Assembly (NCBI RefSeq): GCF_000021865.1
Contig: NC_014034.1
Span: 2,160,001 to 2,192,000, forward strand
DNA: 32,000 nt
DNA from: Rhodobacter capsulatus SB 1003
GTDB lineage: Bacteria; Pseudomonadota; Alphaproteobacteria; Rhodobacterales; Rhodobacteraceae
Direction of reading: 5' to 3'
In this document: positions 1 to 32,000 of the stretch, in pieces
How positions within the stretch are numbered: the stretch's first letter is position 1
How the letters are laid out: each line of letters starts with the position of its first letter
The notes under the pieces: model-generated
What the model was told of the DNA's origin: nothing
Seen by the model: only the letters and a program-made list of their open reading frames with translations
Databases searched by the model: none
Translations under genes and position numbers: made by a program

Positions 1-2267
1 TCGTGGCGCATTATGCATCGAAAGAGCATTTCTCGACACTTTATTCCGAGATCGTCAAAGCGGTGAAGGATGCGCCCGAAGTCTCCTCCGGGCTGCCGCG
101 GCTCAAGCTATTGCTGAAGCGGGCAGATGGTGTGCGCGGTTATGTGCATGGCCTGAGAGACACACGCAAACATGCATTTGCCACCAAGCTGCCCCCGCCC
201 CCCGCCCCTCGAGAACTTGACGATCCCGCGACGAAGGCGCGTTACATCGCCCTGTTGCGGCTTTACGACGGGCCATTCCGCGCCTACGCTTCTGGCATTA
301 CCGGAACGGCGCTTGCCGGACCTGCCGCGCGCGCCAAGGAAGCGGCAACCGCGCTGGCGCAAAGCGTGAACGTCACGAAGGCGTATTCCGACGTAATGGA
401 AGGGCGCACGAGCCGGTTGCGCCCCCCGAACGATGGCGAAACGCTGCGCGAATATCTCAGCGCCTTGACCGGCGAAACCGCGACCGAGTTCCGGGTGCAG
501 ATCGGGTACGAGTCCGACTCGGAAAACGCCCGCAAACAGGCGGAATTCATCGAGAACTATCGCCGCGACATGCTTGCCTTCATGTTCGAGGATTACATCA
601 GGGCCAAGGGCTTTGACTGGATATTGAAGATCGAGCCGGGCGCGACGGCGATGACCCGCGCGCCCGTCCTGCCCGAGCCGATCGATACGCGGGGCCAATA
701 CGAGCATTGGCAAGCGGCGCTCTATCTGGTGATGCATTTCGTTCCGGCCAGCGATGTCTCGAACCTGCTGCACCAGTTGCGCAAATGGGAGGCGCTTCAG
801 GGCAAATATGAACTGGTCCAGGACGGTGACGCCACGGATCAGGCGGACGCGAGGCGCGAGGCGCTTGATCTCGTCAAGCGCTTCCGCGATGTGCTGGTGT
901 TGTTCCTCAAGACCGGCGAGGCCCGGTTCGAGGGCCGCGCAGCGCCTTTCGATCTGAAGCCGTTTCGGGCGCTCTTTGCCAACCCGGCCACCTTTGACCG
1001 GCTCTTCATGGCCACACCCACAACCGCGCGCCCTGCCGAAGATGACCCCGAGGGGGACGGTGCGTCCGAGCCGGAACTGCGTGTCGCGCGCACCTTGCGC
1101 GGTTTGCGCCAGATCGCGCGCTACAACCATATGGCGGTTCTGAGCGATCTTTTCGCAAAGCACAAAGTGCGGGACGAAGAGGTGGCCCGCTTGGCCGAGA
1201 TCGAAGACGAGACGCAGGAAAAGTCACAGATCGTGGCAGCCCAGGAACTGCGCACCGACCTGCACGACAAGGTGATGAAGTGTCACCCAAAAACGATTTC
1301 CCCCGAGGAGCGGCAAAGTTACGCTGCGGCGATCAAGACCATCGAGGAACACCGGTTTCTGGTCGGACGGGTCTATCTGGGTGATCATCTGCGCCTGCAC
1401 CGGTTGATGATGGACGTGATCGGACGCCTGATCGACTATGCCGGGGCTTATGAACGTGACACCGGAACTTTCCTCATAAACGCGAGCAAGCAGTTGGGAG
1501 CAGGCGCCGATTGGGCTGTCACCATCGCAGGGGCAGCCAATACCGACGCGCGCACCCAAACCCGCAAAGACCTTGCGCATTTCAATGTGCTTGACCGCGC
1601 GGATGGCACGCCAGACCTGACCGCTCTGGTCAACCGGGCGCGCGAGATGATGGCCTATGACCGCAAGCGCAAGAATGCGGTGCCGCGCTCGATCCTCGAT
1701 ATGCTGGCACGACTTGGGCTGACGCTGAAATGGCAGATGAAAGATCACCTTCTGCAAGACGCGACGATCACTCAGGCCGCCATCAAGCACCTCGACAAGG
1801 TCAGGCTGACAGTTGGCGGGCCGGCGGCGGTGACAGAGGCCCGTTTCAGCCAAGACTACCTCCAGATGGTGGCGGCCGTCTTCAATGGCAGCGTCCAGAA
1901 TCCAAAGCCACGCCGCCGGGATGACGGGGACGCATGGCACAAGCCCCCCAAACCCGCGACCGCGCAAAGCCAGCCAGATCAAAAACCGCCCAACAAGGCA
2001 CCCTCTGCGGGCTCCCGTCTTCCGCCCCCGCAGGTGGGGGAAGTCTACGAGGGCGTGGTGGTTAAGGTGATCGACACCGGATCTTTGGGGTTTCTTGCTG
2101 TCGAGGGCGTTGCGGGGAACATTGGCCTGCACATTTCCAGGCTGAGAAGGATCCGCGAAGATGCCATCATCGTCGGGCGGCGCTATCGGTTCCGGGTGGA
2201 AATCTATGTCCCGCCGAAAAGTAACACGTCGAAGCTGAATGCCGCCGATCTGGTGCGGATCGACTGA
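1..2267 (+). CDS. cas13a: Cas13a (C2c2)-like type VI-A CRISPR effector, 5' end cut by the window edge; C-terminal S1/OB-like extension
   Basis: The frame is open from nt 1; the leading M in the ORF track is only the first GTG. Two HEPN R-x4-H motifs are present: LRDTRKHAF (153-179; R 156-158, H 171-173) and TRKDLAHFNVL (1560-1592; R 1563-1565, H 1578-1580). YAGAYERD and AYDRKRKNAV blocks flank the second motif, as I recall for Cas13a HEPN2. A same-strand CRISPR array starts 170 nt downstream. Codons are visibly more A/T-ending than in the core genes. Confidence 0.8.
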   Translation, partial: VAHYASKEHFSTLYSEIVKAVKDAPEVSSGLPRLKLLLKRADGVRGYVHGLRDTRKHAFATKLPPPPAPRELDDPATKARYIALLRLYDGPFRAYASGITGTALAGPAARAKEAATALAQSVNVTKAYSDVMEGRTSRLRPPNDGETLREYLSALTGETATEFRVQIGYESDSENARKQAEFIENYRRDMLAFMFEDYIRAKGFDWILKIEPGATAMTRAPVLPEPIDTRGQYEHWQAALYLVMHFVPASDVSNLLHQLRKWEALQGKYELVQDGDATDQADARREALDLVKRFRDVLVLFLKTGEARFEGRAAPFDLKPFRALFANPATFDRLFMATPTTARPAEDDPEGDGASEPELRVARTLRGLRQIARYNHMAVLSDLFAKHKVRDEEVARLAEIEDETQEKSQIVAAQELRTDLHDKVMKCHPKTISPEERQSYAAAIKTIEEHRFLVGRVYLGDHLRLHRLMMDVIGRLIDYAGAYERDTGTFLINASKQLGAGADWAVTIAGAANTDARTQTRKDLAHFNVLDRADGTPDLTALVNRAREMMAYDRKRKNAVPRSILDMLARLGLTLKWQMKDHLLQDATITQAAIKHLDKVRLTVGGPAAVTEARFSQDYLQMVAAVFNGSVQNPKPRRRDDGDAWHKPPKPATAQSQPDQKPPNKAPSAGSRLPPPQVGEVYEGVVVKVIDTGSLGFLAVEGVAGNIGLHISRLRRIREDAIIVGRRYRFRVEIYVPPKSNTSKLNAADLVRID

Positions 2268-2436
2268 AAATGAGGGTTCAGGTTCAGAACATGTCCAGCG
2301 CCATGAAATATATGGATATAATTCGAATTTTGCGTCCGGATACCGTGCGGATGGGCGAGAAAATTCAGGCATTTGTCGTCACCCTCCGAAACCTCGCCGC
2401 GGATCTCGATTGATTTCAGGGCGCTCCAGTGGTAAA
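2268..2436 (+). promoter_or_regulatory. putative CRISPR leader
   Basis: This is the most AT-rich stretch of the window and lies between the cas13a stop and the first repeat. It contains a TATAAT hexamer at 2317-2322, but I found no convincing -35. The degenerate repeat is at the far end of the array, which agrees with a leader on this side. Confidence 0.4.
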
Positions 2437-2610
2437 GGAGCACATCACCGCCAAAATGACGGCGGACTGAACCTAAGACGGGGACAGTCGACCAGAAACC
2501 CCAAGGAGCACATCACCGCCAAAATGACGGCGGACTGAACCTGCCGGGTCTCATTGAGGATAAGGGCAATCGTGGAGCACATCACCGCCAACATGACGGC
2601 TGGGGATGGC
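2437..2610 (+). CRISPR. CRISPR array with three 37-nt repeats and two spacers (31 and 32 nt); terminal repeat degenerate
   Basis: R1 (2437-2473) and R2 (2505-2541) are both GGAGCACATCACCGCCAAAATGACGGCGGACTGAACC. R3 (2574-2610) is GGAGCACATCACCGCCAACATGACGGCTGGGGATGGC; its first 27 nt carry 1 mismatch and its last 10 nt have diverged. The repeat has an internal CCGCC/GGCGG stem and an ...ACTGAACC 3' end, as in Cas13a 5'-handle repeats. Spacer 1 (2474-2504) is TAAGACGGGGACAGTCGACCAGAAACCCCAA. Spacer 2 (2542-2573) is TGCCGGGTCTCATTGAGGATAAGGGCAATCGT. Confidence 0.85.
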
Positions 2611-2723
2611 GACTTGCGGCAATCAAGACCTCCGCTCCGATGCCATCGGTCGCAGCCCCTGCCTTTGCTTGTCAGCCCGCAAGCCCCGCCTTAGGCTGAG
2701 GCCGAGCATTTCAAGGAGGCCGC

Positions 2724-4274
2724 ATGCTGTCGCCGCAGATTGCATCCCACCCGGTAGCCGAGCACAGCCTGTGCGTTTTTTACGAACTCGACGGAATTGA
2801 TCCTGCTGGCTGGACCGGCCCCCGCTTCGGCAATCTGACCCGAAACCCTGGACAAGGTATCCCCGCCGATCAGAAAGCCGCGCTGCAGGGGCGTTATGCC
2901 GAAGATGCGCTTTGGGAAGCCGACGAAACCCTTTCGGCGGGTGACGATTTTCATGCGCATCTGCAGGAATTGCTGTCGGGCGCGCGCCCCGACTTGGTGA
3001 GGTTCCATCGCCTGACCGAGAGGGGCCACCGCTTTCTCTCGACGGCCTGCCTTTATGAGAAGACAACACCGCCCGCAGACCGGATCGCCAAGCGGCTGCG
3101 ACTGAGCCTGACGTCAGCCGCCAAAGAACGCATTGCTGCGGCGGGTGTCGTGCCGGGCGAACTGGGCCTTGAGGTCGAAAGCCTGTCGCTTGCCCTTTTC
3201 ATGACCGCGCAGGGGCTGGCTTTGTGCCGCTTCGTCGTCGACCGCGAGGATGGCGCCCCACTTTCCGCGGTCGAACTGCTCGAGGCCACGGTTGCGCTTT
3301 CCCGCCTGAACGAGGTGCGATGGATCGACAAGAAGGCCAAAACCCCGATCGAAGCCCCAGCGTTTTCAATGGCGGCCTTGATCGGGCAGATGGTGTTTGG
3401 CAGCCGGTCACAAGCCGAGGTGTCGCGTCGGCTGTCGTCGCATGCGATGGTGCGCTTCGACGCCATCTTGCCGATAACGGACCGCGACCGGTACGCGCTG
3501 ATGCTGGCGCGGCATTACACGACGGATTACCAGCTTTCGCCCGATATCGGGCGCGTCGAATGGGTCAGGGATTTCGAGACAGTTCGACACGCCATTGCGC
3601 TGGAGGGGGCCGCAACGGTGATCGGCCCGACCGAAGGGGCGCCGACCCTGACGGAATTTCTGAGAAATTTCCGGACATCGACCTTCGATCGCCATTATCT
3701 GCCGATCGCGATCCTGGCGCTGCACGAGCGTGCCTTCCTCGTTGCCCGAACCGCGGCCTCAATCATGTCCGCGGCGGAGATGCTGGATGCGCAGAAATCC
3801 CTGCGTCGGTTGGCCGAGTTGCGCGAAGCGGCGCTGGTGCTCCGTCTGTGCTACCGGTTCTCGGAACAGAGCCATATTTCGATGCACAATGCGGTCAACC
3901 TTGCCTGGCGCAAGGTGTTGCGCCTCGACGAGATGCTGGCCGAACTCGACGACAGCATCCGCGATATCGCCGATCATCTGGAGCGGATCCACCGGCGTGC
4001 GCAGGAGCGGAAATTTGCCGGCGTGGCGATCATGGGCGGCGCCATCATCGCCGGCTTCTCGACCTTCTCGATCGTGAAGGATCTGTATGATCTGTTCAAG
4101 GCATCGCAGACTTACGGGTGGATCGGGGTGTGCGTCGGGGGCATCGCGCTGATCGGGGTGGCGGCCTTTGCCCATCGGAAAAGCGCCGTGTTTGGCGCCC
4201 TCGATCAGGACTGCTCCAAGAATTACACCGTCCATGCGATGTTGGAAAAGATGACGCGCCGCAGCAAGGACTGA
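2724..4274 (+). CDS. hypothetical CRISPR-adjacent membrane protein (516 aa) with a C-terminal two-TM hairpin, CorA-like topology only
   Basis: ATG at 2724 is preceded by AAGGAGG (2713-2719). A long, helix-rich soluble part is followed by TM1 FAGVAIMGGAIIAGFSTFSIV (4014-4076), TM2 WIGVCVGGIALIGVAAFAH (4119-4175) and a basic tail. There is no GMN motif and I recognise no family. Confidence 0.75.
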   Translation: MLSPQIASHPVAEHSLCVFYELDGIDPAGWTGPRFGNLTRNPGQGIPADQKAALQGRYAEDALWEADETLSAGDDFHAHLQELLSGARPDLVRFHRLTERGHRFLSTACLYEKTTPPADRIAKRLRLSLTSAAKERIAAAGVVPGELGLEVESLSLALFMTAQGLALCRFVVDREDGAPLSAVELLEATVALSRLNEVRWIDKKAKTPIEAPAFSMAALIGQMVFGSRSQAEVSRRLSSHAMVRFDAILPITDRDRYALMLARHYTTDYQLSPDIGRVEWVRDFETVRHAIALEGAATVIGPTEGAPTLTEFLRNFRTSTFDRHYLPIAILALHERAFLVARTAASIMSAAEMLDAQKSLRRLAELREAALVLRLCYRFSEQSHISMHNAVNLAWRKVLRLDEMLAELDDSIRDIADHLERIHRRAQERKFAGVAIMGGAIIAGFSTFSIVKDLYDLFKASQTYGWIGVCVGGIALIGVAAFAHRKSAVFGALDQDCSKNYTVHAMLEKMTRRSKD

Positions 4275-4486
4275 GCGAAGACCCGCGGTTCGGCCGGATA
4301 AACTCCTTTCTCTGCGGACGTGTTTAAGCCTTACGCAGCCTTCCCCCAACGAGGGGCCGGAATGGGTTGCGCGTGGCTCTCGCTGCGGTGCGCTCGAGTG
4401 ACCGCTTCGGCAGCCTGCGCCGGGAGGCGCGACCGGCGGTTAAGGGCCGTTCGCGTCGCCAGGCGGCGACGCCAGACCCTACCAGA

Positions 4487-5695
4487 TCACCCCGCGCTTG
4501 GCCTCAGCTGCACCACCTGCACCGACTCGCCGGTCACATAGTCCGCCCATCGCTGCATGAGCGCGGCGCGCTGGTCGAGGTAGTCGGATCTGGCGTAGGC
4601 GCGGCGCACCTTGTTGCCGATGACGTGGCCAAGCGCCGCCTCTGCCGCCAGATCGTGCGAGCCGTCCAGCGTATCCTGCACCCAGGTTCGGAATGTCGTG
4701 CGGAAACCGTGCGGCCTGCCCGCCTCGCCGATCTTGTTCACCGCCTTCAGCAGCGCATTCGGGCTGATCGGTTCCCCGCGATCGCCCGGGAACAGAAGGC
4801 CGGTCTCGGGATCGTTCGAGAGCCGTCGCGCCTCGGCCACGATGGCAAGCGCCTGGGACGAAAGCGGGACGCGGAAATCCGTGGCCGCTTTCAGCCGCCC
4901 CTTCACGCGCTCTTTCGGCACGATCCACAGGCTGCCGTCGATTTCGTTGAAACGCGCGCCCCGGGCCGCATCCCCCCGGACCGCGGTCAGCAGCAACAGG
5001 CGAAGGCACATCAGCCCGGAGGTGTCCCCGGCCAGCCGCGTGAACAGCACCGGGGCATCCTGCCAGCGCGTCGCGGCGATATGCTCGGGCTCGATGTGCA
5101 GATCCCCCAGCAGCTCGCGCGCCGCCGCCAGCGTGTCGGGGTCGACGGCATAACCGATGCGCTTGCCCTTCTTGAAGCAGAGGTTGAGCCGCGAATAGGC
5201 CTTTTCGGCGACCGTCGGCTTCATGCGCCAGATCGGCTGCAGCACGCGCACGAAATCGGCCGTCCGGAGCGATGACGCCGGGCGCGCGCCGATCTTCGGC
5301 AGCACATGGACGCGCAGCGGTGACATCCAGCGCCCCGCCTCCCCCTCGCCCTTGAGCGTGTGCTTGATCGCGCCGAAGACGGTGTCCACAAGATCCGACA
5401 GCGACGGGTCCTCACGCGTTGCCGCGGCCTCCCTCTCGCGCGCCCGCTCGGAGATCGGGTCCCGGCCGGAGGCGAGCACCGCGGCCCAGCGATCCCGCTC
5501 GCGGCGCGCCTGGGCGAGGGTCACGGCATCGAGAGAGCCCAGCCCCATGTCGCGGCGCCGCCCCGCGATCGTGTAACGGTAAAGCCATTTTCCGCCATCC
5601 TCGGTGCGGTCGAGGTATAACCCGGCGCCGTCGCCATATCGCCCCGGTGCCGCGGCCCGGATCTTGACCGCCGTCAGCTTGTCCCTTGCCCCCAT
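4487..5695 (-). CDS. int: tyrosine recombinase/integrase, P4-type
   Basis: The N-terminal arm-type domain reads KLTAVKIRAAAPGRYGDGAGLYLDRTEDGGKWLYRY. Catalytic signatures are LLTAVRGDAARGARF, HGFRTTFRTW and LGHVIGNKVRRAYARSDY. The ATG at 5695 is preferred; the open frame extends to a TTG at 5764. Confidence 0.85.
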   Translation of the reverse strand: MGARDKLTAVKIRAAAPGRYGDGAGLYLDRTEDGGKWLYRYTIAGRRRDMGLGSLDAVTLAQARRERDRWAAVLASGRDPISERAREREAAATREDPSLSDLVDTVFGAIKHTLKGEGEAGRWMSPLRVHVLPKIGARPASSLRTADFVRVLQPIWRMKPTVAEKAYSRLNLCFKKGKRIGYAVDPDTLAAARELLGDLHIEPEHIAATRWQDAPVLFTRLAGDTSGLMCLRLLLLTAVRGDAARGARFNEIDGSLWIVPKERVKGRLKAATDFRVPLSSQALAIVAEARRLSNDPETGLLFPGDRGEPISPNALLKAVNKIGEAGRPHGFRTTFRTWVQDTLDGSHDLAAEAALGHVIGNKVRRAYARSDYLDQRAALMQRWADYVTGESVQVVQLRPSAG

Positions 5696-5951
5696 ATCAG
5701 CCCCACACTTGGCCCCACATTGTCGATGCGGTGCTGGGGTATCACCCGCAACACCTTGAGACAATTACATCTTTGCGGCGTTGAGATTTCCCGGGGCGCA
5801 GAGTCAACCTGAGACGGCATGCAACACGGCACTGGTGCAGACCACCCGCACCATCTGACCTTTCTCTGCCTGCCCGCGCTGCCGTCTCGGGGCGTCTGTC
5901 TGGGCGAATCTTTTCGATCTTTCTGCCGCGCCGGGACCGAAAACGGCCCGG

Positions 5952-5987
5952 AAAAGCCGGTCGGCCCCCCATCGGGCCGCGGCTTTT
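5952..5987. terminator. A-tract/hairpin/T-tract bidirectional terminator-like structure in the int-tig gap
   Basis: AAAAGCCG-GT-CGGCCC / loop CCCATC / GGGCCG-CGGCTTTT forms about 14 bp with a 2-nt bulge. It has A4 on the 5' side and T4 on the 3' side. No annotated gene ends here. Confidence 0.4.
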
Positions 5988-6078
5988 CACCTTGCCAGCA
6001 AGGTCGCCAGCCCCTAGAAGGACGGCTGAAATTTGCCTGAGCGCGTCTTTTCGGCGCGCCCGAACCAGAGGAAACCCC

Positions 6079-7413
6079 ATGCAGGTCACCCAGACCCTCA
6101 ACGAAGGCCTCAAGCGCGGCTACACGATCACGCTGACCGGCGCCGAACTGGATGCGAAAGTCACCGAAAAGCTGATCGAGGTGCAGCCCGAAGTCGAGAT
6201 CAAGGGCTTCCGCAAGGGCAAGGTGCCGATGGCGATGCTGCGCAAGAACTTCGGCGACCGCGTTCTGGGCGATGTCCTGAACGAATCCGTCGATGGCGCG
6301 ATCAAGGACTTGCTCGATCAATCGGGCGACCGTCCGGCGCTGCAGCCGAAGGTCGAGATGGAAAACGGCAAGGACTGGAAGCCGGGCACCGACGCGATCT
6401 TCACCGTCTCCTATGAAGCCCTGCCGCCGATCCCGGCCTTTGACCGCGCCACCGTCACGCTGGAGCGTCTGGTGGTGAAGGCCGACGAAGCTTCGGTGAC
6501 CGAGGCGCTGGAAAACCTGGCGAAATCGGCGCAGGCCTTCGAGGACCGCAAGAAAGGCACCAAGGCCAAGGACGGCGATCAGGTCGTGATCGACTTCGAA
6601 GGCTTCCTCGGCGACGAACCCTTCGAGGGCGGCAAGGGCGAGGAATATCCGCTCGTCCTCGGCTCGAACTCGTTCATCCCGGGCTTTGAAGATCAGCTCG
6701 TCGGCGCGAAAGCGGGCGAAGATGTCGAAGTGAAAGTGACCTTCCCGGCCGAATACGGCGCCGCGCATCTGGCGGGCAAGGAAGCCACCTTCAAATGCCA
6801 CGTCCATGCGGTGAAGGCCCCGAAACCGGCCGAGATCGACGACGAGCTGGCGAAGAAATTCGGCGCCGCCGATCTGGAAGCGCTGAAGGGCCAGGTCGCC
6901 TCGCGTCTGGAAGCGGAATACAAGGGCGCCTCGCGGGCGATCCTGAAGCGTGCCCTGCTCGACATTCTGGATGCGCAAGTGAAATTCGACCTGCCGCCGT
7001 CGCTGGTCGAGGCCGAAGCCGGTCAGATCGCGCACCAGCTCTGGCACGAGGAAAACCCGGATCATCACGGCCACGACCATGGCGCGGTGGAGCCGACCGA
7101 AGAGCACAAGACCCTGGCCGAGCGCCGCGTGCGTCTGGGCCTGCTGCTCGCCGAGCTGGGCCGCAACGAGAAGATCGAAGTGACCGACGCCGAGATGACG
7201 CAAGCCGTTCTCGCCGCGGCGCGTCAATACCCGGGCCACGAGCGCGAGTTCTTCGAATTCGTCAAGGGCAACGCGCAGATGCAACAGCAGATCCGCGCGC
7301 CGCTCTACGAAGAAAAGGTGATCGATTTCATCGTCGCGGGCGCTGCCGTGACCGAGAAAGAGGTCAGCAAGGAAGAGCTGCAGAAAGCCATCGAAGCGCT
7401 GGACGAGCTCTGA
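6079..7413 (+). CDS. tig: trigger factor
   Basis: [19 protein letters not shown]... shows full-length similarity to trigger factor, including the FKBP-type core ([20 protein letters not shown]). The ATG at 6079 follows AGAGGAAA. The track ORF start at 5992 is an upstream extension. Confidence 0.95.
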
Positions 7414-7434
7414 TCCCCCCCGGACAGTGACAGC

Positions 7435-7464
7435 AAAGGCCGCCCCTTGGGGCGGCCTTTTCCG
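7435..7464 (+). terminator. rho-independent terminator of tig
   Basis: AAAGGCCGCCCC-TT-GGGGCGGCCTTT is a perfect 12-nt inverted repeat that runs into TTTTCC. Confidence 0.8.
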
Positions 7465-7473
7465 TGCGGGGCC

Positions 7474-7706
7474 TCAATTCGCGCGGACGAATCGGGGCGC
7501 CGTCACCGGGCGCGGTACCGGCGGCTCGGGCAAAGCCACCGGGTCGAACGACGACCGCACGCTTTGGGCGTTTTCGGAAATCTGCACCAGCGCGCGCCGA
7601 CCGAAATCGGGCCAGAACCGATCCAGCGCCCCCAGCTGACGCCTTCGGCATGCAGAATGCCCAAAGTCATCCCGAAAAGCACCATCGCCGCAATCCTGAA
7701 TTCCAT
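7474..7706 (-). CDS. small hypothetical single-TM protein, apparently interrupted by a 1-nt homopolymer frameshift
   Basis: ATG at 7706 is preceded by AAGGAGA. The N-terminus MEFRIAAMVLFGMTLGILHAEG is hydrophobic. After the C5 run at 7629-7633 (G5 in gene sense), the adjacent frame reads GALDRFWPDFGRRALVQISENAQSVRSSFDPVALPEPPVP..., has much higher GC3 and stops at 7474. The uncorrected ORF is 7503..7706. Confidence 0.4.
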
Positions 7707-7892
7707 CGCATTCTCCTTGCAGGTGCCGCCGCGCCCGATCCGGAAACCGGGCGCGGGAACCTGTCACTCGTGACCACGTGAACAGACCCCCGACGGGGAG
7801 GTCTTGCAACCATAAGATGAAATTTCGGCGGAAATAGGAAACAGTTTCGTCAAATTTTGTGCATTTTCCGTGCCGCGCAAAACCCTTGCGGC

Positions 7893-7924
7893 CAAAACAA
7901 AACCGCGCCCCGGGGGGCGCGGTT
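7893..7924 (-). terminator. rho-independent terminator of the rpsF-rpsR-rplI operon
   Basis: The minus strand reads AACCGCGCCCC-CC-GGGGCGCGGTT followed by TTGTTTTG, starting 25 nt after the rplI stop. Confidence 0.7.
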
Positions 7925-7948
7925 GCAACACTTCCCGGGGGAAGGGTC

Positions 7949-8521
7949 TTATTCGTCGTCCGAGGCCGCGGCGCCGACTTCGTCGAAGAGCTCGGCGATC
8001 TCGAATTCCGCCGCCGCATCGGCTTCCGCCGCCAGCTGCTGGATCGATTTGCCGGCCGCCTGGATGGCGGCTTCTTCGGCCGAACGGGCGACGTTGATGG
8101 TGATCGTCGCCTGGACTTCCGGGTGCAGGATCACGTGCACGTCGTGCAGACCGAGTTCCTTGATCGGGGCTTTCAGCGCCACCTGACGCTTGTCGACCGA
8201 GAAGCCACCGGCAGTGGCCGCTTCGGCGGCGTCGCGGGGCGTGACCGAGCCGTAAAGCGCCCCGGCGTCCGAAGCGGAGCGGATGACCACGAACTTCTGA
8301 CCTTCAAGCTTGGCGGCGGCCGCCTCGGCTTCTTTCTTGGTCTCGAGGTTGCGGGCTTCCAGCTGCGCCTTGCGGGCTTCGAAGCTCTTGATGTTGGCGT
8401 CGTTGGCGCGCAGCGCCTTGCCTTGCGGCAAGAGGAAGTTGCGGGCGTAGCCGTCGCGCACTTTCACCACGTCGCCCATTTGGCCCAGCTTGGCCACACG
8501 TTCCAGAAGGATGACTTGCAT
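7949..8521 (-). CDS. rplI: 50S ribosomal protein L9
   Basis: [40 protein letters not shown] is the canonical L9 N-terminus. Confidence 0.95.
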
Positions 8522-8533
8522 GTTCAGGTCTCC

Positions 8534-8761
8534 TTACTTCACGGCGTAGGGCAGCAGGGCGAGGAAGCGGGCGCGTTTGATCGCCTGCGCCAGTTCGCGC
8601 TGTTTCTTGGCCGAGACGGCGGTGATGCGGGCGGGAACGATCTTGCCGCGCTCGCTGATGTAGCGTTGCAGCAGACGGACGTCCTTGTAGTCGATCTTCG
8701 GTGCGTTATCGCCCGAGAACGGGCAAACCTTGCGGCGACGGAAGAAGGGTTTGGTAGCCAT
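8534..8761 (-). CDS. rpsR: 30S ribosomal protein S18
   Basis: The 75-aa product contains [51 protein letters not shown]. Confidence 0.95.
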
Positions 8762-8778
8762 GGGTCACTCTCCTCGGA

Positions 8779-9213
8779 TCAACGACGCTCGGGACGCGGG
8801 CCGCGATCTTCGCGGGGGCCACGGTCGCCGCGCGGGCCACGGTCGCCACGATCGCCACGATCGCCGCGCTCTTCGCGGTCGCCACGGTCGTCACGCTTCT
8901 GCATCTGCACCGAGGGGCCTTCGTCATGGCCGTCGACCTTGATGGTCAGCACGCGCATCACGTCGTCGTGCAGACGGGCAAGACGCTCCATCTCCTGCAC
9001 GGCGGCCGAGGGCGCGTCGGTGCGCAGGAAGCCGTAATGGCCCTTGCGGTTCTTGTTGATCTTGTAGGCCATGGTCTTCACGCCCCAGTATTCGGTGCCG
9101 AGGACCTTGCCCCCGTTGTCGCCGATCACGGTCGAGAAGTGTTCGATCAGGCCTTCGGCCTGCGCGTTGGAAAGGTCCTGACGCGCAATGAGGACATGCT
9201 CGTAAAGCGGCAT
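8779..9213 (-). CDS. rpsF: 30S ribosomal protein S6 with an Arg/Gly/Asp-rich C-terminal tail
   Basis: [15 protein letters not shown]... starts at the ATG at 9213, after AGGAG. The tail reads [38 protein letters not shown]. The track start at 9243 is an extension. Confidence 0.93.
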
Positions 9214-9342
9214 GTAGGCTCCTGTTTCACAAGGCGGCTTCATAGGGGGCCAGAACTTCCGCAGCCCACCACGAGAGGCGTCGCCGGTTCATGTCATCGC
9301 GGAAGTGAGGGGCTGATAGCCGCTCCCCCCCCGCGATGCAAG
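9214..9342 (-). promoter_or_regulatory. rpsF promoter and structured 5' leader
   Basis: On the minus strand, CTTGCA (9342-9337), an 18-nt spacer and TATCAG (9318-9313) make a possible -35/-10 pair. The leader contains the 8-bp inverted repeat ACTTCCGC (9306-9299) / GCGGAAGT (9262-9255), which encloses 36 nt. Confidence 0.35.
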
Positions 9343-9372
9343 CGAAATCCCCGCCGCTGGCCCCGGTTGCCA

Positions 9373-9582
9373 TGACCGAGGCCATCGCCGAGGTCACGCG
9401 ACACATCTGCCCCGTTCCGGTCGGCGGCCCGGAGGCCGCCGGCCAGCGCCCGCCCCGCCCCCGGCGGGCGCTTTCGCGCCGCCCGGGGCAGGCGCCGGCC
9501 TCTGTCTCGTGTGGGGACACGGTCTTGCAACTGCGTTTCGCAGCGGGCGGGGAAAGGCAATGCCTTTCCCTCTCCGCCCGAA
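9373..9582 (+). repeat. ~215-nt GC-rich structured intergenic repeat, copy 1
   Basis: It aligns along its full length with 28349-28564 and 30449-30664. The shared head is TGACCGAGGCCATCGCCGAGGTCA. The shared hairpins are AGCGCCCGCC..GGCGGGCGCT and the nested CGGGCGG-GGAAAGG..CCTTTCC-CCGCCCG. Confidence 0.85.
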
Positions 9583-9592
9583 GCAAAGGTCG

Positions 9593-10483
9593 TTATCTCC
9601 GCCCCGCCAGCACGATGCCGCCAAGGATCAGCCCGAAACCGGCGGCATGGTAAAGATGAAGCGGTTCATGCAGGAAGGCCGCCGAGAGGATCGCGCCATA
9701 GACCGGCAGCAGGTGGATGAACTGCCCCGCCCGCGCCGGGCCCGCCATCTCCACCGCCTTGGTATAGAATAGATAGGCCAGAACCGAGGGCACGATGCCG
9801 ATATAGACCAGCGCCCCGATCGAGGCGGGCGTCCAGACCGGCACCCGGCCCGAGCTGATTTCCCAGACCAGAAACGGCGCCAGGATCGGCAGCGCCAGCG
9901 CGATCTGCACCGCCAGAAGGCCGATCCGGTTCACCTCGGCCGGGAAGGTCTTCAGCCCCATCGTGTAAAGCGCCCAGGCCACCATCGCGGCGAAGATGAT
10001 CAGATCGCCGCGCGCGAAATCGAGCGCCGCCGCCCGTTCCCATGAGCCCTGCAAGATCACGACCGCCACCCCAAGCGTCGAGACGATCAGCCCGAGGATC
10101 GCCCAAAGCCCGAGCCTTTGCCCCCAGAAGAGCGCCCCCAGAGCCATGATCAGCAGCGGAATGGTGGAATTCAAAAGCATCCCGTTCGTCGCGGTCGAGG
10201 TCTGCAGCCCCCAATAGACGAGCGAGTTGAAGGCCGCGACGCCGGGCAGCGTCAGAAGCAGGATGCGCCCGAAATAGCGGCGGTAAAGCGGCCAGTCCCG
10301 GCGCAGCCAGGGCCAGGCAAAGGGCAAAAGCGCGATCAGCGCGATCGACCAGCGGCCAAAGGACAGCGCCACGGGCGGCCACTCGCCGCGCGAGGCCCGC
10401 GCGACGATGAAGTTTCCAGCCCAGAACAGGGGCGGCAGCGCCAGCACCGCCCAAAGTTTCCAGCCACCCTTCGTCTCGCCCAT
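9593..10483 (-). CDS. EamA/DMT-family transporter (about 10 TM)
   Basis: MGETKGGWKLWAVLALPPLFWAGNFIVARA... is hydrophobic throughout with a duplicated EamA-like layout. The ATG at 10483 follows AGAGGAGG. Confidence 0.85.
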   Translation of the reverse strand: MGETKGGWKLWAVLALPPLFWAGNFIVARASRGEWPPVALSFGRWSIALIALLPFAWPWLRRDWPLYRRYFGRILLLTLPGVAAFNSLVYWGLQTSTATNGMLLNSTIPLLIMALGALFWGQRLGLWAILGLIVSTLGVAVVILQGSWERAAALDFARGDLIIFAAMVAWALYTMGLKTFPAEVNRIGLLAVQIALALPILAPFLVWEISSGRVPVWTPASIGALVYIGIVPSVLAYLFYTKAVEMAGPARAGQFIHLLPVYGAILSAAFLHEPLHLYHAAGFGLILGGIVLAGRR

Positions 10484-10556
10484 GCCCGCCTCCTCTTTGC
10501 CCTTGGTTTGGGCCGAAATGAGGGCGGGGGCAAGAGGGCGGAAGCAAGGGGGCGGG

Positions 10557-11942
10557 CTATTCGGCCGGGGCCAGCCCGCCCGAAAACGCCTCGCGTCCAA
10601 GGCCCCGGGCATTTTCAAAGACGTCCATGCTTTCAAAGACATAGTCAAAGAAGCTGCGCTGCGTCTCGACCTCGATCTCATAGATCTCGATCGGGGCAAA
10701 GCGCGGATCGCGCAGGATCCCCGCCGCAATCCAGCGGTTGACCATCAGCATCCGGTCGCGCTCGGCGGCATAGATGCCGTTGAACGAGACCTCGGTCTTC
10801 ATGTCCTCCAGCGCGAGCTTGCTGTCGGGCAGCGGCCCCAGCCATTTGCGGTTGACCGGCCGCACCACATGGATGGTGCGCGCGCAGGAGAGTTCCGACA
10901 AAAGCACCGGCCGGTAATAGGCGCCATCGAGCGCGCCGAAACCGCCCTCCGGACTGCCCTCGAAGCCGTATTCGTAAAGCCAGAGCCCGTCGGCGCACCG
11001 CCTGCGGCGTGATTTCGGTGTAGATCGTGCGGCTGCGCAGCTTTTGCGCCCGCCGGGGGCGATTCCCAGCTGTGCCAGCGCCGAGGGGTTGGCATGGACA
11101 TATTCGACCCCCTCGCGCGGGTCGTAGGCGTTGAACAGAATGCCGATCCCGGTGGCGTTGAAGGCTTGCGCGATCTCGGCAAAGAAGCTGTCGGGGAAAA
11201 GCGACACCAGCGTGCGCGCCGGGGTCAGGCTCATCATCTCCTTGAGCCAGAACACATTTCCCCCCGCGCGCGAAACCGCATCAAGGCTGCGCGCAAGGTT
11301 TTGCATGACGTCGAAGGGCCATTCGAAAAGCGAGGGCCGGAACACCCCGCTTTTGCCGAACAGCGCCATGTGCATCAGATCGGCGTCGCGCTGGCCAAAG
11401 GGCTGCAGCGTCTCGATCTGCTCGGCCAGATGGGTTTCCAGGCTTTCGCCGCCCGCAAGCGCCTGCAGATAGCGCCAGACCCAATAGATCTGCCCCGAGG
11501 TGCAGGAAATCATCCGCGGATGCACGCCGCCTTCGAGCGCCGCCTGCAGAAAGCCCGCCCCATGCGCGTTGTTGCCCGCAAGCCCGCCAAGCGCAAAGGC
11601 CACCTCGGTTTCCGAGGTCCGCGTGACCTTTTCCACCACCGGCTCGGCGGCGGGTTTCGGATCGGATGCGGGTTTCGCGGCCGCTGCGGGTTTCGCGGCC
11701 GCTGCGGGCTTCGGCTTTGCCGCGGCGTCCTTGGCGGCAGCCCTGGCCGCTTCCGCCTTCGCGGCCGCGTCCTTGGCTGCGGCCTCTTCCCGCGCCTTGG
11801 CCTCCTTCGCAGCCGCGTCCTTGGCCGCGGCCTCCTTTTCGACGACCTCTTTCGCGGCCAGATCGGCGCCGGTTTCGGTCGGCGCGGCCGGGCTGGCGGC
11901 CGCCTCCGTCTGCGTCTGATCCTTCGGTGTCGGCTCTTCCAT
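10557..11942 (-). CDS. patatin-like/hypothetical protein with an Ala/Lys/Pro-rich N-terminal region
   Basis: LGGLAGNNAHGAGFL, ISCTSGQ and ALDGAYY resemble the patatin G-G-x-R/K, G-x-S-x-G and D-G-A motifs, but only loosely. The ATG at 11942 is preferred; the track start at 11957 is a TTG. There is a local frame anomaly at 10992-11059. Confidence 0.6.
   Translation of the reverse strand: MEEPTPKDQTQTEAAASPAAPTETGADLAAKEVVEKEAAAKDAAAKEAKAREEAAAKDAAAKAEAARAAAKDAAAKPKPAAAAKPAAAAKPASDPKPAAEPVVEKVTRTSETEVAFALGGLAGNNAHGAGFLQAALEGGVHPRMISCTSGQIYWVWRYLQALAGGESLETHLAEQIETLQPFGQRDADLMHMALFGKSGVFRPSLFEWPFDVMQNLARSLDAVSRAGGNVFWLKEMMSLTPARTLVSLFPDSFFAEIAQAFNATGIGILFNAYDPREGVEYVHANPSALAQLGIAPGGRKSCAAARSTPKSRRRRCADGLWLYEYGFEGSPEGGFGALDGAYYRPVLLSELSCARTIHVVRPVNRKWLGPLPDSKLALEDMKTEVSFNGIYAAERDRMLMVNRWIAAGILRDPRFAPIEIYEIEVETQRSFFDYVFESMDVFENARGLGREAFSGGLAPAE
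11668..11703. repeat. tandem 18-nt repeat inside the patatin-like CDS
   Basis: GCGGGTTTCGCGGCCGCT occurs twice perfectly, flanked by degenerate units. It encodes (AAAAKP)n. Confidence 0.8.
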
Positions 11943-12080
11943 CGCATCCCCCTGCAAGCATGCACACCCGGTTTCCCCCGCCGGGCGCCGATTCCGGCCC
12001 GGCGGTGATCTCGCATAGGTTGAGTGTATCGCTGCTTTGCAGAAAAGTCACCTTCGCAGTTGCAGCATCTGCAGGCGCTT

Positions 12081-13478
12081 TCAGCCGACCAGCGCCTGCA
12101 CCAGCCGCGCCAGCCGGGCCGAAAGCTTGCCATAGGGCGGCATCAACGGGTCAAGCACCGCAAAACGGTTCTCAAGCACCGGTTTTTCATGGGAAAAGGC
12201 TTGAAAGCCCCAGCGCCCGTGCGCCGCGCCCAGCCCCGATTGGCCGATCCCGCCAAAGGGCAGATTGAGATGCAGGAAATGCGCAAGCGTCACATTCACC
12301 CCCACCGCGCCCGAGGTCGTGGCGGCGCAGATCCGCGCAATCAGCTTCCGGTCGCGGGCAAAGACATAAAGCGCCAGCGGCTTTTCCCCCGCCTCGATCC
12401 CGGCCAGAACGGCGCCCAGATCATCATAGGCGATCACCGGCAGGACGGGGCCGAAGATCTCCTCGCGCATGAGCGCGGCATCGGCGGGCACATGCGTCAG
12501 CACCGTGGGCGCAAGGTAACGGCTGGCGGCCTCCGCCTCGCCGCCCGTGATCAGGGTGGCGCCATGGCCGACGGCCTCGGTGACCATGCCGCGCACGCGT
12601 TCGAAATGTTTCGCGCCAATCAGCCGGGCAAAACTGCGCGAGGCCTGCGGGCGGGCGCCATACATCCGCGCGATTTCCGCCCGCAGCGCCTTGGTGAACC
12701 CCGCCTCCTGCGCGCGGGGGACGAAGACGTGATCGGGCGCGATGCAGGTCTGCCCGGCGTTCTGAAACTTGCCCCAGGCCACCATCCGCGCCGCCTTTTT
12801 CAGATCGGCATCGGGGCCCAGGATGACGGGCGACTTGCCGCCCAGCTCCAGCGTGACCGAGGCGAGCGTTTTCGCCGCCGCCGCCATCACCACCTTGCCC
12901 ACCGCGGGCGAGCCGGTGAAGAAGATATGATCGAAGGGCTGCGCCAGAAGCGCGGTCGCGGTCTCGACGCCGCCTTCAACCACCGCCACCAGATCTTCGG
13001 GCAGGCAGGCGGCAACGATCTTTGCCACCAGCGCCGAGGTGGCGGGCGCCAGTTCCGAGGGCTTCACCACCGCCGCATTGCCCGCCGCGATCGCGCTGAC
13101 CAAAGGCCCCAAAGCCAGACACAGGGGATAGTTCCAGGGCGCGAGGATCAGCACCGTGCCTTTGGGTTCCGGCCGGATCGTCGCGCGCGTGCCGATCATC
13201 GAGAGCGTCGGACGCACCCGCCGCACCCCCGCCCAAGCCTTCAGATGCCGCGAGGTATGGCGGATTTCCGACAGGATCGGGATGATTTCCGAAATCCGCA
13301 CCTCGACCGCGGGCTTGCCCAGATCGGCAGCCAAGGCCGCCATGATCTCGGCCTCGCGGGCGCGGATTTCGGACGCCAGCCGCTTCAGCACCGCACGGCG
13401 CTTTTGCACGGTGAACTCGGTCCGCCGCCGGGCATCGCCCGCCCTCAGACGCGCAAAGGCCTCGGCGGCGGGGCTCAT
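12081..13478 (-). CDS. NAD(P)+ aldehyde dehydrogenase (class-3/coniferyl-aldehyde DH-like)
   Basis: Motifs seen are APWNYP, VTLELGGKSP, the catalytic-Cys region NAGQTCIAPDHVFV, and EEIFGPVLPV. Confidence 0.9.
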   Translation of the reverse strand: MSPAAEAFARLRAGDARRRTEFTVQKRRAVLKRLASEIRAREAEIMAALAADLGKPAVEVRISEIIPILSEIRHTSRHLKAWAGVRRVRPTLSMIGTRATIRPEPKGTVLILAPWNYPLCLALGPLVSAIAAGNAAVVKPSELAPATSALVAKIVAACLPEDLVAVVEGGVETATALLAQPFDHIFFTGSPAVGKVVMAAAAKTLASVTLELGGKSPVILGPDADLKKAARMVAWGKFQNAGQTCIAPDHVFVPRAQEAGFTKALRAEIARMYGARPQASRSFARLIGAKHFERVRGMVTEAVGHGATLITGGEAEAASRYLAPTVLTHVPADAALMREEIFGPVLPVIAYDDLGAVLAGIEAGEKPLALYVFARDRKLIARICAATTSGAVGVNVTLAHFLHLNLPFGGIGQSGLGAAHGRWGFQAFSHEKPVLENRFAVLDPLMPPYGKLSARLARLVQALVG

Positions 13479-14317
13479 GCCTGCACCACGACTTGCCGCT
13501 GCGACCCGAGCCCGGTGATGCCCAGCTCGATCACATCGCCCGCATGCAGGAATTTCGGAGGCCTCGATCCCATGCCGACGCCGGGCGGCGTGCCGGTGGT
13601 GATGATGTCACCGGGCTCCAAAGTCATGAACTGGCTGAGGTAATGCACCAGAAACGCCACGCCATAGACCATCGTCGCCGTCGTCCCGGTCTGCCGCCGC
13701 ACGCCGTTCACATTCAGCCACAGATCCAGCGCCTGCGGGTCCTTGATCTCGTCCTTGGTCACGAGCCAGGGCCCCAGCGGCGCGAAAGTGTCATGGCTCT
13801 TGCCCTTGACCCATTGCCCGGAGCGCTCGATCTGGAAGCTGCGTTCGGACACGTCATTGCAGATCATGTAGCCCGCAACGTGATCCATCGCGTCCTCGAG
13901 CGTCACATATTTCGCCCGCGTGCCGATCACGAAGGCCAGCTCCACCTCCCAGTCGAGCTTCTCCGAACCGCGCGGCGCTTCCACGTCGTCATCGGGCCCG
14001 CAGATCGCCGAGGTCGCCTTCATGAAGACCACGGGCTCGGGCGGCACGGTCAGCCCGGCCTCTTCGGCGTGATCGGCATAGTTCAGCCCGATCGCGATCA
14101 GCTTGCCCACGCCCGCCACCGGCGCCCCCAGACGCACCCCTTCGGGAATGATCGGCAGCTTGCCCGCATCGGTCCAGAACAGTTTCGACAGGCCCTCGTC
14201 GCTCAGCGCCTTGCCGTCGATATCACGCACCACGCGCGACAGATCACGGATCGTGCCGTCGACGTGCAGGAGACCGGGCTTTTCGGCGCCCCTCTCTCCA
14301 TAGCGAACCAGTTTCAT
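13475..14317 (-). CDS. fumarylacetoacetate hydrolase (FAH) family protein
   Basis: MKLVRYGERGAEKPGLL... continues to GLNYADHAEE..., ELAFVIG and GDIITTGTPPGVG. The ATG at 14317 follows GGGAG. The stop overlaps the ALDH start (ATGA at 13475-13478). Confidence 0.88.
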   Translation of the reverse strand: MKLVRYGERGAEKPGLLHVDGTIRDLSRVVRDIDGKALSDEGLSKLFWTDAGKLPIIPEGVRLGAPVAGVGKLIAIGLNYADHAEEAGLTVPPEPVVFMKATSAICGPDDDVEAPRGSEKLDWEVELAFVIGTRAKYVTLEDAMDHVAGYMICNDVSERSFQIERSGQWVKGKSHDTFAPLGPWLVTKDEIKDPQALDLWLNVNGVRRQTGTTATMVYGVAFLVHYLSQFMTLEPGDIITTGTPPGVGMGSRPPKFLHAGDVIELGITGLGSQRQVVVQA

Positions 14318-14396
14318 TCCAACTCCCGATATTCCAATCTGCCGTCTCGTCGCTTCGGCCAGACGCACAATCTGCGATAGAGGGCCGGGACAGGGC

Positions 14397-14424
14397 AAGA
14401 GAAAGCCCGGGGTCCGCCCCGGGC
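14397..14424 (-). terminator. rho-independent terminator after the sugar ABC operon
   Basis: The minus strand reads GCCCGGGG-CGGA-CCCCGGGC followed by TTTCTCTT. Confidence 0.6.
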
Positions 14425-14451
14425 AAGGTCCGATGCTTTTTGTCGCAGGGC

Positions 14452-15231
14452 TCAGGCGGCCTCGGCCCCCTCGGGCGCCTTGGCCCCGGTCATCAGCGCC
14501 ACCGCATCCGACATCGAGTGGCTTTTCGGGTCGATGACGCAAAGCCTGCGCCCCAGACGGTGGATATGGATGCGGTCGGCGACCTCGAAGACATGCGGCA
14601 TGTTGTGGGAAATCAGGATGATGGGGATGCCGCGGGCCTTGACGTCCAGGATCAGCTCCAGCACGCGACGGCTTTCCTTCACCCCCAGCGCGGCGGTGGG
14701 TTCATCAAGGATGATCACCTTCGAACCGAAGGCCGCCGCCCGTGCCACCGCGACGCCCTGTCGCTGCCCGCCCGAGAGCGTTTCGACCGTCTGATCGATG
14801 TTCTGGATCGTCATCAGGCCAAGTTCCGAGAGTTTTTCCCGCGCGAAGGCCCGCATCCGGCCGTGATCGAGCGCCCGGAACAGGCTGCCCGCGATCCCGG
14901 GCTTGCGCAGCTCGCGGCCCATGAACATGTTGTCGACGATCGAGAGCGCGGGCGAAAGCGCCAGCGACTGATAGACGGTGGCGATCCCGGCCTCTTGCGC
15001 CTGCATCGGCGCGGCAAAGCGGACGGGGGCGCCATCAAGCCGGATCTCTCCGGCATCTGGTTGAACTGCGCCGCACAAGGCCTTGATCAACGTCGATTTT
15101 CCCGCGCCATTGTCGCCGATGACGGCAAGGATCTCCCCCGGCATCAGATCGAAATCGGCATGATCCAACGCGGTGACCTTGCCATAGCGCTTGACCAGCC
15201 CGCGCGCGCTCAGAATGGGTTCGGGGCTCAT
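14452..15231 (-). CDS. sugar ABC transporter ATP-binding protein (single-domain, CUT2, FrcA-like)
   Basis: Walker A is GDNGAGKST, the signature is LSGGQRQ and Walker B is IIILDEP. The start overlaps the permease stop (ATGA at 15228-15231). Confidence 0.9.
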   Translation of the reverse strand: MSPEPILSARGLVKRYGKVTALDHADFDLMPGEILAVIGDNGAGKSTLIKALCGAVQPDAGEIRLDGAPVRFAAPMQAQEAGIATVYQSLALSPALSIVDNMFMGRELRKPGIAGSLFRALDHGRMRAFAREKLSELGLMTIQNIDQTVETLSGGQRQGVAVARAAAFGSKVIILDEPTAALGVKESRRVLELILDVKARGIPIILISHNMPHVFEVADRIHIHRLGRRLCVIDPKSHSMSDAVALMTGAKAPEGAEAA

Positions 15232-16301
15232 TGCGACACCTTCCTTATCCATTGGTCGATCGCGACCGCGACGATGATCAGCCAGCCGATGGCGAAGACC
15301 TGCCAAAGCACATCGACATTGGCGAGCCGCAGCCCGGATTGAAACACCCCCACGATCAGGGCGCCGAAAAGCGCCCCAAGGATCGAGCCGCGCCCGCCGA
15401 ACAGAGAAATCCCGCCCACGACGACCGCGGTGATCGATTGCAGATTGCCCTCGTAGAACGACTGCGGGCTGATCGAGCCGACCCGCCCGATCGAGGCCCA
15501 GGCAGCAATGGCGCAGATGAAGCCCGCAAGCCCGTAGACCGACAACAGCACCCGGTCGGCCTGGATGCCCGCCAGTTCGGCCGCCTCCTTGTCGTCACCC
15601 ACCGCATGGACATGGCGGCCCCAGGCGGTCTTGTTCAGCAGGTACCAAAGACCCAGAAAGACCGCGATCATCAGCAGCGAGCCATAGGTGATCTTCGCGC
15701 CCGCAAAGGCGAAGCCCTCGCCCCAGAACTTGAGCAGCGGCGCCGCCTTGTCGATGTCCTGGCTGCGGATCGACTGCGCCCCCGAAAGCCACAGATTGAG
15801 CGAGAAAAAGATCGACCAGGTGCCCAAGGTGGTGATGAAGGGCGGCAGCTTCACCTTGGTGATCAGAAAGCCGTTCGCCAGCCCCGCCGCCGCCCCGCCC
15901 GCAAAGGCGACCGCCAGCGCCAGCACCGGGGGCACGCCCATGTAAACCGCCAGATTGCCCGCGATCACCGACATCAGCACCATGATCGCCGCCACCGACA
16001 GGTCGATCCCCGCCGTCAGCACGATCAGCGCCTGCGCCGCCGCCAGAATCCCGATGATCGAGACCTGCTGCAGGATCAGCGACAGGTTCAGCGCCGAAAA
16101 GAACCGCCCCCCCGCGACGATGCCGAAAACCGCGATCGCCGCGACCAGCACGATCACCGGCACCAGCGTCGGATTGCCGTGCAACAGATGCTGCAACCGC
16201 TCGACCGGGCCGCGCGTCGCGGTCTCGAACTGCGCCACGCGCCGGTCGCTCGCCTCCAGCCCCTGTTCGAACGCCTGCCCCTTGCGGGCCGTTTCGGTCA
16301 T
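15228..16301 (-). CDS. sugar ABC transporter permease (CUT2, ribose/fructose type)
   Basis: The 357-aa product is multi-TM, with an LNLSLILQQVSIIGILAAAQ-type N-terminal core. The ATG at 16301 follows GGGAGGGAGAG. Confidence 0.9.
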   Translation of the reverse strand: MTETARKGQAFEQGLEASDRRVAQFETATRGPVERLQHLLHGNPTLVPVIVLVAAIAVFGIVAGGRFFSALNLSLILQQVSIIGILAAAQALIVLTAGIDLSVAAIMVLMSVIAGNLAVYMGVPPVLALAVAFAGGAAAGLANGFLITKVKLPPFITTLGTWSIFFSLNLWLSGAQSIRSQDIDKAAPLLKFWGEGFAFAGAKITYGSLLMIAVFLGLWYLLNKTAWGRHVHAVGDDKEAAELAGIQADRVLLSVYGLAGFICAIAAWASIGRVGSISPQSFYEGNLQSITAVVVGGISLFGGRGSILGALFGALIVGVFQSGLRLANVDVLWQVFAIGWLIIVAVAIDQWIRKVSQ

Positions 16302-16323
16302 GCTTCTCTCCCTCCCCCGAATA

Positions 16324-16353
16324 CGAGAGAGGCGGTGCCCCGCCTCCCTCTCG
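16324..16353 (-). promoter_or_regulatory. intercistronic stem-loop between the binding-protein and permease genes
   Basis: CGAGAGAGGCGG-TGCC-CCGCCTC(CC)CTCTCG forms a 12-bp stem with a 2-nt bulge. Confidence 0.45.
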
Positions 16354-16386
16354 TCTCAGCCGGCCTGTTTCAGCCCCAGCATTGTT

Positions 16387-17376
16387 TCAGCGCCTCTTCC
16401 GAGGTGATCGAGGGGATGCCCCGATCGGGCTGTCGGTGACCAGCGTCACCCCGGTGTTGACGAAATCGAGCGCGTCGGAATTCACCGGCTTCGTGCCGTC
16501 CTTGGCATAGGCGGCGATCGCCTCGATGCCCTTGGAGGCCATCAGAAGCGGGAATTGCATCGAGGTGGCGCCGATCACGCCCTCCTTGACGTTCTGCACG
16601 CCCGGGCAGCCGCCATCGACCGAGACGATCAGCGCCTGTTTTTCCAGCCCCACCGCCTTGAGCGCCTCATAGGCGCCCGCCGCAGCCGGTTCGTTGATCG
16701 TGTAGACGACATTGATGCCGCTGTCCTTTTGCAAGAGGTTCTCCATCGCGGTGCGGCCGCCCTCTTCGTTGCCGTTCGTCACGTCATTGCCGACGATGCG
16801 GGCGTCGTCCTCGTCACCGATGTCTTTCGGGTCCTTGATGTCGACGCCGAAACCCTTCAGGAAGCCGTTGTCGCGCAGGTAATCGACCGAAATTTCCGAG
16901 GCGTTCAGATCCAGAAGCGCGATCTTCGCCGCCGAAGTGTCGCCCATCTTCGCCGCCGCCCATTTGCCGATCAGCTCGCCCGCCAGGAAATTGTCGGTGG
17001 CAAAGGTCGCATCGGCCGCATCGGCGGGCTCGAAGGGCGTATCCAACGCGATCACCAGCACCCCCGCCTCGCGCGCCTTGCCCACCACCGGCGCCAGGGC
17101 GCGGCTGTCCGACGGCGTGATCAAAATCCCCTTTGCCCCGCCCGCGATGCAGCTTTCGACCGCCGCGATCTGCGTTTCCACATCGCCATCGATCTTGCCC
17201 GCATAGGTCGAGGGCACCAGCCCCATCTCGGTCGCCTTTGCCGAAGCACCTTCCTTCATCTTGACGAAAAGGGTTGGTCGGTCTTGTGTACAGACAGGCC
17301 CCGGTTTCGGCCGAGCCGCCCCGGCCAGCGCGGAAAACGCCAGGCAGAGGCCCCAACAGGGCCAGTTGCGCATCAT
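16387..17376 (-). CDS. periplasmic sugar-binding protein (type I PBP, RbsB/FrcB-like) with probable homopolymer frame errors at both ends
   Basis: The signal peptide is [21 protein letters not shown]. The core includes ...[35 protein letters not shown].... The frame-corrected C-terminus would stop at 16370. Confidence 0.8.
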
Positions 17377-17556
17377 CACGGTCTCTCCTCCCGTTTCACT
17401 GTCGGCCCCTCCTCCGGGGCTCGGACAAAGTCTGACCCGAGTCGGCGCCCCGGTCAATATTTAACTCATGTTGATTTATTATTGAATCCACCCGCTCTGC
17501 CGCCCCCTTTTCGGCGGGCGGCGAAGCCGTTAGGGTTGCGCAGGAAAGGAGCCCCG
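17377..17556. promoter_or_regulatory. divergent promoter region between the sugar ABC operon and the HAD/SorC/smo genes
   Basis: It contains an AT-rich block at 17454-17490 (CAATATTTAACTCATGTTGATTTATTATTGAATCC) in otherwise about 70% GC DNA. Confidence 0.35.
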
Positions 17557-18234
17557 ATGTTCGATCTGATCATCTTCGACTGCGACGGCGTGCTGATCGA
17601 CAGCGAGATCATCTCGGCGCAGATGCTGATTGCGGAACTCGCGCTGAACGGCGTGACGATCGATCTCGATTATGTGGCGACGCATTTTCTGGGCCGCTCC
17701 TATCCAACGGTGCTGCAGCAGGTGCGCCGCGATTTCGCGCTGGATCTGCCCACCGATTTCGAAACCCGCTACCGCGAACGGCTGCTGGCGGCCTTTGAAC
17801 GTGATATGCAGGTGATGCCGGGGGTGGCGGCGCTGCTGGACCGGCTCACCCTGCCCTGGTGCGTGGCGACCTCCTCCTCGCGCCCGCGGGCCGAGCGTTC
17901 GTTGGAAATTGCCGATCTTTCCCAAAGGGTTGGAAGCCGTCTTTACACTGCCTCCCAGGTCGAACGCGGCAAGCCCGCGCCCGATCTTTTCCTGCTTGCG
18001 GCGCGGCAGATGGGCGCCGATCCGGCCCGCTGCCTGGTGATCGAGGACAGCCTGAACGGCATCCGCGCCGGGCTGGCCGCGGGGATGACGGTCTGGCGCT
18101 TCACCGGCGGCAGCCATCTGCGCGGCCGCGATCTGACCGCGCCCGAGGACGCCCGCCCGGCGCTTGATTTCGACGATTTCGGGCAGCTCGGCGCCTTGCT
18201 GCCCGGCGCCTTTGACGGAAAGACCCCCCGATGA
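17557..18234 (+). CDS. HAD-superfamily hydrolase (subfamily IA variant 3, phosphatase/beta-PGM-like)
   Basis: MFDLIIFDCDGVLIDSE carries the DxDGxxxDS motif; SSS/RGKPAPD and EDSLNGIRAG motifs follow. The ATG at 17557 follows AAGGAG. The track's 559-aa ORF is an upstream extension antisense to the binding-protein gene. Confidence 0.85.
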   Translation: MFDLIIFDCDGVLIDSEIISAQMLIAELALNGVTIDLDYVATHFLGRSYPTVLQQVRRDFALDLPTDFETRYRERLLAAFERDMQVMPGVAALLDRLTLPWCVATSSSRPRAERSLEIADLSQRVGSRLYTASQVERGKPAPDLFLLAARQMGADPARCLVIEDSLNGIRAGLAAGMTVWRFTGGSHLRGRDLTAPEDARPALDFDDFGQLGALLPGAFDGKTPR

Positions 18235-19175
18235 CCGAGCCCGAGATCTCGCCCCAGGACGAGGCCGCCCGCGCGGGCTGGCTTTATTATGTCGGCGGCC
18301 TGACCCAGGATCAGGTGGCGGCCGAACTGGGTGTGTCGCGCCAGCGCGCGCAGCGTCTGGTGGCGAAGGCGATGGCCGACGGGCTGGTGCATGTGCGGCT
18401 GGAACACAAGATTTCCGCCTGTCTCGATCTGGAAGTCGCGCTGAGCCGCCGCTTTGCGCTCAAGCTCGCCCGGGTCGTACCCGCCCTGCCCGCCGGCGTC
18501 GATACCGCCCGCGGCACCGCCCCCGCCGCGGCGCAGCTGCTGGAACGCTACCTTGCCCAGCCCGAGCCGCTGATCATCGCCTTCGGCACCGGCCGCTCGC
18601 TCTCGGCGATGGCGGCCGAGGTGATCCGCACCCCGCTTGCCGCCCATCGCATCGTCTCGCTGATCTCGAACATCGCGCCCGACGGCTCGGCCAGTTTCTA
18701 TGACGTGATCCTGCGCATGGCCGACAAGCTGCAGCTGCCGCATTACCCGATGCTGGTGCCGGTCATCACCGACACGATCGCCGAACGCGCGCTTTTCAAC
18801 GCCTTGCGCCCGGTGCAGGCGGTGATGGAACTGGCGGCAAGGGCCGATGTCACCTTTGTCGGCATCGGCCAGCTGAACGACGAGGCGCCGCTTTTCAAGG
18901 ACGGCTTCATCACCCGCGCCCAGCATGCCGAATTGCAGGCCGCGGGCGCCGTGGGCGAGATCGTCGGCGGCATCTTCGACGCCGAGGGCCGCTACATCGA
19001 CACCGAGACGACACGGCTGATCGGCTCGTTCCGAATTCCCGCGGAACGCGAGCAGCCGGTGATCGGCATCGCCGCCGGCCTGTCGAAACAGGCCGCGATC
19101 CGGGCCGCGCTGCGGGGGCGGCTGATCAACGGCCTTGTCACCGACGAATCGACCGCCCGCGCGCTTCTGGCCTGA
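18231..19175 (+). CDS. SorC/DeoR-family sugar-binding transcriptional regulator
   Basis: The HTH is GGLTQDQVAAELGVSRQRAQRLVAKAMADGLVHVRLE, followed by a SorC sugar-binding domain. The start overlaps the HAD stop (ATGA). Confidence 0.88.
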   Translation: MTEPEISPQDEAARAGWLYYVGGLTQDQVAAELGVSRQRAQRLVAKAMADGLVHVRLEHKISACLDLEVALSRRFALKLARVVPALPAGVDTARGTAPAAAQLLERYLAQPEPLIIAFGTGRSLSAMAAEVIRTPLAAHRIVSLISNIAPDGSASFYDVILRMADKLQLPHYPMLVPVITDTIAERALFNALRPVQAVMELAARADVTFVGIGQLNDEAPLFKDGFITRAQHAELQAAGAVGEIVGGIFDAEGRYIDTETTRLIGSFRIPAEREQPVIGIAAGLSKQAAIRAALRGRLINGLVTDESTARALLA

Positions 19176-19237
19176 GCGCGTCGCAAACCGCCCCCAAAAC
19201 GTCGCAATCCCCCCGTTTGACGCCCGAAAATTTCGTC

Positions 19238-19270
19238 GTTGACAGAAGCGTGACCTTCTGTGAACATTTT
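19238..19270 (+). promoter_or_regulatory. candidate smo promoter/operator
   Basis: TTGACA at 19238-19243 overlaps the palindrome CAGAAG-CGTGAC-CTTCTG (19242-19259), about 50 nt upstream of smoE. Confidence 0.3.
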
Positions 19271-19311
19271 CTCATTGGTTGGGCATTTGCTCACACTCTG
19301 GGAGGAGAACC

Positions 19312-20625
19312 ATGAAGATCACGATCCGGGCGCTGATGGGCGCCTGCGCGTTTGGCGCGCTTGCAACTGCTGCGTTTGCGGAAACCACCATCACCGTCGC
19401 GACCGTGAACAACGGCGACATGGTGCGCATGCAGGGGCTGATGGACGACTTCTACAAGGCGAACCCCGACATCAAGGTCGAATGGGTGACGCTGGAAGAA
19501 AACGTGCTGCGCCAGAAGGTGACGACCGACATCGCGACCAAGGGCGGTCAGTATGACGTGATGACGATCGGCACCTACGAGGCGCCGATCTGGGGCAAGC
19601 AGGGCTGGCTTTTGCCGCTCGACTTCCCGGCCAGCTACGATGTCGACGACCTTCTGCCCGCGATCCGGAACGGTCTGACCGTGGATGGCAAGCTTTACGC
19701 CGCGCCCTTCTATGGCGAAAGCTCGATGATCATGTATCGCACCGACCTGATGGAAAAGGCCGGGCTCACGATGCCCGCCGAGCCCACCTGGGACGACGTC
19801 AAGGCCGCCGCGAAAGCGATGACCGACAAGGAGAAAGAGATCTACGGCATCTGCCTGCGCGGCAAGGCGGGCTGGGGCGAGAACATGGCCTTCCTGTCGG
19901 CGATGGCGAACAGCTATGGCGCGAAATGGTTCGACATGGACTGGAAGCCGCAGTTCGACGGCGAAGCCTGGAAGGCGACGCTGACCGACTACATCGACAT
20001 GATGACGAACAATGGCCCCCCCGGCGCGTCGAACAACGGCTTCAACGAGAACCTGGCGCTCTTCCAGCAGGGCCATTGCGGCATGTGGATCGATGCGACC
20101 GTGGCCGCCTCTTTCGTGACCAACCCCAAGGACTCGGCCGTGGCCGATCATGTCGGCTTCGGCTGGCCCGAACAAGGCGGTGTCCGCAAGCATGGCAACT
20201 GGCTCTGGGCCTGGAACCCTCGCCAATTCCGGCGGGCACGCAAAAAGGCCGAGGCGGCGCTGAAATTCGTCGAATGGGCGACCTCCAAGGACTACACCGC
20301 CCTTGTCGCCAGCAAGGAAGGCTGGGCGAACGTGCCCCCGGGCACCCGGACCTCGCTTTATGAAAACCCGGAATATCAAAAGGTTTCCTTCGCGGCGATG
20401 ACGCTGAATTCGATCAACGCGGCCGATCCGACGCATCCGACCGTGGACCCGGTTCCCTATGTCGGCGTGCAATTCGTGGCGATCCCGGAATTCCAGGGCA
20501 TCGGCACGGCGGTCGGGCAGCAATTCTCGGCGGCGCTTGCGGGCACCACCTCGGCCGAGGATGCGCTGGCCGCGGCGCAGGCGCTGACCACCCGCGAGAT
20601 GACCAAGGCCGGTTACATCAAGTAA
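19312..20625 (+). CDS. smoE: polyol (sorbitol/mannitol) ABC transporter substrate-binding protein
   Basis: The signal peptide is MKITIRALMGACAFGALATAAFA, and the rest is a family-1 solute-binding protein. Gene order matches my recollection of the R. sphaeroides smoEFGKS-mtlK operon. There is a local frame anomaly at 20217-20246. Confidence 0.88.
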   Translation: MKITIRALMGACAFGALATAAFAETTITVATVNNGDMVRMQGLMDDFYKANPDIKVEWVTLEENVLRQKVTTDIATKGGQYDVMTIGTYEAPIWGKQGWLLPLDFPASYDVDDLLPAIRNGLTVDGKLYAAPFYGESSMIMYRTDLMEKAGLTMPAEPTWDDVKAAAKAMTDKEKEIYGICLRGKAGWGENMAFLSAMANSYGAKWFDMDWKPQFDGEAWKATLTDYIDMMTNNGPPGASNNGFNENLALFQQGHCGMWIDATVAASFVTNPKDSAVADHVGFGWPEQGGVRKHGNWLWAWNPRQFRRARKKAEAALKFVEWATSKDYTALVASKEGWANVPPGTRTSLYENPEYQKVSFAAMTLNSINAADPTHPTVDPVPYVGVQFVAIPEFQGIGTAVGQQFSAALAGTTSAEDALAAAQALTTREMTKAGYIK

Positions 20626-20631
20626 GATCCG

Positions 20632-20723
20632 CCCGGGGGGCTGCCGTCCGGCGGCACCCCGGAACGGCGGGGGCGGCCTTGGCCGCCCCGCACCCGGTCG
20701 GGCCGGGCCAATCGCCCGACCGG
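20632..20723 (+). promoter_or_regulatory. three GC-rich intercistronic stem-loops between smoE and smoF
   Basis: The strongest two are GGGGCGGCC-TT-GGCCGCCCC (20669-20688) and CCCGGTCGGGC-N10-GCCCGACCGGG (20692-20723). There is also an imperfect hairpin at 20632-20660. None has a T-tract. Confidence 0.45.
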
Positions 20724-20784
20724 GCCCCTGGCGGCGCGGCCTTCCATGCCGCCCGCCTTTCCCCTTCTTTTGCCGGAGCAGTCG

Positions 20785-21657
20785 ATGTCGACCCAAGCCT
20801 CGCGCACCGCCGCCCGCCTGATGATCTCGCCCGCCGTTCTGTTGCTTTTGGGCTGGATGATCATCCCCCTTGCCATGACGCTGTGGTTTTCGATGCAGCG
20901 CTACAACCTGCTCATGCCCGGCATGGGCGGCTTCACCGGCCTTGACAATTACCGCTATTTCCTGACCGATCCGGCCTTCTTCGACGCGATCCGCAATACG
21001 CTGGTGCTGGTGCTGGGCGTTCTGGCCATCACCACGCTGGGCGGGCTTTTGCTGGCGCTGCTGCTCGATCAGCCCTTCTGGGGTCAGGGCATCCTGCGCG
21101 TCCTTGTCATTGCGCCTTTCTTCGTCATGCCCACTGTCTCGGCGCTGGTCTGGAAGAACATGTTCCTCAATCCGGTGAACGGGCTTTTCGCCCATCTGGC
21201 AAAAAGCTTCGGGCTGCAACCCTATGACTTTCTTGCGCAATCGCCGCTTGCCTCGGTCGTGCTGATCGTCGCCTGGCAATGGCTGCCCTTTGCCACGCTG
21301 ATCTTGCTGACCGCGTTGCAATCGCTGGACAGCGAGCAGCTGGAAGCGGCCGAGATGGACGGCGCCGGTCCCTTTGCGCGCTTCTTTCACGTCATGCTGC
21401 CGCATCTGGCGCGCGCCATCACCGTCGTCATCCTGATCCAGACGATCTTTCTTCTGTCCACCTTCGCCGAAATCCTGGTGACCACGAACGGCGGCCCCGG
21501 CACGGCTTCGACCACGCTGACCTATCTCGTCTATGTCCAGTCGCTTCTGCAATTCGACGTGGGGTCCGGCGCGGCGGGCGGCATCGTCGCGGTCGTTCTG
21601 GCCAATATCGTTGCGATCTTCCTGATGCGGATGATCGGCAAGAACCTGGAGAATTGA
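20785..21657 (+). CDS. smoF: polyol ABC transporter permease
   Basis: This is a MalF/UgpA-type permease with an EAA-like loop (EQLEAAEMDGAGPFARFFHVMLP). The ATG at 20785 follows GGAG. Confidence 0.9.
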   Translation: MSTQASRTAARLMISPAVLLLLGWMIIPLAMTLWFSMQRYNLLMPGMGGFTGLDNYRYFLTDPAFFDAIRNTLVLVLGVLAITTLGGLLLALLLDQPFWGQGILRVLVIAPFFVMPTVSALVWKNMFLNPVNGLFAHLAKSFGLQPYDFLAQSPLASVVLIVAWQWLPFATLILLTALQSLDSEQLEAAEMDGAGPFARFFHVMLPHLARAITVVILIQTIFLLSTFAEILVTTNGGPGTASTTLTYLVYVQSLLQFDVGSGAAGGIVAVVLANIVAIFLMRMIGKNLEN

Positions 21658-21660
21658 GCC

Positions 21661-22491
21661 ATGGCCCGTGCCGTCACGACCCGCCGCAAGGCGCTTGTCA
21701 CCCTCCTCGCCTGGAGCATCGGGCTGGCGCTTTTCTTCCCGATCCTCTGGACGGTGATCCTCTCCTTCAAGACCGAGGGCGACGCCATCGCCGCGCCGCT
21801 GAAGGTGCTGACCTCGCCCTTCACGCTCGAAAGCTACGGCGTCGTGCAGGAACGCTCGAACTACTTCCTGCACTTCTGGAACTCGGTCGTGATCTCGCTC
21901 GGCTCCACCCTGCTGGCGCTTCTCGTCGCGATCCCGGCCGCCTGGGCCATGGCCTTCGTGCCGGGGCCGAAGACGAAAGACCTTCTGATGTGGATGCTCT
22001 CGACCAAGATGATGCCCGCCGTGGGCGTTCTGGTGCCGATCTATCTGATCTTCCGCGATCTGGGGCTTCTCGATAGCCGCATCGGCCTTGTGGTCGTGCT
22101 GATGCTGATGAACCTGCCGATCGTGATCTGGATGCTGTACACCTATTTCCGCGAAATCCCGGGCGAGATCCTGGAAGCCGCGCGGATGGACGGGGCAACG
22201 CTGAAGGACGAGCTGATCCATGTGCTGACGCCGATGGCCGTGCCCGGCATCGCCTCGACGCTGCTTTTGAACGTCATCCTTGCCTGGAACGAGGCCTTCT
22301 GGACGCTGCAGCTGACCACGTCGAAGGCCGCCCCCCTCACCACCTTCATCGCCGGCTATTCCAGCCCCGAAGGTCTTTTCTACGCAAAACTCTCGGCCGC
22401 CTCGACACTGGCAATCGCACCGATCCTGATCCTGGGCTGGTTCAGCCAGAAACAGCTGGTGCGCGGTCTGACCTTCGGCGCGGTGAAGTAA
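21661..22491 (+). CDS. smoG: polyol ABC transporter permease
   Basis: This is a MalG/UgpE-type permease with the EAA loop EILEAARMDGATLKDELIHVLTP. Confidence 0.9.
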   Translation: MARAVTTRRKALVTLLAWSIGLALFFPILWTVILSFKTEGDAIAAPLKVLTSPFTLESYGVVQERSNYFLHFWNSVVISLGSTLLALLVAIPAAWAMAFVPGPKTKDLLMWMLSTKMMPAVGVLVPIYLIFRDLGLLDSRIGLVVVLMLMNLPIVIWMLYTYFREIPGEILEAARMDGATLKDELIHVLTPMAVPGIASTLLLNVILAWNEAFWTLQLTTSKAAPLTTFIAGYSSPEGLFYAKLSAASTLAIAPILILGWFSQKQLVRGLTFGAVK

Positions 22492-22500
22492 GGAGCCATC

Positions 22501-23495
<995 letters not shown>

Positions 23496-23499
<4 letters not shown>

Positions 23500-24257
23500 G
23501 ACTGACAGGCAAAAGGGCGCTCATCACCGGCGCCGCGCGCGGCATCGGGCGGGCCTTCGCCGAGGCCTATCTGCGCGAGGGCGCCGATGTCACCATCGGC
23601 GACATCAACCTTGAAGGCGCGCGAAAGACCGCCGCGGAAATCGGCTGCGCGGCGGTGCATCTGGACGTGACCGATCAAGCCAGCATCGACGCCGCGATGG
23701 CGGTGATGCGGGCGGGCGGCGGCATCGACATTCTGATCAACAACGCCGCGATCTTCACCGCCGCGCCGATCGACGAAATCACCCGGGCCGATTACGACCG
23801 CGTCTTTGCGATCAACGTCGCGGGCACGCTGTTCACCCTGCAGGCGGCGGCCAGGGAAATGATCGCGCAGGGCCGTGGCGGCAAGATCATCAACATGGCC
23901 TCCCAAGCGGGACGGCGCGGCGAAAGCCTTGTCGCGGTCTATTGCGCCTCGAAAGCCGCCGTCATCAGCCTGACGCAATCGGCCGGGCTGAACCTGATCG
24001 CGCATGGCATCAACGTCAACGCCATCGCGCCGGGCGTGGTCGATGGCGAGCATTGGGACGGCGTCGACGCCTTCTTTGCGAAATACGAAAAGAAACCCCT
24101 GGGCCAGAAGAAGAAAGAGGTCGGCGCGTCCGTCCCCTTTGGCCGCATGGGAACTGCCGCGGACCTCACCGGCATGGCGATCTTCCTTGCCACTCCCGAG
24201 GCCGATTACATCGTCGCCCAGACGTATAACGTCGACGGCGGCAACTGGATGAGCTGA
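23496..24257 (+). CDS. smoS: short-chain dehydrogenase, sorbitol dehydrogenase-like
   Basis: [21 protein letters not shown] carries the TGxxxGIG motif; the YCASK catalytic motif is also present. The ATG at 23496 overlaps the smoK stop. Confidence 0.88.
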
Positions 24258-24260
24258 AAA

Positions 24261-25727
24261 ATGACCCTCTCGAACGCGACCCTTTCCGCCCTGCCCGTCC
24301 CCGTCGCCGCGCCGCGCTATGACCGCGCGCAGCTGACCCCCGGCATCGTCCATATCGGGCTTGGCAACTTTCACCGCGCGCATCAGGCGGTTTATCTGGA
24401 TGACCTTTTCGGCTTGGGCGAGGGGCACGACTGGGCGCTGATCGGCGCCGGTGTCCGCGCCCCCGATGCCGCGATGCGTGAGGTGCTTCTGGCGCAGGAC
24501 GGCCTGTCCTCGGTGATCGAACTCGCCCCCGGCGCCCATTCCGCCCGCGTGATCGGCGCGATGATCGACTTTGTCGCGGTGCAACCGGGCAATGCCGCGC
24601 TGATCGCCACGATGGCGCGGCCGGAGATCCGCATCGTCAGCCTGACCGTGACCGAGGGCGGCTATTACATCGACCCGAACACCGGCACCTTCAGCCCCGA
24701 TCACCCGGACATTCAGGCCGATGCCGCCCGTCCCGATGCGCCTGACACCGCCTTTGGCGCGATCATCGCCGCGCTGAAGATGCGCCGCGCCGCGGGCGTC
24801 GCCCCCTTCACCGTGATGTGCTGCGACAACGTCCCCCATAACGGCCATGTCACCCGCGATGCGGTGGTGGGGCTGGCGCGGCTCTTCGATGCGGAACTGG
24901 CGGACTGGATCCATGCCTCGGTCGCCTTCCCGAATTCCATGGTCGACCGCATCACCCCGGCCACCGGCGATCGCGAACGGGCGATGGCCGCTGATCTGGG
25001 CCTTGACGATGCCGCGCCGGTGACCTGCGAAACCTTCCGGCAATGGGTGATCGAGGACAAATTCCCCGCAGGCCGTCCGGCGCTCGAAAAGGTCGGTGTC
25101 ACCTTCACCCCGCATGTCGACAAGTTCGAGACGATGAAGATCCGCATCCTGAACGGCGGGCATGCGATCATCGCCTATCCGGGCGGGCTGGCCGACATCG
25201 CCTTCGTGCATGAGGCGATGGCCGATCCGCAGATCCGCGCTTTTCTGAACCGGGTGCTGACGGCCGAGGTGCTGCCGATCGTGCCGCCGGTCCCCGGGCA
25301 GGATCTGAACGATTACAAGGCGCTGATCATCGAGCGGTTCTCGAACCCCGAAGTGGCCGATACGGTGCGCAGGCTTTGCCTCGACGGCTCGAACCGGCAG
25401 CCGAAGTTCATCATCCCCTCGATCCGCGACCGCATCGCGACGGGCGGCAGCTTTGACGGGCTCGTGCTGCTTTCGGCGCTCTGGTGCCGCTACTGCTTCG
25501 GGACGACGGAAAGCGGCGCGGAAATCGCGCCGAATGACCCGAACTGGGAGCGTCTGGTGGCCGTCGCGCAAGCCGCGAAGGACCGGCCCGCGGCCTGGCT
25601 TGAAATGGAAGACATCTATGCCGAGGTCGGGCGCAACCCGGCGGTGATCGAAAGCTTCACCACGGCGCTGAAGGCGATCTGGGCGCGCGGGTCGCGCGCG
25701 GTGATCGCGGATTATCTGGGGCAGTAA
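24261..25727 (+). CDS. mtlK: mannitol 2-dehydrogenase (long-chain MDH family)
   Basis: IVHIGLGNFHRAHQAVYLDDL is the N-terminal dinucleotide fold; MVDRITP and FETMKIRILNGGH blocks follow. Confidence 0.9.
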   Translation: MTLSNATLSALPVPVAAPRYDRAQLTPGIVHIGLGNFHRAHQAVYLDDLFGLGEGHDWALIGAGVRAPDAAMREVLLAQDGLSSVIELAPGAHSARVIGAMIDFVAVQPGNAALIATMARPEIRIVSLTVTEGGYYIDPNTGTFSPDHPDIQADAARPDAPDTAFGAIIAALKMRRAAGVAPFTVMCCDNVPHNGHVTRDAVVGLARLFDAELADWIHASVAFPNSMVDRITPATGDRERAMAADLGLDDAAPVTCETFRQWVIEDKFPAGRPALEKVGVTFTPHVDKFETMKIRILNGGHAIIAYPGGLADIAFVHEAMADPQIRAFLNRVLTAEVLPIVPPVPGQDLNDYKALIIERFSNPEVADTVRRLCLDGSNRQPKFIIPSIRDRIATGGSFDGLVLLSALWCRYCFGTTESGAEIAPNDPNWERLVAVAQAAKDRPAAWLEMEDIYAEVGRNPAVIESFTTALKAIWARGSRAVIADYLGQ

Positions 25728-25752
25728 CTCTCCTCACCCTCCGCCCCGGAAC

Positions 25753-25786
25753 AGGCGGCCCCGCTCCCTCCCGGGCGGGGCCGCCT
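25753..25786 (+). terminator. terminator-like hairpin after mtlK, without a T-tract
   Basis: AGGCGGCCCCG-N12-CGGGGCCGCCT is an 11-bp stem. It is followed by GATG, so intrinsic termination is uncertain. Confidence 0.35.
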
Positions 25787-25829
25787 GATGTGCAAAGCGG
25801 TTTCGCCTCGGCGGTGCCGAGGCGACCCT

Positions 25830-25980
25830 GCGGGGGCTCCGCCCCGCACCCCCCGGCGTATTTATCCCAAGAAAAAGCAGCGGCTTGCCCCGAAGGCCTT
25901 GTTTTTGATGGCACAAGAAACGCCGAACCGCCCCTTTCACCTTGGCTCAAATATCCCGGGGGTCCGGGGGCGGAGCCCGC
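25830..25980. repeat. MITE-like inverted-repeat pair with ~48-nt arms
   Basis: The left arm (25830-25877) is GCGGGGGCTCCGCCCCGCACCCCCCGGCGTATTTATCCCAAGAAAAAG. The reverse complement of the right arm (25931-25980) is GCGGGCTCCGCCCCCGGACCCCCGGGATATTTGAGCCAAGGTGAAAGGGG. Confidence 0.7.
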
Positions 25981-26231
25981 CGGGTCTCCTCCGGGAGCAA
26001 GGCCGAGGCGAGACACCCCAGCGCCACCGACCGACTTGCGACGGCCTGTCGCGCAAAAGCCCGGCCAGGCAGGACGGCTATGCCTTGACCCTTCGGACCG
26101 GGTTGGGAATGATCGCCCGACGCCAGGCGGGATCTTCCCGACTCAGCCGCAAGGACCGCAGCGATGTTGAACCCGTCCGAACTTCCGCAGCTCCCGGCGG
26201 GCCGCTGGCCGAGCATCGGCCGCTTGGGCAG

Positions 26232-26462
26232 ATGCACAAGGGCTATTCGGGCCATGTCTTCCACATCGCCGCCGCCGCGCATTCCGCCAGCCTGCCCGCC
26301 GCGGAAATGGAACGCCGCCTGATCGAGCTTGGCTTCATCGAAGGCGCCAAAGTCACGATCCTGCACGAAGGCCTCTTCGGGCGCGACCCGATCGCGGTCC
26401 GGGTGAACGGCACCACCGTCGCGCTGCGTCGCCGCGAGGCGATGGCCATTCTCGTGTCCTGA
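26232..26462 (+). CDS. feoA: ferrous iron transport protein A
   Basis: MHKGYSGHVFHI...RRLIELGFIEGAKVTILHEGLFGRDPIAVRVNGTTVALRRREAMAILV has the FeoA SH3-like pattern. The true start may instead be the SD-led ATG at 26164, which lies in another frame and would need a homopolymer frameshift near 26190-26200. Confidence 0.75.
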   Translation: MHKGYSGHVFHIAAAAHSASLPAAEMERRLIELGFIEGAKVTILHEGLFGRDPIAVRVNGTTVALRRREAMAILVS

Positions 26463-26467
26463 CCCCG

Positions 26468-28339
26468 ATGACCCTCTCCGATCCGTTCCGCCTCGCCCTT
26501 GTCGGGCCGCCCAATTGCGGCAAGACGTCCCTCTTCAACGCGCTGACCGGCGCGCGGCAAAAGGTCGGCAACTATGCCGGCGTCACCGTCGAGCGCAAGG
26601 TCGGCCTTTTCTCCAGCCCCGGGGGCAAGCGCATCGAGCTGACCGACCTGCCCGGCACGCACAGCCTGCGCGCGCGCTCGCCCGACGAGGCGGTGACGCG
26701 CGATGTCGTCCTGGGCCGCCATCCGGCCGAACCCGCGCCGCAACTCATGCTCGTTGTCGTCGATGCCGTCGCGCCGCGCTCGGGGCTGCGGCTGGCGATG
26801 GAGCTCGTCGCCACCGGCCTGCCGATGATCGTCGTTCTGAACATGATCGACATTGCCCGGCACCGGAAGATCGAGATCGACCGCGCCGCGCTGCAGGCGG
26901 AACTGGGCGTGCCCGTCGTCAGCTCGACCGCGGTGCGCCGGGGCGGGCTGGACGCGCTTCTGGCGACGCTGGACGCGACCCTGGCCGGGGGCGTGCCCGA
27001 GGCCGGGCCGAACCTCTGGGCGCCGCCCGACGCGGCCGATCTGCGGCTCAGCCACCGGGCCGCCGACCGGCTGATCGCCCGTGCCGTGACCCTGCCGCCC
27101 GAACATGACACGCTGACCCATCGCATCGATCGGCTGCTGCTGCATCCGGTCTTCGGGCTGGTCTTCCTGCTCGGCCTGCTCTTCGTGATGTTTCAGGCGG
27201 TGTTCAGCTGGGCCGGGCCGGTGATGGATCTGATCGACACCGGCTTTGGCGCGCTTTCAGAGCTGATCCGCGCCCATGTCCCCGCGGGGCTGCTGCAAAG
27301 CTTCCTTGTCGATGCGGTGATCGGCGGCGTCGGCGGGGTGGTGATCTTCCTGCCGCAGATCGTGATCCTGTTCCTGTTCATCCTGCTTTTGGAGGATCTG
27401 GGCTACATGGCAAGGGCGGCCTTCCTGATGGACCGGATCATGGGCGGCGCCGGGCTGCATGGCCGCGCCTTCATCCCGCTTCTGTCGTCCTTTGCCTGCG
27501 CCATTCCGGGCATCATGGCGACGCGCGTCATCGACAATCCGCGCGACCGGCTGACCACCATCCTTGTGGCACCGCTGATGACCTGTTCGGCGCGGATCCC
27601 GGTCTATACGCTGATCGTGGCGGCCTTCATCCCGGCCCGCCCGATCCTTGGCATCTTCAGCCTGCAAGGGCTTGTGATGTTTGGCCTTTACGGCGCGGGC
27701 ATCGTCTCGGCGCTGGCCGTTTCCGCCGCGGCCAAGTTCCTGTTCGCGCGCGGCGAGCCCTCGCCGCCCTTCATGCTCGATCTGCCCGATTACAAGATCC
27801 CGCAGCCGCGCTCGGTGCTGATCGGGCTTTGGACAAGGGCTTCGGCCTTCCTCAAGCGCGCGGGCACGACGATCTTCACCATGACCGTGGTGATCTGGGT
27901 TCTGGCAAGCTTCCCGCAACCGCCCGAGGGCGCCACCGAACCGGCGATCCTTTACAGCTTCGCCGCCGGGATCGGCAAACTGCTGGAGCCGATCCTGTCG
28001 CCGATCGGCTTCAACTGGCAGATGGCGGTGGCGATCGTGCCCGCCATGGCCGCGCGCGAGATCGCCGTGGCCGGGCTGGCCACCGTCTATGCGGTCTCCG
28101 AGGGCGGCGGCGAGGCGGTTCTGGGCACGCTTTTGTCGGCGCAATGGAGCCTGGCGACGGCGCTGTCCTTCCTCGTCTGGTTCATCTTCGCGCCGCAATG
28201 CCTCTCGACGCTCGCGGTGATCCGGCGCGAGACCGGATCGGGCAAATGGATGTGGGTGACGGTTGCCTACATGTTTGCGCTGGCCTGGGTGGCGTGCTTT
28301 CTGACCTATCACCTGGCGGTGGCGCTCGGCTGGGGCTGA
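26468..28339 (+). CDS. feoB: ferrous iron transporter B
   Basis: The G-domain is LALVGPPNCGKTSLFNALTG..DLPG, followed by a polytopic membrane domain; 623 aa. Confidence 0.93.
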   Translation: MTLSDPFRLALVGPPNCGKTSLFNALTGARQKVGNYAGVTVERKVGLFSSPGGKRIELTDLPGTHSLRARSPDEAVTRDVVLGRHPAEPAPQLMLVVVDAVAPRSGLRLAMELVATGLPMIVVLNMIDIARHRKIEIDRAALQAELGVPVVSSTAVRRGGLDALLATLDATLAGGVPEAGPNLWAPPDAADLRLSHRAADRLIARAVTLPPEHDTLTHRIDRLLLHPVFGLVFLLGLLFVMFQAVFSWAGPVMDLIDTGFGALSELIRAHVPAGLLQSFLVDAVIGGVGGVVIFLPQIVILFLFILLLEDLGYMARAAFLMDRIMGGAGLHGRAFIPLLSSFACAIPGIMATRVIDNPRDRLTTILVAPLMTCSARIPVYTLIVAAFIPARPILGIFSLQGLVMFGLYGAGIVSALAVSAAAKFLFARGEPSPPFMLDLPDYKIPQPRSVLIGLWTRASAFLKRAGTTIFTMTVVIWVLASFPQPPEGATEPAILYSFAAGIGKLLEPILSPIGFNWQMAVAIVPAMAAREIAVAGLATVYAVSEGGGEAVLGTLLSAQWSLATALSFLVWFIFAPQCLSTLAVIRRETGSGKWMWVTVAYMFALAWVACFLTYHLAVALGWG

Positions 28340-28348
28340 GCCCTGATC

Positions 28349-28564
28349 TGACCGAGGCCATCGCCGAGGTCACGCGCGCCCTGTCCCCTTGTCCGGCCGC
28401 GGCCCAAAGGCCGCCGGCCAGCGCCCGCCCCGCCCTCGGCGGGCGCTTCTCGCCCGCCGGGTCAGGCGCTGGCCTCTGGCGCGCTTGCGGCAAGCGGTCC
28501 TGCCGCAGCCGGATCGCAACGGGCGGGGAAAGGCGGTGCCTTTCCTGATCCGCCCGAGACCGGC
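28349..28564 (+). repeat. ~215-nt GC-rich structured intergenic repeat, copy 2
   Basis: See copy 1. It starts 9 nt after the feoB stop and ends 2 nt before the allA stop codon. Confidence 0.85.
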
Positions 28565-28566
28565 AG

Positions 28567-29052
28567 TCAGCCCTCGACCAGAAGCGGCACCGGCAACGGA
28601 TATTCCTGCAAATTCGCCCCCGGCCCGATCCGGTCCACCACCGCATAGCGCCCCGGCGCACCGATCGGCGCCAGAACCCCGTGCCAGCAGTTGCGCAGGA
28701 TGTTCACCCCCTGCCCCGGCGCGGTCAGAAACGCCCGAAACCGCACCGGCACGCCATCCGCATCCTCGGCCACGCAGACCAGAAACGGCACGCCATCAAG
28801 CGGCAAAAACGCCTGTGAGCCCAGCGGATGCCGTTCGACCAGATCCAGAACATGGGGCAGCGTCCGCGCCTGCGCGTCAAAGAGCGAAATCCCCGCCCGC
28901 CCCTCGGCGTCGAAATCAAGCCGCGCCAGATCGTGATGGCGCCCGCAAAGCCCCGCATTGATCAGCCGGTCAGGCGGGCCAAGCACGTCGATCAGATCGC
29001 CGAAGGGGGCAAAGGCCTCGGCCGTCAGAGGCTCTATCATCAGCCGTTCCAT
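28567..29052 (-). CDS. allA: ureidoglycolate lyase
   Basis: MERLMIEPLTAEAFAPFGDLI...LVERHPLGSQAFLPL...NCWHGVL matches the AllA family pattern. The ATG at 29052 follows GGAGGA; 161 aa. Confidence 0.85.
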   Translation of the reverse strand: MERLMIEPLTAEAFAPFGDLIDVLGPPDRLINAGLCGRHHDLARLDFDAEGRAGISLFDAQARTLPHVLDLVERHPLGSQAFLPLDGVPFLVCVAEDADGVPVRFRAFLTAPGQGVNILRNCWHGVLAPIGAPGRYAVVDRIGPGANLQEYPLPVPLLVEG

Positions 29053-29186
29053 TCCATCCTCCGCAACCCGTCCCGCCCAGAAAAGACGCAAAATCAGGCA
29101 AGTGCAAGGGCGCGACACCGCCCCGTCGCTTTTGCGCTGGAGGCGGCGTCCCCGCCCCGCTAGCCTGAGCCCAAAGGAGACGATGG

Positions 29187-30425
29187 ATGGATGCTGCACT
29201 GATCTGGGACTGGGCCACTTTTGCGATGCGCTGGCTGCATGTCGTGACCGCCATCGCCTGGATCGGCTCGTCCTTTTACTTCATCGCGCTCGATCTGGGG
29301 CTGCGGGCCGCCCCCGACCTGCCCAAGGGCGCGGCGGGCGAGGAATGGCAGGTGCATGGCGGCGGCTTTTATCACATCCGCAAATATCTGGTCGCGCCCG
29401 AACGCATGCCCGAGCATCTGACCTGGTTCAAATGGGAAAGCTATGCGACCTGGCTTTCGGGCGCGGCGATGCTGATCCTGGTCTATTGGCACCGCGCGGA
29501 TCTGTTTCTGATCGATCCCGCCAAGATCGCCTGGGAGCCCTGGCAGGGCATGGCGCTTTCGGCGGCCTCGCTGACCCTGGGCTGGCTGATCTATGATGCC
29601 GCCTGCAAGTCGCCTCTGGGCAATTATCCGGCGGCTTTCATGGCGCTCTTGCTGGTCGCGCTGACAGCCATGGCCTGGGGCTATGGGCAGATCTTCACCG
29701 ACCGGGCGGCCTTCCTGCATCTGGGCGCCTATACCGCCACGATCATGACGGCGAATGTGTTTCTGATCATCATTCCGAACCAGAAGATCGTCGTGGCCGA
29801 CCTGCGCGCGGGGCGGGCGCCCGATCCGAAATACGGCAAGATCGCCAAGCTGCGCTCGATGCACAACAATTACCTGACGCTGCCGGTGGTGTTCTTCATG
29901 CTGTCGAACCATGCGCCGCTTGCTTTTGCGACGACCTGGGCCTGGGTCATCGCGGCGCTGGTTTTCCTGATGGGGGTGACGATCCGGCACTGGTTCAACA
30001 GCCGCCATGCGCGCAAGCCCGCGCCGTATTGGACGATCCCGGCGACGGTGCTGCTCTTTGGCCTCTGCGTCTGGCTCTCGATGCTGGGGCCGCGCGATGC
30101 GCCCGAGGAAGAGGCGGCGCTCTCCGGCACGGCGTTGCAGTTTGCGCAGGCCCCGGGGTTTGACGAGGTCGCAAGCCTTGTCACCGCGCATTGCGCCATG
30201 TGCCACACCCGCGACCCGGCCTACGAGGGGATCCTGGCCGCGCCGAAGGGGCTCCTTCTTGACACGCCCGAAGCGGTGGCGCGGGCGGCGGAACCGGTCT
30301 TCATCTTTGCCGGGCTGACGGCGGCGATGCCGCCCGGGGCGGCGAATTTCATGACGCCCGAGGACCGCGCGGCGATCCGCGCCTGGTATCGCGCCGGGGC
30401 GGAAGCGGAACTGGCACGGAACTGA
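29187..30425 (+). CDS. puuD: membrane urate hydroxylase PuuD-like protein (DUF989 plus a C-terminal c-type heme site)
   Basis: WLHVVTAIAWIGSSFYFIALD is followed by a multi-TM region and a C-terminal CAMCH heme-binding motif. The gene is divergent from allA. The ATG at 29187 follows AAGGAGA. Confidence 0.8.
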   Translation: MDAALIWDWATFAMRWLHVVTAIAWIGSSFYFIALDLGLRAAPDLPKGAAGEEWQVHGGGFYHIRKYLVAPERMPEHLTWFKWESYATWLSGAAMLILVYWHRADLFLIDPAKIAWEPWQGMALSAASLTLGWLIYDAACKSPLGNYPAAFMALLLVALTAMAWGYGQIFTDRAAFLHLGAYTATIMTANVFLIIIPNQKIVVADLRAGRAPDPKYGKIAKLRSMHNNYLTLPVVFFMLSNHAPLAFATTWAWVIAALVFLMGVTIRHWFNSRHARKPAPYWTIPATVLLFGLCVWLSMLGPRDAPEEEAALSGTALQFAQAPGFDEVASLVTAHCAMCHTRDPAYEGILAAPKGLLLDTPEAVARAAEPVFIFAGLTAAMPPGAANFMTPEDRAAIRAWYRAGAEAELARN

Positions 30426-30448
30426 CGGGGTTTCGGGCGGCATTGCCT

Positions 30449-30664
30449 TGACCGAGGCCATCGCCGAGGTCATGCGGAGCATGTCCCCTTGTCCGGCCGC
30501 GGCCCAAAGGCCGTCGGCCAGCGCCCGCCCCGCCCCCGGCGGGCGCTTCTCGCCCGCCAGGACGGGCGCCGGCCTCTGTCACGCTTGCAGCAGGCGGTCT
30601 TTGCAACGCAGTGGCGACCCGGGCGGGCAAAGGCAGTGCCTTTGCCTCTCCGCCCGAAACCGGC
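30449..30664 (+). repeat. ~215-nt GC-rich structured intergenic repeat, copy 3
   Basis: See copy 1. It starts 23 nt after the puuD stop and ends flush with the cobB stop codon (30665-30667). Confidence 0.85.
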
Positions 30665-31972
30665 CTATCCCGCGATCAGATGGAAGAAGCTGCCCGTCAC
30701 ATGGCCCCGCACGGAGCCCGTTTCCGCCACCGGAGCGCCCGCCGCATCGCAGACCTTTGCCAAGGGCGCATCGGGTTGCTCAAGGATCGTCGAATAATGG
30801 AACTCGTGCCCGTAAAGCCTTGATCCCGCACCATATCCCGGCAAAGGTGCCAGCAGATCGGCCGACCGGTAGCCCAGATGCAGCCGCCGCTTTTCATAGC
30901 TGGTGACCAGTCCCAGCAGCCCCGCCATCGCATGCGCCCGACCCTCGGCATCGACAAGCCTTGCCCCCAGAACCATGTAGCCGCCGCATTCGCCATGGAC
31001 CGAGCGGGTTTCGGCAAAGGCGCGCAAGCCCGCCTTGAAGCGCGTGGCCGCGGCAATCCGCCCCGCGTGCAATTCGGGATAGCCGCCCGGCAGCCAGACC
31101 AGATCGGCCGACGGATCGGGCGCCTGATCGGCCAAGGGCGAGAACGGCAAGACCGTCACCCCCGCCCGCCGCCAGGCCTCCAGCATATGCGGATAGACGA
31201 AGGAAAAGGCGGCGTCGCGGGCGAGCGCAATCCGCCCCGCGGGCGGCACCGCCCAGGCCCCGGCCCCGGGCGCGGGGCCAGCGCCCGCAACGGACAAAAG
31301 CGCCTCCAGATCCACATGCGCGGCGACGAAATCGGCGAGCGCCTCCAGCGTCGCCTCAAGCCCCGCCTGTTCCTCGGCCTGCACCAGCCCCAGATGCCGC
31401 TCGGGCAGGCTCAGATCCGACCGGCGCGGCAGCGCGCCCAGAACGCGCAGGCCGAGCCGGTCCATCTCGGCGCGGATCATCGCCTCGTGCCGGGGGCTGG
31501 CGACATGGTTCAGGATCACCCCCGCCAGGGGCGGCGCCTCGGGGTGGCGGGCAAAGCCAAGCGCGGTTGCCGCCGCCGATTGCCCCTGCCCCTTGACATC
31601 GAGCACCAGAACGACGGGCCAGCCAAACATCCGCGCGATCTCGGCACTGGTGCCGCGCCCCGACCGGCCCGGATCGGCGGGCCCGTCATAAAGCCCCATC
31701 GCGCCTTCGAAAATCACCAGATCGGCGCCCGCCGCCTGGCCCGCCAGCGCATGCAGCTGCGGCCGGTCCATCGCCCAGCCATCCAGGTTGAAACTGGCCC
31801 GCCCGGCGGCGGCGGCGTGAAAGGCGGGGTCGATGTAATCGGGCCCGTTCTTGAACGGCTGCACGCGCAGCCCCCGCCGGGTCAGCGCCCGCAACAGCCC
31901 CAGCGTCAGCGTCGTCTTGCCCGAGCCCGAGGCCGGTGCGGCAATCGCAAGACCCTTCGGTCCCTCGCTCAT
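30665..31972 (-). CDS. cobB: cobyrinate/hydrogenobyrinate a,c-diamide synthase
   Basis: IAAPASGSGKTTLTLGLLRAL is the P-loop; KNGPDYIDP is present, and the C-terminal glutamine amidotransferase domain shows HGECGGYM and GHEFHYS. Confidence 0.92.
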   Translation of the reverse strand: MSEGPKGLAIAAPASGSGKTTLTLGLLRALTRRGLRVQPFKNGPDYIDPAFHAAAAGRASFNLDGWAMDRPQLHALAGQAAGADLVIFEGAMGLYDGPADPGRSGRGTSAEIARMFGWPVVLVLDVKGQGQSAAATALGFARHPEAPPLAGVILNHVASPRHEAMIRAEMDRLGLRVLGALPRRSDLSLPERHLGLVQAEEQAGLEATLEALADFVAAHVDLEALLSVAGAGPAPGAGAWAVPPAGRIALARDAAFSFVYPHMLEAWRRAGVTVLPFSPLADQAPDPSADLVWLPGGYPELHAGRIAAATRFKAGLRAFAETRSVHGECGGYMVLGARLVDAEGRAHAMAGLLGLVTSYEKRRLHLGYRSADLLAPLPGYGAGSRLYGHEFHYSTILEQPDAPLAKVCDAAGAPVAETGSVRGHVTGSFFHLIAG

Positions 31973-32000
31973 CTTTCCCCTCCCGCCCGGTCGGGCCCTG

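Follow-up and report, generated by a model that had tools for sequence, protein, structure and literature searches.

Positions 1-2610 of the window, by which we mean the whole 32,000-nt stretch of Rhodobacter capsulatus SB 1003 DNA that was analyzed, almost certainly comprise the C-terminal 754 codons of RcCas13a (type VI-A) and the two-spacer CRISPR array that follows them. The type VI-A system at this locus is already known, and its identification in itself adds nothing new; the locus serves as a positive control, in which Cas13a is recognizable from its HEPN2 context and the anatomy of its repeats. Identity and anatomy are derived here from the present analysis, and the biochemical and physiological steps are taken from the literature on the same protein.

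Identity of the cas13a reading frame

The 3' 59% of cas13a occupies 1..2267 (+), where the reading frame begins at nt 3 and takes in RcCas13a codons 532-1285 together with the stop codon. In a comparison with PDB sequences, all 754 of the 754 residues encoded at 3..2267 (+) were identical (100%) to residues 532-1285 of 7OS0_A. This ORF, in frame 3 and 754 aa long, agrees with the original prediction of a frame that stays open up to 2267. It runs past the left edge of the window, and residues 1-531 of RcCas13a, including HEPN1 and the N-terminal half, lie outside the window.

The call of a class 2 type VI-A (Cas13a) system is borne out by this identity and by profile searches of the kind the original prediction had proposed. 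The 754-aa fragment alone scored 429 bits (E = 4e-128) against the NCBIfam Cas13a equivalog NF038188, well above its cutoff of 150, and the full-length protein (database cluster P0001, a single residue change, T667S, from the ORF at 3..2267) matched four PADLOC Cas13a models (E = 7e-197). Precomputed assignments place P0001 in the Pfam Cas13a families PF28192 and PF28350. The ORF had no match in our local Pfam copy, which is treated as a library-version gap and not as evidence against Cas13a. Because its sequence is that of the solved structure 7OS0, the protein is assigned the bilobed, alpha-helical fold in which the HEPN site is composite. Nothing was found that contradicts the Cas13a identification.

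The function of this protein has been studied directly. Kick 2022 (PMC8776769) reported the crystal structure of RcCas13a, HEPN mutants, pre-crRNA processing, and cis and trans cleavage, and found that RcCas13a with crRNA alone gives both cleavage activities and reduced growth in E. coli. Kretz 2024 (PMC11089165) detected the CRISPR RNAs by northern blot and described co-regulated promoters in R. capsulatus; in this native host, expression of protospacer 6 led to Cas13a-dependent growth arrest and RNA fragmentation. Protospacer 6 of that study matches the second spacer of the window. What had been anticipated from the sequence, namely ssRNA cleavage guided by a crRNA, collateral RNase activity and an arrest of growth, is published for the same protein and host (PMC8776769, PMC11089165). 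The same holds for the experiments that had been suggested to check them, namely a structure with two HEPN domains forming one composite site (7OS0; PMC8776769), HEPN R and H mutants with assays of target-activated RNase activity (PMC8776769), and crRNA expression in the native host (PMC11089165). Set beside RcCas13a as described (7OS0; Kick 2022, Kretz 2024), the window holds the same 754 residues with the same catalytic and processing residues, and its array corresponds to spacers 5-6 of Kretz Fig. 1; there is no difference of substance.

HEPN motifs, processing residues and the C-terminal extension

The HEPN2 catalytic motif, R1052-K-D-L-A-H1057 (RKDLAH; numbering from the 7OS0 alignment), lies at 1563..1580 (+). 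The pre-crRNA processing site, also within HEPN2, extends over 1662..1748 (+) and contains R1085 (nt 1662-1664), N1089 (nt 1674-1676) and H1113 (nt 1746-1748), the residues found by mutagenesis (PMC8776769). HEPN2 is the only one of the two HEPN sites inside the window. The catalytic pair of HEPN1, R464/H469, is encoded 68 codons upstream and is present solely in the full-length protein P0001. In an alignment, R464, H469, R1052, H1057, R1085, N1089 and H1113 were invariant among the four closest relatives, and cis and trans cleavage are both lost when any one of the catalytic HEPN residues is mutated (PMC8776769). The reading of nt 1563-1580 as HEPN2 was thus correct. The flanking segments that had been taken as its context, YAGAYERD and AYDRKRKNAV, are both present, but the latter is more than context, since it holds the processing residues R1085 and N1089.

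The original prediction went wrong at the other motif. It had listed two R-x4-H motifs about 470 aa apart and taken the first, LRDTRKHAF, for HEPN1, such that the motifs at nt 156 and nt 1563 together would form the composite site. Both motifs exist in the sequence, 469 aa apart, but we consider their pairing wildly improbable. The first of them, R583-D-T-R-K-H588 (RDTRKH; 156..173, +), is a non-catalytic chance R-x4-H, absent from the catalytic set of Kick 2022 and located, by inference, in the Helical-2 region. Structure and mutagenesis assign HEPN1 to R464/H469, and R464A/H469A alone abolishes activity (PMC8776769). Unlike the catalytic residues, R583 and H588 are not conserved in the alignment with the four closest relatives. 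In addition, R-x4-H occurs at chance frequency in the 754-aa fragment, with three observed and 1.76 expected from shuffles (P = 0.26); the third, RGQYEH at nt 690-707, had been missed earlier. On the published catalytic residues, the non-conservation and the chance expectation, R583/H588 was rejected as HEPN1. An isolated R-x4-H should be regarded as no evidence for a HEPN site.

The last ~120 aa of the protein form a C-terminal extension (CTD; 1905..2264, +), in which a Pro/Lys-rich linker leads into an OB-fold (cold-shock/S1-like) core at ~nt 2037-2204. It is disordered in the RcCas13a crystal, shows cold-shock similarity by HHpred and is dispensable in E. coli assays (PMC8776769). The core shares 45% identity with the C-terminal end of the closest relative found (P0002), which itself matches Pfam CSD (E = 3e-6), and the CTD has a weak match to the DHX8 S1 domain among PDB sequences. 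The CTD model is of low confidence (pLDDT 55, two-sequence alignment); its structural matches were to OB-fold domains alone and are supportive at best of the OB-fold reading. The CTD is a predicted RNA-binding-type OB-fold appendage. Kick 2022 (PMC8776769) called it unique to RcCas13a, yet a metagenomic relative has it as well.

The downstream array and the type VI-A lineage

As predicted, the array is on the same strand as cas13a and starts 170 nt past its stop codon. It consists of repeat 1 (37 nt, 2437..2473, +), spacer 5 (31 nt, 2474..2504, +), repeat 2 (37 nt, 2505..2541, +; identical to repeat 1), spacer 6 (32 nt, 2542..2573, +) and a degenerate terminal repeat (2574..2610, +). Repeats 1 and 2 supply the 5' handles for the spacer-5 and spacer-6 crRNAs, respectively. 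The terminal repeat, with ~70% identity to the reference copy, is diverged in its 3' half; its stem is broken, and it folds differently. The leader of this small array (2268..2436, +) has an A+T-rich stretch at ~2300-2335 and recurs, conserved, across six contigs of R. capsulatus; promoter activity ahead of the smaller array has been measured (Kretz 2024, PMC11089165), and a sigma-70 consensus scan of 2268..2436 found no promoter. Some assemblies annotate a 47-54-aa ORF within this leader.

Both sequence and folding agree with the repeat anatomy originally proposed, with 37-nt repeats ending GGCGGACTGAACC and containing a CCGCC/GGCGG stem (-9.9 kcal/mol, z = -2.4). The 28-nt repeat core had no matches in shuffled sequence, and its published crRNA numbering (C-28, A-8, C-7, G-5 and C-1; PMC8776769) is recovered from the final 28 nt of the window repeat. 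Two positions in the loop differ between the arrays, being A-19/U-17 in the window repeat and G-19/C-17 in the upstream-array repeat; the residue numbering of Kick 2022, which has a contact to C-17, fits the upstream-array variant (PMC8776769). Adjacent 37-nt repeats with a 5' stem-loop handle on the crRNA strand are as expected of a type VI-A array. Rfam at gathering thresholds matched no family in the whole window, the CRISPR-DR families included.

Spacer 6 was present in all R. capsulatus contigs examined. Spacer 5 is 1 nt shorter than in contig L001 and is absent from contigs L002, L003, L005 and L006. Searches of IMG/VR with exact cores (22-23 nt) from spacers 5 and 6 gave no protospacer, and none of the six spacers of the two arrays had one in any locus collected; blastn of all six against GenBank phages gave only a 19-nt chance match in an E. 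coli phage.

Taken with the literature, this anatomy suggests the following scheme. The array would be transcribed from its own leader promoter, and the pre-crRNA would be cut by Cas13a 4-5 nt 5' of the repeat stem-loop, via R1085, N1089 and H1113 of HEPN2, giving ~58-nt crRNAs made up of a 28-nt 5' handle and a spacer. Pairing of the spacer with a target RNA would rearrange HEPN1 (R464/H469) and HEPN2 (R1052/H1057) into one composite RNase site, which would cut both the target and bystander RNAs and lead to growth arrest.

The type VI-A prototypes LbuCas13a and LshCas13a (PDB 5XWP, 5XWY and others) are ~23% identical to RcCas13a (PMC8776769), and their HEPN2 R-x4-H and D-R-K-x-K-N helix align with it (E = 1e-9 to 8e-11). 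They share the repeat with a 5' handle, stem-loop and 2-nt bulge, the self-processing of pre-crRNA and the collateral RNase activity. RcCas13a differs from them in one extra C-G stem pair, in processing via R1085, N1089 and H1113 and in the added C-terminal OB-fold domain. A similar locus lineage is type VI-A/RT1 of the Alphaproteobacteria (Rhodovulum, Rhizobium; Toro et al. 2019, PMC6753606). At the locus of P0002, the closest relative found (46% identity), cas13a is preceded by a divergent array, RT-Cas1 and Cas2, and the repeat is similar. In R. capsulatus, by comparison with type VI-A/RT1, RT-Cas1 has been cut to its first 91 codons, cas2 is gone, and a second mini-array lies downstream of cas13a.

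The upstream flank, seen in R. capsulatus contig L001, carries a second, inverted array of four spacers and the RT-Cas1 fusion remnant of 91 aa, an N-terminal RT fragment that is 65% identical to the beginning of a complete RT-Cas1 of 654 aa. Neither the window nor the upstream part of contig L001 holds an intact adaptation module (cas1 + cas2 or RT-cas1 + cas2), and because this module has decayed, ongoing adaptive immunity is unproven. The original prediction had stated that no Cas9, Cas12, Cascade, Cas10 or cas1-cas2 genes lie between the effector and the integrase. This stands, as a single non-Cas ORF is found there, but the absence of cas1-cas2 holds for the window only. The remnant was drawn as "cas1" in Kretz 2024 (PMC11089165); it is in fact a truncated RT-Cas1.

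The neighbouring genes and their setting

The surroundings of cas13a offer modest leads. The variable region ends beside tig with a P4-type tyrosine integrase (4487..5764, -; Pfam Arm-DNA-bind_3, Phage_int_M and Phage_integrase; PHROG integrase E = 1e-42), which is context and not part of the CRISPR system. In the R. capsulatus contigs, gathered by exact-protein look-ups, genes for phage tail, holin and endolysin immediately precede the locus, and the integrase, which abuts tig, immediately follows it. One reading of this arrangement is that the cassette (cas13a, the two mini-arrays and the CorA-like gene described below) is carried as cargo by a temperate phage or an integrative island, and that it would serve this element mainly in inter-element competition or superinfection exclusion, more than chromosomal host immunity. 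We hold this to be possible, at somewhat less than even chances. Besides the phage genes on one side and the integrase on the other, it is consistent with the GC content of the locus, slightly lower than that of the flanks, and with an IMG/VR phage contig (IMGVR_UViG_2889914905_000002) whose portal and head-protease genes flank a Cas13a of 31% identity that has an array of its own. Pattern scans of the GTDB species-representative genomes found neither Cas13a (protein patterns) nor the repeat, and the system is therefore accessory, which also favors cargo. However, the int-tig intergenic region and the 16 kb upstream share no exact repeat of >=13 nt that could mark att sites, and a tRNA scan of the window found none and hence no tRNA attachment site for the integrase. 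The far end of the prophage is not seen in the contigs recovered, and the upstream phage genes, the holin excepted, match no deposited phage. There is also no empty site for comparison, because every contig recovered by exact look-up of the same Tig protein carries the island. Cargo status would in any case alter the ecology of the system, not its mechanism.

The single ORF between array and integrase (2724..4274, +) encodes a divergent CorA-like membrane protein of 516 aa, whose relation to Cas13a is uncertain. It matches the PADLOC CorA-like model at E = 4.8e-6, as do 28 of the 30 members of its family (best, 1.7e-10). Hydrophobic windows at ~431-452 and ~463-485 fall near the C-terminus. 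An AF2 model (pLDDT 83) has helices at 401-458 and 464-491, and its alpha/beta N-terminal domain, stalk helix and two predicted C-terminal transmembrane helices resemble the CorA/ZntB architecture. The top six Foldseek matches of this model were all CorA, but weak (E ~5e-3, TM-scores 0.15-0.28). There was no match to Pfam CorA (PF01544) even at E <= 1, no GMN motif in any of the 30 family members, no CorA among the PDB sequences searched with the family profile, and no tblastn match in phage genomes.

A functional accessory of type VI-A would be one explanation for this gene, that is, a membrane effector or modulator of Cas13a-induced dormancy like CorA in VI-B1/RT or Csx27/Csx28 in VI-B, and we judge it unlikely. 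CRISPR-associated CorA (type III-B; VI-B1/RT, Molina-Sanchez et al. 2024), a comparison that applies to the 516-aa protein only, is similar in its soluble N-terminal domain, long stalk helix, two C-terminal transmembrane helices, PADLOC match and placement behind a Cas13 gene. In RT-associated VI-B1 loci, the CorA genes that follow cas13b modulate interference (PMC11662929), and the R. capsulatus locus derives from an RT-Cas1-associated VI-A lineage. The gene is on the same strand, 113 nt past the array, with a strong Shine-Dalgarno and no terminator-like site between the array and its start codon. It differs from CRISPR CorA in its lack of a Pfam CorA match and of GMN and in the company it keeps. 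It adjoins cas13a in all R. capsulatus contigs, but this adjacency comes from one species alone and is not independent; the family profile found no member in 22 loci of Cas13a relatives, on which ground the family was rejected as a conserved Cas13a partner. Elsewhere the family adjoins large STAND/NACHT-type NTPases, not CRISPR. Moreover, as noted above, RcCas13a and crRNA suffice for cleavage and reduced growth in E. coli (PMC8776769).

The CorA-like neighbour, the prophage/integrase setting, the truncated RT-Cas1 behind the "cas1" label, the occurrence of the CTD in a metagenomic relative and the Cas13a on a phage contig are unmentioned in PMC11089165, PMC6753606 and PMC11662929. A combined reading, in which the cassette is prophage or island cargo, the CorA-like protein is an unrecognised type VI-A accessory and its family is elsewhere a membrane partner of STAND/NACHT NTPases, is a shade less probable again than the accessory role by itself. 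If true, the CorA-like protein would act at the membrane to couple or tune the dormancy that Cas13a induces, a parallel to CorA in VI-B1/RT and Csx27/Csx28 in VI-B.

The effector, its active sites and its C-terminal domain

The frame 3 ORF that is open from the window's first base to the stop codon at 2265-2267 encodes 754 aa, which are identical at every position to residues 532-1285 of 7OS0 chain A ("Cas13a"), the RcCas13a-crRNA complex of Kick et al. 2022 (PMC8776769). The type VI-A Cas13a interpretation is supported by this identity, by the score of the fragment alone against the NCBIfam Cas13a equivalog NF038188 (429 bits; cutoff 150 bits), and by the match of the PADLOC Cas13a model to P0001, the full-length database protein (E = 7e-197). 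P0001 (1285 aa) is named type VI-A Cas13a of Rhodobacter capsulatus, and the window differs from it at a single residue, T667S. In the SB1003 locus drawing of Kretz et al. 2024 (PMC11089165), a two-spacer array with spacers 5 and 6 lies directly 3' of cas13a, and this is the array in the window. The RcCas13a system has been described and characterised in detail before; Cas13a and the array themselves add nothing beyond it, and all the checks proposed in the original prediction have already been carried out in these two publications. The side observations around the locus are to be taken as modest leads rather than findings.

Pre-crRNA processing is a metal-independent reaction that cuts 4-5 nt to the 5' side of the stem-loop and leaves a 2',3'-cyclic phosphate, and the mature crRNA is ~58 nt long. 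The seed comprises spacer nucleotides 10-14, cis as well as trans cleavage in E. coli is lost when any one of the catalytic HEPN residues is mutated, and expression of RcCas13a with crRNA and target slows growth (PMC8776769). In R. capsulatus, stationary phase and oxidative/membrane stress induce the promoters of cas13a and of both arrays together, CRISPR RNAs are detected on northern blots, and expression of protospacer 6 together with Cas13a causes reversible growth arrest, with new 5' ends transcriptome-wide (PMC11089165).

The original prediction was largely correct, in that the ORF, the array and the HEPN2 motif stand, and erred in the assignment of HEPN1. Both of the R-x4-H strings that it quoted, RDTRKH at nt 156-173 and RKDLAH at nt 1563-1580, are found in the window with their flanking strings, at a spacing of 469 residues. 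From the 7OS0 match, window residue 1 is native residue 532, and in this numbering the second motif is R1052/H1057, which forms the catalytic tetrad with R464/H469 of HEPN1 (Kick et al., PMC8776769). The first motif, taken for HEPN1, corresponds to the non-catalytic pair R583/H588; the genuine HEPN1 motif, RNQTFH, occupies residues 464-469 of P0001 and is encoded 68 codons before the window begins. When the four closest relatives are aligned, R464, H469, R1052, H1057, R1085, N1089 and H1113 prove invariant, but R583 and H588 do not. Judging from other Cas13a structures, residue 583 would be placed in the Helical-2 region. The string AYDRKRKNAV, which was read as HEPN2 context, includes R1085 and N1089; with H1113 (codon at nt 1746-1748), these two residues make up the pre-crRNA processing site, separate from the catalytic HEPN residues (PMC8776769).

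R-x4-H strings occur four times in the full-length protein (at 464, 583, 761 and 1052) and three times in the fragment, against a mean of 1.76 when the fragment is shuffled (P = 0.26). The one that was not listed, RGQYEH (window 690-707, plus strand; native residues 761-766), is not conserved in relatives, so that R-x4-H by itself is uninformative.

The C-terminal domain (CTD; native ~1166-1285, nt 1905-2264, plus strand), which is unseen in the crystal, was described by Kick et al. as unique to RcCas13a, cold-shock-like by HHpred and dispensable in E. coli assays (PMC8776769). Its core (nt 2037-2204) shares 45% identity with the C-terminus (residues 1217-1272) of P0002, a metagenomic protein that is the closest relative of RcCas13a (46% identity overall). 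P0002 has a Pfam CSD match (E = 3e-6), and the DHX8 S1 domain weakly matches the window fragment. Five beta strands are seen in a low-confidence model of the CTD (pLDDT 55), and each of its top PDB matches (RNase R, S1, IF1 and CspA) is an OB-fold protein that binds nucleic acids. Taken together, these matches lead to the conclusion that the CTD is an OB-fold appendage common to at least one sister lineage, and therefore not restricted to RcCas13a.

The two arrays and the adaptation remnant

The window's array starts 170 nt past the cas13a stop codon. It consists of two identical repeats (2437-2473 and 2505-2541), a third copy (2574-2610) that is ~70% identical with a diverged 3' half, and spacers of 31 nt and 32 nt. 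Neither handle requires the degenerate terminal repeat, since in Cas13a systems the handle is on the 5' side of the spacer. The window contains the 28-nt repeat core twice, whereas none of 100 shuffles contained it, and the repeat folds into a CCGCC/GGCGG stem (-9.9 kcal/mol, z = -2.4). Its last 28 nt, CACCGCCAAAAUGACGGCGGACUGAACC, reproduce the crystal crRNA numbering at C-28, A-21, G-16, A-15, A-8, C-7, G-5 and C-1. The exception is A-19/U-17, where the upstream-array repeat has G-19/C-17; C-17 is mentioned as a contacted nucleotide in the description of the structure (PMC8776769). Since this contact is described as made to the pyrimidine carbonyl (PMC8776769), we infer that U is tolerated at -17, which is supported by the activity in vivo of spacer 6, for which the window's repeat variant supplies the handle.

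The small array differs among strains: repeat 1 and spacer 5 are missing from four R. capsulatus contigs (L002, L003, L005 and L006), the window copy of spacer 5 has 1 nt fewer than that of a fifth, L001, and the leader and trailer show three more small differences among the window, L001-L003, L005 and L006. No protospacer for any of the six spacers was found in GenBank phages by blastn, in the fetched loci or, for the cores of spacers 5 and 6, in IMG/VR. A 47-aa ORF at window 2270-2413 (plus strand), which several assemblies annotate as a 47- or 54-aa gene, overlaps the array leader with its A+T-rich stretch; this is probably the leader/promoter region and not a gene.

The R. capsulatus genome contigs were obtained by exact look-up of the full-length protein. 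Upstream of cas13a and on the opposite (minus) strand, these contigs carry a second array of five repeats and four spacers (L001 ~9320-9650). Its repeat, GCCTCACATCACCGCCAAGACGACGGCGGACTGAACC, departs from the window repeat in two positions of the loop and in the 5' flank. Also upstream is a 91-aa ORF (L001 8944-9219, minus strand), labelled "cas1" in Fig. 1 of Kretz et al. 2024 (PMC11089165), that is an N-terminal reverse-transcriptase fragment. It matches the PADLOC RT model (E = 9e-19) and also the RT-Cas1 fusion model, and shares 65% identity with residues 1-88 of the intact 654-aa RT-Cas1 beside the cas13a of P0002. The R. capsulatus locus therefore belongs, in decayed form, to the type VI-A/RT1 group of Alphaproteobacteria that Toro et al. 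2019 described (PMC6753606). It has only this remnant and is without a working adaptation module of its own.

Mobile-element context and the CorA-like neighbour

Farther upstream of cas13a in the genome contigs (L001 1-8400) are phage tail, holin and endolysin genes, among which the holin alone matches a deposited phage, RcapNL. In the window, the array is followed by a 516-aa ORF, a P4-type integrase gene (4487-5764, minus strand) and, abutting the latter, tig. Cas13a and its repeat are absent from all GTDB species-representative genomes, and the locus therefore belongs to the accessory genome. Carriage of the cas13a cassette by a prophage or island is plausible but unproven, because no att repeats were found between the int-tig intergenic region and the 16 kb upstream (exact, >=13 nt), no tRNA lies in the window, and an exact Tig look-up recovered no empty site, all recovered contigs having the island. 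Independent support for the idea that the RcCas13a lineage can travel on phages comes from an IMG/VR contig (L039, IMGVR_UViG_2889914905_000002) encoding a Cas13a that is 31% identical to RcCas13a (10001-13678), with a same-strand array just downstream (13781-14135). In this region of the contig (1527-22721), gene and array are flanked by the genes for a portal protein and a head-maturation protease, with terminase, endolysin and tape-measure genes nearby.

The 516-aa ORF (2724-4274, plus strand), directly 3' of the mini-array, encodes a divergent, putatively CorA-like membrane protein. It is the single ORF between cas13a and the integrase and is non-Cas. Searches against Pfam, NCBIfam and PHROG gave no match, and neither a GMN motif nor a Pfam CorA match was found in the protein. 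The PADLOC "CorA-like" model matches it with E = 4.8e-6, and matches 28 of the 30 family members (best 1.7e-10). In its AlphaFold model (pLDDT 83, pTM 0.78), an alpha/beta domain at the N-terminus is followed by a long stalk helix and, at the C-terminus, by two helices at the positions of the two hydrophobic segments; the best PDB folds are T. maritima CorA and then ZntB, both weak (E ~5e-3, TM-scores 0.15-0.28).

The adjacency to cas13a is suggestive, because in RT-associated VI-B1 loci the CorA genes downstream of cas13b carry divalent cations and dampen interference (PMC11662929). However, a functional link between the CorA-like protein and RcCas13a seems improbable: a profile search of 22 other loci that encode Cas13a relatives found none of the family's members, the family in other genomes lies beside large STAND/NACHT-type NTPases, and activity in E. 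coli needs only RcCas13a and crRNA (PMC8776769). CorA is not mentioned in the R. capsulatus study (PMC11089165).

The CorA-like homologues, the STAND-type NTPases and a ~173-aa protein form conserved operons in three loci (L013 10001-16614, L014 10001-16622 and L016 2130-9630). The NTPases are ~1450-1490 aa long with weak NACHT, ATPase_2 and AAA_16/22 matches, and the operons look like candidates for a defence-type system that includes a membrane partner.

What the first reader, a model, noticed from the sequence alone, without database searches (positions are those of the whole stretch)
1900..2267. S1/OB-fold-like RNA-binding domain fused to the Cas13a C-terminus through a Pro-rich linker
Cas13a homologues, as I remember them, end near ...YLQMVAAVFNG (~1890). 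Here the ORF continues in frame through a Pro/Lys/Gln-rich linker (KPRRRDDGDAWHKPPKPATAQSQPDQKPPNKAPSAGSRLPPP). It then reads VGEVYEGVVVKVIDTGSLGFLAVEGVAGNIGLHISRLRRIREDAIIVGRRYRFRVEIY. That segment fits the S1-domain signature (G-x-V-x-G-x-V...G-x-F-V...G-L-x-H-I-S) of RpsA, PNPase and RNase E/R. An extra ssRNA-binding OB fold on an RNA-guided RNase could recruit substrate RNA or ribosome/degradosome partners, or tune collateral cleavage. I do not know this fusion to be described. One caveat applies: this contig shows homopolymer indels elsewhere, so an artefactual fusion must be excluded.
Basis: partly seen in the sequence, partly recalled or inferred. Interest (0 to 1): 0.65.

Follow-up and report, generated by a model that had tools for sequence, protein, structure and literature searches.

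The report
Known cold-shock-like tail on Cas13a
The extra C-terminal tail on this RNA-cutting CRISPR enzyme is real and is a small RNA-binding-type barrel on a flexible linker, but it was published in 2022 for Rhodobacter capsulatus Cas13a, and deleting it had no measurable effect in the assays tried there.

Summary
ORF 3-2267 (+) is the C-terminal 754 aa of Cas13a. It reads in frame past the family end (...MVAAVFNG, nt 1889), through a 47-aa Pro-rich linker (1890-2030), into a 78-aa beta-rich module (2031-2264).

The tail is 100% identical to residues 1161-1285 of PDB 7OS0, Rhodobacter capsulatus Cas13a, so it is not an assembly artefact.

The fusion is already described. Kick et al. [quoted passage not shown]

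My tests place the module in the S1/CSD-like OB group. It passes neither Pfam model. Its only orthologue, in a 46%-identical metagenomic Cas13a, just passes Pfam CSD.

Three points go beyond the paper:
- The domain is not unique to R. capsulatus.
- 30 of 37 related Cas13a proteins carry tails of at least 20 aa at this position, mostly basic; four hold a different conserved module (TKKGGW).
- One public assembly has a C6-to-C7 slip in the linker that cuts the domain off.

The function is still unknown. Novelty: already known. Interest: low.

The parts
3..1889 (+). Cas13a core, residues 532-1160 of the 1285-aa R. capsulatus protein. The gene starts upstream of the window. The HEPN2 R-x4-H motif (R1052/H1057) is at nt 1563-1580.
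   Evidence: NCBIfam NF038188, 429 bits. The PADLOC Cas13a profile is matched to its end at window aa 630. 100% identical to P0002/P0011. Catalytic residues are named in PMC8776769 and read directly.
1890..2030 (+). Flexible linker of 47 aa (Cas13a residues 1161-1207), rich in Pro, Lys and Gln. Its sequence is not conserved, but the orthologue P0003 has a linker of similar length and character.
   Evidence: Sequence. Alignment A1. No electron density in 7OS0, according to PMC8776769.
1944..1949 (+). C6 homopolymer inside the linker. A C7 allele in one public assembly shifts the frame and separates the barrel from Cas13a.
   Evidence: Alignment of the window with L042. Gene calls on L042: a 1226-aa partial Cas13a plus the 69-aa ORF P0001. 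Run coordinates.
2031..2264 (+). S1/CSD-like OB-fold module (Cas13a residues 1208-1285), the published 'CTD'. Predicted strands are beta1 to beta4, with a conserved C-terminal ...A..VRID that is probably beta5. The stop codon is 2265-2267.
   Evidence: PDB profile search: CspB 3.8e-7. hhalign against CSD and S1 sets: 94-95%. AF2 strands at residues 8-19, 23-30, 33-40 and 55-60 of the 82-aa segment, pLDDT 58. Foldseek returns OB folds only. HHpred in PMC8776769.
2079..2096 (+). Degenerate RNP1-like motif GSLGFL. The canonical CSD motif is K-G-F-G-F-I, and the orthologue P0003 has KGFGFL.
   Evidence: Alignments.
2121..2135 (+). Degenerate RNP2-like motif IGLHI. The canonical motif is V-F-V-H-F, and P0003 has IFLHI. 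The His is kept and the flanking aromatic residues are lost.
   Evidence: Alignments.
2437..2611 (+). Short CRISPR array downstream of cas13a: two intact repeats, one degenerate terminal repeat and two spacers.
   Evidence: the repeat finder family D1 with spacing 68/69. This matches 'second CRISPR array ... only two spacers (5-6)' in PMC11089165, Fig. 1 legend.

Best explanation
Shown: nt 1890-2264 encode the already-described C-terminal domain (CTD) of Rhodobacter capsulatus Cas13a. It is a ~78-aa OB-fold beta-barrel of the S1/cold-shock-domain group, tethered to HEPN2 by a ~47-aa disordered Pro-rich linker. It lies outside the Cas13a family core and is translated in frame. It is dispensable for crRNA maturation, and for target and collateral RNA cleavage, in heterologous assays.

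Inferred: it acts as an accessory, low-specificity single-stranded-RNA-binding appendage. Swinging on the long linker, it would raise the local concentration of RNA around the effector, aiding target search or substrate capture, or keeping the enzyme on transcripts. It would not take part in catalysis. In R. capsulatus most canonical aromatic RNA-contact residues of cold-shock domains are replaced, and an Arg-rich face (SRLRRIRED...GRRYRFR) probably supplies binding instead. The same position in most related alphaproteobacterial-type Cas13a proteins carries a strongly basic tail or another small module. This suggests a lineage-wide, interchangeable RNA-affinity appendage whose benefit shows only in the native host or under limiting conditions.
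For: Identity: 125/125 identical to 7OS0 residues 1161-1285.

Published description, HHpred assignment and deltaCTD results: PMC8776769.

Fold class:
- The profile of the two CTDs hits about 20 cold-shock proteins in PDB, best 3.8e-7.
- hhalign gives 94% against a CSD set and 95.5% against an S1 set.
- The orthologue passes Pfam CSD.
- The AF2 models show four strands in OB order.
- Foldseek returns only OB folds, with CspA, Unr CSDs and S1 domains on top for the orthologue model.

Retention: the CTD is 39% identical between two Cas13a proteins that are 46% identical overall. It is in frame in all R. capsulatus full-length copies and in five metagenome samples.

Appendage pattern: 30 of 37 relatives have at least 20 aa beyond the MxAxLF end of HEPN2, 24 of 37 have net charge of +5 or more, and the median length is 45 aa. 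The Rc tail has net charge +8.
Against: - No RNA binding by the CTD has been measured, and the isolated domain could not be expressed (PMC8776769).
- deltaCTD had no phenotype in any published assay.
- Only 2 of 7 surface aromatic or His positions of CspA are kept in Rc (F25 and H38 of the 82-aa segment), against 4 of 7 in P0003 (alignments; the CspA residue list is from my own knowledge).
- Neither Pfam S1 nor Pfam CSD detects the Rc sequence.
- Both structure models are low-confidence (pLDDT 58 and 54), and the fifth strand is not predicted.
- One assembly carries a frameshift that removes the domain, so loss may be tolerated.
Confidence: 0.6

Rival explanations
1. Vestigial domain. A cold-shock domain was captured by an ancestor of the Rc/P0003 Cas13a lineage. 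In R. capsulatus it is decaying and contributes nothing today.
For: deltaCTD equals wild type in all published assays. The RNP1/RNP2 aromatic residues are lost in Rc but largely kept in P0003. The Rc sequence fails both Pfam models. A C7 frameshift allele removes it in one assembly.
Against: The reading frame is intact and identical in all other R. capsulatus copies (36+1 contigs). Identity to P0003 is 39% across the whole barrel, including the C-terminal ...VRID. The barrel's codon-position GC matches the gene body. Basic appendages at this site are widespread in the clade, which argues for selection.
Confidence: 0.2
2. Protein-interaction or regulatory module. The barrel docks onto a host partner (ribosome, degradosome, RNA polymerase) or back onto Cas13a, localising or gating the nuclease instead of binding substrate RNA directly.
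For: Loss of canonical RNA-contact aromatic residues. A long flexible tether. In R. capsulatus, Cas13a-dependent RNA 5' ends cluster in ribosomal-protein and rpoABC mRNAs (PMC11089165), which could reflect localisation. E. coli assays would miss a host-specific partner.
Against: There is no direct evidence. S1/CSD-like OB folds are overwhelmingly nucleic-acid binders (established knowledge). Relatives carry simple Arg/Lys tails at the same position, which fit electrostatic RNA binding better than a specific protein contact. No density for a docked CTD was seen in the crystal.
Confidence: 0.15
3. The module is a bona fide S1 domain (the RpsA/PNPase/RNase E family), and not a cold-shock domain.
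For: With the Rc sequence alone, the only PDB and NCBIfam hits are S1 domains: DHX8 0.018, PNPase 0.72 and 0.061. Exhaustive phmmer finds multi-S1 proteins that match PQVGEVYEG...GLHISRL. hhalign to an S1 set gives 95.5%.
Against: Pfam S1 gives no hit at E<=10. The S1-like match stops after beta3. My S1 set was drawn from the best hits to this very sequence, so it is biased. The orthologue passes Pfam CSD, not S1. The two-sequence profile ranks CSPs 5 orders of magnitude above S1. Published HHpred says CSD. Neither AF2 model predicts a full-length helix (4 or more residues) between beta3 and beta4, the position of the usual S1 helix; the Rc model shows only two 3-residue turns there (both models are low confidence).
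Confidence: 0.25
4. Artefactual fusion. A sequencing or assembly indel in a homopolymer joined an independent small ORF to cas13a.
For: Four homopolymer runs of 5 or more lie in 1944-2040. One assembly (L042) differs by one C and splits the gene.
Against: The in-frame 1285-aa protein is identical in PDB 7OS0, which was expressed, purified and crystallised as a 145-kDa protein. It is found on 37 contigs, including complete chromosomes. The orthologue P0003/P0021 keeps the domain in frame in many independent assemblies.
Confidence: 0.01

Closest known systems
RcCas13a C-terminal domain (CTD), Kick et al. 2022, Commun Biol 5:71 (PDB 7OS0)
   Same: It is the same protein and the same residues (1161-1285, 100% identical). 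The inference is the same, a cold-shock-like beta-barrel, and the linker and domain are disordered in the crystal.
   Different: Nothing differs in the object itself. The paper calls the CTD 'unique to RcCas13a'. Here a second Cas13a lineage (P0003/P0021, 46% identical, next to RT-Cas1 and Cas2) carries the orthologous domain.
Bacterial cold-shock proteins / CSD (Pfam PF00313; CspA, CspB)
   Same: Similar length and the same strand order. The G-F-L and L-H-I cores align with RNP1 and RNP2. The profile of the two CTDs hits CspB at 3.8e-7 and hhalign gives 94%. The orthologue passes the Pfam threshold.
   Different: The Rc sequence itself fails the Pfam model. It keeps only 2 of 7 canonical surface aromatic or His residues. 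It is fused to a 1160-aa nuclease instead of standing alone. It has a longer beta4-beta5 loop (VPPKSNTSKLN).
S1 RNA-binding domain (Pfam PF00575; PNPase, RpsA, RNase E, DHX8)
   Same: The N-terminal PQVGEVYEGxVxKV...G..G.LHIS signature. There are weak direct hits to the DHX8 and PNPase S1 domains. Both belong to the same OB superfamily.
   Different: No Pfam S1 hit. Similarity is confined to beta1-beta3. The C-terminal half (RYRFRVEI...AADLVRID) resembles CSD beta4/beta5, not the S1 VKV..ID...R..LS pattern.
CSD-like OB folds fused to other defence effectors (CoCoNuT CnuB/McrB, often alongside HEPN nucleases; Bell et al. 2024, PMC11090510), and a 'CSD domain-containing protein Cmr6' (PDB 9ARW)
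   Same: A cold-shock-type OB fold is appended to a component of an RNA-directed or RNA-suspected immune system, presumably for RNA binding. 9ARW appears as a weak hit (E=0.23).
   Different: The host proteins and the position differ (N-terminal there, C-terminal here). No homology beyond the generic CSD was shown. I did not examine those systems here.
Arg/Lys-rich C-terminal tails and the 'TKKGGW' module of other alphaproteobacterial-type (Toro et al. 2019 'clade 1') Cas13a proteins
   Same: They sit at the same position, directly after the MxAxLF end of HEPN2, have net positive charge and are preceded by low-complexity linkers.
   Different: Most are unstructured basic tails. The TKKGGW module shows no detectable relation to the CTD (hhalign <1%) and has no Pfam, PDB or plasmid hit.

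Membership tests
Cas13a (type VI-A effector) | Match to the curated family profile above its cutoff | tested here: met
   NCBIfam NF038188 scores 429 bits against a cutoff of 150. PADLOC Cas13a E=8e-119. Identical to 7OS0.
Cas13a (type VI-A effector) | HEPN R-x4-6-H catalytic motif, and an adjacent CRISPR array | tested here: met
   The HEPN2 RKDLAH motif at nt 1563-1580 equals R1052/H1057 of PMC8776769. HEPN1 lies upstream of the window. The array is at 2437-2611.
S1 domain (Pfam PF00575) | Score at or above the Pfam gathering threshold (22 bits) | tested here: not met
   No Pfam family was reported at E<=10 for the 754-, 125- or 78-aa queries. HMMER filters drop most hits above about E 0.1.
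S1 domain (Pfam PF00575) | Five-stranded OB barrel with a helix between beta3 and beta4 | tested here: inconclusive
   The AF2 models have pLDDT 58 and 54. They show four strands, at most two 3-residue helical turns after beta3 (Rc model only; none in the P0003 model), and no predicted beta5.
Cold-shock domain (Pfam PF00313) | Score at or above the Pfam gathering threshold (27 bits) | tested here: not met
   The Rc sequence gives no hit. The orthologous domain of P0003 scores 27.3 bits, E=3.4e-6, just above threshold.
Cold-shock domain (Pfam PF00313) | RNP1 (K-G-F-G-F-I) and RNP2 (V-F-V-H-F) nucleic-acid-binding motifs | tested here: not met
   Rc has GSLGFL and IGLHI. P0003 has KGFGFL and IFLHI. 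The motif definitions are from established knowledge of CspA/CspB.
S1/CSD-like OB-fold group (SCOP 'cold shock DNA-binding domain-like'; Pfam OB clan) | Significant profile-level similarity to members, and OB strand order | tested here: met
   The profile search against PDB finds about 20 CSPs at 3.8e-7 to 0.04, plus S1 domains. hhalign gives 94% and 95.5%. Foldseek of both models returns only OB folds, though at weak E-values. Published HHpred agrees.
S1/CSD-like OB-fold group | Binding of single-stranded nucleic acid | not testable with these tools
   No binding data exist. The isolated CTD could not be expressed (PMC8776769).

The most novel reading that the evidence does not exclude
The C-terminus of alphaproteobacterial-type Cas13a is a modular slot for RNA-affinity appendages: a plain Arg/Lys tail, an undescribed 'TKKGGW' beta-module, or a CSD/S1-like OB fold. 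These would be functionally interchangeable and would matter only in the native cell, for example by holding the effector on nascent or ribosome-associated transcripts and so shaping which host RNAs are cut during growth arrest. The published null result for deltaCTD would then reflect over-expression in E. coli and not real dispensability.
Probability: 0.2. Interest if true: 0.5.

Novelty: already known. Interest (0 to 1): 0.2.

Why it matters
As filed, the finding adds nothing new. The domain, its likely fold and its dispensability in standard assays were published in 2022.

Two things are of modest value. First, the family label should read 'S1/CSD-like OB fold, closest to cold-shock domains', not 'S1'. 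Second, the domain is not a one-off. An orthologue with near-canonical cold-shock motifs exists in a second Cas13a lineage, and most relatives carry some basic appendage at the same site.

This turns an isolated oddity into a testable question: do accessory RNA-binding tails tune target search or substrate choice of Cas13a in vivo? The answer could also bear on engineering Cas13a sensitivity for diagnostics.

Tried and rejected
- **Pfam S1/CSD scan of the tail:** no hit. The local Pfam copy also returned nothing for full-length Cas13a, although precomputed annotations list PF28192 and PF28350, so that copy seems to lack those models.
- **Word-indexed homologue searches with the tail and with the two-CTD profile:** they found only the 69-aa fragment P0001. 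They even missed P0002 and P0003, so they say little about rarity.
- **Deepening the alignment for structure prediction:** not possible, because only homologous-protein hits may be submitted. Both AF2 runs used two sequences and gave pLDDT 58 and 54. The Foldseek E-values are all 3.6e-3 or weaker and serve only as coarse support for an OB fold.
- **Separating S1 from CSD with my own HMMs and hhalign:** Rc alone scores S1 22 bits against CSD 2 bits, and P0003 alone scores CSD 28 against S1 6. Profile-profile comparison is a tie.
- **Relating the TKKGGW module to the CTD, CSD or S1:** no relation (hhalign <1%), and no Pfam, PDB or plasmid match.
- **Testing whether the downstream CorA-like ORF travels with Cas13a:** it does not. 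It is absent from all 41 related loci other than the same-species contig L042.
- **The metagenome scan:** it recovered only further copies of P0003. The GTDB scan found no third CSD-type CTD.
- **dN/dS:** not attempted. R. capsulatus copies are nearly identical, and Rc against P0003 is saturated.
Full report
**1. What is in the sequence**

- ORF 3..2267 on the + strand (754 aa, open at the window start) is the C-terminal part of a Cas13a. NCBIfam NF038188 scores 429 bits against a cutoff of 150. The PADLOC Cas13a profile gives E=8e-119 and is matched up to its last position at window residue 630.
- The frame continues past the family's end...YLQMVAAVFNG (nt 1889). A 47-aa linker with 12 prolines follows (1890-2030), then a 78-aa segment QVGEVYEG...LVRID (2031-2264) and a TGA stop.
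- The barrel's codon-position GC is the same as in the gene body (GC3 0.74 v 0.75; linker 0.68). The non-coding stretch after the stop lacks this pattern.
- A short CRISPR array with two spacers follows at 2437-2611.

**2. Identity**

The 125-aa tail is identical, residue for residue, to positions 1161-1285 of PDB 7OS0 chain A, 'Cas13a'. The full 1285-aa protein is in the protein collection on 36 contigs (P0002), and the window's exact allele (P0011) is on a 3,738,958-nt contig. [quoted passage not shown] 1 of Kretz et al. 2024 (PMC11089165).

**3. It is already described**

Kick et al. 2022 (Commun Biol 5:71, PMC8776769) report the following:
- HHpred showed similarity (~15% identity) to cold-shock-domain proteins with a beta-barrel fold.
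- The isolated CTD could not be expressed.
- RcCas13a-deltaCTD behaves like wild type in pre-crRNA processing in vitro, and in lux cis-cleavage, GFP trans-cleavage and growth arrest in E. coli.

The suggested role in tuning collateral cleavage has a negative, though heterologous, test on record.

**4. Artefact question**

The fusion is real. The full-length 145-kDa protein was purified and crystallised, many independent assemblies agree, and an orthologue keeps the domain in frame (see section 5).
- A C6 run lies at 1944-1949 in the linker.
- One Logan assembly (SRR7554415_58, L042) is identical over 1860-2300 except for C7 there.
- Gene callers on that contig split the gene into a truncated Cas13a and a 69-aa ORF, P0001, that holds most of the barrel.
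- I cannot tell whether this is a true natural deltaCTD allele or an assembly error.

**5. Fold and family**

Results with the Rc sequence alone:
- Pfam reports nothing, neither S1 nor CSD, even at E<=10.
- The weak hits are all S1-type: DHX8 S1 E=0.018 and PNPase S1 E=0.72 in PDB, and the PNPase S1 region E=0.061 in NCBIfam.
- In an exhaustive phmmer over 1.8 billion proteins, three multi-S1 proteins appear at E=1e-6 to 7e-4. Their scores are summed over 3-4 repeats, and they match only query residues ~2-47, PQVGEVYEG...GLHISRL.

The homologue search with the whole ORF found a 1298-aa Cas13a, P0003, that is 46% identical. It comes from JGI metagenomes and recurs in four more samples. Its C-terminus aligns with the Rc CTD at 39% identity. 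That domain passes Pfam CSD, PF00313, at 27.3 bits against a cutoff of 27, E=3.4e-6. It keeps KGFGFL (RNP1) and IFLHI (RNP2-like), where Rc has GSLGFL and IGLHI.

Comparisons using both CTDs:
- A profile of the two CTDs hits about 20 cold-shock proteins in PDB (CspB 3.8e-7), with PNPase S1 at 0.07.
- Profile-profile comparison gives 94% to a small CSD set and 95.5% to an S1 set. The S1 set was drawn from the best hits to this query, so it is biased.
- AF2 with the two-sequence alignment is low-confidence (pLDDT 58 and 54). It shows beta1-beta2-beta3-(turn)-beta4 in OB order.
- Foldseek returns only OB folds. For the P0003 model the top hits are CspA, Unr CSDs and S1 domains, all at weak E-values.

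Conclusion: this is an S1/CSD-like OB fold, best labelled cold-shock-like, and it is divergent in R. capsulatus. 'S1 domain' as a family assignment fails the one formal test available.

**6. Wider context (beyond the paper)**

A scan of one genome per GTDB species found 36 related Cas13a loci at 23-32% identity, mostly alphaproteobacterial MAGs. This is the group that Toro et al. 2019 call clade 1 (PMC6753606). I read each gene through to its stop:
- 30 of the 37 proteins compared (34 of these loci plus Rc, P0003, P0004 and P0005) extend at least 20 aa beyond the conserved MxAxLF end of HEPN2. The median is 45 aa.
- 24 of 37 tails have net charge of +5 or more.
- Most are plain Arg/Lys-rich tails.
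- Four (L005, L010, L011, L013) carry a different conserved ~75-aa module...GQRVxAVLVEEKTKKGGWKA...VANPxNASFEWP..., followed by a basic end. It has no Pfam, PDB or plasmid match and no detectable relation to the CTD.
- Only Rc and P0003 have the CSD-type barrel.
- The P0003 locus has RT-Cas1 and Cas2 upstream, on the opposite strand.

**7. Mechanism**

Shown:
- A tethered OB module lies outside the catalytic core.
- It is dispensable in E. coli and in vitro.
- It has been retained between two lineages.
- Its position coincides with basic appendages across the clade.

Inferred:
- It is a low-specificity ssRNA-binding appendage that increases RNA capture or keeps the effector on transcripts.
- In Rc, binding would rest more on the Arg-rich beta3-beta4 region (SRLRRIRED...GRRYRFR) than on the canonical aromatic patch. 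By the alignment, only 2 of 7 CspA surface aromatic or His positions are kept, against 4 of 7 in P0003. The CspA residue list is from my own knowledge.

Rivals:
- A decaying vestige, supported by the null deltaCTD phenotype, the motif loss and the C7 allele.
- A protein-interaction or localisation module.
- A true S1 domain.
- An artefact, which is refuted.

**8. Verdict**

Novelty is 'already known' and interest is low. The residual interest lies in the clade-wide C-terminal appendage pattern and the unexplained TKKGGW module.

Noticed in passing
L005 ~9355-9699, L010 ~9319-9720, L011 ~9328-9729, L013 ~9379-9825 (C-termini of related Cas13a genes): Four alphaproteobacterial Cas13a relatives end in a conserved ~75-aa module, GQRVxAVLVEEKTKKGGWKA...IVGxIxNSxxVPPDA...ELxVRVANPxNASFEWPSPEVEARL, followed by an Arg-rich end. 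It has no Pfam, PDB or plasmid hit and no detectable relation to the CSD-type CTD. It may be an undescribed small domain.
   Followed up: partly
36 GTDB loci L002-L037, the region just after the HEPN2 'MxAxLF' motif: Most clade relatives carry 20-70-aa tails that are strongly basic. 24 of 37 have net charge of +5 or more. Several share a short D-x-I-D/E-W motif before the basic run, for example in L002, L008, L014, L017, L020, L023, L025 and L026.
   Followed up: partly
window 1944-1949; L042 ~3544-3550: The C6 tract in the linker is C7 in one Logan assembly (SRR7554415). This frameshifts Cas13a so that it ends near window 2065 and leaves the barrel as a separate 69-aa ORF. It is either a natural deltaCTD variant or an assembly error.
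   Followed up: partly
L001 1686-3941 (- strand), upstream of the P0003 cas13a gene: The only other Cas13a with the CSD-type CTD sits next to an RT-Cas1 fusion and Cas2. That is the type VI-A/RT arrangement discussed by Toro et al. 2019.
   Followed up: no
window 2724-4274 (+): A 516-aa ORF lies directly after the CRISPR array. It has no Pfam hit and a weak PADLOC 'CorA-like' match (E=4.8e-6, aa 311-443). Its C-terminal stretches GVAIMGGAIIAGFSTFSIV and GWIGVCVGGIALIGVAAFA look like transmembrane segments. It is not found beside any of the other Cas13a loci.
   Followed up: partly
window 4487-5764 (-): A tyrosine integrase (Arm-DNA-binding, central and catalytic domains) lies ~2 kb beyond the array, next to trigger factor-like ORF 5992-7413. 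ARAGORN found no tRNA gene in the window. The cas13a locus may sit at the edge of an integrated element.
   Followed up: no
window 2268-2436: The stretch between the cas13a stop and the first repeat is locally AT-richer: 2268-2723 is 57% GC against 65.5% for the window. It is probably the CRISPR leader/promoter. A 47-54-aa ORF is called there in some assemblies and is likely spurious.
   Followed up: no
tool behaviour: The local Pfam-A scan returns no family for full-length RcCas13a, although the precomputed annotations list PF28192 and PF28350. The word-indexed protein search with the CTD also failed to return P0002 and P0003. Negative results from these two tools should be read cautiously.
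   Followed up: no

Follow-up and report, generated by a model that had tools for sequence, protein, structure and literature searches.

A divergent CorA-like membrane protein encoded beside the Cas13a array of Rhodobacter capsulatus, a probable component of its type VI-A system

The usual description of a Cas13a system comprises one effector and a CRISPR array. To our knowledge, the membrane partners of CRISPR systems are limited to those of Cas13b (Csx27, Csx28 and CorA) and of type III (CorA), and we know of no described family of accessory genes for type VI-A (Cas13a) systems. A pore model of Csx28 was reportedly put forward by VanderWal et al. in 2023.

CRISPR-associated CorA proteins belong to type III-B systems, e.g., that of Bacteroides fragilis (PMC10600005; Shmakov et al. 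2018, bioRxiv 10.1101/270033). Type III CorA binds SAM-AMP, its transmembrane (TM) domain is required for immunity, and the N-terminal domain, with the conserved residues R152/R153 and D219/D220 in BfrCorA, is the part that binds SAM-AMP (Chi et al. 2023, PMC10600005). A CorA linked to VI-B1/RT-Cas1 has been described next to Cas13b (Molina-Sanchez et al. 2024, PMC11662929); in liposomes, the P. muris representative transports Zn2+, Ni2+ and Cd2+, and it also increases phage output, i.e., lowers interference (PMC11662929). The same paper cites Csx27 and Csx28 as membrane accessories of Cas13b, and a membrane partner of type VI-A is reported neither there nor by Toro et al. 2019 (PMC6753606). 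Cas13a itself is very rare, with 62 homologues in nr in 2019 (PMC6753606); VI-A/RT1 systems are known from Rhodovulum kholense, Rhodovulum sp. MB263 and Rhizobium sp. SPY-1 (PMC6753606).

Here we describe the gene encoding ADE85750.1, which follows cas13a and a mini CRISPR array in a window of 32,000 nucleotides, the whole stretch of R. capsulatus SB 1003 DNA analysed (Table 1). We found no mention of this gene in the literature, including the 2024 in vivo study of the same locus (PMC11089165). It is a genuine gene; the identical protein is present on 137 contigs, 34 close homologues are known, and the family comprises 894 cluster representatives (E ≤ 1e-3). A seemingly truncated copy of 475 aa in one strain (L058) reflects an assembly gap of Ns, not biology.

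Table 1. Coordinates of the features of the cas13a–ADE85750.1 region, given as positions in the window.
Feature	Position	Strand	Description
cas13a, 3′ part	3..2267	+	NCBIfam NF038188 cas13A_C2c2, E 4e-128; the window's left end cuts the gene
Cold-shock-like OB extension, Cas13a C-terminus	2034..2211	+	Aligns with the C-terminal extension of L066 Cas13a
Mini CRISPR array ("array 5-6")	2435..2611	+	Three repeats, two spacers; last repeat degenerate
Array-to-gene spacer region	2612..2723	+	Contains SD AAGGAGG
ADE85750.1 gene	2724..4274	+	516 aa, ATG start; D5AUW1_RHOCB, annotated "hypothetical protein", R. capsulatus
N-terminal cytoplasmic alpha/beta domain (predicted)	2724..3653	+	Residues 1–310; AF2 domain model pLDDT 88, pTM 0.88
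Helical stalk (predicted)	3654..4019	+	Residues 311–432; AF2 secondary structure; last helix continues into TM1
TM1	4020..4076	+	Residues 433–451; Gly/Ala-rich, moderately hydrophobic, Kyte-Doolittle 1.86
TM2	4116..4172	+	Residues 465–483; strongly hydrophobic, Kyte-Doolittle 2.08
P4-type tyrosine integrase	4487..5764	-	Pfam Arm-DNA-bind_3, Phage_int_M, Phage_integrase; PHROG integrase

The cas13a part present in the window encodes the C-terminal 754 aa of the 1285-aa RcaCas13a and is 100% identical to R. capsulatus Cas13a P0179. In its closest relative (L066, 46% identity) the C-terminal extension matches Pfam CSD (E 5.8e-7). Such a CSD-like extension is absent from the Cas13a proteins of L012, L018 and L067; we rejected it as a feature tracking the ADE85750.1 family, as it is missing in L012 and L018.

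The three repeats of the mini array (2435–2474, 2503–2542 and 2572–2611, the last one degenerate at 70%) closely resemble the type VI-A repeats of L066. Judged by its 3′ end (GGCGGACTGAACC), the repeat is oriented on the + strand as Cas13a direct repeats are. Since the degenerate terminal repeat lies on the side of the ADE85750.1 gene, transcription of the array runs towards that gene. The cas13a-proximal repeat–spacer unit is missing in other strains, and neither of the window's two spacers gave a phage match. This array has its own stress-induced promoter (Kretz et al. 2024, PMC11089165), which is active and responds to SDS/EDTA, oxygen, peroxides and stationary phase (PMC11089165).

The initial annotation placed the ADE85750.1 gene on the strand of the array, shortly past its final repeat, behind a strong SD and with no terminator between, and each of these points was borne out. 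The start codon begins 113 nt past the final repeat, with a spacer region of 112 nt between, the SD AAGGAGG lies at 2713–2719, 4 nt ahead of the ATG, and a terminator scan found nothing in 2611–2723. No sigma-70 promoter match was detected in 2612–2723 either. The single + strand match of the terminator scan (2762–2774 plus a T run) falls within ADE85750.1 codons 13–20, and the total of terminator-like matches does not exceed the number in shuffled sequence. A hairpin with T6 at 2762–2781 was set aside as a candidate attenuator because its T run corresponds to conserved V-F-Y codons and the match count equals the shuffle expectation. The fold of the 112-nt spacer region is ordinary (z −1.06), evidence of a riboswitch or attenuator was not found in it, and its sequence is not conserved relative to the corresponding region of L028, which has a similar length of 118 nt. 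We infer that transcripts starting at the stress-induced promoter of the mini array most likely read through into the ADE85750.1 gene.

The integrase marks the end of a prophage carrying cas13a, the array and the ADE85750.1 gene, with tig following at 5992; upstream of cas13a, full genomes encode tape-measure, tail-fibre, holin and endolysin proteins. The gene had been regarded as the only other cargo between the effector and the integrase, and indeed the integrase comes directly next, with no other coding gene between them. In R. capsulatus, the ADE85750.1 gene is prophage cargo. Despite this setting, no relatives of the protein were found in PHROGs, the phage collection, the plasmid collection or IMG/VR; the gene is therefore not widespread among phages or plasmids. 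The locus derives from a VI-A/RT1 system, and an RT-Cas1 remnant is located upstream of R. capsulatus cas13a. A cas10 or RAMP gene is found neither in the window nor in the R. capsulatus flanks. The neighbours of the ADE85750.1 gene are cas13a, the array and the integrase, and none of the SAM-AMP-degrading enzymes sought (NrN/DHH, DEDD, SAM lyase) is encoded beside it.

In structure models, ADE85750.1 shows a predicted CorA-type architecture, with a stalk helix continuous with TM1, followed by TM2, in N-in/C-in orientation. The full-length AF2 monomer model (pLDDT 83, pTM 0.78) contains C-terminal helices at residues 401–458 and 464–491, and confidence in the TM region is low (pLDDT 52–70). 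The two C-terminal TM helices proposed in the initial annotation agree with hydropathy. Strong hydrophobicity of TM2 is retained in 30/30 aligned homologues, TM1 being weaker, and the TM1 residues G438, L442 and G444 are nearly invariant. Beyond TM2 come a basic tail and, at the C-terminus, an amphipathic helix. A loop of charge 0 between segments carrying +2 (ahead of TM1) and +3 (the tail) fits the N-in/C-in topology.

The approximately 430 residues preceding the membrane segments had been described as helix-rich, which applies to part of them: according to the AF2 model, residues 1–300 are mixed alpha/beta, and only residues 311–430 are helical. Most of the conserved polar residues of the family sit in the N-terminal domain, including R236, invariant across 123 family sequences, as well as D75, R136, E187, W200, ARHYTxDY (262–269) and E294-G295. 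Modelled alone, this domain has no significant fold match in the PDB (best E 0.08); similarities to Bet v1/START and CYTH-like folds are faint (probability ≤0.1) and were not relied on. The stalk bears a conserved motif RFSxxSxxxMHN (residues 378–389, nt 3855–3890). The reported absence of a GMN motif from the TM1–TM2 loop (residues 452–464, KDLYDLFKASQTY) was confirmed, and the loop is unconserved, its length varying from about 14 to 45 aa across the family. The conserved MHN at 387–389 was rejected as a GMN equivalent, being about 45 residues ahead of TM1. Because the GMN filter is missing and the loop is variable, ADE85750.1 is unlikely to be a Mg2+-selective channel.

The initial annotation recognized no family for this protein, a statement now superseded by a match to the PADLOC CorA-like profile PDLC01043 (E 4.8e-6; residues 311–443 against profile positions 271–397 of 457). 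Matches to the PADLOC CorA-like profiles (PDLC01043/PDLC01174) occur in the same register in 8/10 family members of known context, and 43/89 diverse members match as well (best E 2.6e-18), the match covering the C-terminal third only (profile positions about 270–450 of 457). The N-terminal 270 profile positions have no match in ADE85750.1, and the family possesses its own conserved Arg/His/Asp/Tyr set. PADLOC returned no match for ADE85750.1 other than CorA-like. Among the seven best PDB fold matches, six are T. maritima CorA (255–322 aligned columns, probabilities 0.69–0.92), with a weak similarity of TM-score 0.2–0.28 and E about 5e-3. The CorA-like assignment made earlier is thus backed by both the profile matches and CorA as the top fold match, and ADE85750.1 belongs to a diverged lineage within the "CRISPR-associated CorA-like" proteins. 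No Pfam or NCBIfam model matches it, the CorA models failing even at E ≤ 1; Pfam PF01544 recognizes 0 close family members and 1/89 diverse members (E 1.9e-4), and a family profile found no match among PDB sequences (best E 1.5).

With CorA and ZntB as its best matches by fold, ADE85750.1 might be taken for a common housekeeping transporter of metal ions, of CorA/ZntB type, which neighbours the CRISPR locus by chance. We consider this highly improbable, since the dedicated Pfam and NCBIfam CorA models fail, the GMN motif is missing, and the gene is carried as prophage cargo and not in the core genome; moreover, the neighbourhoods of the family consist overwhelmingly of immune genes, and the family is small and patchy, with 15 loci in 185,579 species genomes. 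Another option is a modulator which tunes or dampens Cas13a, e.g., by moving divalent cations needed by the HEPN RNase or by limiting toxicity, in parallel with Csx27 and the VI-B1/RT-Cas1 CorA. The CorA-type architecture, the behaviour of the P. muris protein and the VI-A/RT1 ancestry of the R. capsulatus locus with its RT-Cas1 remnant are in line with it; nevertheless, we find such a role unlikely, as the periplasmic loop is devoid of GMN, unconserved and variable in length, Pfam CorA is almost never matched in the family, and the family also serves systems of the STAND and Cas10 kinds, whose partners usually act as executioners.

The genomic contexts of the family were surveyed at about 30 distinct loci. 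About 17 of them lie beside STAND NTPases, two beside type III genes and four beside type VI-A systems (the window, L028, L012 and L018). The earlier proposal of a membrane accessory of Cas13a therefore stands in part: linkage to type VI-A recurs, at three further independent loci, but it is not exclusive to Cas13a, and most homologues are unlinked to cas13a, an outcome which the initial annotation had named as refuting its proposal. The family gene is also absent from at least one related Cas13a locus, L067 (Cas13a 31% identity). Given these two facts, ADE85750.1 is not a Cas13a-specific accessory, and the association of the family with Cas13a is neither specific nor predominant.

In all R. 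capsulatus genomes examined the ADE85750.1 gene is found beside cas13a and the array. L028, recovered in a metagenome scan as a VI-A-type array directly upstream of a family gene, encodes a protein with 60% identity; here, an array of at least 15 repeats ends in a degenerate terminal repeat, followed by 118 nt and the gene. Its repeat sequence differs from that of the window, whereas the array-to-gene layout and spacing are kept. The scan yielded no further cas13a gene, most contigs being too short to tell. At L012 the gene order is cas13a, RT-cas1, cas2 and the family gene; at L018 it is cas13a, array, RT-cas1, cas2, array and the family gene. The L018 copy is convergent to the cas operon and broken by an insertion of about 290 nt; therefore, the gene is dispensable, or selected against, in that lineage. 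Pfam gave no match for the small ORFs beside the family gene at L012 and L018. The L066 sequence ends 340 nt past cas13a, within its array. In the family tree (the L014 entry was disregarded, as its sequence came from a wrong ORF), the VI-A-linked members occupy three separate branches, so the association with type VI-A recurs.

Most members of the family are encoded by the first gene of a three-gene operon, followed by genes for a protein of ~173 aa and an NTPase of ~1490 aa, whose P-loop region matches PADLOC Avs2 models. STAND-type contexts comprise Avs2-like NACHT operons and TPR, WD40 and NPHP3-type STANDs. Type III-related genes adjoin the family gene at L025, where it is located directly upstream of Cas10 and RAMP genes, and at L027, where it adjoins a Card1-like nuclease. 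One further immune context is a TIR/patatin island. At L005, which encodes the nearest relative from another context (59% identity), the gene comes after those for a TPR-STAND and an AAA ATPase, and one locus (L017) is apparently without any immune neighbour.

This distribution could also be read as that of a self-sufficient or orphaned defence gene, which would encode a membrane toxin acting alone in abortive infection or the effector left behind by a STAND system. It would merely occupy the same defence island or cargo slot of the prophage as the Cas13a locus, with no communication between the two. The predominance of STAND NTPases as partners, the close relative at L005, the L017 copy, seemingly without immune neighbours, and the convergent, disrupted L018 copy all speak for it, as does the tendency of defence genes to cluster and of prophage ends to gather unrelated cargo. 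We regard it as possible, though rather doubtful. Despite the rarity of Cas13a, 4 of about 30 distinct loci of the family have a VI-A link, spread over three separate tree branches; the layout and spacing at L028 are preserved at 60% protein identity despite differing repeats; and none of the four VI-A-linked loci has a STAND partner, the family gene always directly adjoining cas2 or the array, from which no remains of a STAND gene separate it.

ADE85750.1 is probably an overlooked membrane component of the R. capsulatus Cas13a system, and its family looks like a modular membrane component common to several immune sensors. The sensors using it would be STAND NTPases, type III Cas10 complexes and, in R. 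capsulatus, Cas13a. In our judgement, there is about an even chance that ADE85750.1 is a modular membrane immune effector of CorA architecture, acting here downstream of target-activated Cas13a. In this inner-membrane protein, a cytoplasmic alpha/beta domain of approximately 300 residues is connected via the stalk to TM1, from which a short loop in the periplasm leads to TM2 and on to the basic tail in the cytoplasm; the protein would probably form an oligomeric gated pore or a membrane-perturbing assembly. Its action following Cas13a activation may strengthen growth arrest or abortive infection.

Conservation of the polar residues in the N-terminal domain does not depend on the partner, which favours a shared ligand or gating site over a contact specific to one partner. 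A gating signal is not apparent, because neither a Cas10-like signal maker nor an NrN, DEDD or SAM lyase degrader is found beside the gene. We also speculate about a ligand-gated CorA-like pore with a conserved cytoplasmic pocket sensing a small product of the activated sensor (e.g., short 2′,3′-cyclic-phosphate oligonucleotides from Cas13a collateral cleavage), an executioner interchangeable between CRISPR III/VI and STAND/Avs systems. This scheme appears to us a long shot; if true, Cas13a would be a second-messenger generator, like Cas10 in type III.

Several observations weigh against the effector reading. Cas13a alone accounts for growth arrest in other species and in vitro. Most family members occur away from cas13a, L067 is devoid of the gene and the L018 copy is disrupted. 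The CorA fold similarity is weak, the TM region is modelled with low pLDDT, and the N-terminal domain has no solved match. In addition, the only tested Cas13-linked CorA decreased interference instead of raising it (PMC11662929).

A conserved CorA-like membrane protein beside VI-A arrays would revise the single-effector picture of Cas13a systems, among them the structurally and physiologically characterised system of R. capsulatus. Cas13a targeting leads to growth arrest in this native host, and the published in vivo effect came from cells also carrying the ADE85750.1 gene (PMC11089165). The occurrence of the family across Avs-like STAND, type III and type VI-A systems points to an exchangeable membrane executioner used in both adaptive and innate bacterial immunity. 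It raises the question of the signalling route from a crRNA-guided RNase to a membrane protein. This question can be tested directly, since R. capsulatus strains with inducible cas13a and plasmids bearing the protospacer are available (PMC11089165).

Among the known systems, Csx27 and Csx28 offer a functional analogy only, as membrane proteins encoded in small operons beside Cas13 that modulate or reinforce the outcome of collateral RNA cleavage. They have no sequence or fold relation to ADE85750.1, are much smaller, and lack a CorA-like stalk or large alpha/beta domain. Canonical CorA/ZntB proteins (T. maritima CorA, PDB 4i0u, 3jch), which form homopentameric funnels, transport divalent cations and bear a GMN (or GxN) signature where TM1 reaches the periplasm, share with ADE85750.1 the order of a cytoplasmic domain, a stalk helix running into TM1, TM2 and a basic C-terminus. 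However, ADE85750.1 has 516 aa against about 350 aa, no GMN and no conserved loop; the TM-score of the comparison reaches only 0.2–0.28, the Pfam and NCBIfam models fail, and the gene belongs to a mobile element in an immune context.

Avs proteins usually carry an effector fused at the N-terminus and not a separate CorA-like membrane protein. The connection to Avs-type STAND NTPases comes from most ADE85750.1 relatives, which share an operon with an Avs2-like NTPase, whereas the window contains no STAND gene.

The VI-B1/RT-Cas1 CorA is likewise a two-TM protein of CorA type encoded beside a Cas13 effector, in lineages with present or past RT-Cas1/Cas2 (here L012, L018 and the R. capsulatus remnant). 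Unlike ADE85750.1, which pairs with Cas13a of Alphaproteobacteria, it accompanies Cas13b of Bacteroidetes; proteins of that group are cation transporters placed in the IPR002523 tree, whereas the ADE85750.1 family fails Pfam CorA and lacks GMN.

Type III CorA differs in its surroundings: the window has no Cas10 to produce SAM-AMP and no NrN, DEDD or SAM-lyase partner, and the STAND partnering of most ADE85750.1 relatives is undescribed for type III CorA. The profile match is confined to the C-terminal third, so the N-terminal domains may be unrelated. Nevertheless, both are encoded in CRISPR loci and combine a large N-terminal cytoplasmic domain of no known fold with a C-terminal two-TM CorA-like helical domain; the PADLOC "CorA-like" profiles match the stalk/TM region of the ADE85750.1 family, and distant members of this family adjoin Cas10/RAMP genes and a Card1-like nuclease.

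The product of the cas13a ORF matches Rhodobacter capsulatus Cas13a (1285 aa) at 100% identity, and the gene is followed by a small CRISPR array and a 516-aa gene (ADE85750.1/D5AUW1_RHOCB, "hypothetical protein" in the database). The 3′ end of the array repeat, GGCGGACTGAACC, shows the Cas13a direct-repeat orientation on the + strand, and the degenerate terminal repeat lies on the downstream-facing side; array transcription therefore runs towards the 516-aa gene. The position, strand and strong Shine–Dalgarno (SD) sequence given for this gene by the initial annotation hold, as does its remark that no terminator intervenes: a scan between array and gene found neither terminator-like nor sigma-70-like sites, and the gene may be reached by read-through. 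A hairpin (GCACAGCCTGTGC) with T6 at 2762–2781, within codons 13–20 of the ORF, was rejected as an attenuator or terminator, the count of such sites equalling chance expectation; the T run is there because conserved V-F-Y codons supply it.

Features of the Cas13a locus in window coordinates
Feature	Coordinates	Strand	Remarks
cas13a (3′ part)	3..2267		window opens inside the gene; NCBIfam cas13A_C2c2, E 4e-128
CRISPR array, three repeats	2435-2474, 2503-2542, 2572-2611	+	last copy only 70% identical
CorA-like gene, 516 aa	2724..4274	+	SD AAGGAGG at 2713-2719; start 113 nt past the last repeat
P4-type integrase	4487-5764	-	downstream of the 516-aa gene
tig, rplI, rpsR, rpsF	beyond the integrase		core genome

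Phage genes encoding tape-measure, tail-fibre, holin and endolysin proteins lie 5′ of cas13a (positions 1–6400 of L056, a collected R. capsulatus locus). Together with the downstream integrase, inserted beside tig, they mark the VI-A module and the 516-aa gene as prophage cargo at the integrase end, a setting on which the literature examined holds no statement. No tRNA gene was found in the window. Between the phage genes and cas13a are a 91-aa ORF (L056 6944–7219, minus strand, outside the window) and, on its cas13a side, a second array of opposite orientation. The ORF, shown as "cas1" by Kretz et al. 2024 (PMC11089165), has 45% identity to residues 7–95 of an RT-Cas1 fusion and is a remnant of the adaptation module of type VI-A systems with RT-Cas1 (VI-A/RT1); the R. 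capsulatus locus derives from such a system minus its adaptation genes.

In several R. capsulatus assemblies the small array is shorter by exactly one repeat-spacer unit, missing from its cas13a-proximal (leader) end (window 2435–2502 against loci L059–L065), which is consistent with spacer gain or loss although Cas1/Cas2 are missing. Neither of the two spacers (2473–2504 and 2541–2573) matches any of 50,697 phage records; their top hits are chance matches of 18–19 nt. The C-terminus of Cas13a carries an OB extension of ~60 residues resembling a cold-shock domain (window 2034–2211). It is present in the Cas13a of locus L066 (46% identical; Pfam CSD E 5.8e-7) and absent from those of L012, L018 and L067, and so does not track with the membrane gene.

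Hydropathy places two C-terminal TM segments at residues 433–451 and 465–483, as initially proposed, with charges of +2 ahead of TM1, 0 between the two segments and +3 behind TM2, a pattern consistent with an N-in/C-in topology. A third hydrophobic stretch (154–172) was discarded as a TM candidate, being a buried beta-hairpin in the AlphaFold2 model (alignment of 30 sequences; pLDDT 83, pTM 0.78). The same model corrects the description of the soluble part as helix-rich: residues 1–300 are predicted to form a mixed alpha/beta domain, followed by helices 316–345, 356–376 and 386–398. One long helix (401–458) then runs into TM1 and helix 464–491 forms TM2, which, as modelled, is the CorA layout.

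Pfam and NCBIfam searches with the protein gave no match. The PADLOC CorA-like model PDLC01043 matched residues 311–443 (E 4.8e-6); it and PDLC01174 matched 8 of 10 relatives from differing genomic contexts in constant register, as well as 43 and 15, respectively, of 89 diverse family members (best E 2.6e-18), Pfam CorA matching one of the 89. In Foldseek, Thermotoga maritima CorA accounted for six of the seven top PDB matches (probabilities 0.69–0.92, 255–322 aligned columns), with ZntB further down the list; these matches are weak (TM-scores 0.22–0.28, E ~5e-3). The family is sizeable yet patchy, with 894 cluster representatives at E ≤ 1e-3 (265 at ≤ 1e-30) and 15 loci in 185,579 species genomes; none of 34 word-index homologues is named.

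That the gene encodes a housekeeping transporter we regard as very improbable. The GMN motif is absent, as first noted, and the TM1–TM2 loop is unconserved across the family (~14 to 45 residues). Conserved positions cluster in the cytoplasmic portion: all of 123 sequences have R236, and conservation reaches at least 90% at D75, R136, E187, W200, Y265, Y269, E294, G295, Y325, H334, S383 and H388. The family motifs are LARHYTxDY, DFxTVRH, EGAAT and RFSxxSxxxMHN.

Four of ~30 distinct family loci are linked to type VI-A: the window locus (also in every R. capsulatus genome examined), L028, L012 and L018. In L028 (60% identity), a same-strand array of a 37-nt VI-A-type repeat, present in at least 15 copies, ends in a degenerate terminal repeat, followed after 118 nt by the ATG, so that the window layout recurs despite a different repeat sequence. 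L012 (27% identity) has cas13a, RT-cas1, cas2 and the family gene on a single strand. L018, from an alphaproteobacterial MAG with a complete VI-A/RT1 system (35–37% identity), reads cas13a, array, RT-cas1, cas2, array, then the family gene in convergent orientation; this gene is split at about 2125–2415 by a ~290-nt insertion with a frame change, for which a small mobile element and an assembly artefact are both candidate explanations. Among Cas13a relatives with enough flank, three carry the family gene and L067 does not; the L066 sequence ends inside its array. VI-A loci carrying the family gene contain no STAND or Cas10 partner, leaving Cas13a as the sole candidate there.

The family is not Cas13a-specific, and its members are mostly unlinked to cas13a, which the initial annotation had named as counting against its proposal. 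About 17 of the ~30 loci are linked to STAND NTPases, mainly as a conserved three-gene operon in which a family member is joined by a 173-aa protein and a ~1490-aa NACHT NTPase whose P-loop region matches Avs2 models. This operon, seen in Rhodospirillales and Reyranellaceae MAGs (L001–L004, L014–L016, L030–L032, L040), has no system model in PADLOC 2023 and is thus a candidate new STAND defence system. Further STAND partners are of NPHP3 and WD40 type, and locus L005 (member 59% identical to the window protein) combines a TPR-STAND with an AAA ATPase. Two loci are linked to type III: in L027 the gene adjoins a Card1-like nuclease, and in L025 it lies directly 5′ of Cas10 (palm2) and RAMP genes. 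The latter, from a Sedimenticola MAG, is an unusual type III-like arrangement (2344–14352) of a TrwB/HerA-like ATPase, the family member, a small Cas10-like protein (palm2 only, 584 aa) and large RAMP-fusion proteins. Other contexts are a 174-aa/member/231-aa trio inside a TIR, patatin and nSTAND island, and a Burkholderiales and Casimicrobiaceae MAG operon (L021–L023, L047, L050–L054) in which the member precedes proteins of ~530 aa and at least 412 aa with no Pfam or PADLOC match. In a Chromatiaceae MAG (L020/L045, 3714–9540), a member follows 999-aa tubulin-like (Tubulin_2) and 1037-aa PBP-like/OmpA proteins, with a DUF4145 protein downstream.

In a neighbour-joining tree (the L014 entry, an extraction error, being disregarded), the members linked to VI-A do not form a single clade: the window protein and L028 cluster with L005 from a STAND locus, L018 stands alone, and L012 lies near type III-linked members. 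An unrelated or orphaned defence gene occupying the same cargo slot is an alternative that we consider somewhat unlikely. Cas13a is uncommon, with 62 homologues counted in nr in 2019 (PMC6753606); yet four of ~30 family loci adjoin VI-A, these fall on three branches, and the layout is kept at 60% identity, from which we infer that VI-A linkage far exceeds what defence-island clustering would yield. The initial proposal of a Cas13a membrane accessory is thus supported as to recurrent linkage and not as to exclusivity, and the coherent picture is of a modular membrane component recruited by different cytosolic sensors.

The best-supported reading is a membrane effector of CorA architecture, a gated pore or membrane-perturbing protein, acting after sensor activation. 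It would reside in the inner membrane, probably as an oligomer, and in R. capsulatus would reinforce Cas13a-triggered dormancy. The analysis establishes the gene, its topology, its family and the recurring linkage; read-through, oligomerisation, pore activity, the direction of the effect and the coupling signal are inferred. Since the cytoplasmic residues are conserved regardless of partner, a shared ligand or gating site seems favoured over a contact specific to each partner; in the case of Cas13a, no ligand is evident. Kretz et al. 2024 studied this locus in vivo and described three promoters, one serving the small downstream array, whose activity rises in stationary phase and with oxygen, peroxides or SDS/EDTA for all three, and growth arrest upon combining Cas13a with a protospacer (PMC11089165). 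The 516-aa gene is not mentioned there; the strains retained it, and it may contribute to the phenotype. It adjoins a model Cas13a, and its role can be tested at once.

Toro et al. 2019 defined alphaproteobacterial Cas13a clade 1 and VI-A/RT1 with no membrane partner named (PMC6753606), and we found no paper in which type VI-A or STAND NTPases are tied to a CorA-like protein, within incomplete literature coverage that makes this absence no proof. Molina-Sanchez et al. 2024 (PMC11662929) describe a CorA associated with Cas13b/RT-Cas1 that transports cations and reduces interference slightly. We hold it to be improbable that the protein here is a modulator of this VI-B1 kind, dampening Cas13a or supplying ions. 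According to Chi et al. 2023 (PMC10600005), type III CorA binds SAM-AMP, and immunity depends on NrN as well as on the TM domain of CorA. The N-terminal domain of type III CorA was described as a "unique fold" (PMC10600005), and that of the window protein, modelled alone (pLDDT 88), likewise has no significant fold match. New here is a CorA-like CRISPR accessory tied to type VI-A and common to STAND systems.
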